Shown in pieces: positions 1 through 64,000 of a stretch of DNA of 64,000 nucleotides (its first letter is position 1; the number at the start of each line of letters is the position of its first letter). Origin of the DNA: Podarcis cretensis. Taxonomy: Eukaryota. The position numbers and the translations under genes are program-made. The notes beneath the pieces are model-generated. The model did no database searches. It worked only from the letters and a program-made list of their open reading frames with translations, and was not told the origin of the DNA. Location of the stretch: positions 60,016,001 through 60,080,000 of the forward strand of contig OX638151.1 of assembly GCA_951804945.1 (NCBI GenBank). Reading direction: 5' to 3'.

Positions 1-1056
1 AATGAACTGAGAATCTGTATGGAAATTAGGCTATAAATAGCTGGGTAGGTGAGTGCCAGCTTAGCTTACTATTGGTTTCATGAACACAATGCCAGAAATT
101 GATGTGTAGAGATGTCATCGCATCATTTTGCCTTGTGATTCACTGCATTTGTTGTTTTACATCTCTTTATGTTGATGTATTAAGTTGTTTTAAAAAAATC
201 TTTTCCATTAAAGATTGATAAATTATAAAATATTCTTTTCAGACACAACGTCTGCTGTTCTTTGATGGCCTATAAAGTGGTGGGTCTCTCAGCATTGCAT
301 CATGTGATGCTACATTCAAAATTAACTCCAAAGGTAGGATAGTTCTCTTGCACCAAGGATGGAAAACTTTTGGGCCTCCAGATGTTGTAGGACTGCAGAT
401 CCTAACAGCTCCAACTGGAATGATGCCTTTTCATCTTGAACTGCTGTTTCAGTGTTGACATCAGCCTTTTCGTTCTTGCCAAGTACTTGTGGATTAGATA
501 TTAGACCAGGACTAAGGGACCAGCTATTTGTGCATTTTGTAATTTTATAACTATGTAACTTCGCTACTTAGTTGATTTTTTTTTTACACTGTTATTTTAT
601 TGTTGGTTTTTATTGATTTTAGTCTAGCCTAGATTTATTGTAACCATCAGGAATAATATTTCTACTGTGCCAGCAAAACTCCAGTAATCGCAAGTCAGTA
701 TCCAACCCATTATTCATTTTATCTGCCATTTTAATATTGTAATCTGCCTTGTGTATCGTGACTACAATCTATACCATTGAGCATAAATTAATAAATAATT
801 CTGTATAGGACTGGGAAAAAGTTTTATCTTTAATATTCTACTCTAATTCAGAAAACTGATAGTACTCAGATAATGGGCATATTAATGGGAAGGTATGTGC
901 AATGCTACACAAGTAGTTAATACGAGGGAATAGATTGCACTAATCTTAGTTTCTAGTTAATATTTTTGTGTTTCATTTTACAACTTGGGTCTGCATTCAA
1001 TAAATATATTCTACTCATTTGCTATTCTTTTATTTTAAAAAATGTAATGAACTTAC

Positions 1057-1168
1057 AGAGTTCCTCTCTGTCAAGTGATTGTGCACCACCTCCAAATAGG
1101 CCTTTGAAGAACCCTTTGTTTGGTGCTTCTGGTGTTTCTACTGGTGTGAAGAGTTCACCCAACATTTC
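1057..1168 (-). CDS. STXBP5: STXBP5 exon 26 (112 nt) EMLGELFTPVETPEAPNKGFFKGLFGGGAQSLDREEL
   Basis: Hand translation; tttgaag acceptor, T/gtaagt donor. Confidence 0.96.
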
Positions 1169-4100
1169 CTTCAAAGAAAAATCATTTTCAGTCATATCTG
1201 AAATTTTATTTGGATTTCATAACAAAGGACAAAAGTACTATTAATGCACTCTCATTGTATTCTCACTTGACTTCAGAATTCAAAGTGCCCATACAGTTCC
1301 CCCTGTAGATTTTATCATTTTGCTTCAAACAATTTAGCATGCATTAGATTAACTGAAAAGTTGTTAAGTCGCAACGATATCTTTACCTAACCTTTACTCA
1401 AATGGAAATTCAAGTTGCAGTTAAACTCTGCACTTGCCTCACTTTCTTCAACGTTAAATGTTCTTCATTTACTACAATACACTGCCTTCAAATAAATACT
1501 TTACATTTGGTCTTACTGAATGTATTAAACTAAAGATTAAGCTGACAACAGACACACAGAAACATACTGACAATTTTCTGCACTGACGTAAAGTGGGTTG
1601 TATCCTGACCTGCTGTTCCTCCTTCCATTTGTGGAAGTGAGACAGATCCAGCAGGGCTCCCTTTTAGGCTCCACAGTCACCTCCCATGCTGTTTCTAGCA
1701 CAGTTAGAAAAAGCATGGGAAAATTCAAACCGTAGAGGGAATGGCTCCGCCCCCCTTTTTTTTAACGGAACACGTACAAACTAACTAACTATTAAAGCTA
1801 CTGACAGAGACAAGGAACAAGAAAGCAAGCTACAAGCCTGGATGAAACAGAGAAGATGGAGTCAAGATGCAAAACGAAACTGTTCTGCAAACAAGGGGGG
1901 GGGGGTCCTGAAAATGGCCTTGGAGCTGTGATTTTGCCTGCTACCATTTGAGGGCACTAGATACCTATATTGAAGACATCTCTTCAGTATGAATTTGATC
2001 AGGTGCAACCTCTACAGCCCAACTAAATGTATATGGGTTGTGAGAACAGAGGTTTTCTTAAAAAAATAATAATCTGATTCAATTCTAATTCCCTGCCCCC
2101 AGGTCTCTTTTCCATGCTGGAGAAACCCATCTGGACTTGTTTCATCTCTCCTTCCAAAACAACAGCTATAAATTAAAAGACAAAAGTAGTCTATTCTTCA
2201 AATAATGCTTTTACATTAAAAAATAATTACGCAAGAATCTTTTATACTTTACCTGCAGATTTTCACATGTTTCTTGACTATAGGTGATTCTCTGGATTTC
2301 TGTAGGTGAGACAAGGTACAAAGCTTGCCCATTGTTGGTGAAGCAAAATGTTCTGGCTATCCGCATGTTGGTAAGCGGTAAGTAATATACATCCAACAGC
2401 GGCCTTAAACTTGGCAAACTTAAGAAAACAGAAAGGAAAAAATGTTAAAAGTGGGATATGAGCACTTTATCTACTTTTCTAAAGCCTGATACACTGCATA
2501 AAATGCCTTTAAAAAAACCCCTAAAAGCTTACATTTTTCAGAACTATGTAGGCTTATGCAGTTTCCTAGCCCACCCACCCCAAGTCCTCCACAACTGAAA
2601 GAGTAAAAATATAAATGTAGGCAAACTATTTTTCATAAGGATATATATATATAATTTAATTGGTGCATTGTACGCCTCCAAAAATGGTCGCCAGTTTGAT
2701 TCTCTGGGATTTTATTCTGTGTTTTTAAATAGGGCATGAAGAATCATTGTGAAAAAGATGTTGATATTACATCTTATACACAATAGAAACATTCAAACAA
2801 AGAATCTAACTATTAAATGTACACTTAAAGCTCTGTGAGATGCAAAGAGTTGCTATATTTACTTTGGGCAGGGGTACCAACTTGAATAAAATATTGGGGG
2901 GGGGCAAGTAAGGCCCGCCCCCCATAATTGATCACATGATGCAATGCACACACACCATTTCAATGGCAATGCCCATTAACTTTGTTAGGGTCTGGCCTCC
3001 TCAAATATTTTATTGAGGGACCAAAAGGACTTTTGCCCCAAGGAGTTGGCTCCTATGTGAGTTGCATCTAGGAGAAATGTGTGACTGGAAGTTGCATCTA
3101 GGAGAAGTGTGTGACTGGAAGACAGTTCATGCAACCAAACTCTCTCCTGAAAACGCTCTCTAGAGGTTTGGGAACTGCCTGAACAATGCAGGACTGTTGT
3201 ATGGGGCTACAGTGTGAAGAGGGAATTTCCCCTTCTGATCTTACGTGATTTTCCTCTCATACTGCAACCATGTACAACACTGCTTCCACTGTTCAAGGGG
3301 CTTTGGGGGAGAATAGGATAAGAGAGAATTTGGCTGCATCATGAGCTGCCTTCCAGCCACATAATTGTTAGATACATTCCCCACTTTCTTTTGAACAGTA
3401 GCCCTCTACCCTCACACCATGGTCTCATAAGTTACTTTGGAGCCTCCTCAGTTTCAAAAGAAGTTTGTTATGTAGCATGGGGGATGTTTTTGAGCAATGC
3501 AATTGCAAAGCCCCACTGGGCACACAGAACTAGCTGTAAAGTTTCTCAGATCCTGGACAGTACAGAAAATCCAAGTAGTGCTTCTAATTTAGGACACATT
3601 TCCTTCAGCAACTCCAAGGTTGGAACACCAACCACAGACCTCACTAAACTTAGATGCTTTTAAAAGATGTATCACAGGGAAAAAAGAACAGAGTCTCTTC
3701 TTATAGATAATGACTAGAACCACTGCTAAGTCCTGCCTGGAAATAAAAAACACTTCAAAAGGTAAACTACAATACTGAAAAAATATAGCAGCTGGCCAAA
3801 TTATGTCTACTGAATTATTAAACTTCACTGCACTTTTTCAGATATAGTATACAAAGGGTATTGTGAAACATATTGTGTTAGTCGTTCTTCGCGATCATGA
3901 AACAGAGGAGTTGGTGATCTTCAGGGTATGAGCTTGAACCTATTTTATAGGTCACAAGCACCAACTCTTCTTTGAACAGGACTGCTGGGGACAAAAGATT
4001 GGCAGAAACTAAGGACAACTTCATAGGTGGCTGGAAAAGGCATTTGTCAAATAAATATGATCTAAGATATTCATGAGTACCATTTATGTTTGAATAATTT

Positions 4101-7100
4101 TGATATTTTGGATGTGTAAGCTGATAAAAAGCAACTTAACAAATTTATCATCTTGGTACAAGTTGTATCAGAATATTAAAACACAATACAGATGACATTC
4201 AACATATGCTGGGGTTATGTTACAGGGATAGTGCATAAAGCCACTATAGGAAAATATAGAATTATAGAATTGTAAAGATAAAAGGCACCCTGAGGGTCAT
4301 CTAGTCCAACTCCCTGCAGTGCAAGAATCTCAACTAGATCATACATGACAGATGACCATCCAACCTCTGCTTAAAACCCTCCAAGGAAGGAGAGTCCACC
4401 ACCTCTCATGGGAGTCTGTCCCCTCAATACCTTCATCCAAGTCATTATAAAGATGTATAAAGATGTTAGAACCCCGCAGCACTCCACATCCACATGTCCC
4501 TTTTTTCTAGGATGATGAGAAACCGTTAGTGAGCACTCTTTGGGTTTGGTCAGTGAACCAGTTACAAATCCACCTAACAGTCATCTAGTCCAGTCTACAT
4601 TTTACCAGTTTCTCAGCAAGAATATTACAGGGACTTTGTCAAAAGCCTTACTGAAATCAAGATACACTACATTCACAGCATTCTCCTGATTCACAAAGCT
4701 TGTAACTATCAAAAAGAAAGAAATGAGATTCATCAGACATGACTTGTTTTTGAGTAACCCATGGTGGGTCGTAGTAATCACAGTGTCCTTTTATAAATGC
4801 TCACAAACTGACTGTTTAATTCTGTTCTAGGACCTTTCCTGGTATTGATGTCAAGCTGACCTATTGGTAGTTATCTGGAACTTTTTTTCGTGTTTTGAAG
4901 CTGAGGACATCTGCCCACCTCTAGTCTTTTGGGACCTTACTTGTTGTCCAAGAATTGTCAAAGATTATAAGCAGAGGCTCTGAGTTTACTCCTGAAATTT
5001 TCTTTAGTATCCTTGAGTACAGCTCATCAGGCCCTGGAAATCTGAATTCATTTAAAGTAGCTAGGTGTTCCCTTACCACCTCTTCCCATCTTTGGCTGCA
5101 GCTCCTTCCTTGCATCATTTATTCTGTCATCATCAGGTTGGGCACTGCTTTTATTTTGGGTGCAGAGACAAAGCAGGCACTGAGCACTTCTCTGTCACCC
5201 AATAGCATTTCTCTGTCTACTCCAATCAGAGGATCTTGCTTCTTCTTTCTCTTGTTTTGAACATAGCCAAAGAAAACCTTTTTTACTGTTGTTAATTTAT
5301 CTTGCAAGCTTGAGCTCATTCTGAGCTTTGGCCTGCCTGACCTCCCTGCAACTCGTGTATACTCTTCCTTAGTGATTTCTCCTTTCTTCCATTTATTATA
5401 CATTCCCTTATACATTCCCTTCTTACATCTCAGCTAATCTGTAAGTTCATTATGAAGCCACAGTCGTTTATTTAGGTGCCTCTCACTTTTCTTACTTGTT
5501 GGAACTGTCTGTGCCTTCAATATTTCACATTTAAGAAACTCCCATCCATCTTGGACACCCTTCTCTTAAGAGTATTTCTGACCATGAGACCTCACATAGT
5601 AGTTCCTCAAGGTTTTTGAAATCAGCCTATTTAAAGTCCAGAGCGCATGTCCCATTACACTCAGCTTTCCTGTAGCTAGGTATCATATAACCCAAAAGGA
5701 CATGATTAATTTCTCCCAAGGTTCCCTATACTTTCACTTTGTCCATCAGTTCCTCTATGTTGGTGAGGACCAGGTCCAAGAGAGATGACCCTCTTGTTGC
5801 TTCTTCCACCTTATTGGAAATGAAATAGTGAGGCAATTGAGGAATTACATTCTTGGAAGAGTTTGAGCTCCAACAGATATCAGGGTAGTTGAAGTCTCCC
5901 ATGACTACTATACCTTTCCTTTTTGAATGTTTAGTAAGGTCACTTTTACAATTTTTACCCATATTCTCTCAATCTGCCTTCTATGTTCCAAGTCATGGAT
6001 CTCTTCACAAGTGTACATTTTCTTAACATATAATGCTACTCCTCTTCCCTTCCCGTTGTATCTATTTGTTTGGAGCAGATTGTACTCCTAAATTTCTATA
6101 TTCCAGTCATGAGTCTCATCCCACCAGATTTCAGGAATGCCTATTAGGTCATATTTGCCATCCTGCATTAAGTGCTCAAGTTCTAATTGCTTGTTTCCCA
6201 TATTCTGTGCATGAAGAATATAGAGAGTCAACTGTGTAGAGACAACTGAAACTATGGGTTATTCTTCTGCACACTGCTGCCTCTGTCCTCTTCCATAGAG
6301 AGTCACCTGCCACGACTACAAATCTCTTCCTTTTCTGGGGAGTGACAGGAATCATTCTGTACACTGTACCTTCCACTACCATCTTGGTGTGTTTGAGGTT
6401 TGCAACCACCGCACTTGCTCCTCTGGCTGAGAATTGGTGTTCGAGATGAGGGCATGGAACCAGTTTTGTAGTTCCAGAGACACAGTATGGCTCCTGAAAG
6501 TCCTGCTTTTTTGTGCCCCATTCCTCCAGGGGTTCACCTCCTCCACTGGGCAATCTTCCTCCTCCCTAGAGGCACCCTGCCTGCATCTCTGTTCCAGCAC
6601 AGTCCACTCAAAGCTTCTGATCCCAGGTTAGTTAGTTAATGCAGGTAAGTAAGTTTAAGTAATTCAAAAATGCCATTGCAAAGAAGTCAAACTCTTGCAA
6701 CTAATGGTACATGCCCCACAAATCCATAGAGGGAAGATGATGACATAGAAATCCAACTCCATATGAAATCTTTCCCTCCTACTATTAGATTGCACTTTTC
6801 CTCTGTTCACACTGTCTCTGTGTGTTTTAAATTCAAATTTAGTCATGTCTAGCTGGAAAGCAGACAATTTTGAGAGATGGATCTGTAAAATTTAGCCTCT
6901 ACTTTTAATGGCAGTAGCAGCTGCCACCCAAAGATATGCTCAGCATATGTGGGCACAGTTCCCTTGCATGACAACTGTTTCCTTTCTCCCGGTCCTATCA
7001 GCTGACAAATGAAACAACAATCTCTCGATCACAGCAAGCTCGTCTGATACTGGTTTTCTTCAGATATCATACTAAATCTTGGTCAAAAAAGTTTAACCAA

Positions 7101-10100
7101 AGTTAACACAATGTTTAAATTGACAAACTAGTTTACATCTGGCTGGTAAGTAAGAATAAGATACTGTTTGAAATAGGTAATAAAACATGGGGTCAGATCC
7201 AAAGGTTATGTAAGCCCAAGACCACTTGTAGAATTGATCATTCACCCGTCCTTCCCATTATTTCCAGGATTCACTCCAGAACAGTATGGGCCGAATCATG
7301 GGAGGCTGTCACAGAATGGGGAACCACCCAAAATCAGGTTGAGGAAACGTACATTAGGGGAGCTCCACAGCTAGCATTCAATCTGTTGCAGCAAGAGTCT
7401 TCTGCCTAATTTGGGGTGGCATTCCCACTGCAGCCTTCCATGATACACCCTGCAGTTGAGATTCCACCTTTACTGTCTGGAGCAGCCTTTCAGGGGTGCA
7501 GGGGACTGCAGAGGAGTGGAAAGATCAGTTGTGTAAGCATTCCACTGAGCAGCCTCTTTGCTTACGATGGCTTGGTACAATGATTCAACTGACAAAATTT
7601 GCAGCTGAGGCACTGCACCAGATCATCAAGAGAATAACAAGCAGTAATGGCATTTTTGGAACCGCAGAGTATTGTTTGGATTCTAAACTATGGTTAACAC
7701 AAGCCACGATTTTAATGATATTTAAGCAGAGCCCTATTAAGTCATAATTCCAAACAAAATGATTTTAAATAGCTGTGAACTGCATTCTTAATGTTAATTA
7801 GTCAAGCCAAAAGAAGAAAAATGCATGTAGCAAAGGGATGGCAAAAGTTATCTTTTGCTTCAAAGTCATTCAAAAACTGCATTAAATCACATAAATAGGT
7901 AAACAAGTGGCTAGTTTATCAGCAGTCCTGCATACAGGTTACATATGAAGTATGCATGTTATGACTGCATGTTCTCCCCATCACTTGTACAGCTTCAGTG
8001 TGAACTGAAGAATCCTTTGTTCTAGGCTCTGTTGCAGATAAAATATGCAGCATCTGTTTGACAGATTTTAAAATAAATTAATAATAATAGAATAAGTCTA
8101 TTATTTTAATACTGTAAATATATTACAGCTGCAACAATATTTACCCATCAAATCCTTCATTTTCCCTGTGTAGTTGCAGTCTTATTCACCTATATAACAT
8201 TTGTTTTCTTAAAGTCTTTGTACATTTTATGTATTTTCAGCGAACACATCTATACTGATTATATTGCCTCCTTTTAGTATTGAATATCTTACCTAAAAGT
8301 CATTATATGTCCATTGGCACAGAAACAAGCAAGGCAGATACTGTTACTCAGTGCCACTATATCTCCACGAAGGACAAATGAAGTCTCTGTTATATTTTGC
8401 TTATAAGTACAGTTCTGTGAAGGCAGTGAAATAACTTTTGCTTGCTTTTCAGAACATATCACTGCATATTGGTTTTCACTGATTTCCTGAGAGGAGGATG
8501 GAGACACTGAGACAGGCCGGCGTTTCTTCACCTTATCCTTTTCGTCCTTGTCTTCAGGAACATTGGGTTCTCTCCAGGGTTCATATGCTGGTGGAACTAA
8601 TGATCCTGTAGTGTCCAGAAAAGCCATTCTCAGTATTGCCCCTTTAAGCCTTAGTATGGTTCCTAAGATACAGAAACAGAGAAAGTTGCTAAAATAGCTG
8701 TACAATTTTTGACTAATAAAAAAATGTTCAGCCTAATACACTGAAATGCATTCCTAATTTATAAAGCACTCTTAAACTATTGCCTCCATAATACCATGAC
8801 ATGTAGAATGTGCTTAGGGGTCACTCCTAAACAAGGGTCCTTTCTGAAACGAATTCTTCAAGAAATACATATAAGAACATAACTTGTTCTTTTAATGAAG
8901 GATCATACTGAAGAACCCATATGAAAGTACAGTGGTGCCTCGCAAGACGAAAAGAATCCGTTCTGCGAGTCTCTTCGTCTAGTGGTTTTTTCGTCTTGCG
9001 AAGCGGCTTAGCGGCTTAGCGGCTATTAGCGGCTTAGAAAAAGGGGGGGGGGGAAAGCGAAAAAAAAATCGCAAGACTCGCAAGACGTTTTCGTCTTGCA
9101 AAGCAAGCCCATAGGGAAATTTGTCTTGCGAAGCGCCTCAAAAACGGAAAACCCTTTCGTCTAGCGGGTTTTTCGTCTTGCGAGGCATTCGTCTTGCGGG
9201 GCACCACTGTACATTTATATGTACTTATATTTGGAAGCTCATTTTTTAATGAAATACTGCCTTGGATTTGTTCTGTAAAAAAAAAGGGTTCCTGTTTGCA
9301 GAAGATACTGAGATCCAGCAGAGGGTCTATGCTGGAGGAAGGAATTCCCCCAGTTCCTTCTTCCTCTAGCCTCCCCATGTTGCTGCTTATCCCATAGGCA
9401 TCTGGCTGGTCACTGTGAGCGTAAGATGCTGGGCCTTTAATCTGATCCACTAGGGCTCTTTCTTTTATTCTTATGTACTCATGTCAGTTGCTGAAACTAC
9501 TGTAACAGATTTTCAGAGATCATAGGGGGGATGATGGAGAGAGGAAAGTAGCTAAAATGGTCTCCCCCTACCCCCCACATATAGTATAACTCTATGAATC
9601 ACATGTCTGGATCAAACTACTTCGTTTATACATCTTTTCTCTTTCTTTAACCCTGTGTTGAAATAAGATAATGCTGGCAACATGATGGCAGCACACACGC
9701 AAAAATTATAGTTCCTGCTTATTTTTTTTTTGGGGGGGGTGGAGAATTTTTAAAAAGCAGGATTTTCTGGCATCCCTCAGAGGTCCTTTCCATCTATAGG
9801 AGAAAACAATACAGAAATCTATAGATAAAGAATAATAAAATTCAGAGGAAAGGACTTGCTCACAATTGCCCTCAAATGCTGTTGTACAGGATAGCCAAAT
9901 CTACAGATTTTCTAATCCTGTGCTTCCAAAGCAAGATGACATGTCCATTTATACAAAGCACAATCTATCTGAGGCATATGGTTAGAAATATTGCAGTTTA
10001 TGAGTGATATTATTTTCCTTTTACACATATGTGAAGATGAAATTTTACAGATGAAAAGGATTGTGCTGAATTCCTATATACCTGATTATATATAAACTTT

Positions 10101-13100
10101 AGCACTATAAGAGAAGCCAACAATCACAATTCTCACAAGTAAGTTCATTTTTCTGGCAAAATATGCCAGAAGAAGCCAGCAAATGGCCTTCTTGCTTTTG
10201 TGCCGATGACTGTCATAATCACAACACCACGTTAAGAATTAAAAGCACATAGTATTTTGCACATTGTAAACTCTGCCTTGTGAAATACATACCACTGGGA
10301 GATACAATTACTGGCTGAAGTAGTCTTTGCTCTCCTCCTGGTGGTAAATTCAATGCAATGACTAAAACTGTACCCAACGTAGTGCCAACCCACAAGCAGG
10401 GTGAAGGTGCTGTATCAGCTTTTCGTGTGAAAGTCTCACAGAAATGAAGAGCTGAAATTGCTTCTCGAGATTCCTTGTCAATGCTGGTGACACTAGAACT
10501 CCTGGATCTGCTGAAGGAGTTGTCTCTAACATCTGAAATATTTAATATCAATTTAAACACAATGAAAAATAGTCCATCTTCCCTTTAAAGGACAGTTACA
10601 AACAGTTTAGCTATAAGGCATCTATAAAAACTCAATTCACTACAGTTAAGTCCATTTCACACATTGCATGTTTTAGGTGAACACTTAAGTAACAAGTGTG
10701 AAAGAAATGTGTTTGAACATACACATATATGCCCACAAGAGCACCATCACGGTCTACAAGTATCGACAAAAAAGTGAATCTATGTATCTGTACATGAAAA
10801 GTAGCTTGCAGAATATATCATACTTTATCATAATCACATTTATCTTTTAGATAGGACAACACAGCTGTGATCAAGTAATTTTTTTAAAAAAAGATATATA
10901 TCATAATGTTGCATGATGCGCCATTTCTCAGACCAGCTTGGTCATTTTCTTTCTGACTAAGTTTTATGAGATGCTATGCACTATGGAGGAAAATGATGTA
11001 AACATATTTTAAGTTCTTTTACAAACATACACAAACACACACAAACACACCCACTTACACACAGAGAGATATTGATTTCTTTTTTAGTTCAGATTAATAG
11101 TTCTCACTATTTTTTAAAGCTAGTTATTGCAACTTTAGGACAGAGGATCTATTTGCTTATGTAAATTAGATGAACCCATAAATGTACTTTTTTTTTGAAA
11201 CACCAATATAATATTAGGTCAGATTTCTGGGCCAAAAACTAGAGCCCAGACACTTAAAATATGTATTCTCATAGACCACCCAGCCACAGAATCTATTGAA
11301 CGTGTGTATTTAATGTGGAGAGATAGGGAAGGGGATGGTGGTAGAGTACGATACAGTTGTCTAGGTAAGATTAATTATGGGTGCTTGCTTTAGTGTATCT
11401 GTAGTATACGGTTAGCAACACAATGACGGTATTTGATAAAGGTACAGGGCAGGACCTTTCTATGGCAGTAGCATTAACTGTGAAGGCCACTGCATAAGAA
11501 GGTCAGTTCATGCCCATCTCTTTTGATGTTATTAAGTTTATCAGGAGCTCTTTGTTTCCAGTAGGGCTTTTGTTATTGATGATGATGTTGATGATGATGA
11601 TGCGTCTATTATTTTGTTATATTGCTTAATCTTATTGCTTAGTTTTAAAGTGTAGTTGTACTTTCAAAATTGTGGTTTTATTTTTATGGCAGAAAGTTTT
11701 ATACAAAAACTCAATACTTCTCAAGTTATAAAATAGTGAGATTTCCAAGTTGTGTGTCCCAAGAGGAGCTGAAGTGTACCTTGAAAAGTTAAGCCACCAT
11801 GTTGAATGTACTCAACTCTCTATGCTAAAGTAGCAAGAACATAGCATTGTTCCTCCTATCCTTTGCCAATATTTGAGCAGTGAAGGCATCTTGAAGGAGA
11901 GAGGAAGAACACACTGAGATTTTCTGACACAGTTCAGTCCATGTAAATATATTGTTCAGATCTTAGATCCATTGAAAGTATGAAAATGATTTCTGACCTA
12001 TTAAATTGCCATACTGGTCATACTGTCCCTTTCAAAAGTACAGTATGTTAAAATCTCATTTTCATACGAACACCAGACTTTTAAACCTGATATTATATAG
12101 TGATTTGCTGCATTTAGTAAGCATGTTTGTAAAGAAGAACTGCAAAAAAGCAGAAGGATCAGAAGTGTGAAGAAATACTGAAATTTCAAGATTAACATGC
12201 ACATCTGTAACAAATAAGATAAACCAAAAACCTTATAATTCACTGAAAATAGGGGATGTGCCTGACATTGATTTCTGCCTCTTTGACTTTTAGTTTGTAC
12301 CTTTCTTTTGATAGAGAACTCTATAGTAACTCTATTCCCTTAGTAAAACTGCAAGGGCTTTAATGGACACGTAAATTTGCTAAGACATAGTTCAAGAAAA
12401 CAGCATGATTTCATAAAGGCATTCAGATTTAAACATGAGCGTACGCCTACTGTACTACTAATATGTATACATGATTTTAGTTTTATATGCCAATGGTCCA
12501 ATCAAAATCAATAAAGAACGACACACAATTATATCCCCATGGGATCTTAAAACCTAAGGCCTCACTACTGAGGCCATGATCTGAAGAACTATGAAGTTCC
12601 ATTTCCTAAGGGTACTTTAAATTTTTTTTTTTAATTGTATCCCACTACTCCAGAATAGCAAACTATATTTAAAAGTAATGGTAGTTTCAAAGGCAGCTGT
12701 TTGTATTCTTGCCTAAGTTTCTCAAACTGTGTATACAGTTGCAGCAACACCCCATTGTGATGCACATAGCAGTTCATTAAATACTTGTTTTAAGACTCAG
12801 GTGACTGATTAGATCTTAAGAAATATTATGTAGCAGAAGCAGCAGCCTATTTATTCAATTTATTTTTTTACATTTATATCTTGCACACGTTATTCCTCCG
12901 ATGCCTCTTTTATTCACACAACAGTCATGTGGAATAGGTTAGGTTGAGAGAAAGTAAGTAAGCTCAAGTAAGTGAGCTGAATGACTCAATAGAGATCTGA
13001 ATCTGGATCTTCAAGTCCTAACTCAACACTCTTATAACCACTACACCACACTGGCTATGAAAAGAGGTATATAGGATTTCCTTAAACTATTCTTGTTTTC

Positions 13101-16100
13101 CATACAGTGTCCAAACTGATAATAATGTGAAACACGGTGATTAAAAAACAAGAACCTAAGAAGAAAATTTCATGTCTTATTTCAATAGATTTCCCATGGT
13201 TTTAAATGAGAAGAACATAAAAGTGGCTCCAAGTAGATGGAAAAGCATTTTGCTTACATGCATTAAATACTGTCAAATTTTGGAATACAATGGAAATTAA
13301 ATGGACTCCCCCCTACTTAGTAGTTCGGTCACTGTATGTGTTTCTTTTTCCGCAGCCTTTTCAAAAATTGTAAACATCATTAATACAGGCTTTGAACAAA
13401 CACTTACCTAACTCAGGTTTCAGTTCAGTTGGTAAGCTTAATTTTCTAGACATCTTTGCTGAAAAATAACGTATAGTTTTATAATAAAGCTAGAATGATC
13501 ACATTTTAAAGAGTTTATGAAACTAAGAATTTAAGCTGTTGGTTTCCAAAATAAGAAATCATATACAACAGTTGTAAGCAAGGAAGGTATGCGCATTTAC
13601 ACATATATTTGTAACAGGTTTTAGTGACAAGTGTGCAGTCAGAGTATGGCAGTGTACCTTCTTTGGAGTTATGAACAGTTAGGAACATTAGTAGTTAAAA
13701 TTCTCAGAATCTCTGATGTCTTTATTGTAGTGCACTGCAAGTCATTATTTTGTATGATTTCCCTGGCACTAAATGGATTTAACAATTGAGTCAAGTTTAC
13801 TTAAGCCTCTTTCCAACCACCTCCCCCAAACAATGGAATACTAACACTACAAAAAGAAAACCGCTGAGCCACAAAAAATTGATAAATTTTAGAAAAATTC
13901 ACAGAATTACACTGTAAAGTTAAAGACCACAAGAGTGGCTGTGGCTACTGGGAATATATTGGAGACAAATTTGTATAGAAAATAAGTTCATGAACTATGT
14001 TCCTGTGGAAGGACTCTTTTCTCCACTGATGAGGCCAAGTTAGCCAGAACCACCATTGGCAGAGGGCAACTCCATCAAGCCCCTACCTGCAAGGAATCTA
14101 ACTGCTGTCAAACAGCACTGTTCAACAGAGGGAAGAACCATGTGGAAGAAGCATCCCTGACCCAATTAGGGTACCGTTGCTCCTCTAGTTGGGCGGGGAC
14201 AGTGTGCAGGTGCTTCCAGCCTATCCCATTGTCAAGGCAGAGACAAACAGAACCTGAAGCAGTCTGGTCCTGTGCTCTAGAATACATCTACATGTGGAAG
14301 CCAACCCTGCTGAGAATGCAAACAATAAGATTCATACATATTTGTAAGCTGTCTTGACATATGCAAACCACTTTAAGATTTTTTTGTTGAAAAGCAGGAT
14401 ATAAATGTTCTAAATAAATAAAACAAGGTAATACTATGCTGCAAGTAAACTGGACAGAAAAGTGAGAAGGTGATGGAACAGTCAAAGAACATACTGTACT
14501 AGTTGATACCTAAACTCCAAATATAGCTGGAGAAGCCTGTAATCTTTAGGACTGGTGAGCCTTTAAGACTACATTTCCCGTACAAACTTGCTCAAATGCC
14601 CCACTCTGAACCTGAGGCCCTTCCTGGGGTCTTTTCATTGACGGTGTCTAAAAGTATGCAATTCCATCTTCAGGAAGGTTTGTTTGGCTCTCCTTTCTTT
14701 CAATAGGTTAAGATCATTTTGTTTAGATGTGCTTAAAGTGGGGTGGTGGGGGAGACAGGAGAAAGGGTTGCTGCTGTTTTGTTTGTTTTTAGTTTGTTTT
14801 ATACCGGTTGTTGTAAGATGCGGTTTTAAATTTTATTTTGTTTTATGTGATGTAAAATTGTTATGCTTTATGTTTTGTTTGTATGGTATTGATTTTAACC
14901 TTGCTAGTTGAAAAACCAGTTCTGAGAGATTTAGTGTAGATTTTAATATGGTCACATATTACACTTAGATATCATTTTGAACAAGTTGATTTTTAAAGGC
15001 CACTTACAAGTATGATTTTTAAAATTTTGCTAGTTTTGCATTTGCTTGGTAAAAAACGTATTTATTCATCCAGGTCACAGTGGAGACCTTGACAGCCATA
15101 GGAGAGACAGACAACGACACATGCACACACAAAGAAAATTTGTAGCCATATTAAAAATGCAAGCAAATTTCAGTGAGTTCTGAAGACCTGATCAGAAAAA
15201 TATATAAAGACACTCATTATTACTGGAGTATTTTAATCCATCTCACCATCAAAATTGCACTCCACATCAGCCAATAGTAAGTATTCAGTGAAAGGCACCA
15301 CAACAAACAGCTCTCAAAGAGCCCCAGACAAATCCCATCTAGGACGCATCAAACCCCAAAGCTTTAGATCTCATCAGATAGGGACAATGCACACATGCCT
15401 ACAGTAGGAATGTTACTGGTGTTTTCAATGAAAGTAGCTCACTAAACACAGATCTCAAGAACTCTAGATAAAAGCAAATAAGAAATTAAATTCTTTTAAA
15501 TCAAAGTCACCACTCATTGTTTAAAATAGGCAGCCACTATCAGAAGAATCTACCTGAGAAGGCCAAACATAACATCTAAAAAGTCTGGTACTGAATTATG
15601 ACCAATACAGATTTAAAATTGTACCAAGAAACATGACCACAGAACATAAGCAGGTGATCTAATCCTGCTCACTGAAAACACTGACCTTTGCCATAGAAGC
15701 AGCAATTGTTATGGACAAATTAGTATAATTCACACAGTACCTCTCTTGAAAGGAGTTCATAAATTATAATTATTGGGCATATCAGCCTAGCATGTAGATA
15801 AAACTGACACAGTGAGAACAGCATATAAGCAACAACTCAGAGGGTAAACCAATTGTCTCTTTTCCTTTACTCCTTTGCCACGCCTGCAGAATTTGTACCA
15901 TACCAACTTAACTGCAGTTTAAATCAGTAGGCAAAATTAACTAGCTATACATGTAATGGTGCCTGATTAATTACAGGAACCATTTTGAAAGCAGTTCATA
16001 TAGTTAATCATCTCTAGCAAAACAGTCACCTGCAGTCCACACCAACAGAAAATACCTTCTACTGAGGAGAAGGGCTTGCTTGTGGTTCCCCGTGTTTATG

Positions 16101-19100
16101 ACACAGTTTCAGAAGATATTTGGGAAAACTAATAGTTATTTCCCTAGGCAACTCTCTTCTATTGCTGTGGGTTTATTTTCTGCTTACTTTATTATTTATC
16201 TCTTTTTATGTTGCATGAATTCTGTTCAACACAAAATTGAGATAAATCATCTTAAAATAACAATAATTTTAACGTTCTTTGTATGCTTTTTTCATTTCTG
16301 CAAGCCAAACAGCTGAATTTTTGTGTGCCTTTGAGTCTCCTCCAAATACATCCTTGCTATGGTGGGTGAGGCCCAGAGAAAAAAGGAAGCCAGCCACTGC
16401 AGAGCTGCCCAGCCTGGCACTGAAAGATGAGGTCCTTAAAGTCAAAGTAGATCAAATTTCGGAAATATTGTGCCCACCACAGAGTCACCTGGCACACTAC
16501 ATCTCCGTTCAGTGCCTAGACTGTTAAAGCAAGAATACTGAGCCTACCCAGGAAGCAGCTCACCTGGTCCAGAACAATTGGTTTCCCCCCAAGGTCCTCT
16601 CACTTAAATGGGTGGCTCTGCAGCATCCTTCCTCCAGCTGGCAGCCATCTGCTGCTGCTTGCACCATAGGTTCATGGGGTGGGGAACAGACTGCCTACCC
16701 AGGAGGTGCAGGGGCTGGAGGAACAGATCACCTGCCCAGGGGTAAATCTTGCACAAGTCCTGGATAATCTGAATACCTGTAGAAGGAGCATGACAAACTT
16801 CCTGGACTGTCCAAAGGAAGTCTGCAAGACTGCTATTCTGTCTTATCTTAAGATAAAGCTGATAAAAAAAGTATGAATAATTGTCATGAGCCAGACTTAA
16901 CCTCTAGGAGCCCTCTTGATAATATGCCTCCTCTTTGTATACAGAGTAACTAAGATTACACTCTTTGAAGTCTTTCTGCTGGACATAGCAGAGGCTACTT
17001 TCAAAAGTGGTAATTTGCCAAAGATTTTCTTTGTCCTATTGCATCCATGCAGAGCCTTATGGTGGATTTATTCCAGAGGTCAATGGTCTTCTGTTCCCTC
17101 ATTCATCCAGAAGTTAGAATCTTCTGTAACCAAGTCAGACATTTTCACTAGTCACTTTGCAGATAAAATGCTCACATTGTTCTAACCTTTGTGCCACAAT
17201 TAGAGCAGAGTCTGAACTACAGGTTGCTCTTCCTTGGATTTAGCTTTGCCACTATCTCACGGCGATAGGATGTTTGGTAAGGCACATGTGCCATAGGCTA
17301 GCATCTCAAGCGGAGAGAGGAGGGAAGTAATCTTTTCTTGCCAGTATCAATCACTGCCATTTAATGCAGCAGACCAACCAATACCACTCGTGTCCCTGGG
17401 TGCTGGTGGAGTTGTGAGGCAAACCTTCAGTTTCTCTCCCTCCTTTGTTATTTCTTTTTCTCTTTTGACTGCACACAATGGCAAAGCAGCAGATTTTTAC
17501 CTGGAGGTAACTGGTGCTGCATACAGGTGTGTCATGCATATCATGAAGTAACACAGCTGGAGAACTAGTGGCATGATGGCAACATCCAACTCCATCCACA
17601 GTTTGTCTCTGAAAATGAACCTAATACTTTTGACTAGCATATCTAGCACACATCAGTAAATTTGTGGCATCTTCTAGGATTCTTTTTACAGACACTTATG
17701 CACCATGCCACACAGGCTGGTTGGTTAGTTACACATTATACAGGTGCTTCCTTTAATCATGGAACTGCTTGTAGGTGACAGTTTTTGTGAGAGTGAATCT
17801 CCCCGTCATTTCCTTTTTACTCTGCTACTAAATTAAGCCAAAAGACAGCAAGTAGAAACTTCCTTAATTTGAGAAGCTTCTGGTTTTATTTCCCAACCAT
17901 ACTAGAACAGTATGGCTGTGACTTCTTTGTGGCTGGATACCTCATTGCTCTCTTGACATCTGAATGAAAGCAGCACATAGAATGGGCATCACAGTATCCT
18001 AGAAGCCAGTCCTGTTGACACAGGAAGCGTAACAATGGAAGAGAAGCACTTAATTTGTAGTGACTTGCAGACAACTTGCAGATTAACAGATATGTTGATT
18101 GTTTCAACACATTAAAACTAAATCTATAAAATTCCCTTTGACACCGAATGTTGTGATAAACTCAAGATATTAAAGAAGAAACATGATCAAGAAAATAACA
18201 ATTAGACAACATGCTGTAAATATGCAAATTTAGAAGAGAGATAAGCCACTGTGGTTACTGTGAAATATATATTGTTACACATAATTAGTAAAATCTCACT
18301 ACAAATAAACAATTAGATAGAAATAATGGCAAATGGGAGGAAATCTGCTAAGTAATTTAATTTCCATTCAAACAGATGACCAATAGGTTTAACAGATGTA
18401 CTCTAAAATAAAAAGCAGAACAACTATATCCAAGCAATAAGGTTATTTCTTATGTTCTTACAACAGAAGGGTTCAATCCACCTTATGCACGTACTGCAAA
18501 CTTGGTAAGTAATTTGCAATTTAATTGTCAGTGATCAAAGATCAGTTAGCAACAAGGATTCAGAGAGAATACACTTATTGCTGAAATACATGAATTAAAA
18601 TGTTATGTACTTTATTCCCAAGAAGCTAAAACCATTGTTCCTGCATTTCAGAATTAGCGTTAACACTTTGAGAACCTATGTTAAAACCATTTTATACGGC
18701 AATGCTCACAGGATTGAACCCTTTCAGTATTTCTGAATAGAAACCAAAACCTTTGTAGAAGGATGTGCATATACAATTAGAGAAAATTAAGAGCCCAGTC
18801 TCTTGGATTGTGTTAATAATTGAGCACAGTATATTAGCAGAGAAGCAGCCCAAAGGAACACCACTTATGGTTAGGAGAATATTAATTTAACAAATATAAT
18901 GCAGCTTGCTTTGTTTTGCTGCAGAGTTAAGCGCTGCATAGAATAAGGTCCCAGGTAAGGAGCAAAGGAGAATTTTTCTAGTTCCTACCTATATCATTGG
19001 CTACCATCTTGGAAAACTTTCTGCTTTTGGTCTTCACTGCAAATAATATTTCAATACAAAATGTCAATTTACTAAAAATATGAGCTAATGAAAATTTATG

Positions 19101-19955
19101 ATAATTCTCTTAAAAATAAAAATACTATACCCTTTTCTATAAAATTATTCATTTTTTGATCATCATCAGAATTGTTGGGAGAACCAGAACCTAAATGAGT
19201 GAAGATAAGAATGAAAGGGACATACGAAATGGATATTAACAAAAAAGGATGCATACAAAAAAATTATGACAGATGACAAAATGAGAAAGACTATATATCC
19301 TAATCCATATCATATGCAACAATAAACCCCTAAATAAACACCTCTTTGGGTATTATGGATGATTTATAATTTCAGGCTTTTTTCCTGCAAAAAAAGAGGG
19401 GAGTATTCACCTATATCTCCTGCTTTATGCATAAGGACATCTACATTTGAGACAGATAACTTTTGCGTCTTCCATGTTTCACTTTCATCATACACAGCTT
19501 TAATTTTTTGAACTTATGCTGGTGTTACAATTTTCTAGTACAGATGAGACCATACAACCAAAGGAAAGCATAGAAGATACAGATTTTCTGATGGGAATTG
19601 GGAAATGGGAAACAAAACAGTCTGGAAAGGTTGCTTGTGTTCAGATTAACAAAAATATTCACATGATAATAATAGCAGGGATTCTAGTTCACATTTTAAA
19701 TGTCAATTTTTGTATTATCAATATTGCCAAAATAATTCAGAAGAAATAGCTTCATTAAGGTCTAAGGTGTGTTCCAGTGCACTTATCTCTGTGATAACAA
19801 ATGAAAATACAGCTACTTTTGCCAATTCTCTGTATTTCAATCCAAAAGTGAAAAGATTTGAAGTGTGGTTGTTTTGCTATTAATTACTTTAAAAACTAAT
19901 TGGAAATAACATCCTTTGTTTACCTGTAAAAGTGAATTTTGTAAATAGTTTTCTG

Positions 19956-19995
<40 letters not shown>

Positions 19996-22403
19996 TTATT
20001 TGTACCCCGCCCATCTGGCTGGGTTTCCCCAGCCACTCTGGGCGGCTTCCAACAAAGATGAAAAATACACTAAAATGTCACATATTAAAAACAGGGCTGC
20101 CTTCAGATGTCTTCTGAATGTCAGGTAGTTGTTTATCGCTTTGACATCTGATGGGAGGGCGTTCCACAGGCCCTCTGCCTGGTTCCCTGTAACTTGGCCT
20201 CTCGCAGTGAGGGAACCATCAGATGGCCCTCGGAGCTGGACCTCAGTGTCCGGGCAGAACGATGGGGGAGGAGACGCTCCTTCAGATATACTGGACCGAA
20301 GCCGTTTACATATATTTATCATGTTTTAACTAAGAACATAAAAAACCTTCCCTCCCTTCTCTATGCATACCAACATGGTACAGATGAAAATAAAAATGAT
20401 ATACGAATTATATCAGGAACTACTACTTTCAATAAGAATATTTGCTGAATTCCTTGGAAATATTACATTCATTCTCTTCTAGTGATGGGAGGCACTCTCC
20501 TCCCTTACCCAAGTCAGATTCATGATTGGGTTCAGCAAATTAATACACAGGATTAAAAAATTGTGGGCTTAAAGTACACAAAAAGCCCCTGTTCACACTC
20601 CTGTGGTGGCATTGTAAGCCCCCCTCCCCAGCTTGCTTCCTGGATTCTGTGATTATGATGATTTTGCTGCTGCTGAAACAGCAGTCAGGGAAGCAGAGGG
20701 AGGAGTTTTTTTTGCTAGGTCCAATTAAAATCTAATCCACTGAAAAAGTCTCAACTCCTATTTAAGAAAAAGATAACAACTTGCCAAGCTGCATATCTGA
20801 AATAAAGATTGTAAAGTTTGATGAAATCACTACTCACTCCTTGCTTCCTATTCTTATACTACTTTCCACCCTGTTGGTTAATTTTACTATAACAGCAGCA
20901 GAAGTGACAAAAGTGGGATGACCTTTTCCCACTTAAATTACCTCTGGCAAAGAACAACGAAAGCTCCTACAAATAAAAGATCGTGATGAGAGTAGGAGTT
21001 AGAACACATTTCTACTGTGAATAATCTCTTCTTGAAACAGATAGCCCAAGAGACATAAAACACATTCCCCTTATAATATAGTATTTCCTATAGTAATGCA
21101 TTCTAAACACTGTAAATAATGAACAATGACAAATATATAAGAATGGCTTTGAGGCAAACCAAGTATTCAGCTGTATGTACTTGTCTGAATTGTGTATATT
21201 TGAGAAAACCCCTGTAAAGTTCAGTGTCATAGTAAAAATCCTTCTGGAGCATGAAAACAAAAGAGAAGAGAAGCCCGCTACAAGGCGTTTTGAAGTACTA
21301 TTTGTTCTAAAGCGTTTCCAAGAACAGTTCATTACCTGAGGTGGGTGACTTGCAACGATCCTCTTGTACAGCTGTACCTTCATTAATATCACAAAGACCT
21401 GCTGTAAAATACAAAGAACACAACAGGTTTCAACAGCTGTGGACCACTTCTAATTCTTGACACAAACATGACACATAAGGTATTTTTGTGCCCACTGGGG
21501 AAACAATCAAATCCGATACTTAATTATATTTTTAACTAAGCGTTTTGACAAACGTGTTTTGCTGTTCAAAGTATCAGTGTTTCTTCTTTGGGGAACAGGA
21601 TGATTATGAAGATTCAGGGAAAAGGGGAGTTGGTATAGATGTGCATGAAAGCCATTTTTCTATGTAATATATGTGATTAATGCAAAATTAATGCAAAATT
21701 ACCTGTATTGTAAACAGGTATATTACAAAGAAAGGTAACCAAGTTGAATATAAGAATGAACATGTAAGGACAAATAGATTACATTTAAAAACCACCACAG
21801 ACTATAAAAAGCAAGCTAGAATTAGTAATATTTAACATGTTTAAGTATTTGCCTACCAGTGTCGTCAAAACAGATCAAATTTTGATGAAAGGCCTAAAAA
21901 TATATACGTCAAATATATTGATCTATTTGATAACCTGTGCCCTTCTAGGCCCAAGACTAGGCCCAAAACCACTAATTTCAGAAAACACTATGGTGGTGAA
22001 AAATCCAGGACTGTGGTGGTTGCTTGGAACTCTTGCTCAATCAAAGTGACAGTCAACATGTGATTTTGGCATCTAGACCGTTGATTAGGATAAAGAAAGC
22101 ACTGTATCCACTACAAAACCGAAGTAGCAACAACAGGCATCACTACAGATGATGAAATACTTGGGCTGCTTTGGAAGGAGATGCTGTTATGAAAGGTGCT
22201 GAAGTGTAAAGGTGACACTGAAAGGCAGAAGTACAAAGCCTCACAAAGCCTCATGTCAATCTGTCGTTTGTTATCTTATAGTTCTAGGTTTCTCTAGGTC
22301 CATGGGCTTTGCAATAAACAAGGCTGTCCATAATGTTGCTTGCTAAGCACTGAAGAGCTCTTGATTTTCTTTGTAAAATCACAGGAGTGGAGGCTTTCTT
22401 AAC

Positions 22404-22449
<46 letters not shown>

Positions 22450-25400
22450 TGTGTGTGTGTGTGTGTGTGTTAGTTATAAATAAAACTACATTATTCTACT
22501 TTAATATCTAGAACTCTTCAGAACTCCACAGGCAGCTAGGCAGCCTCATGCTGGAAGACCTATCAGAGATCTGTAAAACCTATGAGAGGATACACACAAG
22601 CATTGGAAAAGTTGATGTGGCGAAAAAAAGAGAAGCAAAAGTATTCCTGACAAAGAGCCAGATTTAGATTTCCTATTATAATATTAGTTATTATTATACA
22701 CCATTCACCATAAGGCCCTTGTTAAAAACAGTTAAAACAGATTACATCTAAAATATGTATCTCAGGTATCAAAGGCCAGAGTAAAGAGGTATGTTCTAAA
22801 TGAAATCCCAGCCAGTAACCTGGCTATTGTATTTTGGACCAGTTGCTGTTTCCAAGTCATCTTCAAAGGCAGCTCCACATTGAGTATATTGCAATAATCC
22901 AGCCTGGAAGTTATCAGTGGATGGAGTATGATGATCATGCTATCTCAGTTCATAGGGGGCTATAGCTGTAAACCAGTCAAAGCTGGAAAGAGGTATATCT
23001 AAGCATCAAGGACAACTGAGCCTCAAATGACAATACTGGATCCTGGACTATCCTCCCCTCCCAAGCTGTGCAGAACACGCCATGCCCCCCACATCCCGGA
23101 CTCAAAAACTTAGAACACATAATACCTGTGTTTTCAGGATTCGCCTTCAACTTATTGGGCCAATCCCACCCATCATTGTCTCCAAGCATTGGTCTAGCAC
23201 CCACATATTGGTGACACCTCACATCAAAACCCCTGATGAGAGCTCCCAGCATTTTCAGATAGATGTTACATAGCATGGAGGACAAGATGAAACCTACAGC
23301 TCCACTCACATGGTGCCAAACAATGGTCCTCCCCAAACTACTCTCTGGAAACAGCCCTAGAAGCAGGAACAGAACCAATGAATTGCATTGCCCTCCATTA
23401 CCCTCCATAGCGAAGAGAGAACAGAGAGCTTCATTTCACAGAGCTGCTCAAAACCTGAATTACAGATTAATCCAGAGACCACAGACCAACACAGAGAGAT
23501 AGAAATTTTAAGAAATGCACAGTACAATACTGGGGCCAGTACACACCCTGCCATTTGCAATTACACCTTTGTAGTTCAGACATGTCTGCACTTGCACCCC
23601 AAGAACAGGTAAGGTCACTTTTACTTGAATGAAACGTACGGCATGTATGATATTGTATCATAATTTAACTATACAGTGAATTCTTAATGAGTGCCTGGCT
23701 TTAAGTCCAGCACAGCAGGAGACACGCCTAAGCCTCTTTTGCAAAGTTCACATTTTGAATTTTGCCATTTACGGAGGGGATGCTTTAAAATTCACCCACA
23801 CTTATTGTGTAGAAGTATTTGCAGAAAATCACTTCTAGGCAGTATCTGATCTCAGGAGAGCCCACCACAAGAAAGAGGCATCCTGAACACCAGGAAAAAA
23901 GGAAGGATAAACTTCGGAGATTCCAGGGACTACTAGCAAATAAGACAAGCAGGAAAAGTGCACTAAATGGAAAGGAGAAACAGAAGGCTTTCCCAGCAGG
24001 ATAAATGGGTCTTTATAACAAGTTTTAGGTTTGTTTTAAATTGATTTGTTTTTGTGTTTTTAACCATTTTAAATTATATGTAAATCACCTTGAGACAGTG
24101 GTTTAGAAGGTGATTAATAAATTAACTGTAATACCAATACTAATATTGTCTGGTGTCCATACAACACACTCAACAATCACAGCTCTGACTTCACTCGCTG
24201 GCTAAAAAGCACTGACAGAGGCAGCCAGGCTAGCTCATTTCACAGAAATTGCTTAGAAGGATAACTGTACATTTTTGCATCATAACTTTCTTTCCAGGAG
24301 GGTTAGAGATTTACTTTTTTATTAAAAATAAAAAGGAAAGTTCAGTGTCTTGGTCCTTCGTCCAAGGGCACCAATGAAGGTCTTTGTGGGCACCACTGCA
24401 CATTTGTGACTTGTATTCTATTATCTACTAATGCCACTTTTTTTTACTGTTGCTTGCAAAATAGATGAAGGATGTAATCTGGATCTTATTGTACCCAATA
24501 TTCCATACTGATAGTATCTCAAGTAACACTCTATAATTATATTAATATAGAATTAATCTCTGCCGATATGTTAGTGAAAGAAGCTGAAAAGTAAAGGCTA
24601 TGGTAAAATATTCTGGGTGACGAATGCATATAACCTAATCAAGTGGATGTTAAAACACTTTATTCTTATGAGATGACTTACTTATATAAGAGGTGCGAAG
24701 TTTTTTCACAGACTCTGAATATAAGTTAGAGAGGCCACACATGCAAGAAGCCACAGCCAGCATGCCTTATTGAAGCAATGAGAAAGGAAAGACAAAAACA
24801 CCAACACAGTATATTTGGAGAAAGAAAAAAAATCTACATAAAAACTTTAAGATCCAAGCAAACAATGTATTTGTGGGAAATTGTTAGACAGCAACTGAAA
24901 TACAACAAATCATGCATGTGCCAGAATTCACACAGTGTAATATAATTTACTTGTTGTCTTACATAATATTTATAAAATTTTCCATTAATACTAACAATTT
25001 AATGACAAAACAAACCTATCCCTACTCAGCTGTTTAACTGTTTCATTTAAGAGGATATATTACTAATATTATAAAATAGCCAGACTTACTTGTACTTATT
25101 CTTTTAATAAAACTACAATTATTTAATCATCTTTAATATGGAACTACCAGGAAAGGCAGGTAGGAGGAGCCATAATTGCTGCTTATTCAACAGCCATAAA
25201 TAGTTTTACAACCATTACGAAGTGGTAATTCATGGAATATTGCAGTTTATATCTGAAACATTCGCAGTGTTCCATGTGGCTATTTTAGTAATTCATAATT
25301 GCATATAAGTACACAAAAAGTTCCATTGGTTGCTACCAGAAGAGCAGATCTTCAGTGCCTGATGAATGTTATTGGTTGAATATTGGTTCCAAAGGCAGGA

Positions 25401-28400
25401 ACAGAACTTGTGAGAAGCAGGCAGTTCTGACATCCAGACAGCAAAGAGGGTGCCATGGAGATACTGCCATGATCAGGATCTCCAACGGCCACAGACGCTG
25501 AGGCCAGAAGGAAGCTAAGAGGACCACTGTGGCTTTTCCTCCCTGATATTATGAAGGACTCAGGTAAGAACAGAAATCAAGGAACGGTGTACAATAAGCC
25601 CAGGCCCAAGGAGACAGCAGTTTACTGAACCTCTACTAATAGGCTCTAAACTATAGTATTAATTAACTATGAAACATATTTTTATACTACAAGGAGGCAG
25701 AGTCCCTCTCTGCCTTCAGGATCTTTTTTAAAAGTAGAAGGAAATGGTATGGACTTTGTAAAGGATTTTGGTTCAACAAGAACAGATGCCCCCTTAAATG
25801 GTGCTGAGGTAAGTTCTGCAGGAGGGCAATGAAGTCTAAGGCCATTGCAAAGCAAAAGCACATAGTGGGAGTCATGAGAGATATAACCCATCAGGCCCAG
25901 GCAATGGTGAAGGCAAATGTTGTTAAAGGTCCAGACTGTCCACAGATATAATAAATGGATTCATCCCTTTCCATGGATAAGGGCTGCCTATGAGATGCTT
26001 AGTGCTTGTTTATGAAGCAAATGCTGAGCAAAGATCTTACATTTAGAGGAACAAGGAAAAGCTGCCTTAGCAGGCACTTTAAGTTTATTCAAAGGCTGAA
26101 TTTGGGCAGGAGGCATGGCTATTGCCACCAGAGAGCACACTGACAGCCATCCCTACTCTTCAGAAAGCCAGAATGCTGAGGCATGGATACATAGCACACA
26201 CCAAACCAGAAGGTGCAGTGTTCCAAAACAGCTAAGAAGAATTGCCGAGGTTCAAATACCAACAAAGCTGCCTCCATCCTCCACTGAAGCAGTTACTGGT
26301 GAAATCAGGATGAGAGAAAAAAGGCAAGCAGGCAAGGCAAAGGGGTTCTATTTATGGGAGAGATGCAAGCAGCAAAGAATGTAGAAAACAGCCAAGAAAG
26401 AAGGGCTCAGGTGACAAGAGACAGGCTGAGAGAAGAAAGTGCTGGAGCAGTCGTGAGGAGGAGAGAAGGTTAGGAGTGACAGCCATACTGCCCTGGTATA
26501 CTGAAGGGAGAACGGGATGGCTTAGAAACAGTTAAGAGGAAGGCAAATACTGGAACGAAGAAGAAAAATTTAGAATTTAGAACACCTGAGAAGAGAAAGA
26601 ACAGGAGCTCAAAAGCAATGTGACTACTTTGATGAAGGCAAGAGTCAACTAGGAGCTGCCTACTTCATACAAGTTCTGTTCCCACCTTCAACCACCAGGT
26701 GGAGCCAATACTCAACCAATGACCTTCACAGGAAGTGTGCCACATTAAACATGGCATTTGAAGCAGAGACATATATCCCCAAACACTTGGGGGAAGAAGC
26801 ATGTTCTCGCTACACTATTACTTCTTTCACATTCTTCCTCCTGTGCAAGAATGGTGTACTGTGGTTACTGCATACTATAAGGTCCCAGGGCTGGTTACAC
26901 TAAAAGGTCCCAAGGTAATAGAAAATAAAGCATTCAAAAAAGATTAAAACAAACTATGCTCACAACAGGTGTCTTTAAGCATATGACAAAAAGGTGTATA
27001 ATGAAGGTGACAGATATATTTCTGTGGGAAGCTATTCCACACAGAGAATGCTCTCAGCTCAGGTCACAGCCCGAGACCTCTAAGGACAGTGGAACTACCA
27101 ACCTCGCTGATTTTAACACCCAAGGAGGTCTGTAGGAAAGGAGGTGGTCTTTCAGATATTTGGGGACTAAGTGAGCACCATGAACTAAGCCCAGAAACAA
27201 ACCAGCAATCAGTGCAGCTCTTTTAGAACAGGGCTTGAAGGGAGCCCCAGTCAGTAGTATGGCTGCTGGAGGTTACCAGAGCATGGAGTACTGTGGCCAA
27301 GTTGTCTCTGTGCAAATTAGACTGTAACTGGCGAAGCATCCAGAGCTGGAAAAAGGCATGCCTAGTTACCAAGGCCAACTGAGCCTCCAATGACAAGGCT
27401 GAATTCAGTAGCACCCCCCAGCTACGGACATGCTACTTCTAGGGAAGTACAACCCCCAACCATGACAGGTCCCCACATCCCAGAATCAAGAACCTGGGAC
27501 ACAGAATACTGCTTTCTTTTCAGGATTCTGATTCAGTTTATTGGCTCACACACAGTCCATCACCACCTCTAAGCATCAGTCTAACATCTTGACTACCTCT
27601 CCCAATTCATATGCAACAGAAAAACAGAACTGGGTATCATCTGCATATTGGTGACACCAAATTTCCTGATGGCAGTTCCCAGTGGCTTCATATAGATGTT
27701 CCAGGGACAAAATAGAATACTGCAGGACACCACAGGACAACTCTCATGGCACTTAACAGTAGCCTCCCATAACTACTTTCTGGAAACAGCCCTGGATGAA
27801 GGATTGGAACTACTGAAGTACAGTGCCCCCAACCCCCACCTCCCTGAGATGATCCAGAAGGACAGTGGGAGGTCAAGGAGAATGAGCTGGCTTGCACTCT
27901 TCTCACCTCTCTCCTGACAAATGTCATCAACCAGGGTGTCCAAGGTGGCTTCAGTACCATAACTGGGCCTGAAGCAAGACTGAAATGGATCTAAGCAAAG
28001 AGTTTTTTCCAAGCATGTCTAAAGCTGTACTGCCACAACCCTCCCAAGCGTTGTCCAAAAATTAGTTATTTGGTACTGGGCAATAGTGATTTAACATTTC
28101 TGGGACAGAAAATGTCTTCCTAAGGAGGAGCCACACCACCATGTCCTTCCAGGCAGGTGGTCAGTCCCTCTCCTCAAGTGAAGCATTAATCACTCATTGC
28201 AAACCCAGCTAACCATCTACGGCTAGCTCTCAGAAGCGGAGATGGGCAAGCATCAAAGGGCAGTTGGTTGGCTGCACTTCTTCAAGCAGCTTATCCACAT
28301 CTTCAGGTATGAAGCAACTCTAAAATTTTCTGTTCATATGCACTTCCTCCTCTGAGAATTTTAGGCTTGTGGTTTGCTGAATTTATGTGATTGCTTCCAT

Positions 28401-29188
28401 GTGCCAATACACACCTTAACAGATCAAATACAGCATGCTGAAATAATTGTGTCCAAAAATGAAGGGGTTAAGTGCTGCGTGGTTCTGTGAAGCAGTTAGT
28501 TCAGAATAAATTAACAGGGCATTTATGATAACAGGGTGTGATAGCACAAAGGAAGACGAAAAGTAAATCTCAAACAGGGAAAGGCAAGACAATGGAAGAT
28601 GGTTGATGTAACACATAAACCTTGGTAAAGAATAACACTTTTTGTATAAAAAAGTAATGAAGTAGAATATTATATCTTTGAAGGTGACTCAGAAAGTACA
28701 ACTAATACAGAATGTGGCAGCTAGACTGGCGACTGGGTGTGGCCGCTGGAACCATGTAACACTGGTCCTAAAGGATCTTCACTGGCTCCCAGTACATTTC
28801 CAAGCACAGTTCAAAGTACTGGCGCTGGCCTTTAAAGCCTTAAGCAGCCTCAGCCCAGTATACCTGAAAGAGCATCTCCATCCCCATCACTCAGCCCAGT
28901 CACAGAGGTCCTCCTCAGAGGGTCTTCTGGCAGTTCCTTCACTGTGAGAAGTAAAGTTACAGGGACCCAGGCAGAGGGCCTTCTAGGCAGTGGCACCCTC
29001 CCTGTGGAATGTGCCCCCCCCCCATGTCAAGGAAATAAACAACTACACAACTTTTAGAAGACATCTGAAGGCAGCCCTGTATCGGGAAATGTTTGACATT
29101 AATGTTTGACATTTTATTATGATTTTATATGTTCTGTAAGCTGCCCACAGTGGCTGGGGGAAATGGGGTAATAAAGAAGAAGAAGAAG

Positions 29189-29220
<32 letters not shown>

Positions 29221-32200
29221 TGCTTATTATATATGCTAAATTTGGCAGTCTGGAATACTCTTAAAATGAAGACTGTTTGCCTACCATAATCAGATGATGT
29301 TTTCTAAAAAGAAGCCCCTACAGAATATTGTCAACATATAAACCTTTTGGTTTGTGCAAGTTACTTTCAAAGAAAAAGCTAGTCGCATGGACTCCTAATC
29401 AGCTTGCGGTCCAGTAAGTAGAAGACCAATACAAAAATTTATCAGCAAGTATCAAGTGTATGACCTTACCTCCAGATGGTTGTCTGCTTTTACGTGGAGA
29501 TCGGGGTTCCCTCCTATAAGGATCATTAGAACCATACAATTCAACAGTGCCAAGGTTTAAAAGTGTGGTCTTTTGGATGTAATCAACCATTGCGATACCA
29601 TTACAATTGCCGAAAACTACTCTGAAAGAAAATTTATTAGAAAGAATATGATGGCAATGAATGATTGATATCCAAATATATGCTTATGTTAAGTACAACA
29701 TTTTACTTTCCATTTTTAGGAATTAGTTGAACTGATTATTTTTCAAAATCTAAAATCTATTCTTATATAACATTTAGAAATGAAAATTTGCATGAAAAAC
29801 TATTCAAAGAACAATTTATTTTAGTAGTAGTTGCTGAGAATAAAACCAATAGACTATTGCCTTACTAAATAGCAAACCTCCACCTGCCATAGAATGATTA
29901 CTGTCCACTGCTTACTCAAGGGTAACTGTTTTGTTGCAGTGTGGGAAGAAGCTAATAGCTGCCTTGTTAGTTTGTCCTTGACATGCATTCGTGTTTGGCA
30001 TGGTTTTACATTAATATTTATTTCTTATAAAACAGGTTTAAGTAAATAAGCAGTAAGAACAATACATAATAAGATGCAACTCTAAACAACAAGCAAGATA
30101 AAAACAACAGAATGAGCTGGAAACACCAACAGGAGACTTTTGATTCTGAACTGTTGCGATTAACCAAAAAAGCATTTTCACATCTATATAATAGGAGCTG
30201 AGACAATCCACCATCTGGCTGCAGAAGAATACCAAAATATAATCTTCCCCATTCCTGGCTGCTACACTTGAGATTTGCCTCATCACCACTGATGACTCTG
30301 TACTTCTACTTTTTACAAAACGTCTTACACCTCCATGCCTCACCCAGAGGTTTCGTATGCTGGTCTGATTGTCTTAGTCACATCATCTAACCTTCTGCTA
30401 TACAATTACCCAAATGAATACCCCACTGTACATCCAACGTTCAATTACTTCATTCTCACCATCTTGTTTTAATGTCCGACAATTGACTAATTTGCTTGTT
30501 ATAGCAGCACATTATTGCATTCTCCCATATTCTTTCTGAATGTCCACCTAGCCTAGATACAACCAAAAAACTAAACAAAAAAAGCCTCTTCACAAAACAG
30601 CTGGTAGTCTAAAAATATACAAGACATTCAAGAAATCAGAGATGGCACAGAAGATTGTGTTCTACGCTGAGAACCATTTGTCAACTTTTCTGAAAGTGCT
30701 GTGTACACATCTAACAGCAGAAGCTATCTTCCCCATGTAATATACGAAGATGGTACAACATTATTGTAATGAAAGGGAACCTTGGACAAAGACTGAAATG
30801 TGTTTGTGGCTGAATACCACAATAAATGAGAAGGCCCTTTAAGTACCTTTTTACTGAAAACATGGAAACAAGTAGCATATCAAAGCAACATGAATCCAGT
30901 AGTTTAGCAGTAACGTCATATTCCTTCTGCGACAGGACAATGGGATTTAAGGAAGAGAAAGCACAGCACCAAATATACTTACAAGCCATAGGCAGAGTTG
31001 ATTGCAAGGCTTGTTATTTGCTGAGGTGGTTCTCCACTCACCCATACTAACTGGATAACCAGCTCAACCTGGTAGCCTGGAGACTGCTTGAGGGAAGAGT
31101 TTTTAACTCTGCAATATACAGGAAAGGTAGACAACATTTATTCTTGTGGAAGTCTGCCAATAAATTTTACTAGAGTGGGAATATTTCATGACTGATTGTA
31201 TTTCTTACTGCAAGTTAGTACAGCTTCAAATGCTTACTCTGGAACAGATTCATATGATGTGGGGGAGACTTTTTAATGTAAGTGGCCATGTTCTGATGTT
31301 GAGAAGGATCACATGCAAGCACTGGAGAGCACATTTCCCCCCCACCCCTGGTCCCGGTGTACATAAATTGCTTAATCAGTCACATTTTAACATATTTTCC
31401 GATCCTGGCATGTAAATGATGGTTTGCACACAGCAGAGCTTGCTTAGTTAAAATGAAATGGCAAACTATAATTTGCTGAAGTGATTGCAAAATTAAGCAT
31501 TATATCATAAGGACTCACAATACTTATTATACATTTATTTATTTTTCTTTAATTTAAAGCATTTATAAAGCATTTATGGAAACAGAAATTCAGTAATAAC
31601 AGAGACCAATCTTATGAGTCAGGGACAGCCAGGACAAAATGGTATATCTTTACAAAGTGTCTAAAGCAACTGATAGATGATGCTTCACATATGGCAGAGG
31701 AAAGAGCATTTCACAGTGCAATTAGTTCCGCTCTCTGCCAAGTCTCAATAAAGTAGAATTTGGCGGCTTGTCATGACTGGTGAGCTAGACTTGAGAGTTG
31801 GTAACTTACCTAAATTAATCTCTTGAGTCCATGGCTCAACTGAAATTTGAACCAGGAATCTGCAGGCTCATAACTTATTCTCTATCTCAAATATGAAGGA
31901 ATAGGAAACAGTACAGGAAAGTGAGATAAGGCAGGAGATTCTAAGTTAGATGTGTAGTTGGGGGCATTTGGCATCCGATTCTCTCTGGAGGACTGAGAAT
32001 GGACATGCTGTTTTTTAAGAAAAGCTGCAGTTGCTATATATCAAACTTTGGCAAATACAGCTATTGAAACACATAAGTAGTTTTATAGGCTCCTGTAAGC
32101 AATATATAATTACTTTGTACATTGATACAAGCTCAATACATGTGTCTTCTATTAGCGCACCTTTGTAAAGCATACACTAGGAGGAGGTATGAGTAACCAT

Positions 32201-35200
32201 ATCCCAAAGCAGCACATGTCAAAAGCCAAAAGTTTTTTCTACAATAAGATTAAGCAGTCTATGAAGGTAAGATACAGTATTTAGAAATACTAGCCTTACA
32301 CTTACTTTAAACATGGGACGTTATCCCGAAGCCCATCAGATGAGCTGCTGCTAGTGGATGGATGAGACTGGGGAGCAATGGACTGAGGGTTGGAACCTGT
32401 GCCTGGAGTAGGCAGTGGTGGCACTTGCTCAGAATCTGGAGACTCTATATAATTTATTTCATACAATAGCCGTACTTCAAGCATCTGCAAATGACAATAG
32501 AGAAGACATGACACAGTCCGAGAGTTCTTTGCACTGCAAATTTTGCAGTTGCCAATTCACTACTTTGGTCTCAACAACTTCCATAAAGTTAAATACAAAA
32601 CTTCTTATTAAAGACAAGTGGATGGCCTCAACCATAGTATCAAGCTGCAATGTATCAATCAAATACCAGACAATAAGGTACCAAGAGTACTATGAGGTTT
32701 GTTTGACACTATCCTGAGAGATGCTGGGAGCTGCAGGTAAATAACATTTAGAACAGCACGGATTTGCCATTCCTGTTTTAGAGAAACACTTGCAGCTGAT
32801 TCTGTGGGCTGTGACCACCTCCTCAGAACTGAGCAGTAACACAGGATCAAGAAATACTTCTGAGTGGTGCACCTTCTCATTTAAAGGCAATGTAACCACA
32901 TCTAGGAGAGGAAATAGCAGCATCTTTATAGACCTAGATTGTCCTGTCATCATGGTCCTGTCATCATTCCTATCAGGAATAAGCTTCAATTTGTTAGTGC
33001 TCATCCAGTCCATAACTACATATGTTCAGGCATTAATTAAATGCACAAACAATTGTTTCTTGGTTTGATGGAAACAAATAAAGCTGGGCGACATTGTGTA
33101 TATTGAGAAGAACTGCTGAACATTCTCCCTCCATAGCTGAAGAGCACTGTGGACATCCATCTCGGGTGATCCAGAAAATTTGATCAAATACCATGATACT
33201 ATATCAGGCATAGGCAAACTCGGCCCTCCAGATGTTTTAGGACTACAACTCCCATCATCCCTAGCTAACAGGACCAGTGGTCAGGGATGATGGGAATTGT
33301 AGTCTCAAAACATCTGGAGGGCAGAGTTTGCCTATGCCTGTACTATATTGGCAATACAGATAATGAACAAGTTATACCCTCCCTGTTCAAATCTAGATGA
33401 AGACAACCAAAGCATTACGGTGTTCTCAAACCCTCCCAAATATTTACTGATATGGGTCAACAGTCTGCCTCATCCATCAATTTTTTGATTTGATTATGAA
33501 CAACTTATGAAACCCTCCAACCACTGTCTATGATTTAATGGGTGAAAAAACTGAACAAACCTGTATAAAAATATTAGCTGCACTCTCTTCATAAGGCCAG
33601 GTATAAAGTACATGTGACCAAGGAGCTACTATGAGATTTTACCTTTAAGCAAGCATCTAATGCAAGATTAAATTGTTCAATCTAATTTCAATTTATCATT
33701 TTCAAAATAAAATGGATTTCAGCTAAATTTTAATTGTATTTGTAATGAGTAAGCCTAATGTTTTCAGCATATCCTATTCCCAAGAAAGTGACATAACCAC
33801 TGAGCATGGAACAAACTAGTCAAAAAAATGTTCAAGCTAGTTTATACTAGTTTATATATTGGCTAAATATAGGGATTAACAAATATATAAATGCATGTCC
33901 AATATAGATAACTGTCAATTACCGGAATCACATCTGTTGTAATTTCTTGTTTGCTGAATCTGTAAACAATGACATGTGCAGAAACTCCTGCAATGCACAG
34001 CATCCTGCTTTCTGCACACCACGAGATGATCTGAATGGCATATGGGTCTTCATCTACTATGTCTGTGCTAGGTCTGTCGTCCTTATTTTTTGATTTTTCG
34101 AAGACTTTAGCTGTTTTTAGTTTGTACAGCACTTGCAATGTTACTAGGAATAAAATAAAAAATAATTACCAACGTAATTTTGTAAACAAAAATATTGTTC
34201 AAATAAGGCCATTCTGAAACCATGGTAATACAGTGCTCACATTTCCATTTAAGCTGATTGAAAGTTCCTCTGCGGGTGATGTGTGCATGTTTGCTAGTGA
34301 GATAGATATCAATTTGTATTCCGCACACATGTGGTTCCAAAATATAACACTTTTCAGGATGTTGAGGAACTTCAGTGGGAAGACAAGGGTCAGGAGGGGC
34401 CTGATAATTTATATGCAAATCATTGCATGCAGTCCTTTCGATCCTGGGCATTGTGTATTATGGCCAGAATCCAAAGGGCACAGAAGCAGAAAAGCTTTGC
34501 AGCCTTCCCTTATGCAGAGAAGGATTGTGCCCTCAATTATGAAATGCCATTAAGACAAAATATATAATCAAAAATAGTGTTACAGCACCTTCTATGCTCC
34601 AGGATTTCAATTTGTGTTTCAAGGAGGTGATACGGGTTGCTTAGGAGGTATCAAGTAACTATCATGTATGATTTGAAACCTCATCTCCTCCATCACCTTC
34701 CTCACTTCCTGTCTTTCATATCAAACTTTTGGCTCAGAGGTTAATTACACTCAAGTCCTATTTAAGCTGAGCAGACAATTTAGTCACAGAGGCAGGGCAG
34801 AGGGATTGTGGTGTTAAGGGCACACTAGCAGAGCCCATACGGTTCTCCTGCTGGTGTGCCTTTACAGCCCGACTCTCACAGCCACCCTGCCTCATCCCCT
34901 ACAGCAACCTGGTAAGAAGCAGTGCCACCTCTTATGGGAGAGGCAGTTCTGCAGATGCTGGCTATTCCTGGTCACAACTAATTTAGGACCATTCATTCCA
35001 ATGGGAATTAAGTACAGCAGATTTGAGCAAACAAGGCGAGTAAACTCCAAAAGATGTCATCTATAAGGCAACAGTTTAAGCAAAACACTCACTTGCAGAG
35101 GCATCCCAAAACTTGATCGATCCATCTGCATGCCTATCAAAACAAGAATTTTTTAAAGCAAAATCTCTTTAGAAAAGAAATAGCAAGGCCGATGAGATTT

Positions 35201-38200
35201 AGTTAGTGATGTTAAATTGATGTAACAAACCCATATGCTCCTATTTTCTTCTTAGTATTAGCCTATCATAGGTGAGCTGCATGTTGAGGGAAGGCTTGCT
35301 GAAGGAAGTCCTAGGAAGATACAATGCATCTATGTGTACTCTGAATGAGGAGACATTTAATACTTCCAAGATCCCACTGGTGCTGCCTAAGTCATACAGT
35401 ATCAAGCATAATGGGCATGATACCCTATAATCATGTTGCTAAATGTAAAGTTTTACATTTCCCAATAGAAGTAAATAACAGACATTCACTTATATGGAAG
35501 AGGTAAAGAGTTGTACTTGAAGACACCACCAAGACTGGTGCTAAACTCAACCTCTTGTCATGGTGACTTTATAATCTGGGATGAATAATGGATTTTGCCC
35601 TCTCTTAACAGAGTGAGAGGGGGCAACAGATTGTAGGTTTTTTGTTTTGCTCTATAGAACCAAATGATTTCCAGTGCAACTAAGGCTGTAATCCTAAGAA
35701 CATTTACTAGTTTGTAGCTTCAATGAACTCAGCAGGACCTACTTTTCCATAAATGTGAATAGGACTGTGCTGCAAATCCATCCCACATGCATTGCAACAC
35801 CAACAGCTGGTGTCATCTCATGAGGGCAAATGCTAATTCTCCTTACTACCTCACTAAGAGACGTATGATAGGATTTGGTTTTATGAGTGCTTTTCTAATT
35901 TTAAAACAGTTTAGTTCCGTTCATCTTTTAATATTGATGTGCATGGTTTAAAAATTCTGAAATTCACTTGTGTCTTAGATGTTGCTTTAGAACATGATAG
36001 CCCAAGTGTTGCCTTCCAGATGTTGTTGAACTACAACTCCCATCAGCCCCAGCTAACATGCAAGTTGTCACTCAACAACATTGGCTACTCATATTTTATA
36101 TAATTATTTTTTTAAAAAAATATATATATTCTTTGTCTGAGGACTATGGATCTAGACAGAGAGAGTACAGTATATGTTGAAAACCATTCCCATAATCTAT
36201 CAAACAAGTAACAAATAATCAAAGCTAATTTTGTTTTTCTTTGTTTTTCTGATATGTTGAAAAGAAAAACAAAAAGTAGTAGTAGTATCAACACCAACAC
36301 TACTTAAAAGCCAGCATTATTGCCAACATATTATTCACAGTAACCACCCACAGAACCCACTGAGTGTCTGAAATGTTTCACATGCAATAGATAACAGCAA
36401 GCAACAGATATTTTTTAATTCACAGATATACATGCTGATTTTTCAGATTTTCTCTGCTCAAATTGGCTAGCACCTCATACGGCCAAGAAAACTTCATTAG
36501 ATAAATTATACAACATTTAAAATAACTCAGACCACCAGCTGACCTTACTTAAATGTTTTAAATGCCTGATACACACATGGCTACAAATGTGTACGCTATT
36601 GCAAAGAAAGGTGGAGGCTGAGAGCCACTGGAGAAGTATACCCACTGTTGCTCTCAAGTAAGCAGGGAAACCTTTACTAGCTTGCTCATTTTAACTCTTC
36701 AGTTTTACATTAGCATGATAGAAATCAGAAAAATATCCCTCTGCACCATAATTACCTGTCCTGCACAATGCAATTTTAGCCTCAGATCAAGGATCATACA
36801 GTAATCTTTTCCGCTGTTATAATTTTCAACACTAGCCCTAACTCTACATTTATATTTCTAATAAAAGCTGATGGTAAATGCCAGTGAAATGTCACACAGC
36901 AGGTGGTTTTTGGGGCTGTAAGTCCTTTTCTTTTCTTTTCTTTTCTTTTCTTTTCTCCCAATACATTTCTCTCCTCCCCCAAAAAGGGGCAAGCAATGCC
37001 TTTTATCCACCTCAAATTAGTTCATAATGTTACTTTAAGCATGACAGACAATTATTATCTAAATTACCCTAAAATATGTGTAGGTTACAATATACCAGTT
37101 TATGAATAATGACGCATAAATTATGCATATCCCCACATTTACCTCGGCAGCCTTGTCCAAACTAATGTAGTCTTATTACTTACCCAGTAATAATGATCTC
37201 TGGATAACTCTGTGTGACCAAACCCCAGTTTCCACCATTGATAGGCCATTCCTATTTAAAACAAACAAGCTGATTAAATCCAAACACATGGAATACTGTT
37301 GCTTAGTAATAAAGATATTAACTCCCTTTGGTACCTTTTTACTATAACCTTGACGTTTCTGGCGAGCCCCAACTGAATAAAGTGCTGGAATAAGGTCCAC
37401 AGGACAATCGGCAAAATATTCACAACAGGTAACTGGAGATTCATGTATACTCAAGGGATAGGGATTCTCAAATATAGGATACCTTTATGAAGGGATGAAA
37501 ACATGAAAGCAGTTAGTTAGCTGATAAATAAAATTTGTAGTATGCAACACTTTCTCCCAAGGTGGTATTAAACAATGATAAAAACGTCAATGCAAAAAAA
37601 GAAAAAAATAGTAAATGAATACAAGCGAGTACAAAGTAAAGCAGCAAAGGGGGAAAGGAGCTCAAATATTTATAATCTATGTGAATAAATATAAATCACT
37701 TTGGAATACTAGTATACTCGAAACACATTAGTAAAGATTTAATTGTAAACTGCTTGTGAAATATACTCTATAGAAAATTATCACTTCAACAGAATGCTGG
37801 TGAACTGCTAATCTCAAAAATCAAGAATTTTCAGAAATTATCTTGTAATATCCCAACCCTAATATGAACTCCTGCTGTCATTAAAAGATCTAACCTAATT
37901 TTATGTATAACTAAAAATTATCTTTAAGATGAAAATTAGCAGCTATAACACAATGCATAGCCATAGCTATGTTCCTCCTATCAGGTATATTAAGTGTTTG
38001 AATCATCACACAGTGTGCCATACTGGCCAAGTTTACACATCTTGCTGAACGCTGGTTTATAGAATTACAAAAATGAAGAGGTACAAACTACAGTGAGCCT
38101 CGGTCTTGGGTACTTCTCAATCCTCTTCCTGCATGGCCAGGATTATGTGTTTGGAAGCTTCTGCCTTTAAGTGCAGCTTGCTATAACATCTGGACCCAGA

Positions 38201-38725
38201 AGTGTGTTTATCAAACTGTGGTGAAGCAAAAGCTGCTGGAATTGTCCTGGTCACACAGGAGGAGGAGATCATGTTATAGTTTAGCATGACAGACAAATGT
38301 AGACACTGAATTACTGTAAAGAAGAATTCACTGTGAGTTATCTTCATTTCTTCATTCACCATTAGGAATACACACACACTCAGGGGCTATTTACAAGCAA
38401 ATCACAATAGAAAACTTAGTGTTTTGTTAAATGGAACAACCTTGATTGGTAAACTCCATCCATGACAGCTATGAGAAACACACCTTTATATAACCTCATT
38501 ATATTCTGAATTCTTACCCATTTTGTGCAAGATCAATAAGTACTAAATCTTTTTCTAGAAGAACGACCACAGCATATGGCTCTTGGAAATCTAAGACAGA
38601 GACAACAATGCAACCAAAGATGAAGCCTAATTAATAATTTAATAAAAGCAAACATTGATTCACCGCTGATTTAATATTTTGATGCTTAATGCAACATGGG
38701 AGGGAAACAGATTAATGCCATAAAC

Positions 38726-38773
<48 letters not shown>

Positions 38774-41700
38774 ACTTTTCACCAAATCTTTGTAACTGTT
38801 TCCTAAACAGTAGTCCCAACATAAGTGTACAATACCACTGAGCAATTAAAAAATGACTAAACGGCCATAAAATATCTAAGGACTTCAGCAGGAATCAACT
38901 CTGAAAAAATACAATAGGACAAGAGTGTCTTCATCTGCCTGCAGAACAACATCGAAGAGAGTGGCAAATAGAAGGCGCTCCCCACTCCAGAGACCCACGG
39001 AGTATGCAAGCGAAGAGGGGCCTCCACTGCTGATGACTTTGGGGATGAGTCCTGCAAAGTCTCATTCATCTTATTTGGTGGATGATTTCTTCTCCAGTAA
39101 ACAATAAGCCTGCCATCCAGAGCCATTGACAGAAATGAAACCCAGGAAGCATTGCTGTTGCCAATTCTGAGAAACATATGTGATGTAGCTACAACAACAA
39201 ATATGATTGGCTGTTTGGTATTGTGACATCCTCATATTCACAATATGATCTGTGACTGGCTGAGAACCAGTTTGTTAGGAAGAAGAAGTTGCTGGGGGGG
39301 GGGGGGAATACATGAACAGATAGAACAGTGGAAAAATTAGGGGGTTACTTGAGAAGGTTCTAGGCACCTCAAAAGCCCCCATATCACACTAAAAAGAGCC
39401 ACTGGGCTTACCTATATAAAAAGTGTGCTTGAGTGAAAATATGCTCTCAGCTGGGATCTAAGCTCCTTCGAGCTCTTACAGGGTTTTACACAACTGTCCA
39501 AGCTGCCACCACCCACAATCAACACAAGAATAAAAATAGCAACAAGTAACACCAACAAGAACATACACTGCTCAGGGCTTCTCTGGATGTATGAAGCAGT
39601 GTAGAAGTAGAGTCAGTTAGACCAAATCAAGAAAAAACTAGGTAGCCCAGAGTAATGAAAAATATATTTTACAGTCCAACAGTTCTTTTTCCTGTCAGGT
39701 GGGACATGCCCAAGGTGACAATAGATAGGGTGGGTAACCCTGGAAGCGTAGGCTGGAACACACACTGTCAAAAGAGTGCCTCAGCAAAGGCAAACATGTT
39801 CAGCCAAAAGAACTATGCGCACAACAACAAACTGCCAAGGAACCTGGCTGAGGGAAATGCCCTCCAATAACCCAAAAGGGGTGAAAAGCTCAAAATCTGT
39901 GCAAATAATAGTCAGTGAAAAAGAATTTATTTTAAATAGGTGAAGTTGTGTGGGACATTGGGGGTGGAGGGGGGCAAAGTACAGTATGAAACAGAGTGGG
40001 AAGTGGTAGAGCTGACAACAGAGGAAAAACAAGGCTAGCCGAGTGAACAAAACAGCAAACTCACAACCAATCAACTCACCGCCCTCCAGGACACAAACAT
40101 TAAACTACCACAAAAAACAACGCTGAGGCAGACACACAAACAATTCCACACACACATGGAAGATGCTACATTTATTCTCTCCCTTTAATAACACAAGGAA
40201 CAACCACAAACAACCAAGACCAGTTGACAGGAACAGTCAAAAAAGGGAGCCTGAGCCAAGGGAGAAGGAGACTTCTCTGCATGAAGGGAGGCGTTTAAAC
40301 TGGTGGGGGTTGGCTGCTTGAAAGCACAACTTTCATTTAGCTGCAATCACGTCCCACTTGAGAGCATCTTTAGTCAAAAGAAAAATGATCACACAAAAAA
40401 ATTAGGTTATGCATTAGACAGCACAGCCACCAGCCCATGGAAGACATTCCAGAATATGAGGACTACTCTTTCTCATAAATGCTATCTTGCTGTCCATATA
40501 GGATGGTACTAGAGATATGTAAGTTCTCCTCAGATTACTCAAAAACTATCTACGATCTTTCAACATTTTTGAGGAACCTTTTAGAAGAAATGGCCCCACC
40601 CAACCCTGCCATGAAATCATATAAACAGTAAATAAAATTCTGGAATTGCTGCAGCAAAAAACTGCTATTAAGCAGTCAAACAAGTGGGAAGATTTTTTTT
40701 TTCAGAACCTACCATTAGGGTATGGAGTTTCACAGAGGGTTAGAAAATCAACTATTGAATAATCCATTTCTAAAACAGCAGTGCTCTTTCCGTGCATAAC
40801 TGTTAAACAGGGTCTTCTTCCTACAGTGTCATATGACAAGCCACCTGACAAGATGATAAAAGGTTCTCTGGAAAGAAAAAACAAACAAACAGTTAAGATT
40901 ATGAGAGACAGCATTAGGAGACTTATCATCTGAGATCAAGAGAGTAACCAATAGCACTCTACACTGTATATGTGGCACAATATACCACTAACCTTTTGTG
41001 TTAGGTGTGCTTGGCTTAAGAGTTGTGCAAGAACACAGGTTTGCCCAACAGACTGAACAACTAGCTGAAAAAATCCATTCCCATTGTGTTGATCTGTGTA
41101 AATAGAAGCACTTCCTTGTCTTTTAAACCATATTTTAAGCAGTTGGACAAACTATTATCAAGGATTCAGTACACCTCCCCACTTATTCAGAAAGATGCAT
41201 ATGCAAAATGCTGCCAAGGAATGCAACTAATCTTACTAAAACTTGTTTTTCCTTCCTTAGATGTGCCATACAAGTGTGAAACTCAAAATTCACTTTTAGG
41301 TAGGACCAGCCCATCCATCATGTGGACTGAGACAGCTGCCTCAGGCAGCAGAATCCAAGGGTCAGTGTCTCCATGAGTGCACCACCTGCCTCTGTGACAG
41401 CAGCTTCTGGCAAGATCTCGCAAACCTTTTGTCAGATCTCACAGGAAGCCGCCACTTCTCGTGTCTCTGGCGCTGTACCCCCTTGCCACCAGAGAAGAGA
41501 GAAGAAGCAATGACAGCTTACAGGTTCTGACAAGATCCCCCTGGAAGCTGCTGCAACTGCCTCTCCTCACTTCTGCCATGGCAAGGAGGACGCCCCACCC
41601 ACCATCACCAGAGAAGCAACAAGTGGCTGCAGCAGCAGGCTCCAGCGAGATCTTGTGGACCTCGTGCAATAAAGACTCACTATTTTCTCTTTTAGATATG

Positions 41701-44700
41701 TACTACATACAAATGGAGACCCACAAAGTGATATATTTGTGATAAATCTGAACGTAATCCTGAATCTGAACAGTAGTGTGGGAATAATTTATTTCCCCTG
41801 CACATGATGTATGGAAGTCTGACAGGTTAAAATGCATGCCACACCCCAATTCCATTCCCTTTCCTTATTCTAGGATTCTTTAAACTTGCAAGGGCAATGC
41901 AGAGCCTGCACATGTGTGAAATAAGTTAGGATTAAATAAAAATCACTTCCTCTGCAATTCAACCCATGACAGGGGTCGAAGAGCCCTCAAAAACTCATCA
42001 AATCCTAAACTGGGAAGAAATTCTGGTTAATCATTTAGCCTCTCCCACTTCCAGATTACTGTAAAATGTAAGGCGTTTTATGTTAATTTTGCTCCCTCTG
42101 TTTTACTTTCCACTACCCCCAGCTCAGTGTTAAAATTTCCCTTGAGGTTTTTCTGTGTATCTGAAACCAGTTTCCCCCCTGTGTATGCACAATGACATTT
42201 TTCCTGCCCAAAGTAACATCCACTTTACTACAGCAGCAAATGATTTTAATGTATATTCCACACCTACATATAACAAATCTGTAATTTAAATTGTTGCAAG
42301 AATTTAAGAGATTTCTCATTCAATTAATTTTAACAAATAAATATTTTTTGCATGAAGGTTGTATGAAGACAAAGTGTATGGAAGTTTGAGAAAACATTTA
42401 CTTTCACAATCATCTTTGCTTCCAGTCTACTTTTATGCAGTAACAACAACAACAACAACAACAACAACAACGCTGAATAGAACTTAAGGTTTCATGAATA
42501 AACAAAGTGGTGGTGGGTTTGTCACATTTTAAAATCATGGAAGTACTTCAAGAGCTGTTTAGATTATTTTGCCTTGCAAAGTCCTTATTTTTTCTCTACA
42601 AATATCCAAAACAAAGTTAAGTAACTATTTCCTAATTCTTACCCAGCTCTGGTAGTTTTGTATTCCACTTTAAGAATAGGTTTACAAGGCTCTGGCTTCT
42701 TTCCATCTTTTACCTGCTTTCCTAAAACAAAATATTTTCTTATTTACAATTAAAAATAATTTGATAAATCTCAGAAATCACACCAAAATCTTAAGAATAG
42801 TCCCATATATTTAAAAGGTTATATAAACACTACCAAGTGTACATCATACTATCCTTGCAGATTTAATGCAAATAACTCAATTGCTTCTCTTATAAACAGT
42901 AGATATTTGGCAGTAATAACCAACACCCCATGTGCTCTCTTACCTGGGAGAAAGTCTCAATCCACTGAAGTCAATGGGATTTACTCCCACATAAACATGC
43001 ACAGGACTGAGTTGGAGAATTATGAAGAATAAAGAATTCTTTCCCCTTCATTGTATTGCTGTCAGAAAAACTACTTTATTTCAACATTTGGTCGTGATAT
43101 ATTTTAAAAGAAAGCAGGTTTGACCAGCAAATTGCCAGTTTCACAAAAAATCATCTCCACTATATAAACACTGTATAAACTGATTAGAACCTTTTACAGT
43201 TACTAATTTACATAAATAGTGAGAACCTTTACAGGGCTAATAGGCTAATTACATGTTCTGCTAATTTCTAAGAAAGCTATACAAAACTGCAAAGCACTGC
43301 AAAGCAGGTAAAACCTAGACATTTTTACGTCAATGCATAAGTCTGATAAGGTGCCACTGGAGACATCTTTTTGGACATACAATAGTAAGATTATGATCAT
43401 ACAACACATCAAAATTCCTAAAGTTGTGAAAGGTGTACACAAATGTGTACAACAGTGTAGCCTTGGATTTTCCCTGGCAATCTTATGATAAATGTACTAC
43501 TGTGCCTGCACTTAGGGTGAAAGTAATCTTGGATTACACTAGTGTTGTGCTAGTTTGATATATGCTGACTCCTTCCACCCCCTCACACATTAGGTTAGTA
43601 GTTGGCATGCCCATAATAGCCAGGAAAGCTAACTTTTGAAGCAGCTCTGCAGACATCAGTGTTTAGCTCCACGGCATGAAAACCTTCACCTGCTGCCTTC
43701 TGCACATTAAGCATTTGTTGAAACCACCGGAGGAGACCAGGTTGTTGCCCCTTACTGAGCTAGTTCGCAACCCTAATAAAATACGTAACCAGAAAAAGCT
43801 GCCTGGTCCTATTCTACCTTGGGACACAAGAGGTGCACCTGAACTAGTTTTCTTTTGCAATACTGCCTAGATTAATAAACAACTCCACACTTAGCCTCCA
43901 AAGCAATGGACTTTCAAAGCCAAATCCTGACTACAGGAGACAAGGCAGGTGATATAAGCAGCAGCAGAGTTGCAAATATATGGTACAGTTTAATACCTTC
44001 TTTCAGCACATGGTCCTCAAGAATAGAGTGGCATGAAGTAGCAGCCACTGGTAAGCAGTTTAGATGACTTCGCCTGCAAATCACTCTAAAGCATAATGTA
44101 TACACAATGTTGACTAGAACACACTTCCATTTTGAACTTACCATGTGGAGTGATTGTCTGAAATGGCTTGGTAGGATTCCTTACATTCCATATAGTCAAG
44201 GTTCCGTCCGAATGGCTACAGATAAATTGCTTTCCTTCGTGGTGCCAAGCTACAGAATGGATTGCCTGATCAAAGGAGGGGAAATCAAAGCAATAAGCAG
44301 AAATCTTAACAATTTCATTCAAATATTGCTTAAATACTCCACCATAGTTCATGTGATTAAATAATGTGATAAAATACTATTCTAATGCAAAACTGTAACA
44401 CTGATTCTGAAGATAGTTTTCTTTAACAAATCATTTTACGTGTGTTGCGAAAGCAGTTCAACTATTTAAACTTTGTTCGGTTTAAAACTGCTATTGAAAA
44501 CCTAATACAGTGGTATAGTACAGTGGTGCAAATGAGAAAAACATATATATATATTTCCAATTGCTTTTGGTGTACTATAGTCTGTTAAACTGAAGAGAAC
44601 ACCTGTATCTTTTGACAAGGGTACAATTGTCTGCAGTATTGGGGAAAGACACAATTTTCATAATGACTTTGTTTCAATGCTATGCTTCCCTACAGCAATG

Positions 44701-47700
44701 TACTCTTTGATCTTTTTAGCTAGCATGCATTTTGTATCAAGATTCAATTGCCATAATCAATGCATGTGGAAGTGAGCTAGCCTACAAAATGTTTCCTATA
44801 CAATTGATTTTGGAAGTCTGACTGGTCAACTGGAATTGCATCATGTGATAATTGGTCAACCTCCTATCTGATGAAAATCATAAAACTTTCACATCATGCT
44901 ATATTAAAAATGTACTATTAATCAAGAACAGAGAATTCTCCTGGTGTAAATCAGCATTCATCAACATCTCACCAACTATGCACAACTGAAAAGGTGACAT
45001 TTGATTTTACAAGGCAATGACAAACTTGATTTATAATAAAATGAGAATCAGATATGACATGTAATAAACGGGATCTGCACTCCATAAAGGCTTTGCTATA
45101 AGCAAAAAATGAATCCAGTTTTTAGACTTACTAAGACTACTGCATTAAAACACATGTATAAAATATTTATCTTATTATTTTCTACTTTGACTAGAACATT
45201 AGATTGCTGAAGTCATACACATGAAGTGCAGGACTAACATCCTGCAGTGGTGTCCAAACTTTTTTCAAAGAGGGCTAGAGTTGTTGAGCTTTTTTTAGGA
45301 TTGAAGGACTAGTAGTGGAAGTAATAAGAGTTTTTTGTTGTATGCAGCAATCATCAGCTAACACAGCAAAATACTTCAGAGAAATTCTTCAAAATAATTG
45401 CAATGTAACAGTTAAGACTATTGAAATTTCTGTAATTTGGGAGCGCCTGGACAATTCATAGCAATGCTAAATAACAATCTAGTACTGTTACTAGAAAAAC
45501 AGCTCTAAAATTTAAACTTATTTAGAAATATAGCCACCCCTGCACTAGAGTAATAATGTGGCCCAGTCAGATGCCGTCCAATTTCAACTCCCATCAGCGC
45601 CACGCAGAACAACCAATTGTCAATGATTAGGGGTTATTGGGAGTAGTAATTCAACAACATTTGGAGGACCACAGACTAGTTACCCAAGCTTCAGAGACTA
45701 TACCTGTGGTTTTCAGTTTTCCACTAGATTAGATCTTCTAACTGCTAAACTGGTCAAGAAATCCCAGAATTCCCAGAACATACTTTGTAAAAAGTGCTAT
45801 ATGCTACATTGACTATTGGATTAATTACACGTAGACTTGAAATTTTTGAACTATAAAAACTCAAGGCCAGTGATATTTTACATACAACACATTTGAAAAG
45901 GCATTAAAATGTAAATTGAAATTAGTCCATCAGATTAAAACACAAGGTGAAAATCAGTTTAACAATGAGCCCTGTGACTTGAATATTCCAGCCAAGTATA
46001 CAGCAATAATCCTGCATTAAACTATTATGAAACAAAGCAAACCACAATGTACTACTTTTTAAAAAATAAAATTCTTTCAAGTTAAGGAATTGCTCATTTC
46101 CTAAAATGCCTGTAGCGTAGCTTGTGAAACCAGATGCCTTTCTAGGTTTCTTTGATGTCATTTTTATTTCCCCACATTATATAGCTACTTCTAGCTATGG
46201 TATAAAACGAAGCAAATGTATCCTCTCTGTATTTTTTTACTTCTATCAGTGCAGTGGTACCTCGGGTTACAGACGCTTCAGGTTACAAATGCTTCAGGTT
46301 ACAGACTCTGCTAACCCAGAAATAGTACCTCGGGTTAAGAACTTTGCTTCAGGATGAGAACAGAAATCGCGCTGCAGCGGCGCAGCAGGCCCCATTAGCT
46401 AAAATGGTATCTCAGGTTAAGAACAGTTTCAGGTTAAGAACGGACCTCTAGAACGAATTAAGTTCTTAACCCAGGGTACCACTGTACAGATTCCCAAATT
46501 ATTCTATCACTATGCTGCAATATCAGAAAACTTTGATACAAGACTTCATAAACTGTGCATTCATAGCATCAGAAAGTCCACATGACCATGTTTTTATGTA
46601 TCACAGCAAAAGTCAGGGTCAAGAAAGAGAAACAGAAGTGACTCAACAATAACACAGGAAAGTGATGGAAACATTTATTGTCTCTGTACTAAATGTTGGT
46701 ATCAAAGGAACAACAAAAATGAACAAAGGCAACTGCATGAGGAAAGGTGCAATTTTCTCCTGTAGAACTGTAAAGCAGATTTCCCTCTTCATTCTGGAAG
46801 GGGTCTAACTGCACACTAGTGATGTGAAAGTCCATCATGACAGGAATCATCAGGCTAGGAAATGTTGTGTATTGCAGATAGAGAAGCCTTGATTGCAGGG
46901 ACAGGGAACCTCCAGCCTCTAATTAGGTCTGCCAGGCCTCCCCATTTGGCCTAAAGCCCAAGCCACACCCACTGGCCTATATCACGTCAGGACATGACTG
47001 GGCCAAAGGGGGTTTTGTAGGCACTACTGATCATTTGCATCTCAAAGCCCTGGCACACAGCACTTTGACTGTTGGGGCTTGCACAGTTCTGTAAACGGTC
47101 CTTTTACGCCATAAAGTTTAAGGGGAAAAATTAAAGTATTTTCCTGTTCTGCCTTTGTGAACTTGTTCTAAATGATTCTTTGATAACAGAAAGCACACTT
47201 AAGAATACATTTCCTGGAGCTTTGGGTAGAAGAGATGCCAAGCCAAGCCTTCTGCTACACATCAAAAATCTGAAGAAGTGTGCGTGCACACAAAAGCTCA
47301 TACCAATAACTAACTTAGTTGGTCTCTAAGGTGCTACCGGAAGGAATTTTATTATTATTTTATTTTATTTATTTTGTTTCGACTATGGCAGACCAACACT
47401 GCTACTACCTGTAATCAAATCCCACCACTTCACACTTCCCACCATGAAAATATTGCTTGTTATCTGTCAGCTTCTTGACAACTGATCCTTTCCTCAATTC
47501 ATGAGCAAGAACAGCGTAATTTAGAAGACAACCGGGGTGGGGGAAAAGCAGGAATCTGGGTAGCTTTTCAACCTATATGCTTTAATAATACCAACTGCAA
47601 ATTAAGACCCTGGTTTGCAATTACTCAACTTCTACAAGTGTACAGTGCTCCATTCCTCTTCAGTGATGATGAGCTGGATATATAAATTTTAAAGCACATC

Positions 47701-50700
47701 ATTTGGGTGCAATCCATCTGTGGGGGCAAAACCTGTCTGCTACTCCTGACCACAGTGAAGTAGACCCCATTAGCAGGGCTGACACAGAAAGCTGAGAAGA
47801 TGCAAACTGTAGCCCTTCGGGTCCCTGCAATATATAGCACCTTCTTCCACCTACACCCCATTTTTGGGTAATATATCCAATAGGCATTTCCCAACATTCT
47901 TTGTCTCATGGAAATGTCATGGATGCTTTAGTCGAGATTCCTGCACTGCAGGGGGTTGGACTAGAAGACCCTTGGGTCCCTTCCAACTCTAAGATTCTAC
48001 AAATAGGCAGAGAGATAGAAATGCTTGGAACCACTTGAAGCAGGGAAGGCACTGCATCCAAGATACATGCCCACCAAACTGGGGACCTAGTTTTGGAAGT
48101 GAAAGAAGCGGTGCATTTTAAAACTATTTGTCATTCTCCAGACGGAGGAGCTGGATTCAGTTGGGATTGGGAAAAGTAAAGAATTTTATCCCACTTGAAC
48201 CAAGCTCCTTGCAAAGTGGGAAACAAGTATTTATTTTTTACATTTGTGACATCAGTATTCTAAGTGTGAAACAAGTGCAAATCTGCATGAAGGAGGTAGT
48301 TTCCTATCCATCACTGATGCCACTGCCAGAGGTACAGCCCATAAGACTTTATTAGACTTCTGTGTATGATATAAAAATATAGTCAATCGTTGGGTTTTCC
48401 TTCTGCAGAACCACAACTTGTAAAAAAGAGATTTTCATCAGTTCTTAACACAAATGGGCAGTAATGAGGAAATGAAAAAAGGGAAAGGAAAGTTCAAAGA
48501 ATTTATTTAGCTATCTAATAGACCCAACATATTTCAAAGAATACTTGCTTCAGGATAACTGAAACAGATAACTAGTACTATATTAAGAACACTGAATATT
48601 AAAATATCCTTATGTAAGAATATGCATACTATATCAAATATGAAAATAAACAAAATTAACATCCAATATCACCACTATTTGAGATGGTGGATGATGCACA
48701 TAATTAGATGTAATGTGTAAAAAGTGTTTCTTGATTGGTGTTGCCCCTCCCCTTTTTTATCATCAGGCAGACTTTGTTGCAGAAGGCAAAAATTCACACT
48801 GAAACATGGGAATTAGAGGTTGGGAGAGCGGGAGATTTCGCCTCTTCCCCAAGGTTGCTGAGTACATGCCTTGAGCCCATATACAAAGGCACTACTTGAG
48901 CCCATGAAAAATGCTCCATTTGCTACTTTTTCAGCTTTAACTATATTTGAAAAATTACATGAAAACATACCAAAATAGATTTGGTTATAACATTACCAAT
49001 TAAATAGCAATGTTCATACATGCCTTAATTTTAACACTGAAACAACTAAATAGAAACAACTTATTTACACTTACCATTTTTTCTCATTCTATAGATTATA
49101 TCTTCACGAAAACGTGCACTCCACAACCAATATTTTCAATTTTATTTTTATGTAAACTGTTAACAGCTGCCATGTATCTAGTTCCAATTGATAATTTTAT
49201 CTATTTCTTATAAAAGCTGTTAACTTAATCAGATTTTACTGCTCTCACATTTTTTCTATGATTGATTTGTTACTCATTCCTTTGGAGAACAGTTGAGTGC
49301 TGTCCCTAGGGAATACTGTGGTAGCATGGGCAAAACCTTTACCCTACTCACAATAGGTAACCTGCTTCCACTCAGAGGAACTAACGAGGGGGAAAGGTAG
49401 TGCTGATTATTTAGCGTGTCACTGATTGAAAACCCTGGGGGGGGGGGAGGTAGTCTCACGGACCTGCCATTATTGTAGGGATGTTGGTAGCAAGTTCACT
49501 AGCTATTATGCCACAATATTTTTTAGATAACTACCTGGATATGTTTTACAAATTTTGCTCAATATTCAAATTTTAAGTAGAATTATTAGTGCTAAATAAC
49601 TGACACCAGAGTAACCATTCATTAATACAATGTAAATGTTTCCATTGTTCACACTGGCACAAAACAAGAATTAGATTTGGGACTCAAAGAATTCACAAAC
49701 GTCTCCTAAAGCATCCACCTCCAATGGAAATCAGTAATGAAGATACATCCCACTCAACTAGCAGAGTCCCTCCTGCACACAGATATTATGGCAGATATGT
49801 AGAAAACCCTAAAAATGATACAACTCAATCGTTAATAAAATATTGATTTACGTGCTTGTTATATATATTCCACCCTCTGTTTCCAAGCAGAGGCATACCT
49901 AGGGGTTGGTGAACACGGCCCCTGCTAGGGGGCCCAAAATTCACCTATCAAGACTATGGAATGTATGGCGTATATGCGTGCAGTGATGCGCTGCTGCTGC
50001 GATCGTGGTCAGCAGCCTTCTCGCACCACAGTAGAAAGGTGTGCAGACTGTTTAGCCCTTCCTCCTTACCTCACCCTCACTCCAGATGCTTTGAGTACTT
50101 GGGTTGTGTAAAACGTAGTAATTTTTAATTCGGCTGTTGTGGTAAAGTGTTTTTCTTCTGTGTGTGTGTGTGTGTGCCAATACAGCTCATTGCCAAGGGC
50201 ACAAGGAACCCTAGGTAAGCCTCTGTTTCCAACTAAAGACTAGTACTTTTAAATTGAGAAAAATCAATCTCTAATCCACAAATTCCAAAGTGCTACTCTC
50301 ATAGAATTGTGAGAATGAATCCTTGAGTATCTGCACACCTAGAGTGCTCAGCATTTGTGTGAGAGGAACTCCAGAAGTATCCTTGCTTTTTGCTGTCTTT
50401 TAAAAATGGGTACTACATTAATGCAAATCATGTTGGAAATCAGCTTTAGAAAATGAAATTTCCAACTTGCACCACATGTATTGATATTTAAATTCAGAAG
50501 TTCTCCCACCTTCCTTTCAGAACGATTAAAAAAAATTATAGGGTTTCTAGGGAGAAAAACATATCCAAAGTCTGCTCCTATAGGCTACACTGACTGCCCA
50601 TGAGGCTATCAACTATAATGCAACTAACTCCTAGCCTAATCACACTCACTAACCTTTGGGTGTAGGGCAAATTCCAGTCTTGGGGTTACAGCAGGGGGCC

Positions 50701-51612
50701 ACATTAGTGACATCACACATCAAAAATAGGCTTCTGCCTCCTGAATGGACTGAAGACTCGTCATAAGATGTCCTAAAAAAGGAAAATATTTTCTCTCTTT
50801 TATAGAATGCTCCCTTAAATTAGCCAATATGCTCCTCGTTTTGGAGTAATCATGGTTACCAGGGCAGCATCTAGAATGAAATACCAGAAACTGGTATTTG
50901 TCTTTAAATGTCATTCTGATTAAACAAGTTGAGAACAATTTAGCATCTTAGTAGTCGTGATGATTTCCATATGCCTAAAAATGGGTTTCTGACTGCTTGT
51001 ATGGAACTTCAAAAGAAAAAGGACTATTTGGCAGAGAATAAGCATACAAAAAGCAACAGAAAAAAGTTATGTAACATCACACACAACCAATAACAGCATC
51101 ACTACTAGTTTCCTTCTACTGTGCTTATTTCACAACTATTCTGTAAAATGTTAATTTGCTAGGTGAAAGGGCAACTCTGGAAAAGATACTATAGCTACAC
51201 AACTCAGCCTCCATAAGTTTACATATGTAAACAACAAAGAAAATGGAATTACCGGTAATACCCAATGTTTTTGATTAAGTATCTGAACCACTGGAATGTG
51301 GGGATAGGGATACTTGTTCAATATCCTGTGTTCATAGCAGAAAGAGCATTACTACAGGTCATCAGAAAATTTCAATAACAACTGCCCTGAAGGCTTTGAA
51401 ATCAGCCAGAGTATTGCATTGCTATGAAAACAAGCACCGTGACAGTGATCGTAACCTTAAATTGCAGTTTAAATAGACACCAAGGACTAATAGAAGGCTT
51501 AGAGACCTTCTCCTCTTCAAAACTGTCCAAAAGACTTACCTGACATATAAAGGAATAAAGGGAGATGCCCAGAGTGACTGGGGAAACGCAGCCAGATGGG
51601 TGGGGTATATTA

Positions 51613-51657
<45 letters not shown>

Positions 51658-54600
51658 AGTTTCATTTAAAGTTTGTACCTCTTTTATTACTCAACTGCCT
51701 AGATGTAGGTAGAAAAAACTTCTGTCATCCTTGGTAAACATTTGACAAGTTTTACAACTGGTAGAGAGAATTAATCTCTACTGAAAGTGAATATCCCTGG
51801 CGTTCCTTAAACCAATGAACTGGTTTGCCAATGAACCCTGGCAAAAAGCGAGTGATGGCTACGGCTAAAGCCTGATGAAACTTAAAAAAAGACAAACTCA
51901 TTTCTAATTTCACCGAACAGGGTATCTACATGGCCAGCCCCTAAGGAACCCCTTCAAACTCCTCATGGATACATAAGATAATTCTATGCATTCATTTAGG
52001 ACTGCAGCTGGTCAGAAAAGGAAATTGAGGCTCTGTGCTGCAGCTCTTTGAAATGCCTCCATCACTTAGAGAAAACCTCTGGATCCTTATGCAAACTCAT
52101 GAAGCAATTCATATTCCGATTTGAAAGTGGCCCTGCAGAGGAGTCAACAGACTTGTCTGTGGTTACCTTGGCAACACCCTGCTGGCTCTTCAGAGGTTGG
52201 GGAGATTCAGGTCTATAAGGAGAAACATTTAACCTAATATTCTAGTGCCTTCAGAAAAAGAGTGGGAAAACGCCTCAGCTTGAGGACTATCCCCTGTCTC
52301 TAACCAAAGGGTTCATATCCCTGTCTGGAATGGGCACACTTAATCTCTAGTGTGAAAAGGTTGGAGGAAATAACTTTATAACCACTCAACACAGTAGGAA
52401 CACTCTGGCGGTTCAGATTACCCTGATGCGACAGTGTTTATGCTACACAATCAAGTAGTTTCACTCCTTGGCCCCTGAAATTTTAGCGGTGGAAAACAAG
52501 AAATATGATACCTTAACTCCTGTTTGGGGGTCTTATGAATACCTCCTGTGTAACTGATGCAATCTCCCCAAATTCCTGATTAGCATCCTTTTTATCCAGC
52601 TGAGGAACTCTGGGTAAAGGGAATGTACATCACCCATTAAGGCAGGAGCCTTACATATAAGTGACTACACTATAAAGCTTCATTCCACTCCGGGCTGACC
52701 AGTTTCTGAAACAGAATGGGAGCAGAAACAGCTCTTCCATGAGGCTTTGCATCAGGAAGACTGGTGCTTCTGTGATATAGAAGAGGCAGGATTCTCACCT
52801 GGGGCACTGAGATCCTGTACTGCCATGGCCTTACAATATAAGTGTAGGCATTGTTTGACCTGAAAACAGTCTATTAGAGACCATTTCTTTCTTTCATTTA
52901 TTTGCATTCAGAAACAACACTCCAGTCCCATTTAGTCTCTCACAGATCTAATGCAGGGTCCACAACGTCTTTCAATTGTTAAAACTGGACAGCTCTTTAC
53001 ACTTTGAAATTGCTAAGCCCTGCAGCACTGCATGAAAACCTGGAAACTTTACTTCTAACCTCTTCAGACAATGGCCATTTGAGAGGAACTTCCTCAGGGA
53101 ATGACAGCCCTGGCAACCAGAAAGTAAACCAAAGCAGCTGAAAGAATAGGAATATTTTATGCCCCAACGATGGAAGTCCTTTGCGAGGTTGTTTGTTTTT
53201 TGTTTGTTTTTGTTTGTTTGGGGTTTTTTTGCAATAAACCAGAAAGGAGAGTTCCCTTTATTTGATTCAGGACTTCAGGATATCAAAGAGATGGAAATTG
53301 GTGTTTAGCCTGCTGGACAGATCCAGGTAAGTCTTTATATAAGTCTGACAACAGTGCCTCATTGAATTGCTGAAGCTTTTCAGTATTCAGGTAGAGCCTG
53401 AGGTAGAGCCACGCCAATAGTATGCCAGGGGGGAATAGCAGTAGTGATGAAGCACTAGGCATACTTGACAGTTTAGATTACCGGTACTGATATTTGTGTA
53501 ACCAAGCCTGAAGAAAAGAGCGGGAAATTAGACCAGACTCCTTTTGGTGGGCTGCCTTTGACATGGCAGCTTTAGAGGCTCTCTCAGCTACATGACTTAG
53601 CAGTTATAGTACCTGGGACACAATGAAGGGTAGTAGCCTCACCCAATGAGAATGGACTCAGAGCTGGAGCCCTGCACACCAGAAGTTGATGCCAACTGAG
53701 AAATGCAGTGATTAAGTAGAGACTTATACAGTGCCATAAGGGTTTTAGCCTTCAGCAGTGTTTTCTTGTCCATGGCCCACTATTTCCTCAAAGTTGCAAC
53801 AGCAAATTGTCTGGAACCAATGGGGGAACCATAATCCAGTAGTTGCTGGCCATTGCTTGGCAGGATAGGTGATCTACGGTAATTAAGCGCAGATCTGCTG
53901 TGGTTGATAGTTCAGAGCTCTGGTGGGGCTTCAAAAATGGCAGGAAGGAGAACAGAGCAGCTGTTAAAAATTCCTCACACAGCCACAGACCACTAAGCTG
54001 CCTATCTAAGAAAAGGGGGAAAGGAAGCAATATGACCAAAAAGAAAAAGTCAAAAAGAAACAACCAAGTTGCCAGAGAGGAAGGAAAAGCGTAGTGGGAA
54101 ATAACAACCAAATTCCCCACAATCAACAAAATACCCCTGCAAGATGCAAACATTAAACTACACAAGACACCCCAAACTCAGAATGAGAGATAGCTCACAC
54201 TAGCTTTTGCCTCACACAAATAACATGACAGACACAACCTTTTTTTAAAAAAAACAAGCAATACCAACAGCACAAAGACAAATTCCAGAAACACAGGTAC
54301 ACAGACAAACACAGTCAAGACGTAAGTCTGAGCCAAGTTGAATGAAGAGTTTGGGACACGACATCTCAGCACAAAGGCAGGAATAAAAAACTGCAGGGGG
54401 CTGGTCAGTTGGGAGGAAAACTCTCAAATTCAGCGGCAACCCTGCCTTCAAGTGCTAGAGGGAGCTCATACCCCACCTGAGAGCATCTTCATCCAAAGGA
54501 TAAACATGCGGTATTTGCTAAGCTTTGTCCCTGCTTATCAGCATAACTCATAAGTCCAACTTGCCAAAATTTACTGTGGGGATAACAAGCAGATTAGAAA

Positions 54601-57600
54601 CAGCACCACAAATATTCATAAACTGCTTCCAGGTTAGAGCTCTTATTGCTGCTGGAGCGTTGCTCTTGTGTGATAAATTGGTAGTGATGCCACTCTGAAT
54701 ATAATAAAGCACTTCAGGTAGAAAATGATCAGTTTTCTAAAACGGTGTTATTCCTCCTAGCTGCACATATTGGGCCTCCTTCCTCTACCTTTCTAAGACA
54801 GGAACATTTTAATACCACAATACAGAATAAAATAGCCCAGATTGGAAGGGGGCATTATGGATCCAAGCCAAATATATTCACAACAGTTTGGTCATCGCAA
54901 GGGTTATGTTGGCACAAGTGTCCACAGTCAACATTCAGTTATATAATAAGGAAAACTTACAAATGTTACTACCACTTTCACATGAGCACTTTCTTAGATA
55001 CTGTATGGTTTTTTTGTTTGTTTGTTTGTTTTTGCAATCTGCATGTTGGAAGAATATTGAAACTGCCCTTAGCCAATGTTCATGAAGTAAGAATCCATAG
55101 CAGCCAATGATTCAATAGCTGCCTTATTTTTACTTTAAGTACAAATAATGTTACCAGAAACCATGCATCCAAACAGAAATAGGAAGGATACCCTTCAAAT
55201 AAGCTGCTTCTACTGTTCATTTGCAAGTTTAAAATTACTCATTACTAAGGCAGTTTTCAATTGCATCTGAAATCCCACACAGAATTGTGACATTACATAG
55301 AACAAGACATGTGAAATGAAGTAGTAAAATAGTTATGTGTCACATTTTTTGTAGAGTAAATATAGCATAAGAAATTCTTGACTCTGTCAAAAAAAGAAGT
55401 ATGCAATAACAGTCTATTACCAAAGACTGCATTGTTACAGCTACTCTAGCTTCCATAGCTGGCATGCATGACAATATGTAATCAGAAGCCCAATATTCTG
55501 CAACCAAAAAGTTATATTTTAGAAAAACAAAGTTTAATTATCTGATGATTAAGAAGACAGGACAAGTTAGAATTTAAAGTTTCCTGCTATAAAAAAATGA
55601 GGGTGAACCTCCTCACTCTACCTCTTTTGTGCCTGCAAGGAGATTCAAAGCTCCTGCTTTCTATTTTAGTTGAAATTTCTTACAATATCCAAACTTAGAA
55701 AATGGGGGTTTGTTTAAACTATGGTTTGAAAACAAGTCAGGATGTGAAATCATAGGTCTAAACCAATTTGTTCTCTCTAGTCATGAAAACAAACAAGTTT
55801 TTCCACATTTGGACACCAAGGGGAACTGTGGTTACTTGAAAATCAAAAGCTTCTCTTTGTGGTTACAAAAGACCCATGGGTTTGTTCCTCATAGGCTACA
55901 TCAAGGATGAGTCTAATTCCTGTCTTTGGCGAAATTTAAATACACAGCAAAAAACCAAAAACATCTCCCCTTTTAGCTCACATGTTATTTATATAGATTT
56001 CTTATTTAACCATTAGAAAAAAGTAACCATAGGGGCTCAATTTGTCATTTTACTGTGCTCCTATTTCCCTTCTTCATATCCAAACTTCCTGCATAGACTG
56101 CAGACTTTTAAACTATAATTACCGTAGTATTAATCTTAGGATACTATAAACACAACAGCTGAATTGAGGACTCCTAGAATATTGAAAAATACTTATTTCA
56201 CACATTATTCAGCATCACAATATATATATTCATTTTCCCAATGAAAAAAGAAATGGTTCAACTGCAATAAAAAAGTTCAGTCTTGTACATGTTTTCCCTT
56301 TATGCATTTACAGCAGTAAGTACCAAACAGGATATATGCAGTACTGTGTGAAGCAGTTCTCAGTGTCCCGAGCTATGAGGTAAAGTGACTAAAAAAGAGA
56401 GGATTATGATGATAGCTGCAAGTCAGCAGTGTAATCAGAATACTGAAAGTTTATGCACATGAACCAGAAGAGAACTTGTCAAGAGGTATTTATTTATGGT
56501 ATTCCTTTATAGGAATATAATCCAGGGCAGTTGGTAATAAGAATACGATACAATTACATAACCTAAGTACTACAAAAAAACAGAAACAGAATCCCCATCT
56601 CTCCACCATTTTGTGGCGAGGCAGCATTGTGCCACTGACATGGAGAAAAGCTGCGGGGAGGTCTCCCTCCCTGGTTGGGTAGTTGGCCACACTGCATTCT
56701 ACCTGGCCTGACTCTGGAGGCCAATCAACAGCCTGCCTGACCTCAGGGGGAAGGATTGTGAAATGGATCAACGTGAGAATTTATTCCTGCTGGTCCATTC
56801 CTATGGTATAAATAAAGCCCAGGCTATAGGGACGTGGGTGGTGCTGTGGACTGAACCACTGTTTGCATGGATTAGGGTGCTAGAATTCTGAAGTATACCT
56901 GGAGAGAACTAGAATCAGTCAAAATTGAAGACATCTTCAGACGTGGGTGGCTCTGTGAGTTAAGCCAGAGCCTAGGGGTTGCCGATCAAAAGGTCGGCGG
57001 TTTGAATCTTCGGGATGGGGTGAGCTCCCGTTGCTCGGTCCCTGCTCCTGCCAACCTAGCAGTTCGAAAGCACATCAAAGTGCAAGTAGATAAATAGGTA
57101 CCGCTCTGGTGGGAAGGTAAACGGCGTTTCCGTGTGCTGCTCTGGTTTGCCAGAAGCGGCTTAGTCATGCTGGCCACATGACTCGGAAGCTGTACGCTGG
57201 CTCCCTCGGTCAGTAAAGTGAGATGAGCGCGGCAACCCCAGAGTCGGCCACGACTGGACCTAACGGTCAGGGGTCCCTTCGCCTTTTATAGCACTAGTAT
57301 TGGAATTGTCAGTTTTCCAACCCACGTTCCTTTTGCTAGGTGTGATTTTGCTGTGGACATTTGTTGGAAAGACATTATACTGTCTTAATTGGCCTAACTA
57401 GGCTGAAAGGTTTTTGTCTACCTCAAAGAGAGGAAGCAGTTGTATTTATGTTTCAGCCATATCAGGTTTTTTTGAGTGGGGCAGTGCACTGGACAGGATC
57501 TGAAGCTTATGAGAGGACCCCAGTGGGTCTTGAAGATGGCACTTTAAAGACTATGGCTCTAGGCTCAGAGGGGTAAGATGGGTGAATGGCTGCCACACAC

Positions 57601-60600
57601 CCAGGTTGATAGTAGGACTCACAGTAGCAGCTATGGTTGCCCAGTAGGTGGGCTGGGCAGGGAGATGTGTATGCCCGATACAGATTCTTGCCTGTTGCTG
57701 CGCCAAACTCCAATATGTTGTGATCAGTAAAATTATGGCCATGTTTAATCTCCATTCTCCTTGTGCCAATTGCTCCCCAAAACCATGCCTAGAAGCACAT
57801 AGCCAACAATTAACAGAAAAGCATTTTTCAAATTCCCTACTTCATTAATCCAGAGAGCAGAATGGATGAGTCAATTATGGTGTTTAAGATAATCAGTTCC
57901 TTTTCCACCACATCTAAAAATGCCACTTCATTTAAAATGCAAATGTACAGTTGCTGGCCCAAACTAGTCACTGCTGAACCTAAACACATAATGGTTTGCT
58001 AAAGCTTTCTTCATTTTCTGACGTTCATAGACATTTAATCATAGGAGGAAACTATGTTTCTCGTCCACTCCACACTTTAGACACATACAGATGCTTTCTG
58101 AGGTTCTAGAAAAACCAAACTGGGAACCTGTAATGAACTGGGGAGCAAGGATAAGCAAGGATTGCTACTTGTTTACCCTGACATCCCTCCACATCATTGG
58201 AGGATAGAGAGACGTCAGAGAATGCTTCACCTTAGTGTAATTGCACCCTTACTACACCCTTGATTGCTTCAACTGTACAGAAATATAGCCTCTCTCTGTC
58301 ACCAAAGTATAGAGATAGCTGGGCTAAGAAAAATATATAACCCTCTTCCATAGTCACTTTAGAAGCCAATCTCCCTATCCATCCCTTTTTGCAGGGCAAA
58401 AAACCTGCATAGACTGAAGCCTGTGTATTGCTGTCTGATGAACACGACACCATACAGCAGTATGAGAGAAGCATACATGTGCAATCTTTACTGTAGCCAC
58501 TTTCTTGTGGGAGGGGGGAGGTTGGTCTATCCAAACCTCTGACATTTTCCTGCATTTCTCTCCTAATCTCTCCACCCCCATTTCCCCATGTCTTCAACAT
58601 CAACATTCAGATGCTGTAGTTAAGAACTATTAAATATACACACTACACTGAAGTCCATATAGCACATGCAAGTTTAGCAACCTCAGAAACGTTATTCCCA
58701 AATCTGTTGCTATCTTATGAAGTTTTTCTTCAGCAATGCTTCAATGTGTTAATGTATGAATCTGTGTAACTCGTATACATATAGAATAGAATCATAGAAC
58801 TGTAGTGCCCTCCAGATGTTATGGATGAAAACGCCTGTCAATCCCAGTCAGCACAGCTAAAACATGTTAAATGCAACAGGTTGGGGGAGATCGTTCCAGA
58901 CAAACACAAGCTAATAACTATGTTTCTAATGTTAAACTGCCTTAGTACAAAACTGCCTTAATTCTAATATCATGAGTACAAAAACCTGCCAGATTAATAA
59001 CTTCAGTTACCTCGTCATGTGTGTATCTGTAATCTGCCTTCTTGCATTTGAGGTCCCATAATGCTACTGTTCCTGATTCAAAACCAATCAACAGCTGTAA
59101 TAAATAACCAAAGAAAATATTAATTTTCTGGGAATGAAAATGAGTTATTTCTAGTACCTGAATACATGTGATTCAATTCTAAAAATTTCTGGATTAAAAT
59201 GCAAATGTTAAGGACAATTATAGAATCATAATACTAAAAGGTAACAATATCCTAAAACTGTAACAATACTATCAGAGACACCAAAAGATGAAATATATTT
59301 TAAATACTAAACCCAGTGTTTAGGACATGCCTACTGACAGACTATTCCAACATAAAAGAAATATACAGATACTATGATACGCAATTTCAAAGACTGTTTA
59401 AAGTACACTTGAATTGTCAGAAAAAGACAGACAAATAGTCTCATGGTTGCTTCAGTCTCAATTGAATTAAATGAATCTACCCATGGATGAACACGCAGAG
59501 GTATTAAATCTAGGAAATAAAGATCACCACAGACTGAAACTCCCAGCTTGTGGCAAACCATTTATATGAAGCAGATGCAGTGTAGTGAACTGAATTATTT
59601 TGCATGCATAGTCTGATTATTACCCTGAAGAAACACTAATCTTAAAACGTGATACAAGGTTGATTAGGAAAAATAAATTACCTGAGTCCTTATTTGATTT
59701 TCTGCAATGCTTTTGCTGCAATTATTTGTATGCCTTAAACAGATTTTATATATGTATATAGTCCTAATTCTATTAATGTTTAATTGGTTTTTTAATTATT
59801 CTTTTTTATGTTTTTATCAATTCTTATTATAATCTGTAAGGCACCTTGAATCCTATCAGGGAAAAATGAGGTATAAATACTACTGCTGCTGCTACTTCTT
59901 GTTGTTTAGTCATTTAGTCGTGCCCAACTCTTTGTGAAGAACACGCCAGGCACTCCTGTCTTCCACTGCCTCCCGCAGTTTGGTCAAACTCATGCTGGTA
60001 GCTTTGAGAACACTGTCCAACCATCTTGCCCCCTTCTTCTTGTGCCCTCCATCTTTTCCAACATCAGGGTCTTTTCCAGGGAGTCTTCTCTTCTCATGAG
60101 GTGGCCGAAGTATTGGAGCCTCAGCTTCACGATCTGTCCTTCCAGTGAGCACTCAGGGCTGATTTCCTTAAGAATGGATATGTTTGATCTTCTTGGAGTC
60201 CATGGTTCTCTCAAGAGTCTCCTCCAGCACCATAATTCTAAAGCATCAATTCTTCGGCGATCAGCCTTCTTTATGGTCCAGCAAGGTGATGTCTCTGCTT
60301 TTTAAGATGCTGTCTAGGCTCGTCATTTTTCTCCCAAGAAACAGGCGTCTTTTAATTTCGTGACTGCTGTCACCATCTGCAGTGATCATGGAGCCCAAGA
60401 AAGTAAAATCTCGCACTGCCTCTATTTCTTCCCCTTCTATTTGCCAGGAGGTGATGGGACCAGTGGCCATGATCTTCGTTTTTTGATGTTGAGCTTCAGA
60501 CCATATTTTGCACTCTCCTCTTTCACCCTCATTAAAAGGTTCTTTAATTCCTCCTCACTTTCTGCCATCAAGGTTGTGTCATCTGCATATCGGAGGTTGT

Positions 60601-63600
60601 TGATATTTCTTCCGGCAATCTTAATTCCAGTTTGGGATTCATCCAGCCCAGCCTTTCGCATGATGAGTTCTGCATATAAGTTAAATAAGCAGGGTGACAA
60701 AATACAGCCTTGTCGTACTCCTTTCCCAATTTTGAACCAATCAGTTATTCCATATCCAGTTCCAACTGTAACTTCTTGTCCCACATAGAGATTTCTCAGG
60801 AGACAGATGAGGTGATCAGGCACTCCCATTTCTTTAAGAACTTGCCATAGTTTGCTGTGGTTGACACAGTCAAATGCTTTTGCATAGTCAATGAAGCAGA
60901 AGTAGATGTTTTTCTGCTGCTACTACTATTACTAAATTCCCCAATATGGTTTGTTTCCTCCTCTTCTTCAAATATGCAGGTCACCTGCCACTTATCACAT
61001 TGCAACTGGACTTAAAACGTAGAATATTCTAAATGACTCACTACCAAAAGGGTCAAAGGAAAAGATTGACCCTAATGTAAATAAATAAGAACCAATTCAG
61101 ATATGCAGAAAGATACACCCTAGACTGTACAAATACAGGAATATTCAAATGCAACTCCATCTAAAAAAAAAAACACACTGCATGATGAAAACTATGTAAC
61201 AGGAAAAGTGGCTGTTTTGTGTTTTTAAGACACAGTTCTAATATGCATTTTGCCCTTTTAAGAAACAGAAAAACTGAAATAAAATATCTCACCTGTGCCT
61301 GAAGTGGTTTGTTTTAATTTTTTGCAATGCTCCTTTATTGCGAACTCAAAAATAATAATTCTGTTTTTGTAGTTTGTGTACATTTAAGGTGGACCATATT
61401 ACATCGACTTGAATATTAGTTTTTAGCATGGAGACTGCACATGGTATTGAACTAGAAGTTTTTGCAGTCTTTCACAGATGAAATATAAAACCAGACCACC
61501 AAAAGTAATCAGCTCTTGAATTGAAATACAGGCAGCTCCCCACTTGCGCATAACCACCACATGTGTGACACACACACCATTTTTGGTGCCAAAAGGGGGT
61601 GGAATGGGGGTGGGAGCAGAACGGGAAGGACTTGCGCACGTCCTACTGATGTGTGCAGTGGCCACGAACGGAAGCCTCGCGTAAGCAGGGATTCCCCTGT
61701 ACAACAGTCAGCTATTAGGAAAGGGTCAAAAAATAAGAGTAGAAGGCAGCATCAGGATCAAACTAGTTGGTTGACTGGTGTGGTACTCTAAAAAATAAAC
61801 GTTTCCAACTATCATCTTCTACTATTACGGAGAGAAGCAATACATGATAGTATGTTCATCTGCATGAGAACTGTAACTGAAGACACAGATAATCCTCCAT
61901 CTATACCCTATACAAACACAGAATGTATGTTTGACTGAATAATTTAGGAAGAAAAATAGTTTTAAGCCATTCTAAAAATCCACTACGTAAAAATTTCAAA
62001 ACTGGAAACCTAGAGTCCTAAAAAGTCACTCTAAAAGAACCGATATATTTTTAAAAAGTCATGTTTTTTCACAGCAAAGGTATTAAAGAGGAAAATCTGT
62101 CGTAACTTTACTGCACACTTCATAAAATGCCTCCTGCCGCTTGGAAATAATCTTCACCAATCTGGTATGCACCCGTGTCAAAACTGTTATTATGTAAGGC
62201 CCCCGCCCACATTTGCACAGAAATATCTTTAAGATCCCTTTTTAATCCTAGTATCAGAATATCGAGAGGATTTTCTAACATTTAAGATTTATATCATAAT
62301 CCTACTAAAAAAAAAAGCATTCTGAAGTACTAAATTCCATTTAATCCAGTAAATGTGGAAAATTAGATCTCTTTCTTGTATACAAATTATGTATACTGCC
62401 TAAAAATGTCACTAAAATGTCATAAGTATGAGTTTACATTGGCAAGATGTCTATGTATGCTTTATACATATAATTTTGAAACAGCATTGTGTCATAAGCC
62501 GCTACTTATGAACATCCAATAGCGATGCTTGCATAATAGCGATGCTTGCATAATAGTCCAGATGCTGGAGATGATTTCATTGCCACTAACTACCGTTTTT
62601 CTGGGGGATCAGTCTCTAGGACATATGACAAGGCACTTCAGTTGTTGTTCTTAGAAGAGCACAAAATTATACATGAATGAAACGTGAAGGATGGACATAA
62701 ACCTTTTTTAATGTTAATTCACAATAAGGACATTATCTTTTCAGTAAGAATAGGTTTCTAAAGCCCTATCATGTCCTTCAGTGGAGGAAGAGGGCTTTAT
62801 AGTATAAAAGTAATGAAGAGGATAATTGTTTTACCCATTCTCCACTGATATATATTTTTTTTTTTTTTGCTTCAATTAGCCCACAGCAGTGACCCCTGTG
62901 TGGCTCCCAAAGCAGTCTACACATTTCCCCAAGTGTGTGTTTGTGTGGCCACTTTTGCAAAGGAATATATAACACTTCATCCAAATAGTTATTGATAAGG
63001 GCATCTTGACACCTAAACATGGTTCTCACCAGAACTTCCAAATTCTATTCCTATTATTAATAAACGTATTTACTTAACATGCATATTTCAACATAAATCT
63101 CTAAGCAGTTTATGTATGTCAACGAAAATAAAAATTAAAAATGCAGTAATTTCATATTCAAAACTGTTGCTAATGGTAATAAAAGTAAATTCCACAGTTT
63201 AAGCAACAATTGATTTCAGAACCATGTAACTAAGCACATAAATAAAATATATACCATATAATTGAAGCCTATACAAAACATCAAAATACATCAAAACACA
63301 ACATCAAAATAAAACCTAACTGCAGCATATATCAAGAAAATCTCATAACTATTACAAAAAAAAACCCCTAACACATGATAAAAAACAAGAATTCAGGAGC
63401 CATGCTGTCATCCTCAATCGGGAAGCATTCACACTCTCCTTGCACCACACCATCCACTTAGTTCTCCCTTCAATAAAACAAGCAACAACCAATAGGCATG
63501 CACAAAAAGATAGCTCTGTTGAATAAGAGCACTTCAACATTAGAAAGTCCAATGAATAAGAAAAAGAAGAATAGAAACAAAAAAAGCCATCTCTCATCCA

Positions 63601-63892
63601 GAGGAACACAAGAACACTTTCCGTAACTCTCTCATCTAGGGAGATCAAAGTCTTTCCCAACAAAATATTACAGTTTGAAGTCGGACATTGCCACTAATGC
63701 ACCTGACACCTCACATTGTTTTACAAACTATTAGCATCCAAAACAGAGATGCTAAGTGAAATAAGTTAATGTTAAGAAACAATTCAACTCTTAAACAATT
63801 TTTTTTTCATTTCCAAGTTTTAACTTACCTTGCCTTCATCCATTGGATTGTCACTAATATGGACAACAGGTCCTGGATGAGACTTGGATGAC
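1057..63892 (-). CDS. STXBP5: Syntaxin-binding protein 5 (tomosyn-1), partial multi-exon CDS: 21 exons (about human exons 6-26), WD40 beta-propellers plus hypervariable domain; gene continues beyond both window ends
   Basis: Spliced exons join in frame (2627 nt) and give near-identical tomosyn-1 peptides, e.g. SIHESPVTCCEYFADCPVDLIPALYSVGARQKRQGYSKK, SFSRSRSSSVTSIDKESREAISALHFCETF. Hypervariable region is STXBP5-type, not STXBP5L-type. All introns GT-AG. Confidence 0.98.
2253..2418 (-). CDS. STXBP5: STXBP5 exon 25 (166 nt) LPSLRPLLDVYYLPLTNMRIARTFCF...QETCENLQ
   Basis: Overlaps ORF 2211..2417; cttaag acceptor, CAG/gtaaag donor. Confidence 0.96.
2869..3057. mobile_element. Degenerate non-autonomous DNA transposon (hAT-like MITE)
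   Basis: Imperfect TIRs caggggtaccaact / agttggctcctatg and an internal inverted aaaatattg motif; no clear TSD. Confidence 0.45.
3061..3120. repeat. 30-bp tandem duplication
   Basis: gttgcatctaggagaa(a/g)tgtgtgactggaa twice, 29/30 identical. Confidence 0.95.
4256..6640 (-). mobile_element. CR1 LINE, degenerate and internally deleted, retaining ORF1, endonuclease, RT pieces and 3' tail
   Basis: Endonuclease motif VVMGDFNYPDICW (ORF 5726..5962), YKGMYNKWKKGEITKEEY (5119..5415), ORF1 esterase motif VVVAGDSL (6176..6553), ATTCTAT-type tail near 4256-4270. Confidence 0.9.
8293..8662 (-). CDS. STXBP5: STXBP5 exon 24 (370 nt) GTILRLKGAILRMAFLD...CFCANGHIMTF
   Basis: Within ORF 8289..8705; tcttag acceptor, AG/gtaaga donor. 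Confidence 0.97.
8930..9209. mobile_element. Tc1/mariner (Tigger/pogo-like) MITE, 280 bp
   Basis: 22-bp TIRs cagtggtgcc(t/c)cgcaagacgaa with one mismatch, TA on both sides, internal ttcgtcttgcg repeats. Confidence 0.92.
9370..9478 (+). mobile_element. CR1-type 3' end fragment
   Basis: ggcatctggctggtcactgtgag...gatgctgg...ctgatccactagggctc...ttcttatgt resembles a common reptile CR1 3' UTR. Confidence 0.5.
10293..10532 (-). CDS. STXBP5: STXBP5 exon 23 (240 nt) DVRDNSFSRSRSSSVTSIDKESRE...LLQPVIVSPS
   Basis: Within ORF 10219..10560; tttcag acceptor, G/gtatgt donor. Confidence 0.97.
12087..12139 (-). other. Candidate poison cassette exon, 53 nt (72 nt with alternative donor)
   Basis: Strong acceptor ctgatccttctgcttttttgcag; in-frame TAA 12114-12116; donors CAG/gtttaa or TTC/gtatga. 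Confidence 0.35.
12860..13056 (-). mobile_element. Old tRNA-derived SINE (MIR/Squam3-like)
   Basis: Minus strand begins agccagtgtggtgtagtggtt (box A), has a box-B-like gattcagatc, ends in an A-rich tail. Confidence 0.65.
13408..13458 (-). CDS. STXBP5: STXBP5 exon 22 (51 nt, skipped in s-tomosyn) AKMSRKLSLPTELKPEL
   Basis: tttttcag acceptor, G/gtaagt donor; 17-aa insert. Confidence 0.94.
18495..18580 (-). other. Candidate poison (PTC-containing) cassette exon, 86 nt
   Basis: tgtatttcag acceptor, GCA/gtacgt donor, in-frame TAA at 18546-18548, bracketed by a 13-bp inverted repeat. Confidence 0.45.
18989..19036 (-). CDS. STXBP5: STXBP5 exon 21 (48 nt, b-tomosyn cassette) VKTKSRKFSKMVANDI
   Basis: tttgcag acceptor after a 94-nt intron, G/gtagga donor. 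Confidence 0.93.
19131..19190 (-). CDS. STXBP5: STXBP5 exon 20 (60 nt, b-tomosyn cassette) GSGSPNNSDDDQKMNNFIEK
   Basis: catttag acceptor, G/gtatag donor; with exon 21 forms the 36-aa b-isoform insert. Confidence 0.92.
19191..19290 (-). promoter_or_regulatory. YCAY cluster (NOVA-type splicing element) upstream of exon 20
   Basis: Seven YCAY tetramers within 100 nt of the acceptor on the sense strand. Confidence 0.55.
19959..20307 (-). mobile_element. L2-clade LINE 3' fragment with microsatellite tail
   Basis: LWNALPSDVKAINNYLTFRRHLKAALF (ORF 19996..20322), 3' end cagatgggcggggtacaaataa, (AAT)n at 19960-19994. Confidence 0.85.
21336..21401 (-). CDS. STXBP5: STXBP5 exon 19 (66 nt) AGLCDINEGTAVQEDRCKSPTS
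   Basis: ttttacag acceptor (cagCAG tandem), G/gtaatg donor. Confidence 0.94.
22400..22476. repeat. Palindromic compound microsatellite (AC)n(AT)n(GT)n with inverted unique flanks
   Basis: taacta(ac)n...(gt)10tagtta; 27-bp perfect arms. Confidence 0.9.
22690..23410 (-). mobile_element. Degenerate L2-clade LINE RT fragment
   Basis: ORF 22977..23408 LSSMLCNIYLKMLGALIRGFDVRCHQY...NKLKANPENT. Confidence 0.75.
24682..24765 (-). CDS. STXBP5: Candidate extra in-frame cassette exon (84 nt; 33-nt form 24682..24714) GMLAVASCMCGLSNLYSESVKKLRTSYI
   Basis: Phase 1-1, multiple of 3, no stop, A/gtaagt donor, pyrimidine tract then aataag acceptor; resembles the STXBP5L insert CMRGLSNFYPDLTKRIRTSY as recalled. 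Confidence 0.75.
26870..28300 (-). mobile_element. Degenerate L2-clade LINE RT fragment
   Basis: LDPFQSCFRPSYGTEATL, ILLDL, CHQYADDTQ (about 27630-27657), AFFQLWMLRQL...LATVLHALVTS. Confidence 0.88.
28415..28484 (-). other. Candidate poison cassette exon, 70 nt
   Basis: actaactgcttcacag acceptor (consensus branch point), AAG/gtgtgt donor, reads EPRST then stop. Confidence 0.3.
28678..29217 (+). mobile_element. L2-clade LINE 3' fragment with (GAA)n tail
   Basis: QLIQNVAARL...LHWLPVHFQAQFKVL (ORF 28678..28947); same family as 19959..20307 in opposite orientation; (GAA)n at 29176-29217. Confidence 0.88.
29470..29621 (-). CDS. STXBP5: STXBP5 exon 18 (152 nt) VVFGNCNGIAMVDYIQKTTLLNLGTVELYGSNDPYRREPRSPRKSRQPSG
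   Basis: Overlaps ORF 29399..29590; tttcag acceptor, G/gtaagg donor. Confidence 0.96.
30983..31108 (-). CDS. STXBP5: STXBP5 exon 17 (126 nt) VKNSSLKQSPGYQVELVIQLVWVSGEPPQQITSLAINSAYG
   Basis: Absent from the ORF track; hand translation, ttgcag acceptor, TT/gtaagt donor. Confidence 0.95.
32306..32484 (-). CDS. STXBP5: STXBP5 exon 16 (179 nt) MLEVRLLYEINY...SHPSTSSSSSDGLRDNVPCLK
   Basis: Within ORF 32302..32514; ttgcag acceptor, AA/gtaagt donor. Confidence 0.96.
32700..33025 (-). mobile_element. Degenerate L2-clade LINE fragment
   Basis: MDWMSTNKLKLIPD...VTLPLNEKVH..VFLDP (ORF 32690..33013). Confidence 0.65.
33205..33340. mobile_element. hAT-type palindromic MITE, 136 bp
   Basis: About 58-bp inverted arms starting caggcataggcaaact; perfect 8-bp TSD tactatat (33197-33204 and 33341-33348). 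Eroded relatives near 355-430, 36000-36090, 45560-45685, 58806-58890. Confidence 0.93.
33923..34143 (-). CDS. STXBP5: STXBP5 exon 15 (221 nt) ITLQVLYKLKTAKVFEK...FSKQEITTDVIP
   Basis: Overlaps ORF 33863..34138; tcctag acceptor, CCG/gtaatt donor. Confidence 0.96.
35093..35133 (-). CDS. STXBP5: STXBP5 exon 14 (41 nt) HADGSIKFWDASA
   Basis: ttgatag acceptor, A/gtgagt donor, WD motif. Confidence 0.94.
35684..35772. mobile_element. Old short palindromic interspersed repeat (MITE-like); second copy near 42925-43010
   Basis: aatccta...catttact...aaatgtg.ataggact imperfect palindrome of a type common in squamates. Confidence 0.45.
37184..37251 (-). CDS. STXBP5: STXBP5 exon 13 (68 nt) EWPINGGNWGLVTQSYPEIIIT
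   Basis: aaatag acceptor after an 83-nt intron, GG/gtaagt donor. Confidence 0.95.
37335..37482 (-). CDS. STXBP5: STXBP5 exon 12 (148 nt) YPIFENPYPLSIHESPVTCCEYFADCPVDLIPALYSVGARQKRQGYSKK
   Basis: Overlaps ORF 37176..37454; cataaag acceptor, AAG/gtacca donor. Confidence 0.96.
38518..38590 (-). CDS. STXBP5: STXBP5 exon 11 (73 nt) DFQEPYAVVVLLEKDLVLIDLAQN
   Basis: tcttag acceptor, GG/gtaaga donor, hand translation. Confidence 0.95.
38728..38771. repeat. (AT)n microsatellite
   Basis: About 21 perfect AT units. Confidence 0.95.
40713..40867 (-). CDS. STXBP5: STXBP5 exon 10 (155 nt) EPFIILSGGLSYDTVGRRPCLTVMHGKSTAVLEMDYSIVDFLTLCETPYPN
   Basis: Within ORF 40702..40929; ttccag acceptor, G/gtaggt donor. 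Confidence 0.96.
42442..42471. repeat. (AAC)10 microsatellite
   Basis: Direct reading. Confidence 0.95.
42643..42721 (-). CDS. STXBP5: STXBP5 exon 9 (79 nt) GKQVKDGKKPEPCKPILKVEYKTTRA
   Basis: ttttag acceptor, GG/gtaaga donor, hand translation. Confidence 0.95.
44142..44265 (-). CDS. STXBP5: STXBP5 exon 8 (124 nt) AIHSVAWHHEGKQFICSHSDGTLTIWNVRNPTKPFQTITPH
   Basis: Within ORF 44086..44352; atcag acceptor, G/gtaagt donor. Confidence 0.96.
46252..46484. mobile_element. Tc1/mariner (Tigger-like) MITE, 233 bp
   Basis: TIRs cagtggtacctcgggtta / taacccagggtaccactg, TA on the right and TG on the left, internal tcaggtta repeats. Confidence 0.88.
47268..47414 (+). mobile_element. Penelope-like element terminal repeat fragment with degenerate minimal hammerhead ribozyme
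   Basis: ctgaagaa-gtgtgc gt gcacac-aaaa-gctc-atacc followed by ttagttggtctctaaggtgc...ggcagaccaacac, typical of a squamate PLE-derived short repeat. Confidence 0.6.
47925..48000 (+). mobile_element. CR1 LINE 3' end fragment
   Basis: gagattcctgcactgcagggggttggactagaagacccttgggtcccttccaactctaagattcta. Confidence 0.85.
49888..50225. mobile_element. hAT-type MITE, 338 bp
   Basis: 17-bp TIRs cagaggc(a/t)tacctaggg; 8-bp TSD tttccaag / tttccaac. Confidence 0.85.
51563..51656 (+). mobile_element. Very short L2 3' end with (TAT)n tail
   Basis: gcccagagtgactggggaaacgcagccagatgggtggggtata matches the 3' end of the 19959..20307 family. Confidence 0.8.
51720..54560 (-). mobile_element. Highly decayed retroelement, possibly DIRS-like (tyrosine-recombinase)
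   Basis: GC-richer block; frameshifted traces resembling DIRS RNase H (YI..HGSTGS near 52810-52845, LHQEVF near 52537-52554); terminal motif shared with 40353-40370. Boundaries approximate. Confidence 0.35.
56940..57288 (+). mobile_element. Sauria SINE, full length
   Basis: tRNA-like head gacgtgggtggctctgtgagttaa...ggcggtttgaatc, body cagttcgaaagcac...gtagataaataggtacc, Bov-B-like tail gagtcggccacgactggacc...cctttta. Confidence 0.93.
59011..59094 (-). CDS. STXBP5: STXBP5 exon 7 (84 nt) LLIGFESGTVALWDLKCKKADYRYTHDE
   Basis: ttacag acceptor, GAG/gtaact donor, WD40 repeat sequence. Confidence 0.95.
59897..60915 (-). mobile_element. Bov-B (RTE clade) LINE, 5'-truncated, about 1 kb
   Basis: RT motifs GVRQGCILSPCLFNLYAE...NINNLRYADDTTLMAESEEELK, PWTPRRSNISILKEISPECSLEGQ; CAA-type tail; 11-bp TSD ctgctgctact. 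Confidence 0.96.
61529..61699. mobile_element. Old Tc1/mariner-like MITE
   Basis: TA-flanked imperfect TIRs caggcagctccccacttgcgc / gcgtaagcagggattcccctg. Confidence 0.55.
62518..62556. repeat. 17-bp tandem duplication
   Basis: aatagcgatgcttgcat twice plus aatag. Confidence 0.92.
63829..63892 (-). CDS. STXBP5: STXBP5 exon 6 (64 nt) SSKSHPGPVVHISDNPMDEGK
   Basis: attttcag acceptor, AAG/gtaagt donor, translation matches tomosyn. Confidence 0.95.
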
Positions 63893-64000
63893 CTGAAAAT
63901 ATAATCAATATGTATTTTTTACAAATTAAGAACAGGAATGGGGGCACACAAAATACACAAATATCGACACAAAGAAGCAGGCACCAATGTCAGTGAAAAA

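What the first reader, a model, noticed from the sequence alone, without database searches (positions are those of the whole stretch)
18467..18723. Perfect 13-bp inverted repeat closes a loop around the candidate poison exon
Seen: aagggttcaatcc (18467-18479) and ggattgaaccctt (18711-18723) are exact reverse complements in AT-rich, non-repeat intron. In the pre-mRNA they lie 131-143 nt upstream of the acceptor and 16-28 nt downstream of the donor of the 86-nt candidate exon. Established: long-range complementary intronic pairs can loop out and silence cassette exons. Caveat: by rough arithmetic one such pair somewhere in 64 kb is not improbable; the tight placement around an exon-like unit is the notable part.
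Basis: partly seen in the sequence, partly recalled or inferred. Interest (0 to 1): 0.7.

Follow-up and report, generated by a model that had tools for sequence, protein, structure and literature searches.

The report
Nested RNA fold in tomosyn intron
In a lizard's gene for the vesicle-release brake tomosyn-1, a unique inverted repeat is predicted to close a folded stretch of intron that likely keeps a weak, stop-codon-carrying exon-like piece out of the mRNA, though no RNA read here shows that piece being used.

Summary
The 13-bp inverted repeat is real and single-copy. It lies in the minus-strand pre-mRNA of STXBP5 (tomosyn-1), 266-522 nt downstream of a known cassette exon. Alone it is unremarkable: shuffles give about 0.5 such pairs per window, and 0.1 at this stability. 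The enclosed 257 nt are more striking. They fold at z -4.6, rank 3rd of 246 tiles, and fold better on the transcribed strand. Three related organisms share a letter that makes a nested 14-bp stem (0 of 400 shuffles; found post hoc). That stem ends on the candidate acceptor AG and carries UGCAUG (RBFOX motif, recalled); the window species has lost both. The poison exon itself is unsupported. Its donor is weak and loses +5G in the one relative that covers it. Four low-depth, probably-RNA contig sets show no joints or loose ends at its edges. The arms are unchanged in relatives 2-4% apart, which is uninformative, and deeper conservation could not be tested. Verdict: a plausible loop-out structure of the BRD2/BRD3 kind, not shown to function. 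The scan noted similar loop-outs in two other genes, but not this element.

The parts
18711..18723 (-). 5' arm of the outer 13-bp stem (pre-mRNA orientation)
   Evidence: unchanged in organisms G (X15) and H (X19)
18467..18479 (-). 3' arm of the outer 13-bp stem
   Evidence: unchanged in organisms G (X15) and I (X18)
18638..18651 (-). 5' strand of the predicted inner stem. In relatives G, H and I it pairs over 14 bp with the acceptor strand and holds UGCAUG at 18645-18640; the window species has one mismatch at 18641 and no motif
   Evidence: 3 of 3 covering runs differ at 18641
18581..18594 (-). 3' strand of the predicted inner stem: the pyrimidine tract and AG of the candidate acceptor
18495..18580 (-). 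Candidate cryptic or poison exon, 86 nt (84 nt in G and I), with in-frame stops; inclusion not observed
18548..18582 (-). Predicted hairpin over the acceptor AG and exon start; the 2-nt deletion of G and I falls in its loop
18493..18520 (-). Predicted 10-bp hairpin covering the GU of the weak candidate donor
18440..18752 (-). Predicted outer extension: short helices 18752-18739 pairing with 18450-18440 enclose the whole element
18989..19036 (-). Context: upstream 48-nt in-frame cassette exon of the tomosyn-1 variable region
19131..19190 (-). Context: upstream 60-nt in-frame cassette exon
13408..13458 (-). Context: downstream 51-nt in-frame cassette exon

Best explanation
The two arms are predicted to be the outer stem of a single-copy, nested RNA fold in the tomosyn-1 (STXBP5) pre-mRNA that likely keeps a weak, stop-containing cryptic exon skipped. 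Shown by sequence or calls: the arms, their place in the intron between known cassette exons, single copy, stops in the unit, and the relatives' letters. Predicted by folding: the outer 13-bp stem loops out 231 nt, an inner stem (14 bp in three relatives, 10+3 bp here) pairs the pyrimidine tract and AG of the acceptor, and a hairpin covers the donor GU. Inferred and untested: this silences the unit so that the message escapes nonsense-mediated decay, and in relatives an RBFOX protein on the UGCAUG in the inner stem could open the acceptor and tune inclusion.
For: Duplex -20.3 kcal/mol, pair probabilities about 0.8-1.0 for 12 of 13 pairs. Whole element z -4.64, 0 of 200 shuffles. 3rd of 246 tiles, behind a MITE-like element and a CA/TG microsatellite. 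Interior without arms z -2.1 on the transcribed strand against -0.2 on the other; exon part -4.0 against -1.2. With the letter seen in 3 of 3 covering relatives, the interior holds a 14-bp helix with at most 1 G-U, reached by 0 of 400 shuffles. It ends on the G of an AG that scores in the 98th percentile and lowers acceptor accessibility to 0.01, below all 19 real acceptors tested (0.21-0.64). The unit has stops at both 86 and 84 nt. Natural changes cost less folding energy than random ones, but not significantly (fraction of null 0.10-0.24).
Against: No joints and no loose ends at the unit's edges in 4 of 4 runs. X15 record 2 reads through both sites; X16 record 5 and X18 record 9 read through the acceptor (depth 3-6, RNA status guessed, neighbouring exons not in the laid stretch, so this is weak). 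Donor 3.8 bits, U1 duplex -1.6 kcal/mol against -6.4 to -10.7 for four real donors; +5 G>A in G, the only organism covering it, gives 0.7 bits. The window species breaks the inner stem and the UGCAUG, and its predicted accessibilities (0.29, 0.22) lie within the range of real sites. Blocking the 5' arm changes them little (0.27, 0.31). Substitution density inside the element (4 of 257) is not significantly below downstream (19 of 462, p 0.076) and matches upstream (5 of 237, p 0.74). No compensatory change was seen. The inner-helix test was chosen after seeing the data.
Confidence: 0.38

Rival explanations
1. The fold is real and selected, but it acts on the neighbouring in-frame cassette exons (the b/m/s tomosyn-1 choice), as a structured intronic regulatory element or decoy acceptor that presents or hides an RBFOX site about 345 nt downstream of the cassette donor. 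The 86-nt unit is never spliced in.
For: The element lies 266-522 nt downstream of two cassette exons that appear in many inclusion patterns across vertebrate isoform models. Constraint spans the whole proximal intron: in X15, 3 of 476 sites differ against 15 of 419 further downstream, p 0.003. The acceptor is good but the donor is poor and variable, as expected of a decoy. UGCAUG in 3 of 3 covering relatives.
Against: UGCAUG occurs 23 times on this strand (chance about 0.09 per 257 nt) and is lost in the window species. No paper linking RBFOX to these exons stood out in the 25 listed of 29 (listing only). No splicing data were available.
Confidence: 0.25
2. Chance: an AT-rich, mildly constrained exon-flanking intron happens to contain a 13-bp inverted repeat and a pseudo-exon, with no selected pairing.
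For: 0.44-0.51 such repeats are expected per window, 0.10 at this stability. 71 acceptor-donor pairs at least as good exist in the window, real exons included. The arms would be unchanged by chance with probability 0.34-0.39. The inner stem is broken in this species. No homologue in the 80 kb of the paralog STXBP5L examined.
Against: Excess folding of the interior on the transcribed strand only; a nested 14-bp helix in relatives, 0 of 400 shuffles, ending on a high-scoring AG; rank 3 of 246 tiles.
Confidence: 0.3
3. The element is the relic of a small DNA transposon (MITE) whose terminal inverted repeats are the arms.
For: 257-nt size and perfect terminal repeats. Most other such repeats in this window and in the paralog region look like MITEs.
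Against: Single copy; the only other arm-core match in G000 has an unrelated interior; no target-site duplication in the flanks; folding is strand-asymmetric and the inner stem is off-centre.
Confidence: 0.05

Closest known systems
PCCR-controlled poison exons of human BRD2 (exon 3b) and BRD3 (cryptic exon 5b), PMC10789245 (passages seen)
   Same: A pair of complementary intronic regions surrounds a short, stop-introducing cryptic exon (92 nt in BRD2; 86 nt here).
   Different: Those stems are -29.1 and -34.3 kcal/mol, show conservation peaks, and were proven with antisense oligos and compensatory mutants. Here the stem is -20.3, deep conservation is untested, inclusion is unobserved, and a second stem covers the acceptor.
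Pairs of conserved complementary regions (PCCR) catalogue, PMC8052449 (passages and 5 supplementary files searched)
   Same: 13 nt and -20.3 kcal/mol meet its length and energy limits (at least 10 nt, -15 or better; energy group II; its medians are 13 nt and -17.2).
   Different: Membership needs conserved intronic regions in vertebrate alignments, which was not testable. The catalogue has about 75 pairs per gene, so such a pair is common. STXBP5 was not found in the files held, which are too small to hold the 916,360-pair list.
Intronic stem-loops that conceal branch sites and regulate poison exons, PMC11162794 (start of abstract, and a supplement search)
   Same: A predicted stem hides 3' splice-site signals next to a putative poison exon.
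   Different: Here the stem covers the pyrimidine tract and AG; the branch site was not mapped. The one chicken STXBP5 row seen resembles by eye the acceptor at window 13458, not this element.
Looped-out exons with an RBP site at the pairing (GPR126/RBFOX2, FGFR1OP2/QKI) and RNA bridges (ENAH), as described in PMC8052449 (passage)
   Same: An RBFOX-type motif lies within a paired region next to an alternative exon (in relatives).
   Different: No CLIP or knock-down data; the motif sits in the inner stem and is absent in the window species.

Membership tests
PCCR looping out a poison exon | Complementary intronic pair of at least 10 nt and -15 kcal/mol or better, within 10 kb | tested here: met
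   13 nt, -20.3 kcal/mol, 231 nt apart; limits
PCCR looping out a poison exon | Both arms conserved across vertebrates, or covarying | tested here: inconclusive
   Unchanged in relatives 2-4% apart, chance 0.34-0.39. The metagenome scan gave 14 loci, none homologous. No distant vertebrate genomes were available.
PCCR looping out a poison exon | The enclosed unit is a spliced exon (junction evidence) | tested here: inconclusive
   No joints or loose ends at its edges in 4 of 4 low-depth contig sets; 0 of 198 homologous proteins hold any 6-mer from its three frames. An NMD-degraded, silenced exon would be missed by both tests.
PCCR looping out a poison exon | Inclusion introduces a premature stop | tested here: met
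   In-frame stop after 10 codons at 86 nt and after 13 codons at 84 nt, for phase-1 entry
PCCR looping out a poison exon | Disruption raises inclusion and compensation restores skipping | not testable with these tools
   Needs a minigene or antisense oligos
MITE / non-autonomous DNA transposon | Multiple copies in the genome | tested here: not met
   1 match in G000; the second pattern match is unrelated. The searches are stated to give lower bounds.
MITE / non-autonomous DNA transposon | Target-site duplication flanking the terminal repeats | tested here: not met
   Flanks printed show none
Known structured RNA family (Rfam) | Match at the gathering score | tested here: not met
   5 matches, E 4-9.2, all far below gathering scores

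The most novel reading that the evidence does not exclude
Tomosyn-1 carries an undescribed, amniote-wide poison exon gated by a two-tier RNA fold. An outer stem loops the exon out and an inner stem hides its acceptor together with an RBFOX site, so that RBFOX binding opens the acceptor and lowers tomosyn-1 by NMD in neurons or muscle. The window lineage would have lost the RBFOX gate by one substitution.
Probability: 0.1. Interest if true: 0.7.

Novelty: new member of a known kind. Interest (0 to 1): 0.36.

Why it matters
Tomosyn-1 restrains SNARE-driven vesicle release in neurons and secretory cells (general knowledge; the secretion role is also in the title and abstract start of PMC5061411). 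A structure-gated poison exon or cassette switch would give a way to set its dose or isoform mix, and a direct antisense-oligo target. The one-letter difference between this species and its relatives is a ready natural test of the inner stem and the RBFOX site. The class of mechanism is already proven in BRD2 and BRD3, so the gain is a new gene and a nested layout, not a new principle. If the pairing is chance, the finding is ordinary.

Tried and rejected
1. Sequencing runs: no RNA holder listed on record; 6 of 24 runs were guessed RNA, and 4 of those 6 were laid. No DNA run was laid, so whether 18641 varies within the window species is open. Parts without contig cover are no evidence.
2. Metagenome scan for both arm cores: 14 loci, GC 42-70%, none homologous beyond the core.
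3. Paralog STXBP5L (G000:C17, 80 kb): no homologous element.
4. Rfam: nothing at threshold.
5. Protein searches for truncated or exon-containing isoforms: none in 198 proteins. A 16-aa insert at the same position in one eel isoform does not match this intron (best score 24, shuffle mean 24).
6. A 23-nt micro-exon overlapping the 5' arm (18732-18710) was rejected: donor -0.1 bits.
7. A plus-strand 38-nt pseudo-exon starting at the 3' arm is one of 11 such pairs in the window, with no read support.
8. Papers: nine searches (listings only unless named) found no description of this element. Supplement searches for STXBP5: PMC11632617, 0 hits in 1 file; PMC8052449, 0 in 5 files; PMC10123112, only STXBP5L; PMC11162794, one chicken row in a file cut when stored. 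PMC10573301 supplements could not be read. PMC3077652 and PMC3261731 are not held. The full PCCR and RIC-seq tables, which I could not see, may list the human orthologue.
9. Earlier-findings look-ups by relatives and by place returned nothing, and the word search was irrelevant.

Full report
Setting. The window holds most of STXBP5 (tomosyn-1) on the minus strand. An exon translation matches squamate syntaxin-binding protein 5 at 97-100%, and tblastn of 120 homologues maps about 21 exons. The element lies in the variable region, in the 5.5-kb intron between a 48-nt exon (donor at 18989) and a 51-nt exon (13458-13408). These and the 60-, 66- and 84-nt exons nearby are all multiples of three, and the isoform models include several of them in varying combinations. 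[quoted passage not shown] By my reading, its m-isoform primer joins the 66-nt exon to the 51-nt exon. The b/m/s naming is otherwise recalled.

The observation. The arms are exact, 13 nt long and 231 nt apart, and the distances to the 86-nt unit are as stated. The region is single-copy. Shuffles give 0.44-0.51 such pairs per window and 0.10 at -20 kcal/mol or better. Within the unit plus 200 nt on each side the chance is 0.005, but that region was chosen after the fact. 9% of 257-nt intervals enclose an exon-like unit with sites this good. The repeat alone is weak evidence.

The fold. The duplex is -20.3 kcal/mol, and 12 of 13 pairs have probability about 0.8-1.0 in five fold windows. The 271-nt stretch folds at z -4.64, 0 of 200 shuffles. 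It ranks 3rd of 246 tiles (8 shuffles each), after a MITE-like element and a microsatellite; the tile was set to contain the arms, which inflates this rank. Without the arms the interior gives z -2.1 (1 of 100) on the transcribed strand and -0.2 on the other, and the exon part gives -4.0 and -1.2. Predicted helices cover the acceptor AG and the donor GU. In the window species these sites are not more hidden than real ones (unpaired 0.29 and 0.22, against 0.21-0.64 for 19 acceptors and 0.12-0.71 for 18 donors), and blocking the 5' arm shifts them only to 0.27 and 0.31. Any effect of the arms would therefore come from looping, not direct masking.

The candidate exon. With matrices built from this gene's own 21 acceptors and 20 donors, the acceptor scores 7.8 bits (98th percentile of AGs). 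The donor scores 3.8, below 17 of 20 real donors, with a U1 duplex of -1.6 kcal/mol. The unit has early stops. None of 198 homologous proteins carries a 6-mer from its frames, which says little for an NMD target.

Relatives. Four of six probably-RNA runs (organisms G, H twice, I) were laid on 18000-18960. There were no joints. The two loose ends lie at 18245 and 18065, not at the unit's edges. Contigs run unspliced through the acceptor in three runs and through the donor in one. Depth is 3-6 there, RNA status is a guess, and the flanking exons were outside the laid stretch, so this is weak evidence. The 5' arm is unchanged in G and H, and the 3' arm in G and I; the chance of that is 0.34-0.39. 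One unlisted difference near an end of X16 record 5 could not be placed. Differing sites number 4 of 257 inside, 5 of 237 upstream and 19 of 462 downstream (p 0.74 and 0.076), so constraint belongs to the whole exon-proximal intron. G has A at donor +5 (0.7 bits; one contig, depth 6). G and I lack 2 nt in a predicted hairpin loop, which gives an 84-nt unit that still has a stop.

The inner stem. All three runs covering 18641 carry the same other letter. With it, 18651-18638 pairs over 14 bp (one G-U, -18.1 kcal/mol) with 18594-18581, the pyrimidine tract and AG, and acceptor accessibility drops to 0.01. No shuffle of 400 reached 14 bp. Of 277 real tiles, 4 reached 13 or more, all at places that searches show as simple repeats or the MITE-like element. 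This test was designed after seeing the helix. The H and I versions use window letters where their contigs give no cover. The same letter makes UGCAUG at 18645-18640 (RBFOX motif, recalled), a word with chance about 0.09 per 257 nt here. Forcing it open costs 5.6-8.5 kcal/mol and raises acceptor accessibility to 0.29-0.39 while the arms stay paired. The window species has a mismatch there and no motif, which argues against strong selection, at least in this lineage.

Reach. No distant orthologue could be had. The metagenome scan gave 14 unrelated loci, the paralog has no homologous element in 80 kb, and Rfam has no match. A MITE origin fails on copy number and target-site duplication.

Comparison and verdict. 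It works, if at all, like the loop-out pairs of BRD2 and BRD3 (PMC10789245, passages) and meets the length and energy limits of the PCCR catalogue (PMC8052449, passages). Conservation, exon use and function are not established, so it is a candidate and not a confirmed member. Nine paper searches and four supplement searches did not show this element; large catalogues that I could not see may. Odds: fold silencing a cryptic exon 0.38, chance 0.30, fold acting on the neighbouring cassette exons 0.25, transposon relic 0.05. Interest 0.36.

Noticed in passing
window 18467-18504 (+): The plus-strand arm begins exactly after a pyrimidine tract and AG, and a strong GTAAGT donor (10.7 bits) follows 38 nt later, forming an antisense pseudo-exon. 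It is one of 11 such pairs in the window, and contigs read through it.
   Followed up: partly
window 18433-18447 and 18568-18582: A 15-nt, 87% inverted repeat could pair the acceptor and exon start with sequence beyond the 3' arm, competing with the outer stem.
   Followed up: no
window 24682-24765 (-): An 84-nt in-frame cassette exon seen in squamate, bird and some mammal isoform models has a weak homologue in the paralog at G000:C17:822770-822829, and it contains a TGCATG at 24745.
   Followed up: no
window 19037-19130 (-): The short intron between the 60- and 48-nt cassette exons is read through in frame in one alligator-lizard isoform model (P0091), but has a stop in this window.
   Followed up: no
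window 13458-13580 (-): The chicken STXBP5 row with a predicted branch-site stem-loop in PMC11162794 Table S2 resembles by eye this acceptor of the 51-nt cassette exon.
   Followed up: partly
window 8927-9212, 33205-33340, 46332-46472: MITE-like elements with terminal inverted repeats; similar ends recur in the paralog region.
   Followed up: no
window 11002-11264: Another apparently non-repeat perfect 13-bp inverted repeat, AT-rich, -11.9 kcal/mol; useful as a chance control.
   Followed up: partly
proteins P0170, P0171, P0175, P0181, P0179: Fish and caecilian tomosyn-1 isoforms carry extra variable-region inserts of about 16-40 aa; the one tested (eel, 16 aa) does not match the lizard intron.
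   Followed up: partly
L020: G000:C17:826457-826669: A perfect 101-bp inverted repeat with an 11-nt loop in an STXBP5L intron.
   Followed up: no

What the first reader, a model, noticed from the sequence alone, without database searches (positions are those of the whole stretch)
24682..24765. Hidden in-frame 84-nt exon in tomosyn-1 that resembles the tomosyn-2 hypervariable insert
Seen: in intron 18 the minus strand reads pyrimidine tract...aataag | GC ATG CTG GCT GTG GCT TCT TGC ATG TGT GGC CTC TCT AAC TTA TAT TCA GAG TCT GTG AAA AAA CTT CGC ACC TCT TAT ATA A | gtaagt. It is phase 1-1 like its neighbours, has no stop and adds 28 aa. It is too short for the ORF track. Recalled knowledge: the canonical b/m/s tomosyn-1 isoforms lack this peptide, while STXBP5L has DNFCMRGLSNFYPDLTKRIRTSYQS at the equivalent position, aligning with ASCMCGLSNLYSESVKKLRTSYI. 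Inference: an ancestral cassette exon predating the STXBP5/STXBP5L duplication, giving an extra-large tomosyn-1 with a new basic kinase-like motif (KKLRTS). It may already appear in automated gene models.
Basis: partly seen in the sequence, partly recalled or inferred. Interest (0 to 1): 0.82.

Follow-up and report, generated by a model that had tools for sequence, protein, structure and literature searches.

The report
Conserved hidden cassette exon in tomosyn-1
An 84-base, frame-preserving exon-like segment in an intron of the tomosyn-1 (STXBP5) gene is conserved from carp-like fish to birds and this reptile-like genome, so it is very probably a real, rarely used alternative exon, but no RNA containing it was seen here.

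Summary
On the minus strand an AG acceptor, an open 84-nt phase 1-1 segment (24765-24682) and a GTAAGT donor lie between tomosyn-1 exon 18 (ends 29470) and exon 19 (starts 21401).

It is not a chance pseudo-exon. A colinear bird contig carrying exons 17 and 18 holds the same segment. It is 79/84 identical, against 80% for constitutive exon 18. Four of the five differences fall on third codon positions. AG and GTAAGTCATCTCAT are kept, and the intron becomes unalignable beyond about 65 nt upstream and 40 nt downstream.

About 30 unspliced ORFs from bird-type and fish-type contigs keep the same 27 codons, with residues that fit the same splice-site positions. One Cyprinus carpio gene model splices the cassette donor to the exon-20 homologue.

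Expression is unproven. Four RNA runs gave no exon18-cassette junction. The mRNA contigs of two other species join exon 18 directly to exon 19.

No STXBP5L sequence could be obtained with the tools.

Verdict: most likely a deeply conserved, low-inclusion or tissue-restricted cassette of the tomosyn hypervariable region. It is a new member of a known kind, of moderate interest.

The parts
24682..24765 (-). Candidate 84-nt cassette exon, phase 1-1. It encodes (G)MLAVASCMCGLSNLYSESVKKLRTSYI plus one base of the next codon.
   Evidence: 79/84 identical to bird locus L001, with 4 of 5 differences at third codon positions. The same 27 codons are present in about 30 ORFs from other species.
24766..24805 (-). 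Conserved 3' splice-site region: pyrimidine tract, a possible CTCAT branch site, and a weak AAG-type acceptor (A at -3).
   Evidence: 34/40 identical to the bird locus. The contigs of two other species (X4, X5) stay alike up to 24804 and then diverge. Bird-type ORFs keep VSPSFLFSLL[HR][KE] unchanged.
24668..24681 (-). Conserved 5' splice site GTAAGTCATCTCAT.
   Evidence: 14/14 identical in the bird locus. It reads as 'SKS' in nearly all ORFs that run through the unspliced DNA, which fits A|GTAAGTC.
29470..29621 (-). Constitutive exon 18 (..VVFGNCNG..PRKSRQPSG), the upstream neighbour; it ends in phase 1.
   Evidence: mRNA contigs of X2, X4 and X5 end their match exactly at 29470. 80.3% identical to L001, with 20 synonymous and 4 non-synonymous codon changes.
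21336..21401 (-). Exon 19 (AGLCDINEGTAVQEDRCKSPTS), 66 nt, phase 1-1, the downstream neighbour.
   Evidence: The loose ends of the X4/X5 mRNA contigs at 29470 are the reverse complement of this exon's homologue. It matches P0020 residues 140-160.
19131..19190 (-). Exon 20 (GSGSPNNSDDDQKMNNFIEK), 60 nt, phase 1-1.
   Evidence: Its homologue follows the cassette directly in carp model P0029.
13408..13458 (-). 51-nt hypervariable-region exon (KMSRKLSLPTELKPEL), phase 1-1. It carries the homologue of the tomosyn-m1 K730 peptide.
   Evidence: The peptide SLPTDLKPDLDVKD comes from PMC3948876 Table 1.

Best explanation
The segment is a genuine, evolutionarily old alternative cassette exon of the tomosyn-1 (STXBP5) hypervariable region. 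When included it keeps the frame and replaces one Ala by 29 residues, a net gain of 28 aa (G-MLAVASCMCGLSNLYSESVKKLRTSYI-T/S). The insert sits directly after ..PRKSRQPSG, in the region that the literature says holds the PKA site (position 724) and the SUMO site (K730). Its weak AAG acceptor, its nucleotide conservation above that of neighbouring constitutive exons, and its conserved intron flanks are the usual signature of a regulated exon with low or tissue-restricted inclusion. That would explain why the sampled transcripts skip it. Shown: the anatomy, position, conservation and codon-position pattern, and skipping in the sampled RNA. Inferred: that it is spliced in anywhere, and what the peptide does. 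My guess is that a hydrophobic stretch with a conserved Cys, followed by the invariant basic Ser/Thr-rich SVKKLR(S/T)S, modulates membrane association or phospho-regulation of tomosyn.
For: Gene identity: the window encodes GKQVKDGKKPEPCKPILKVEYKTTR and SLPTELK, which match the tomosyn-m1 peptides printed in PMC3948876. Anatomy. Chance count. Orthologous bird locus L001 is colinear with window exons 17 and 18 and the cassette. Cassette 79/84 identical against exon 18 at 122/152 (Fisher p=0.004). Third-position differences are 4/28 against 22/50 (p=0.011). Four of the 5 cassette differences are at third positions and 1 is non-synonymous. Identity is 85% in the 40 nt upstream and 14/14 at the donor, falling to about 50% beyond 80 nt. 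In two further species (RNA libraries X4, X5) the exon plus short flanks differ at 7/132 and 8/139 positions, against 11/131 and 10/131 for exon 18. Fifteen bird-type ORFs have 1 variable position in 28 cassette residues while the flanks vary. Ten fish-type ORFs keep 27 codons, with a K/E-D pair at the acceptor position and SKS at the donor. P0005 and P0020 carry the exon-19 homologue downstream. NCBI's Cyprinus carpio model cypCar_00036225 (P0029) joins the cassette end to the exon-20 homologue.
Against: There is no RNA evidence of inclusion. One search found no joint 29470->24765 in any of four runs. The X4 and X5 mRNA contigs go from exon 18 straight to exon 19. The 5.4-kb X2 mRNA contig shows no cassette piece. 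Raw RNA reads (X19) cover exon 18 at about 6.5x and the cassette at 0x. The cassette appears in RNA libraries only as short unspliced contigs. Three word searches and one exhaustive phmmer search found no protein in which the cassette is flanked by exon-18 sequence. The carp model may be purely ab initio. Synonymous sites are more conserved than in exon 18, so part of the constraint is not on the protein. ORF databases hold only open frames, so species with a broken copy would be invisible.
Confidence: 0.72

Rival explanations
1. It is a conserved non-coding intronic element, for example a splicing-regulatory or decoy pseudo-exon that controls choice among the hypervariable-region exons. It is constrained at the RNA/DNA level and is never translated.
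For: Nucleotide conservation (94%) exceeds that of constitutive exons 17 and 18 (87% and 80%), and synonymous sites are about 3-fold more conserved than in exon 18. No inclusion junction was found. An exonic UGCAUG (24740-24745) is conserved in the bird.
Against: Four of 5 bird-squamate differences are at third positions. The frame is open and the length is exactly 27 codons from fish-type to bird-type sequences, with conservative residue changes. AG and GT are kept at an 84-nt spacing. There is no Rfam match, and the fold z-score of -1.24 is unremarkable.
Confidence: 0.15
2. It is a real exon in fish and/or birds but is no longer used in this lineage, so it is a silent relic here.
For: The RNA of this species' close relative (X2, X19) and of two other species shows only skipping.
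Against: Splice sites, frame and sequence are intact in the window. The surrounding intron is unalignable with the bird while the cassette is 94% identical, which indicates ongoing purifying selection in both lineages.
Confidence: 0.08
3. It is a chance pseudo-exon: an accidental AG...GTAAGT pair around an open 84-nt stretch.
For: Such arrangements do occur. There are 27 AG...GTRAGT pairs of 45-200 nt on the minus strand, 10 of them divisible by 3.
Against: Only two are open in phase 1-1 and the other ends at a true exon's donor. Chance cannot explain conservation across fish-type, bird and squamate-like sequences.
Confidence: 0.02

Closest known systems
Alternatively spliced hypervariable-region exons of tomosyn-1 (s-, m- and b-tomosyn-1; Groffen et al. 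2005, as summarised in PMC3188574 and PMC3948876)
   Same: Same gene and same region, directly after the exon ending PRKSRQPSG. It is short and phase 1-1 like the 66-, 60- and 51-nt exons of the window, so any combination keeps the frame.
   Different: It is not part of the three described mammalian tomosyn-1 isoforms. No transcript with it was seen here. It is more conserved at the nucleotide level than its constitutive neighbours.
The extra hypervariable-region cassette(s) of tomosyn-2 / STXBP5L (xb-, b-, m- and s-tomosyn-2), one of which is repressed by SLM2/T-STAR (PMC5199341)
   Same: Tomosyn-2 has one more isoform than tomosyn-1 (PMC3188574), which would fit a fourth cassette. Tool-derived fish sequences share GLSNFY with that peptide.
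   Different: No STXBP5L sequence could be fetched, so position, phase, length and homology are unverified. Whether the SLM2-regulated exon is the counterpart is unknown.
Conserved alternative cassette exons as a class (criteria of Sorek & Ast 2003 and Yeo et al. 2005, cited from my own knowledge)
   Same: Length divisible by 3, exon identity above that of constitutive exons, conserved flanking intron of about 40-65 nt, and a sub-optimal acceptor.
   Different: The defining observation, both inclusion and skipping in transcripts, is only half met: skipping was seen, inclusion was not.

Membership tests
Tomosyn-1 (STXBP5) hypervariable-region exon | Lies in the STXBP5 gene, not STXBP5L | tested here: met
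   The window encodes ..GKQVKDGKKPEP|CKPILKVEYKTTR (42728-42648) and SLPTELK (13438-13418). These match the tomosyn-m1 peptides PHGKQLKDGKKPEP, PCKPILKVELKTTR and SLPTDLKPDLDVKD of PMC3948876 better than the tomosyn-m2 peptides. The K730 peptide is stated there to be absent from tomosyn-2.
Tomosyn-1 (STXBP5) hypervariable-region exon | Position between the exon ending ..PRKSRQPSG and the first known variable exon, on the coding strand | tested here: met
   The same order holds in bird locus L001 (exon 17, exon 18, cassette) and in fish-type ORFs (cassette, then the exon-19 homologue).
Tomosyn-1 (STXBP5) hypervariable-region exon | Frame-compatible with the neighbouring cassettes (phase 1-1) | tested here: met
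   84 nt against 66, 60 and 51 nt, all phase 1-1.
Conserved alternative cassette exon | Splice sites conserved at the same positions in other species | tested here: met
   At DNA level in the bird: AAAG|GT.. and A|GTAAGTCATCTCAT. In the other ORFs this is inferred from K/E followed by G/D, and from SKS. One ORF (P0028) reads RKS and may lack the GT.
Conserved alternative cassette exon | Exon and flanking intron more conserved than constitutive exons; length divisible by 3 | tested here: met
   94% against 80% and 87%. Flanks 85% (40 nt upstream) and 100% (14 nt downstream), dropping to about 50%.
Conserved alternative cassette exon | Both inclusion and skipping seen in transcripts | tested here: inconclusive
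   Skipping is seen in X4 and X5, and no cassette piece appears in the X2 mRNA contig. No inclusion joint was found in 4 runs, but only one was raw reads, at about 6.5x on exon 18, and the tissues are unknown. Carp model P0029 uses the donor, but its evidence base is unknown.
Counterpart (ohnologue) of an STXBP5L hypervariable exon | Significant similarity to the STXBP5L exon at the equivalent position, with the same phase | not testable with these tools

The most novel reading that the evidence does not exclude
Fish and sauropsids retain a fourth, ancestral hypervariable-region cassette that gives an 'xb-type' tomosyn-1 absent from the three-isoform mammalian scheme. Its conserved Cys-containing hydrophobic half and invariant SVKKLR(S/T)S half, inserted in the region of the PKA site, would form a switchable membrane-association or phosphorylation module expressed in a restricted cell type.
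Probability: 0.25. Interest if true: 0.55.

Novelty: new member of a known kind. Interest (0 to 1): 0.4.

Why it matters
Tomosyn is a brake on SNARE-dependent exocytosis, and its hypervariable loop is where PKA phosphorylation and SUMOylation tune that brake. A deeply conserved extra cassette in tomosyn-1 would add an isoform that current functional work on s/m/b-tomosyn-1 does not consider. If it matches the tomosyn-2 cassette, the modular design of the loop would date to before the gene duplication. It is also a clean example of a conserved exon that RNA-based annotation can miss when inclusion is rare. The impact is that of an isoform-level refinement, not a new mechanism.

Tried and rejected
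2. Every search used single-exon references, so full-length isoforms (outside 0.55-1.75x query length) were out of reach.
3. The exhaustive phmmer search with the 31-aa read-through returned only unspliced ORFs. Word searches with P0019 region 173-214 and P0023 region 31-72 returned nothing new.
4. PDB: no match to the cassette or to a large exon.
5. Pfam: nothing on the cassette, only WD40-type hits on an N-terminal exon.
6. The structured-RNA reading is rejected: no Rfam hit and a fold z-score of -1.24.
7. UGCAUG is not enriched in the window (54 found against 53 expected).
8. Scans of GTDB genomes and IMG/VR found no relatives.
9. Paper searches for cassette or STXBP5L tryptic peptides and for an 'xb' tomosyn-1 found nothing. 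PMC3077652 is not held.
Before comparing L001 I checked it for Alu/7SL (none). I took it as avian because of an LTR motif I recognise from bird genomes and because it is colinear with the window's exons.

Full report
OBSERVATION. On the minus strand the window reads ...tgtctttcctttctcattgcttcaatAAG | GCATGCTGGCT...CTCTTATATAA | GTAAGTcatctcat. The segment runs 24765-24682 and is 84 nt long. The AG is at 24767-24766 and GTAAGT at 24681-24676. The inner 27 codons are open and read MLAVASCMCGLSNLYSESVKKLRTSYI. An in-frame TAA sits immediately upstream, so the open frame begins at the acceptor.

Exon 18 ends at 29470 (..PRKSRQPSG plus one base). Exon 19 is 21401-21336 (66 nt). Exon 20 is 19190-19131 (60 nt). 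A further 51-nt exon lies at 13458-13408. Inclusion would turn ..PSG-A-GLCD.. into ..PSG-G-MLAV...TSYI-T-GLCD.., a net gain of 28 residues.

GENE IDENTITY. The window encodes GKQVKDGKKPEP/CKPILKVEYKTTR and SLPTELK. These match the tomosyn-m1 peptides printed in Table 1 of PMC3948876. One of them is the K730 peptide, which that paper says is absent from tomosyn-2. An N-terminal exon gives WD40-type Pfam hits. The gene is therefore tomosyn-1 (STXBP5). CR1-like and BovB-like retrotransposon ORFs suggest a squamate genome; that reading rests on my own knowledge.

CHANCE. I scanned both strands for a pyrimidine-tract AG followed 45-200 nt later by GTRAGT. The plus strand gave 12 candidates and the minus strand 27. 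Requiring a length divisible by 3 and an open phase 1-1 frame left 0 and 2. The second survivor ends at the donor of a true exon (HADGSIKFWDASA). The anatomy alone is thus uncommon but would not settle the matter.

CONSERVATION, DNA LEVEL. A JGI metagenome contig (L001) matches the window's minus strand in three colinear blocks. These are exon 17 (31114-30972, 86.7%), exon 18 (29627-29465, 80.4%) and the cassette with its flanks (24828-24646, 87%). Before comparing it I checked its origin. It has no 7SL/Alu match, and it carries an LTR motif that I recognise from bird genomes. I take it for a bird STXBP5 locus, not a human one.
- The cassette proper is 79/84 identical, and the five differences fall on codon positions 3, 1, 3, 3 and 3, giving one amino-acid change, A to T.
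- Exon 18 has 30 differences in 152 nt: 20 synonymous and 4 non-synonymous codon changes, with 22 differences at third positions.
- The cassette is significantly more conserved than exon 18, both overall (p=0.004) and at third positions (4/28 against 22/50, p=0.011).
- The chance of at least 4 of 5 differences falling on third positions is 0.045.
- Identity is 85% in the 40 nt upstream and 14/14 at the donor, then falls to about 50%, the level of unrelated sequence, beyond roughly 80 nt.

High exon identity, conserved flanks, a length divisible by 3 and a weak AAG acceptor are the classical marks of conserved alternative exons. I cite that from established knowledge (Sorek & Ast 2003; Yeo et al. 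2005), not from a tool.

CONSERVATION, OTHER SPECIES. Logan contigs of two RNA libraries from two other coded organisms (X4, X5) cover 24673-24804 and 24666-24804. They differ at 7/132 and 8/139 positions, then become unlike the window. Exon 18 in the same runs differs at 11/131 and 10/131.

I ran an exhaustive phmmer search with the 31-residue read-through of the segment. I chose that tool because the query is too short for the word search to reach anything longer than 54 aa. It found five short ORFs at E between 2e-10 and 7e-4. A profile word search then raised the number of hits to 19, and cluster listing added further bird-type variants. All but one are ORFs called on unspliced genomic contigs from Logan, JGI, ENA or NCBI.
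- Bird-type sequences share more than 100 nt of upstream intron with L001. Across 15 of them only 1 of 28 cassette positions varies, while the flanks vary freely.
- Fish-type sequences read ..K|D-TLHKKSCMSGLSNFYSESVKKLRSSY(V/I/L)-SKS... The 27 codons are the same in number. A codon pair that fits ..A|G.. sits at the acceptor position, and SKS fits A|GTAAGTC.
- More divergent versions exist (P0021, P0027, P0028, P0030, P0032). P0028 reads RKS and may lack the GT.
- P0005 and P0020 carry the exon-19 homologue about 65 codons downstream (12/21 identical). This shows the same gene and the same exon order in a compact genome.
- P0029 is named by NCBI 'hypothetical protein cypCar_00036225 [Cyprinus carpio]'. 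It reads MSGLSNFYSESVKKLRSSYL|SSGSPCNSDEDSKQKFIDR.., so the cassette donor is joined in frame to the exon-20 homologue (11/19 identical). At least one automated gene model therefore already uses this exon. I do not know whether transcripts supported that model.

One caveat applies to all of this. ORF catalogues contain only open frames, so lineages with a broken copy would not be seen.

EXPRESSION. The single read-laying run covered 24600-29600, which includes exon 18 and the cassette. No run showed a joint from 29470 to 24765.
- The mRNA contigs of X4 (706 nt) and X5 (2989 nt) leave the genome exactly at 29470. They continue with the reverse complement of CTGGTCTTTGCGACATTAACGAAGG.., which is the exon-19 homologue and still encodes AGLCDINEG. 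These transcripts skip the cassette.
- The 5.4-kb X2 mRNA contig shows no cassette piece.
- X2, X4 and X5 hold the cassette only in short contigs that run into the intron. These are pre-mRNA or DNA, at 12-30% of the exonic depth.
- The raw reads of X19, a close relative of the source, give about 6.5x on exon 18 and none on the cassette. That only bounds inclusion to roughly below 30% in one unknown tissue.
- No protein in which the cassette is flanked by exon-18 residues was found. Full-length isoforms could not be searched, because exons may not be joined and the word search is bounded by query length.

THE STXBP5L CLAIM. The literature held here confirms three tomosyn-1 isoforms and four tomosyn-2 isoforms, all differing in the hypervariable region (PMC3188574; PMC3948876). 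It also confirms an SLM2-repressed cassette in tomosyn-2 (PMC5199341).

The results were 13/22 identical at 31 bits and 13/22 at 33 bits. The last matched residue on the window side is an intron read-through residue. The tool-derived fish sequences share GLSNFY with the recalled peptide where the window has GLSNLY. That makes the recollection more credible, but homology and an origin before the duplication remain unverified.

RIVALS.
- A structured RNA is unsupported: there is no Rfam hit and the fold z-score is -1.24.
- A purely non-coding conserved element is the serious rival, because synonymous sites are unusually conserved and inclusion was not seen. The third-position bias, the exactly preserved 27-codon frame over great evolutionary distance and the preserved AG/GT spacing argue against it.
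- A relic exon is unlikely, because the surrounding intron has diverged completely while the cassette has not.

MECHANISM (inference). The cassette would lengthen the hypervariable region, which the literature ties to regulation: a PKA site at position 724 and a SUMO site at K730, six residues apart (PMC3948876). Invariant residues across all the sequences aligned are M, S, V, K, K and L, with near-invariant S, Y, E and S. This gives a hydrophobic first half containing a conserved Cys and a basic, Ser/Thr-rich second half. A role in membrane association or phospho-regulation is plausible but untested. An exonic UGCAUG (24740-24745), conserved in the bird, might contribute to regulated skipping. 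The motif is not enriched in the window.

VERDICT. It is a new member of a known kind, the tomosyn hypervariable cassettes, and may already be present in automated models. Interest is moderate.

Noticed in passing
window 24740-24745 and 24911-24916 (minus strand): A UGCAUG (Rbfox-type motif) lies inside the cassette, where it encodes Cys-Met and is conserved in the bird locus. A second copy lies 146 nt upstream. The motif is not enriched in the window overall (54 found against 53 expected).
   Followed up: partly
window 28608-29108: A repeat whose ORF reads ..LHWLPV..FKVLALAFKAL.. is laid at depths of thousands in RNA run X2 and hundreds in X19, on both strands. It is an abundant interspersed repeat, not part of the gene.
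   Followed up: no
window 60437-60829 and 5726-5962 (minus strand): Retrotransposon ORF fragments: a BovB/RTE-like reverse transcriptase and a CR1-like endonuclease (GDFNYPDICW). Together they suggest a squamate genome. This identification is from memory, not tested.
   Followed up: no
window 13408-13458, 19131-19190 and 21336-21401 (minus strand): All three other hypervariable-region exons I mapped (51, 60 and 66 nt) are phase 1-1, so any combination with the 84-nt cassette preserves the frame.
   Followed up: partly
L001 1000-1140: The bird contig carries an LTR-like motif (ggtatggaataccc...attaaccctgtcctggccgaacccaggaca) in the intron upstream of exon 17. I used it to judge the contig avian. 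In the bird the intron between exon 18 and the cassette is only about 1.5 kb, against 4.7 kb in the window.
   Followed up: partly
window 35093-35133 (minus strand): A constitutive WD40 exon (HADGSIKFWDASA) also begins with GCATGC directly after its acceptor, like the cassette. An upstream in-frame AG at 35166-35165 makes a 72-nt alternative candidate, probably meaningless.
   Followed up: partly
window 24600-24681 (minus strand): The intron just downstream of the donor is rich in UAAG, AAUAAA and UUUUAA (UWAA-type) motifs. PMC5199341 links such motifs to SLM2/Sam68 repression of the tomosyn-2 cassette. They are only partly conserved in the bird.
   Followed up: no
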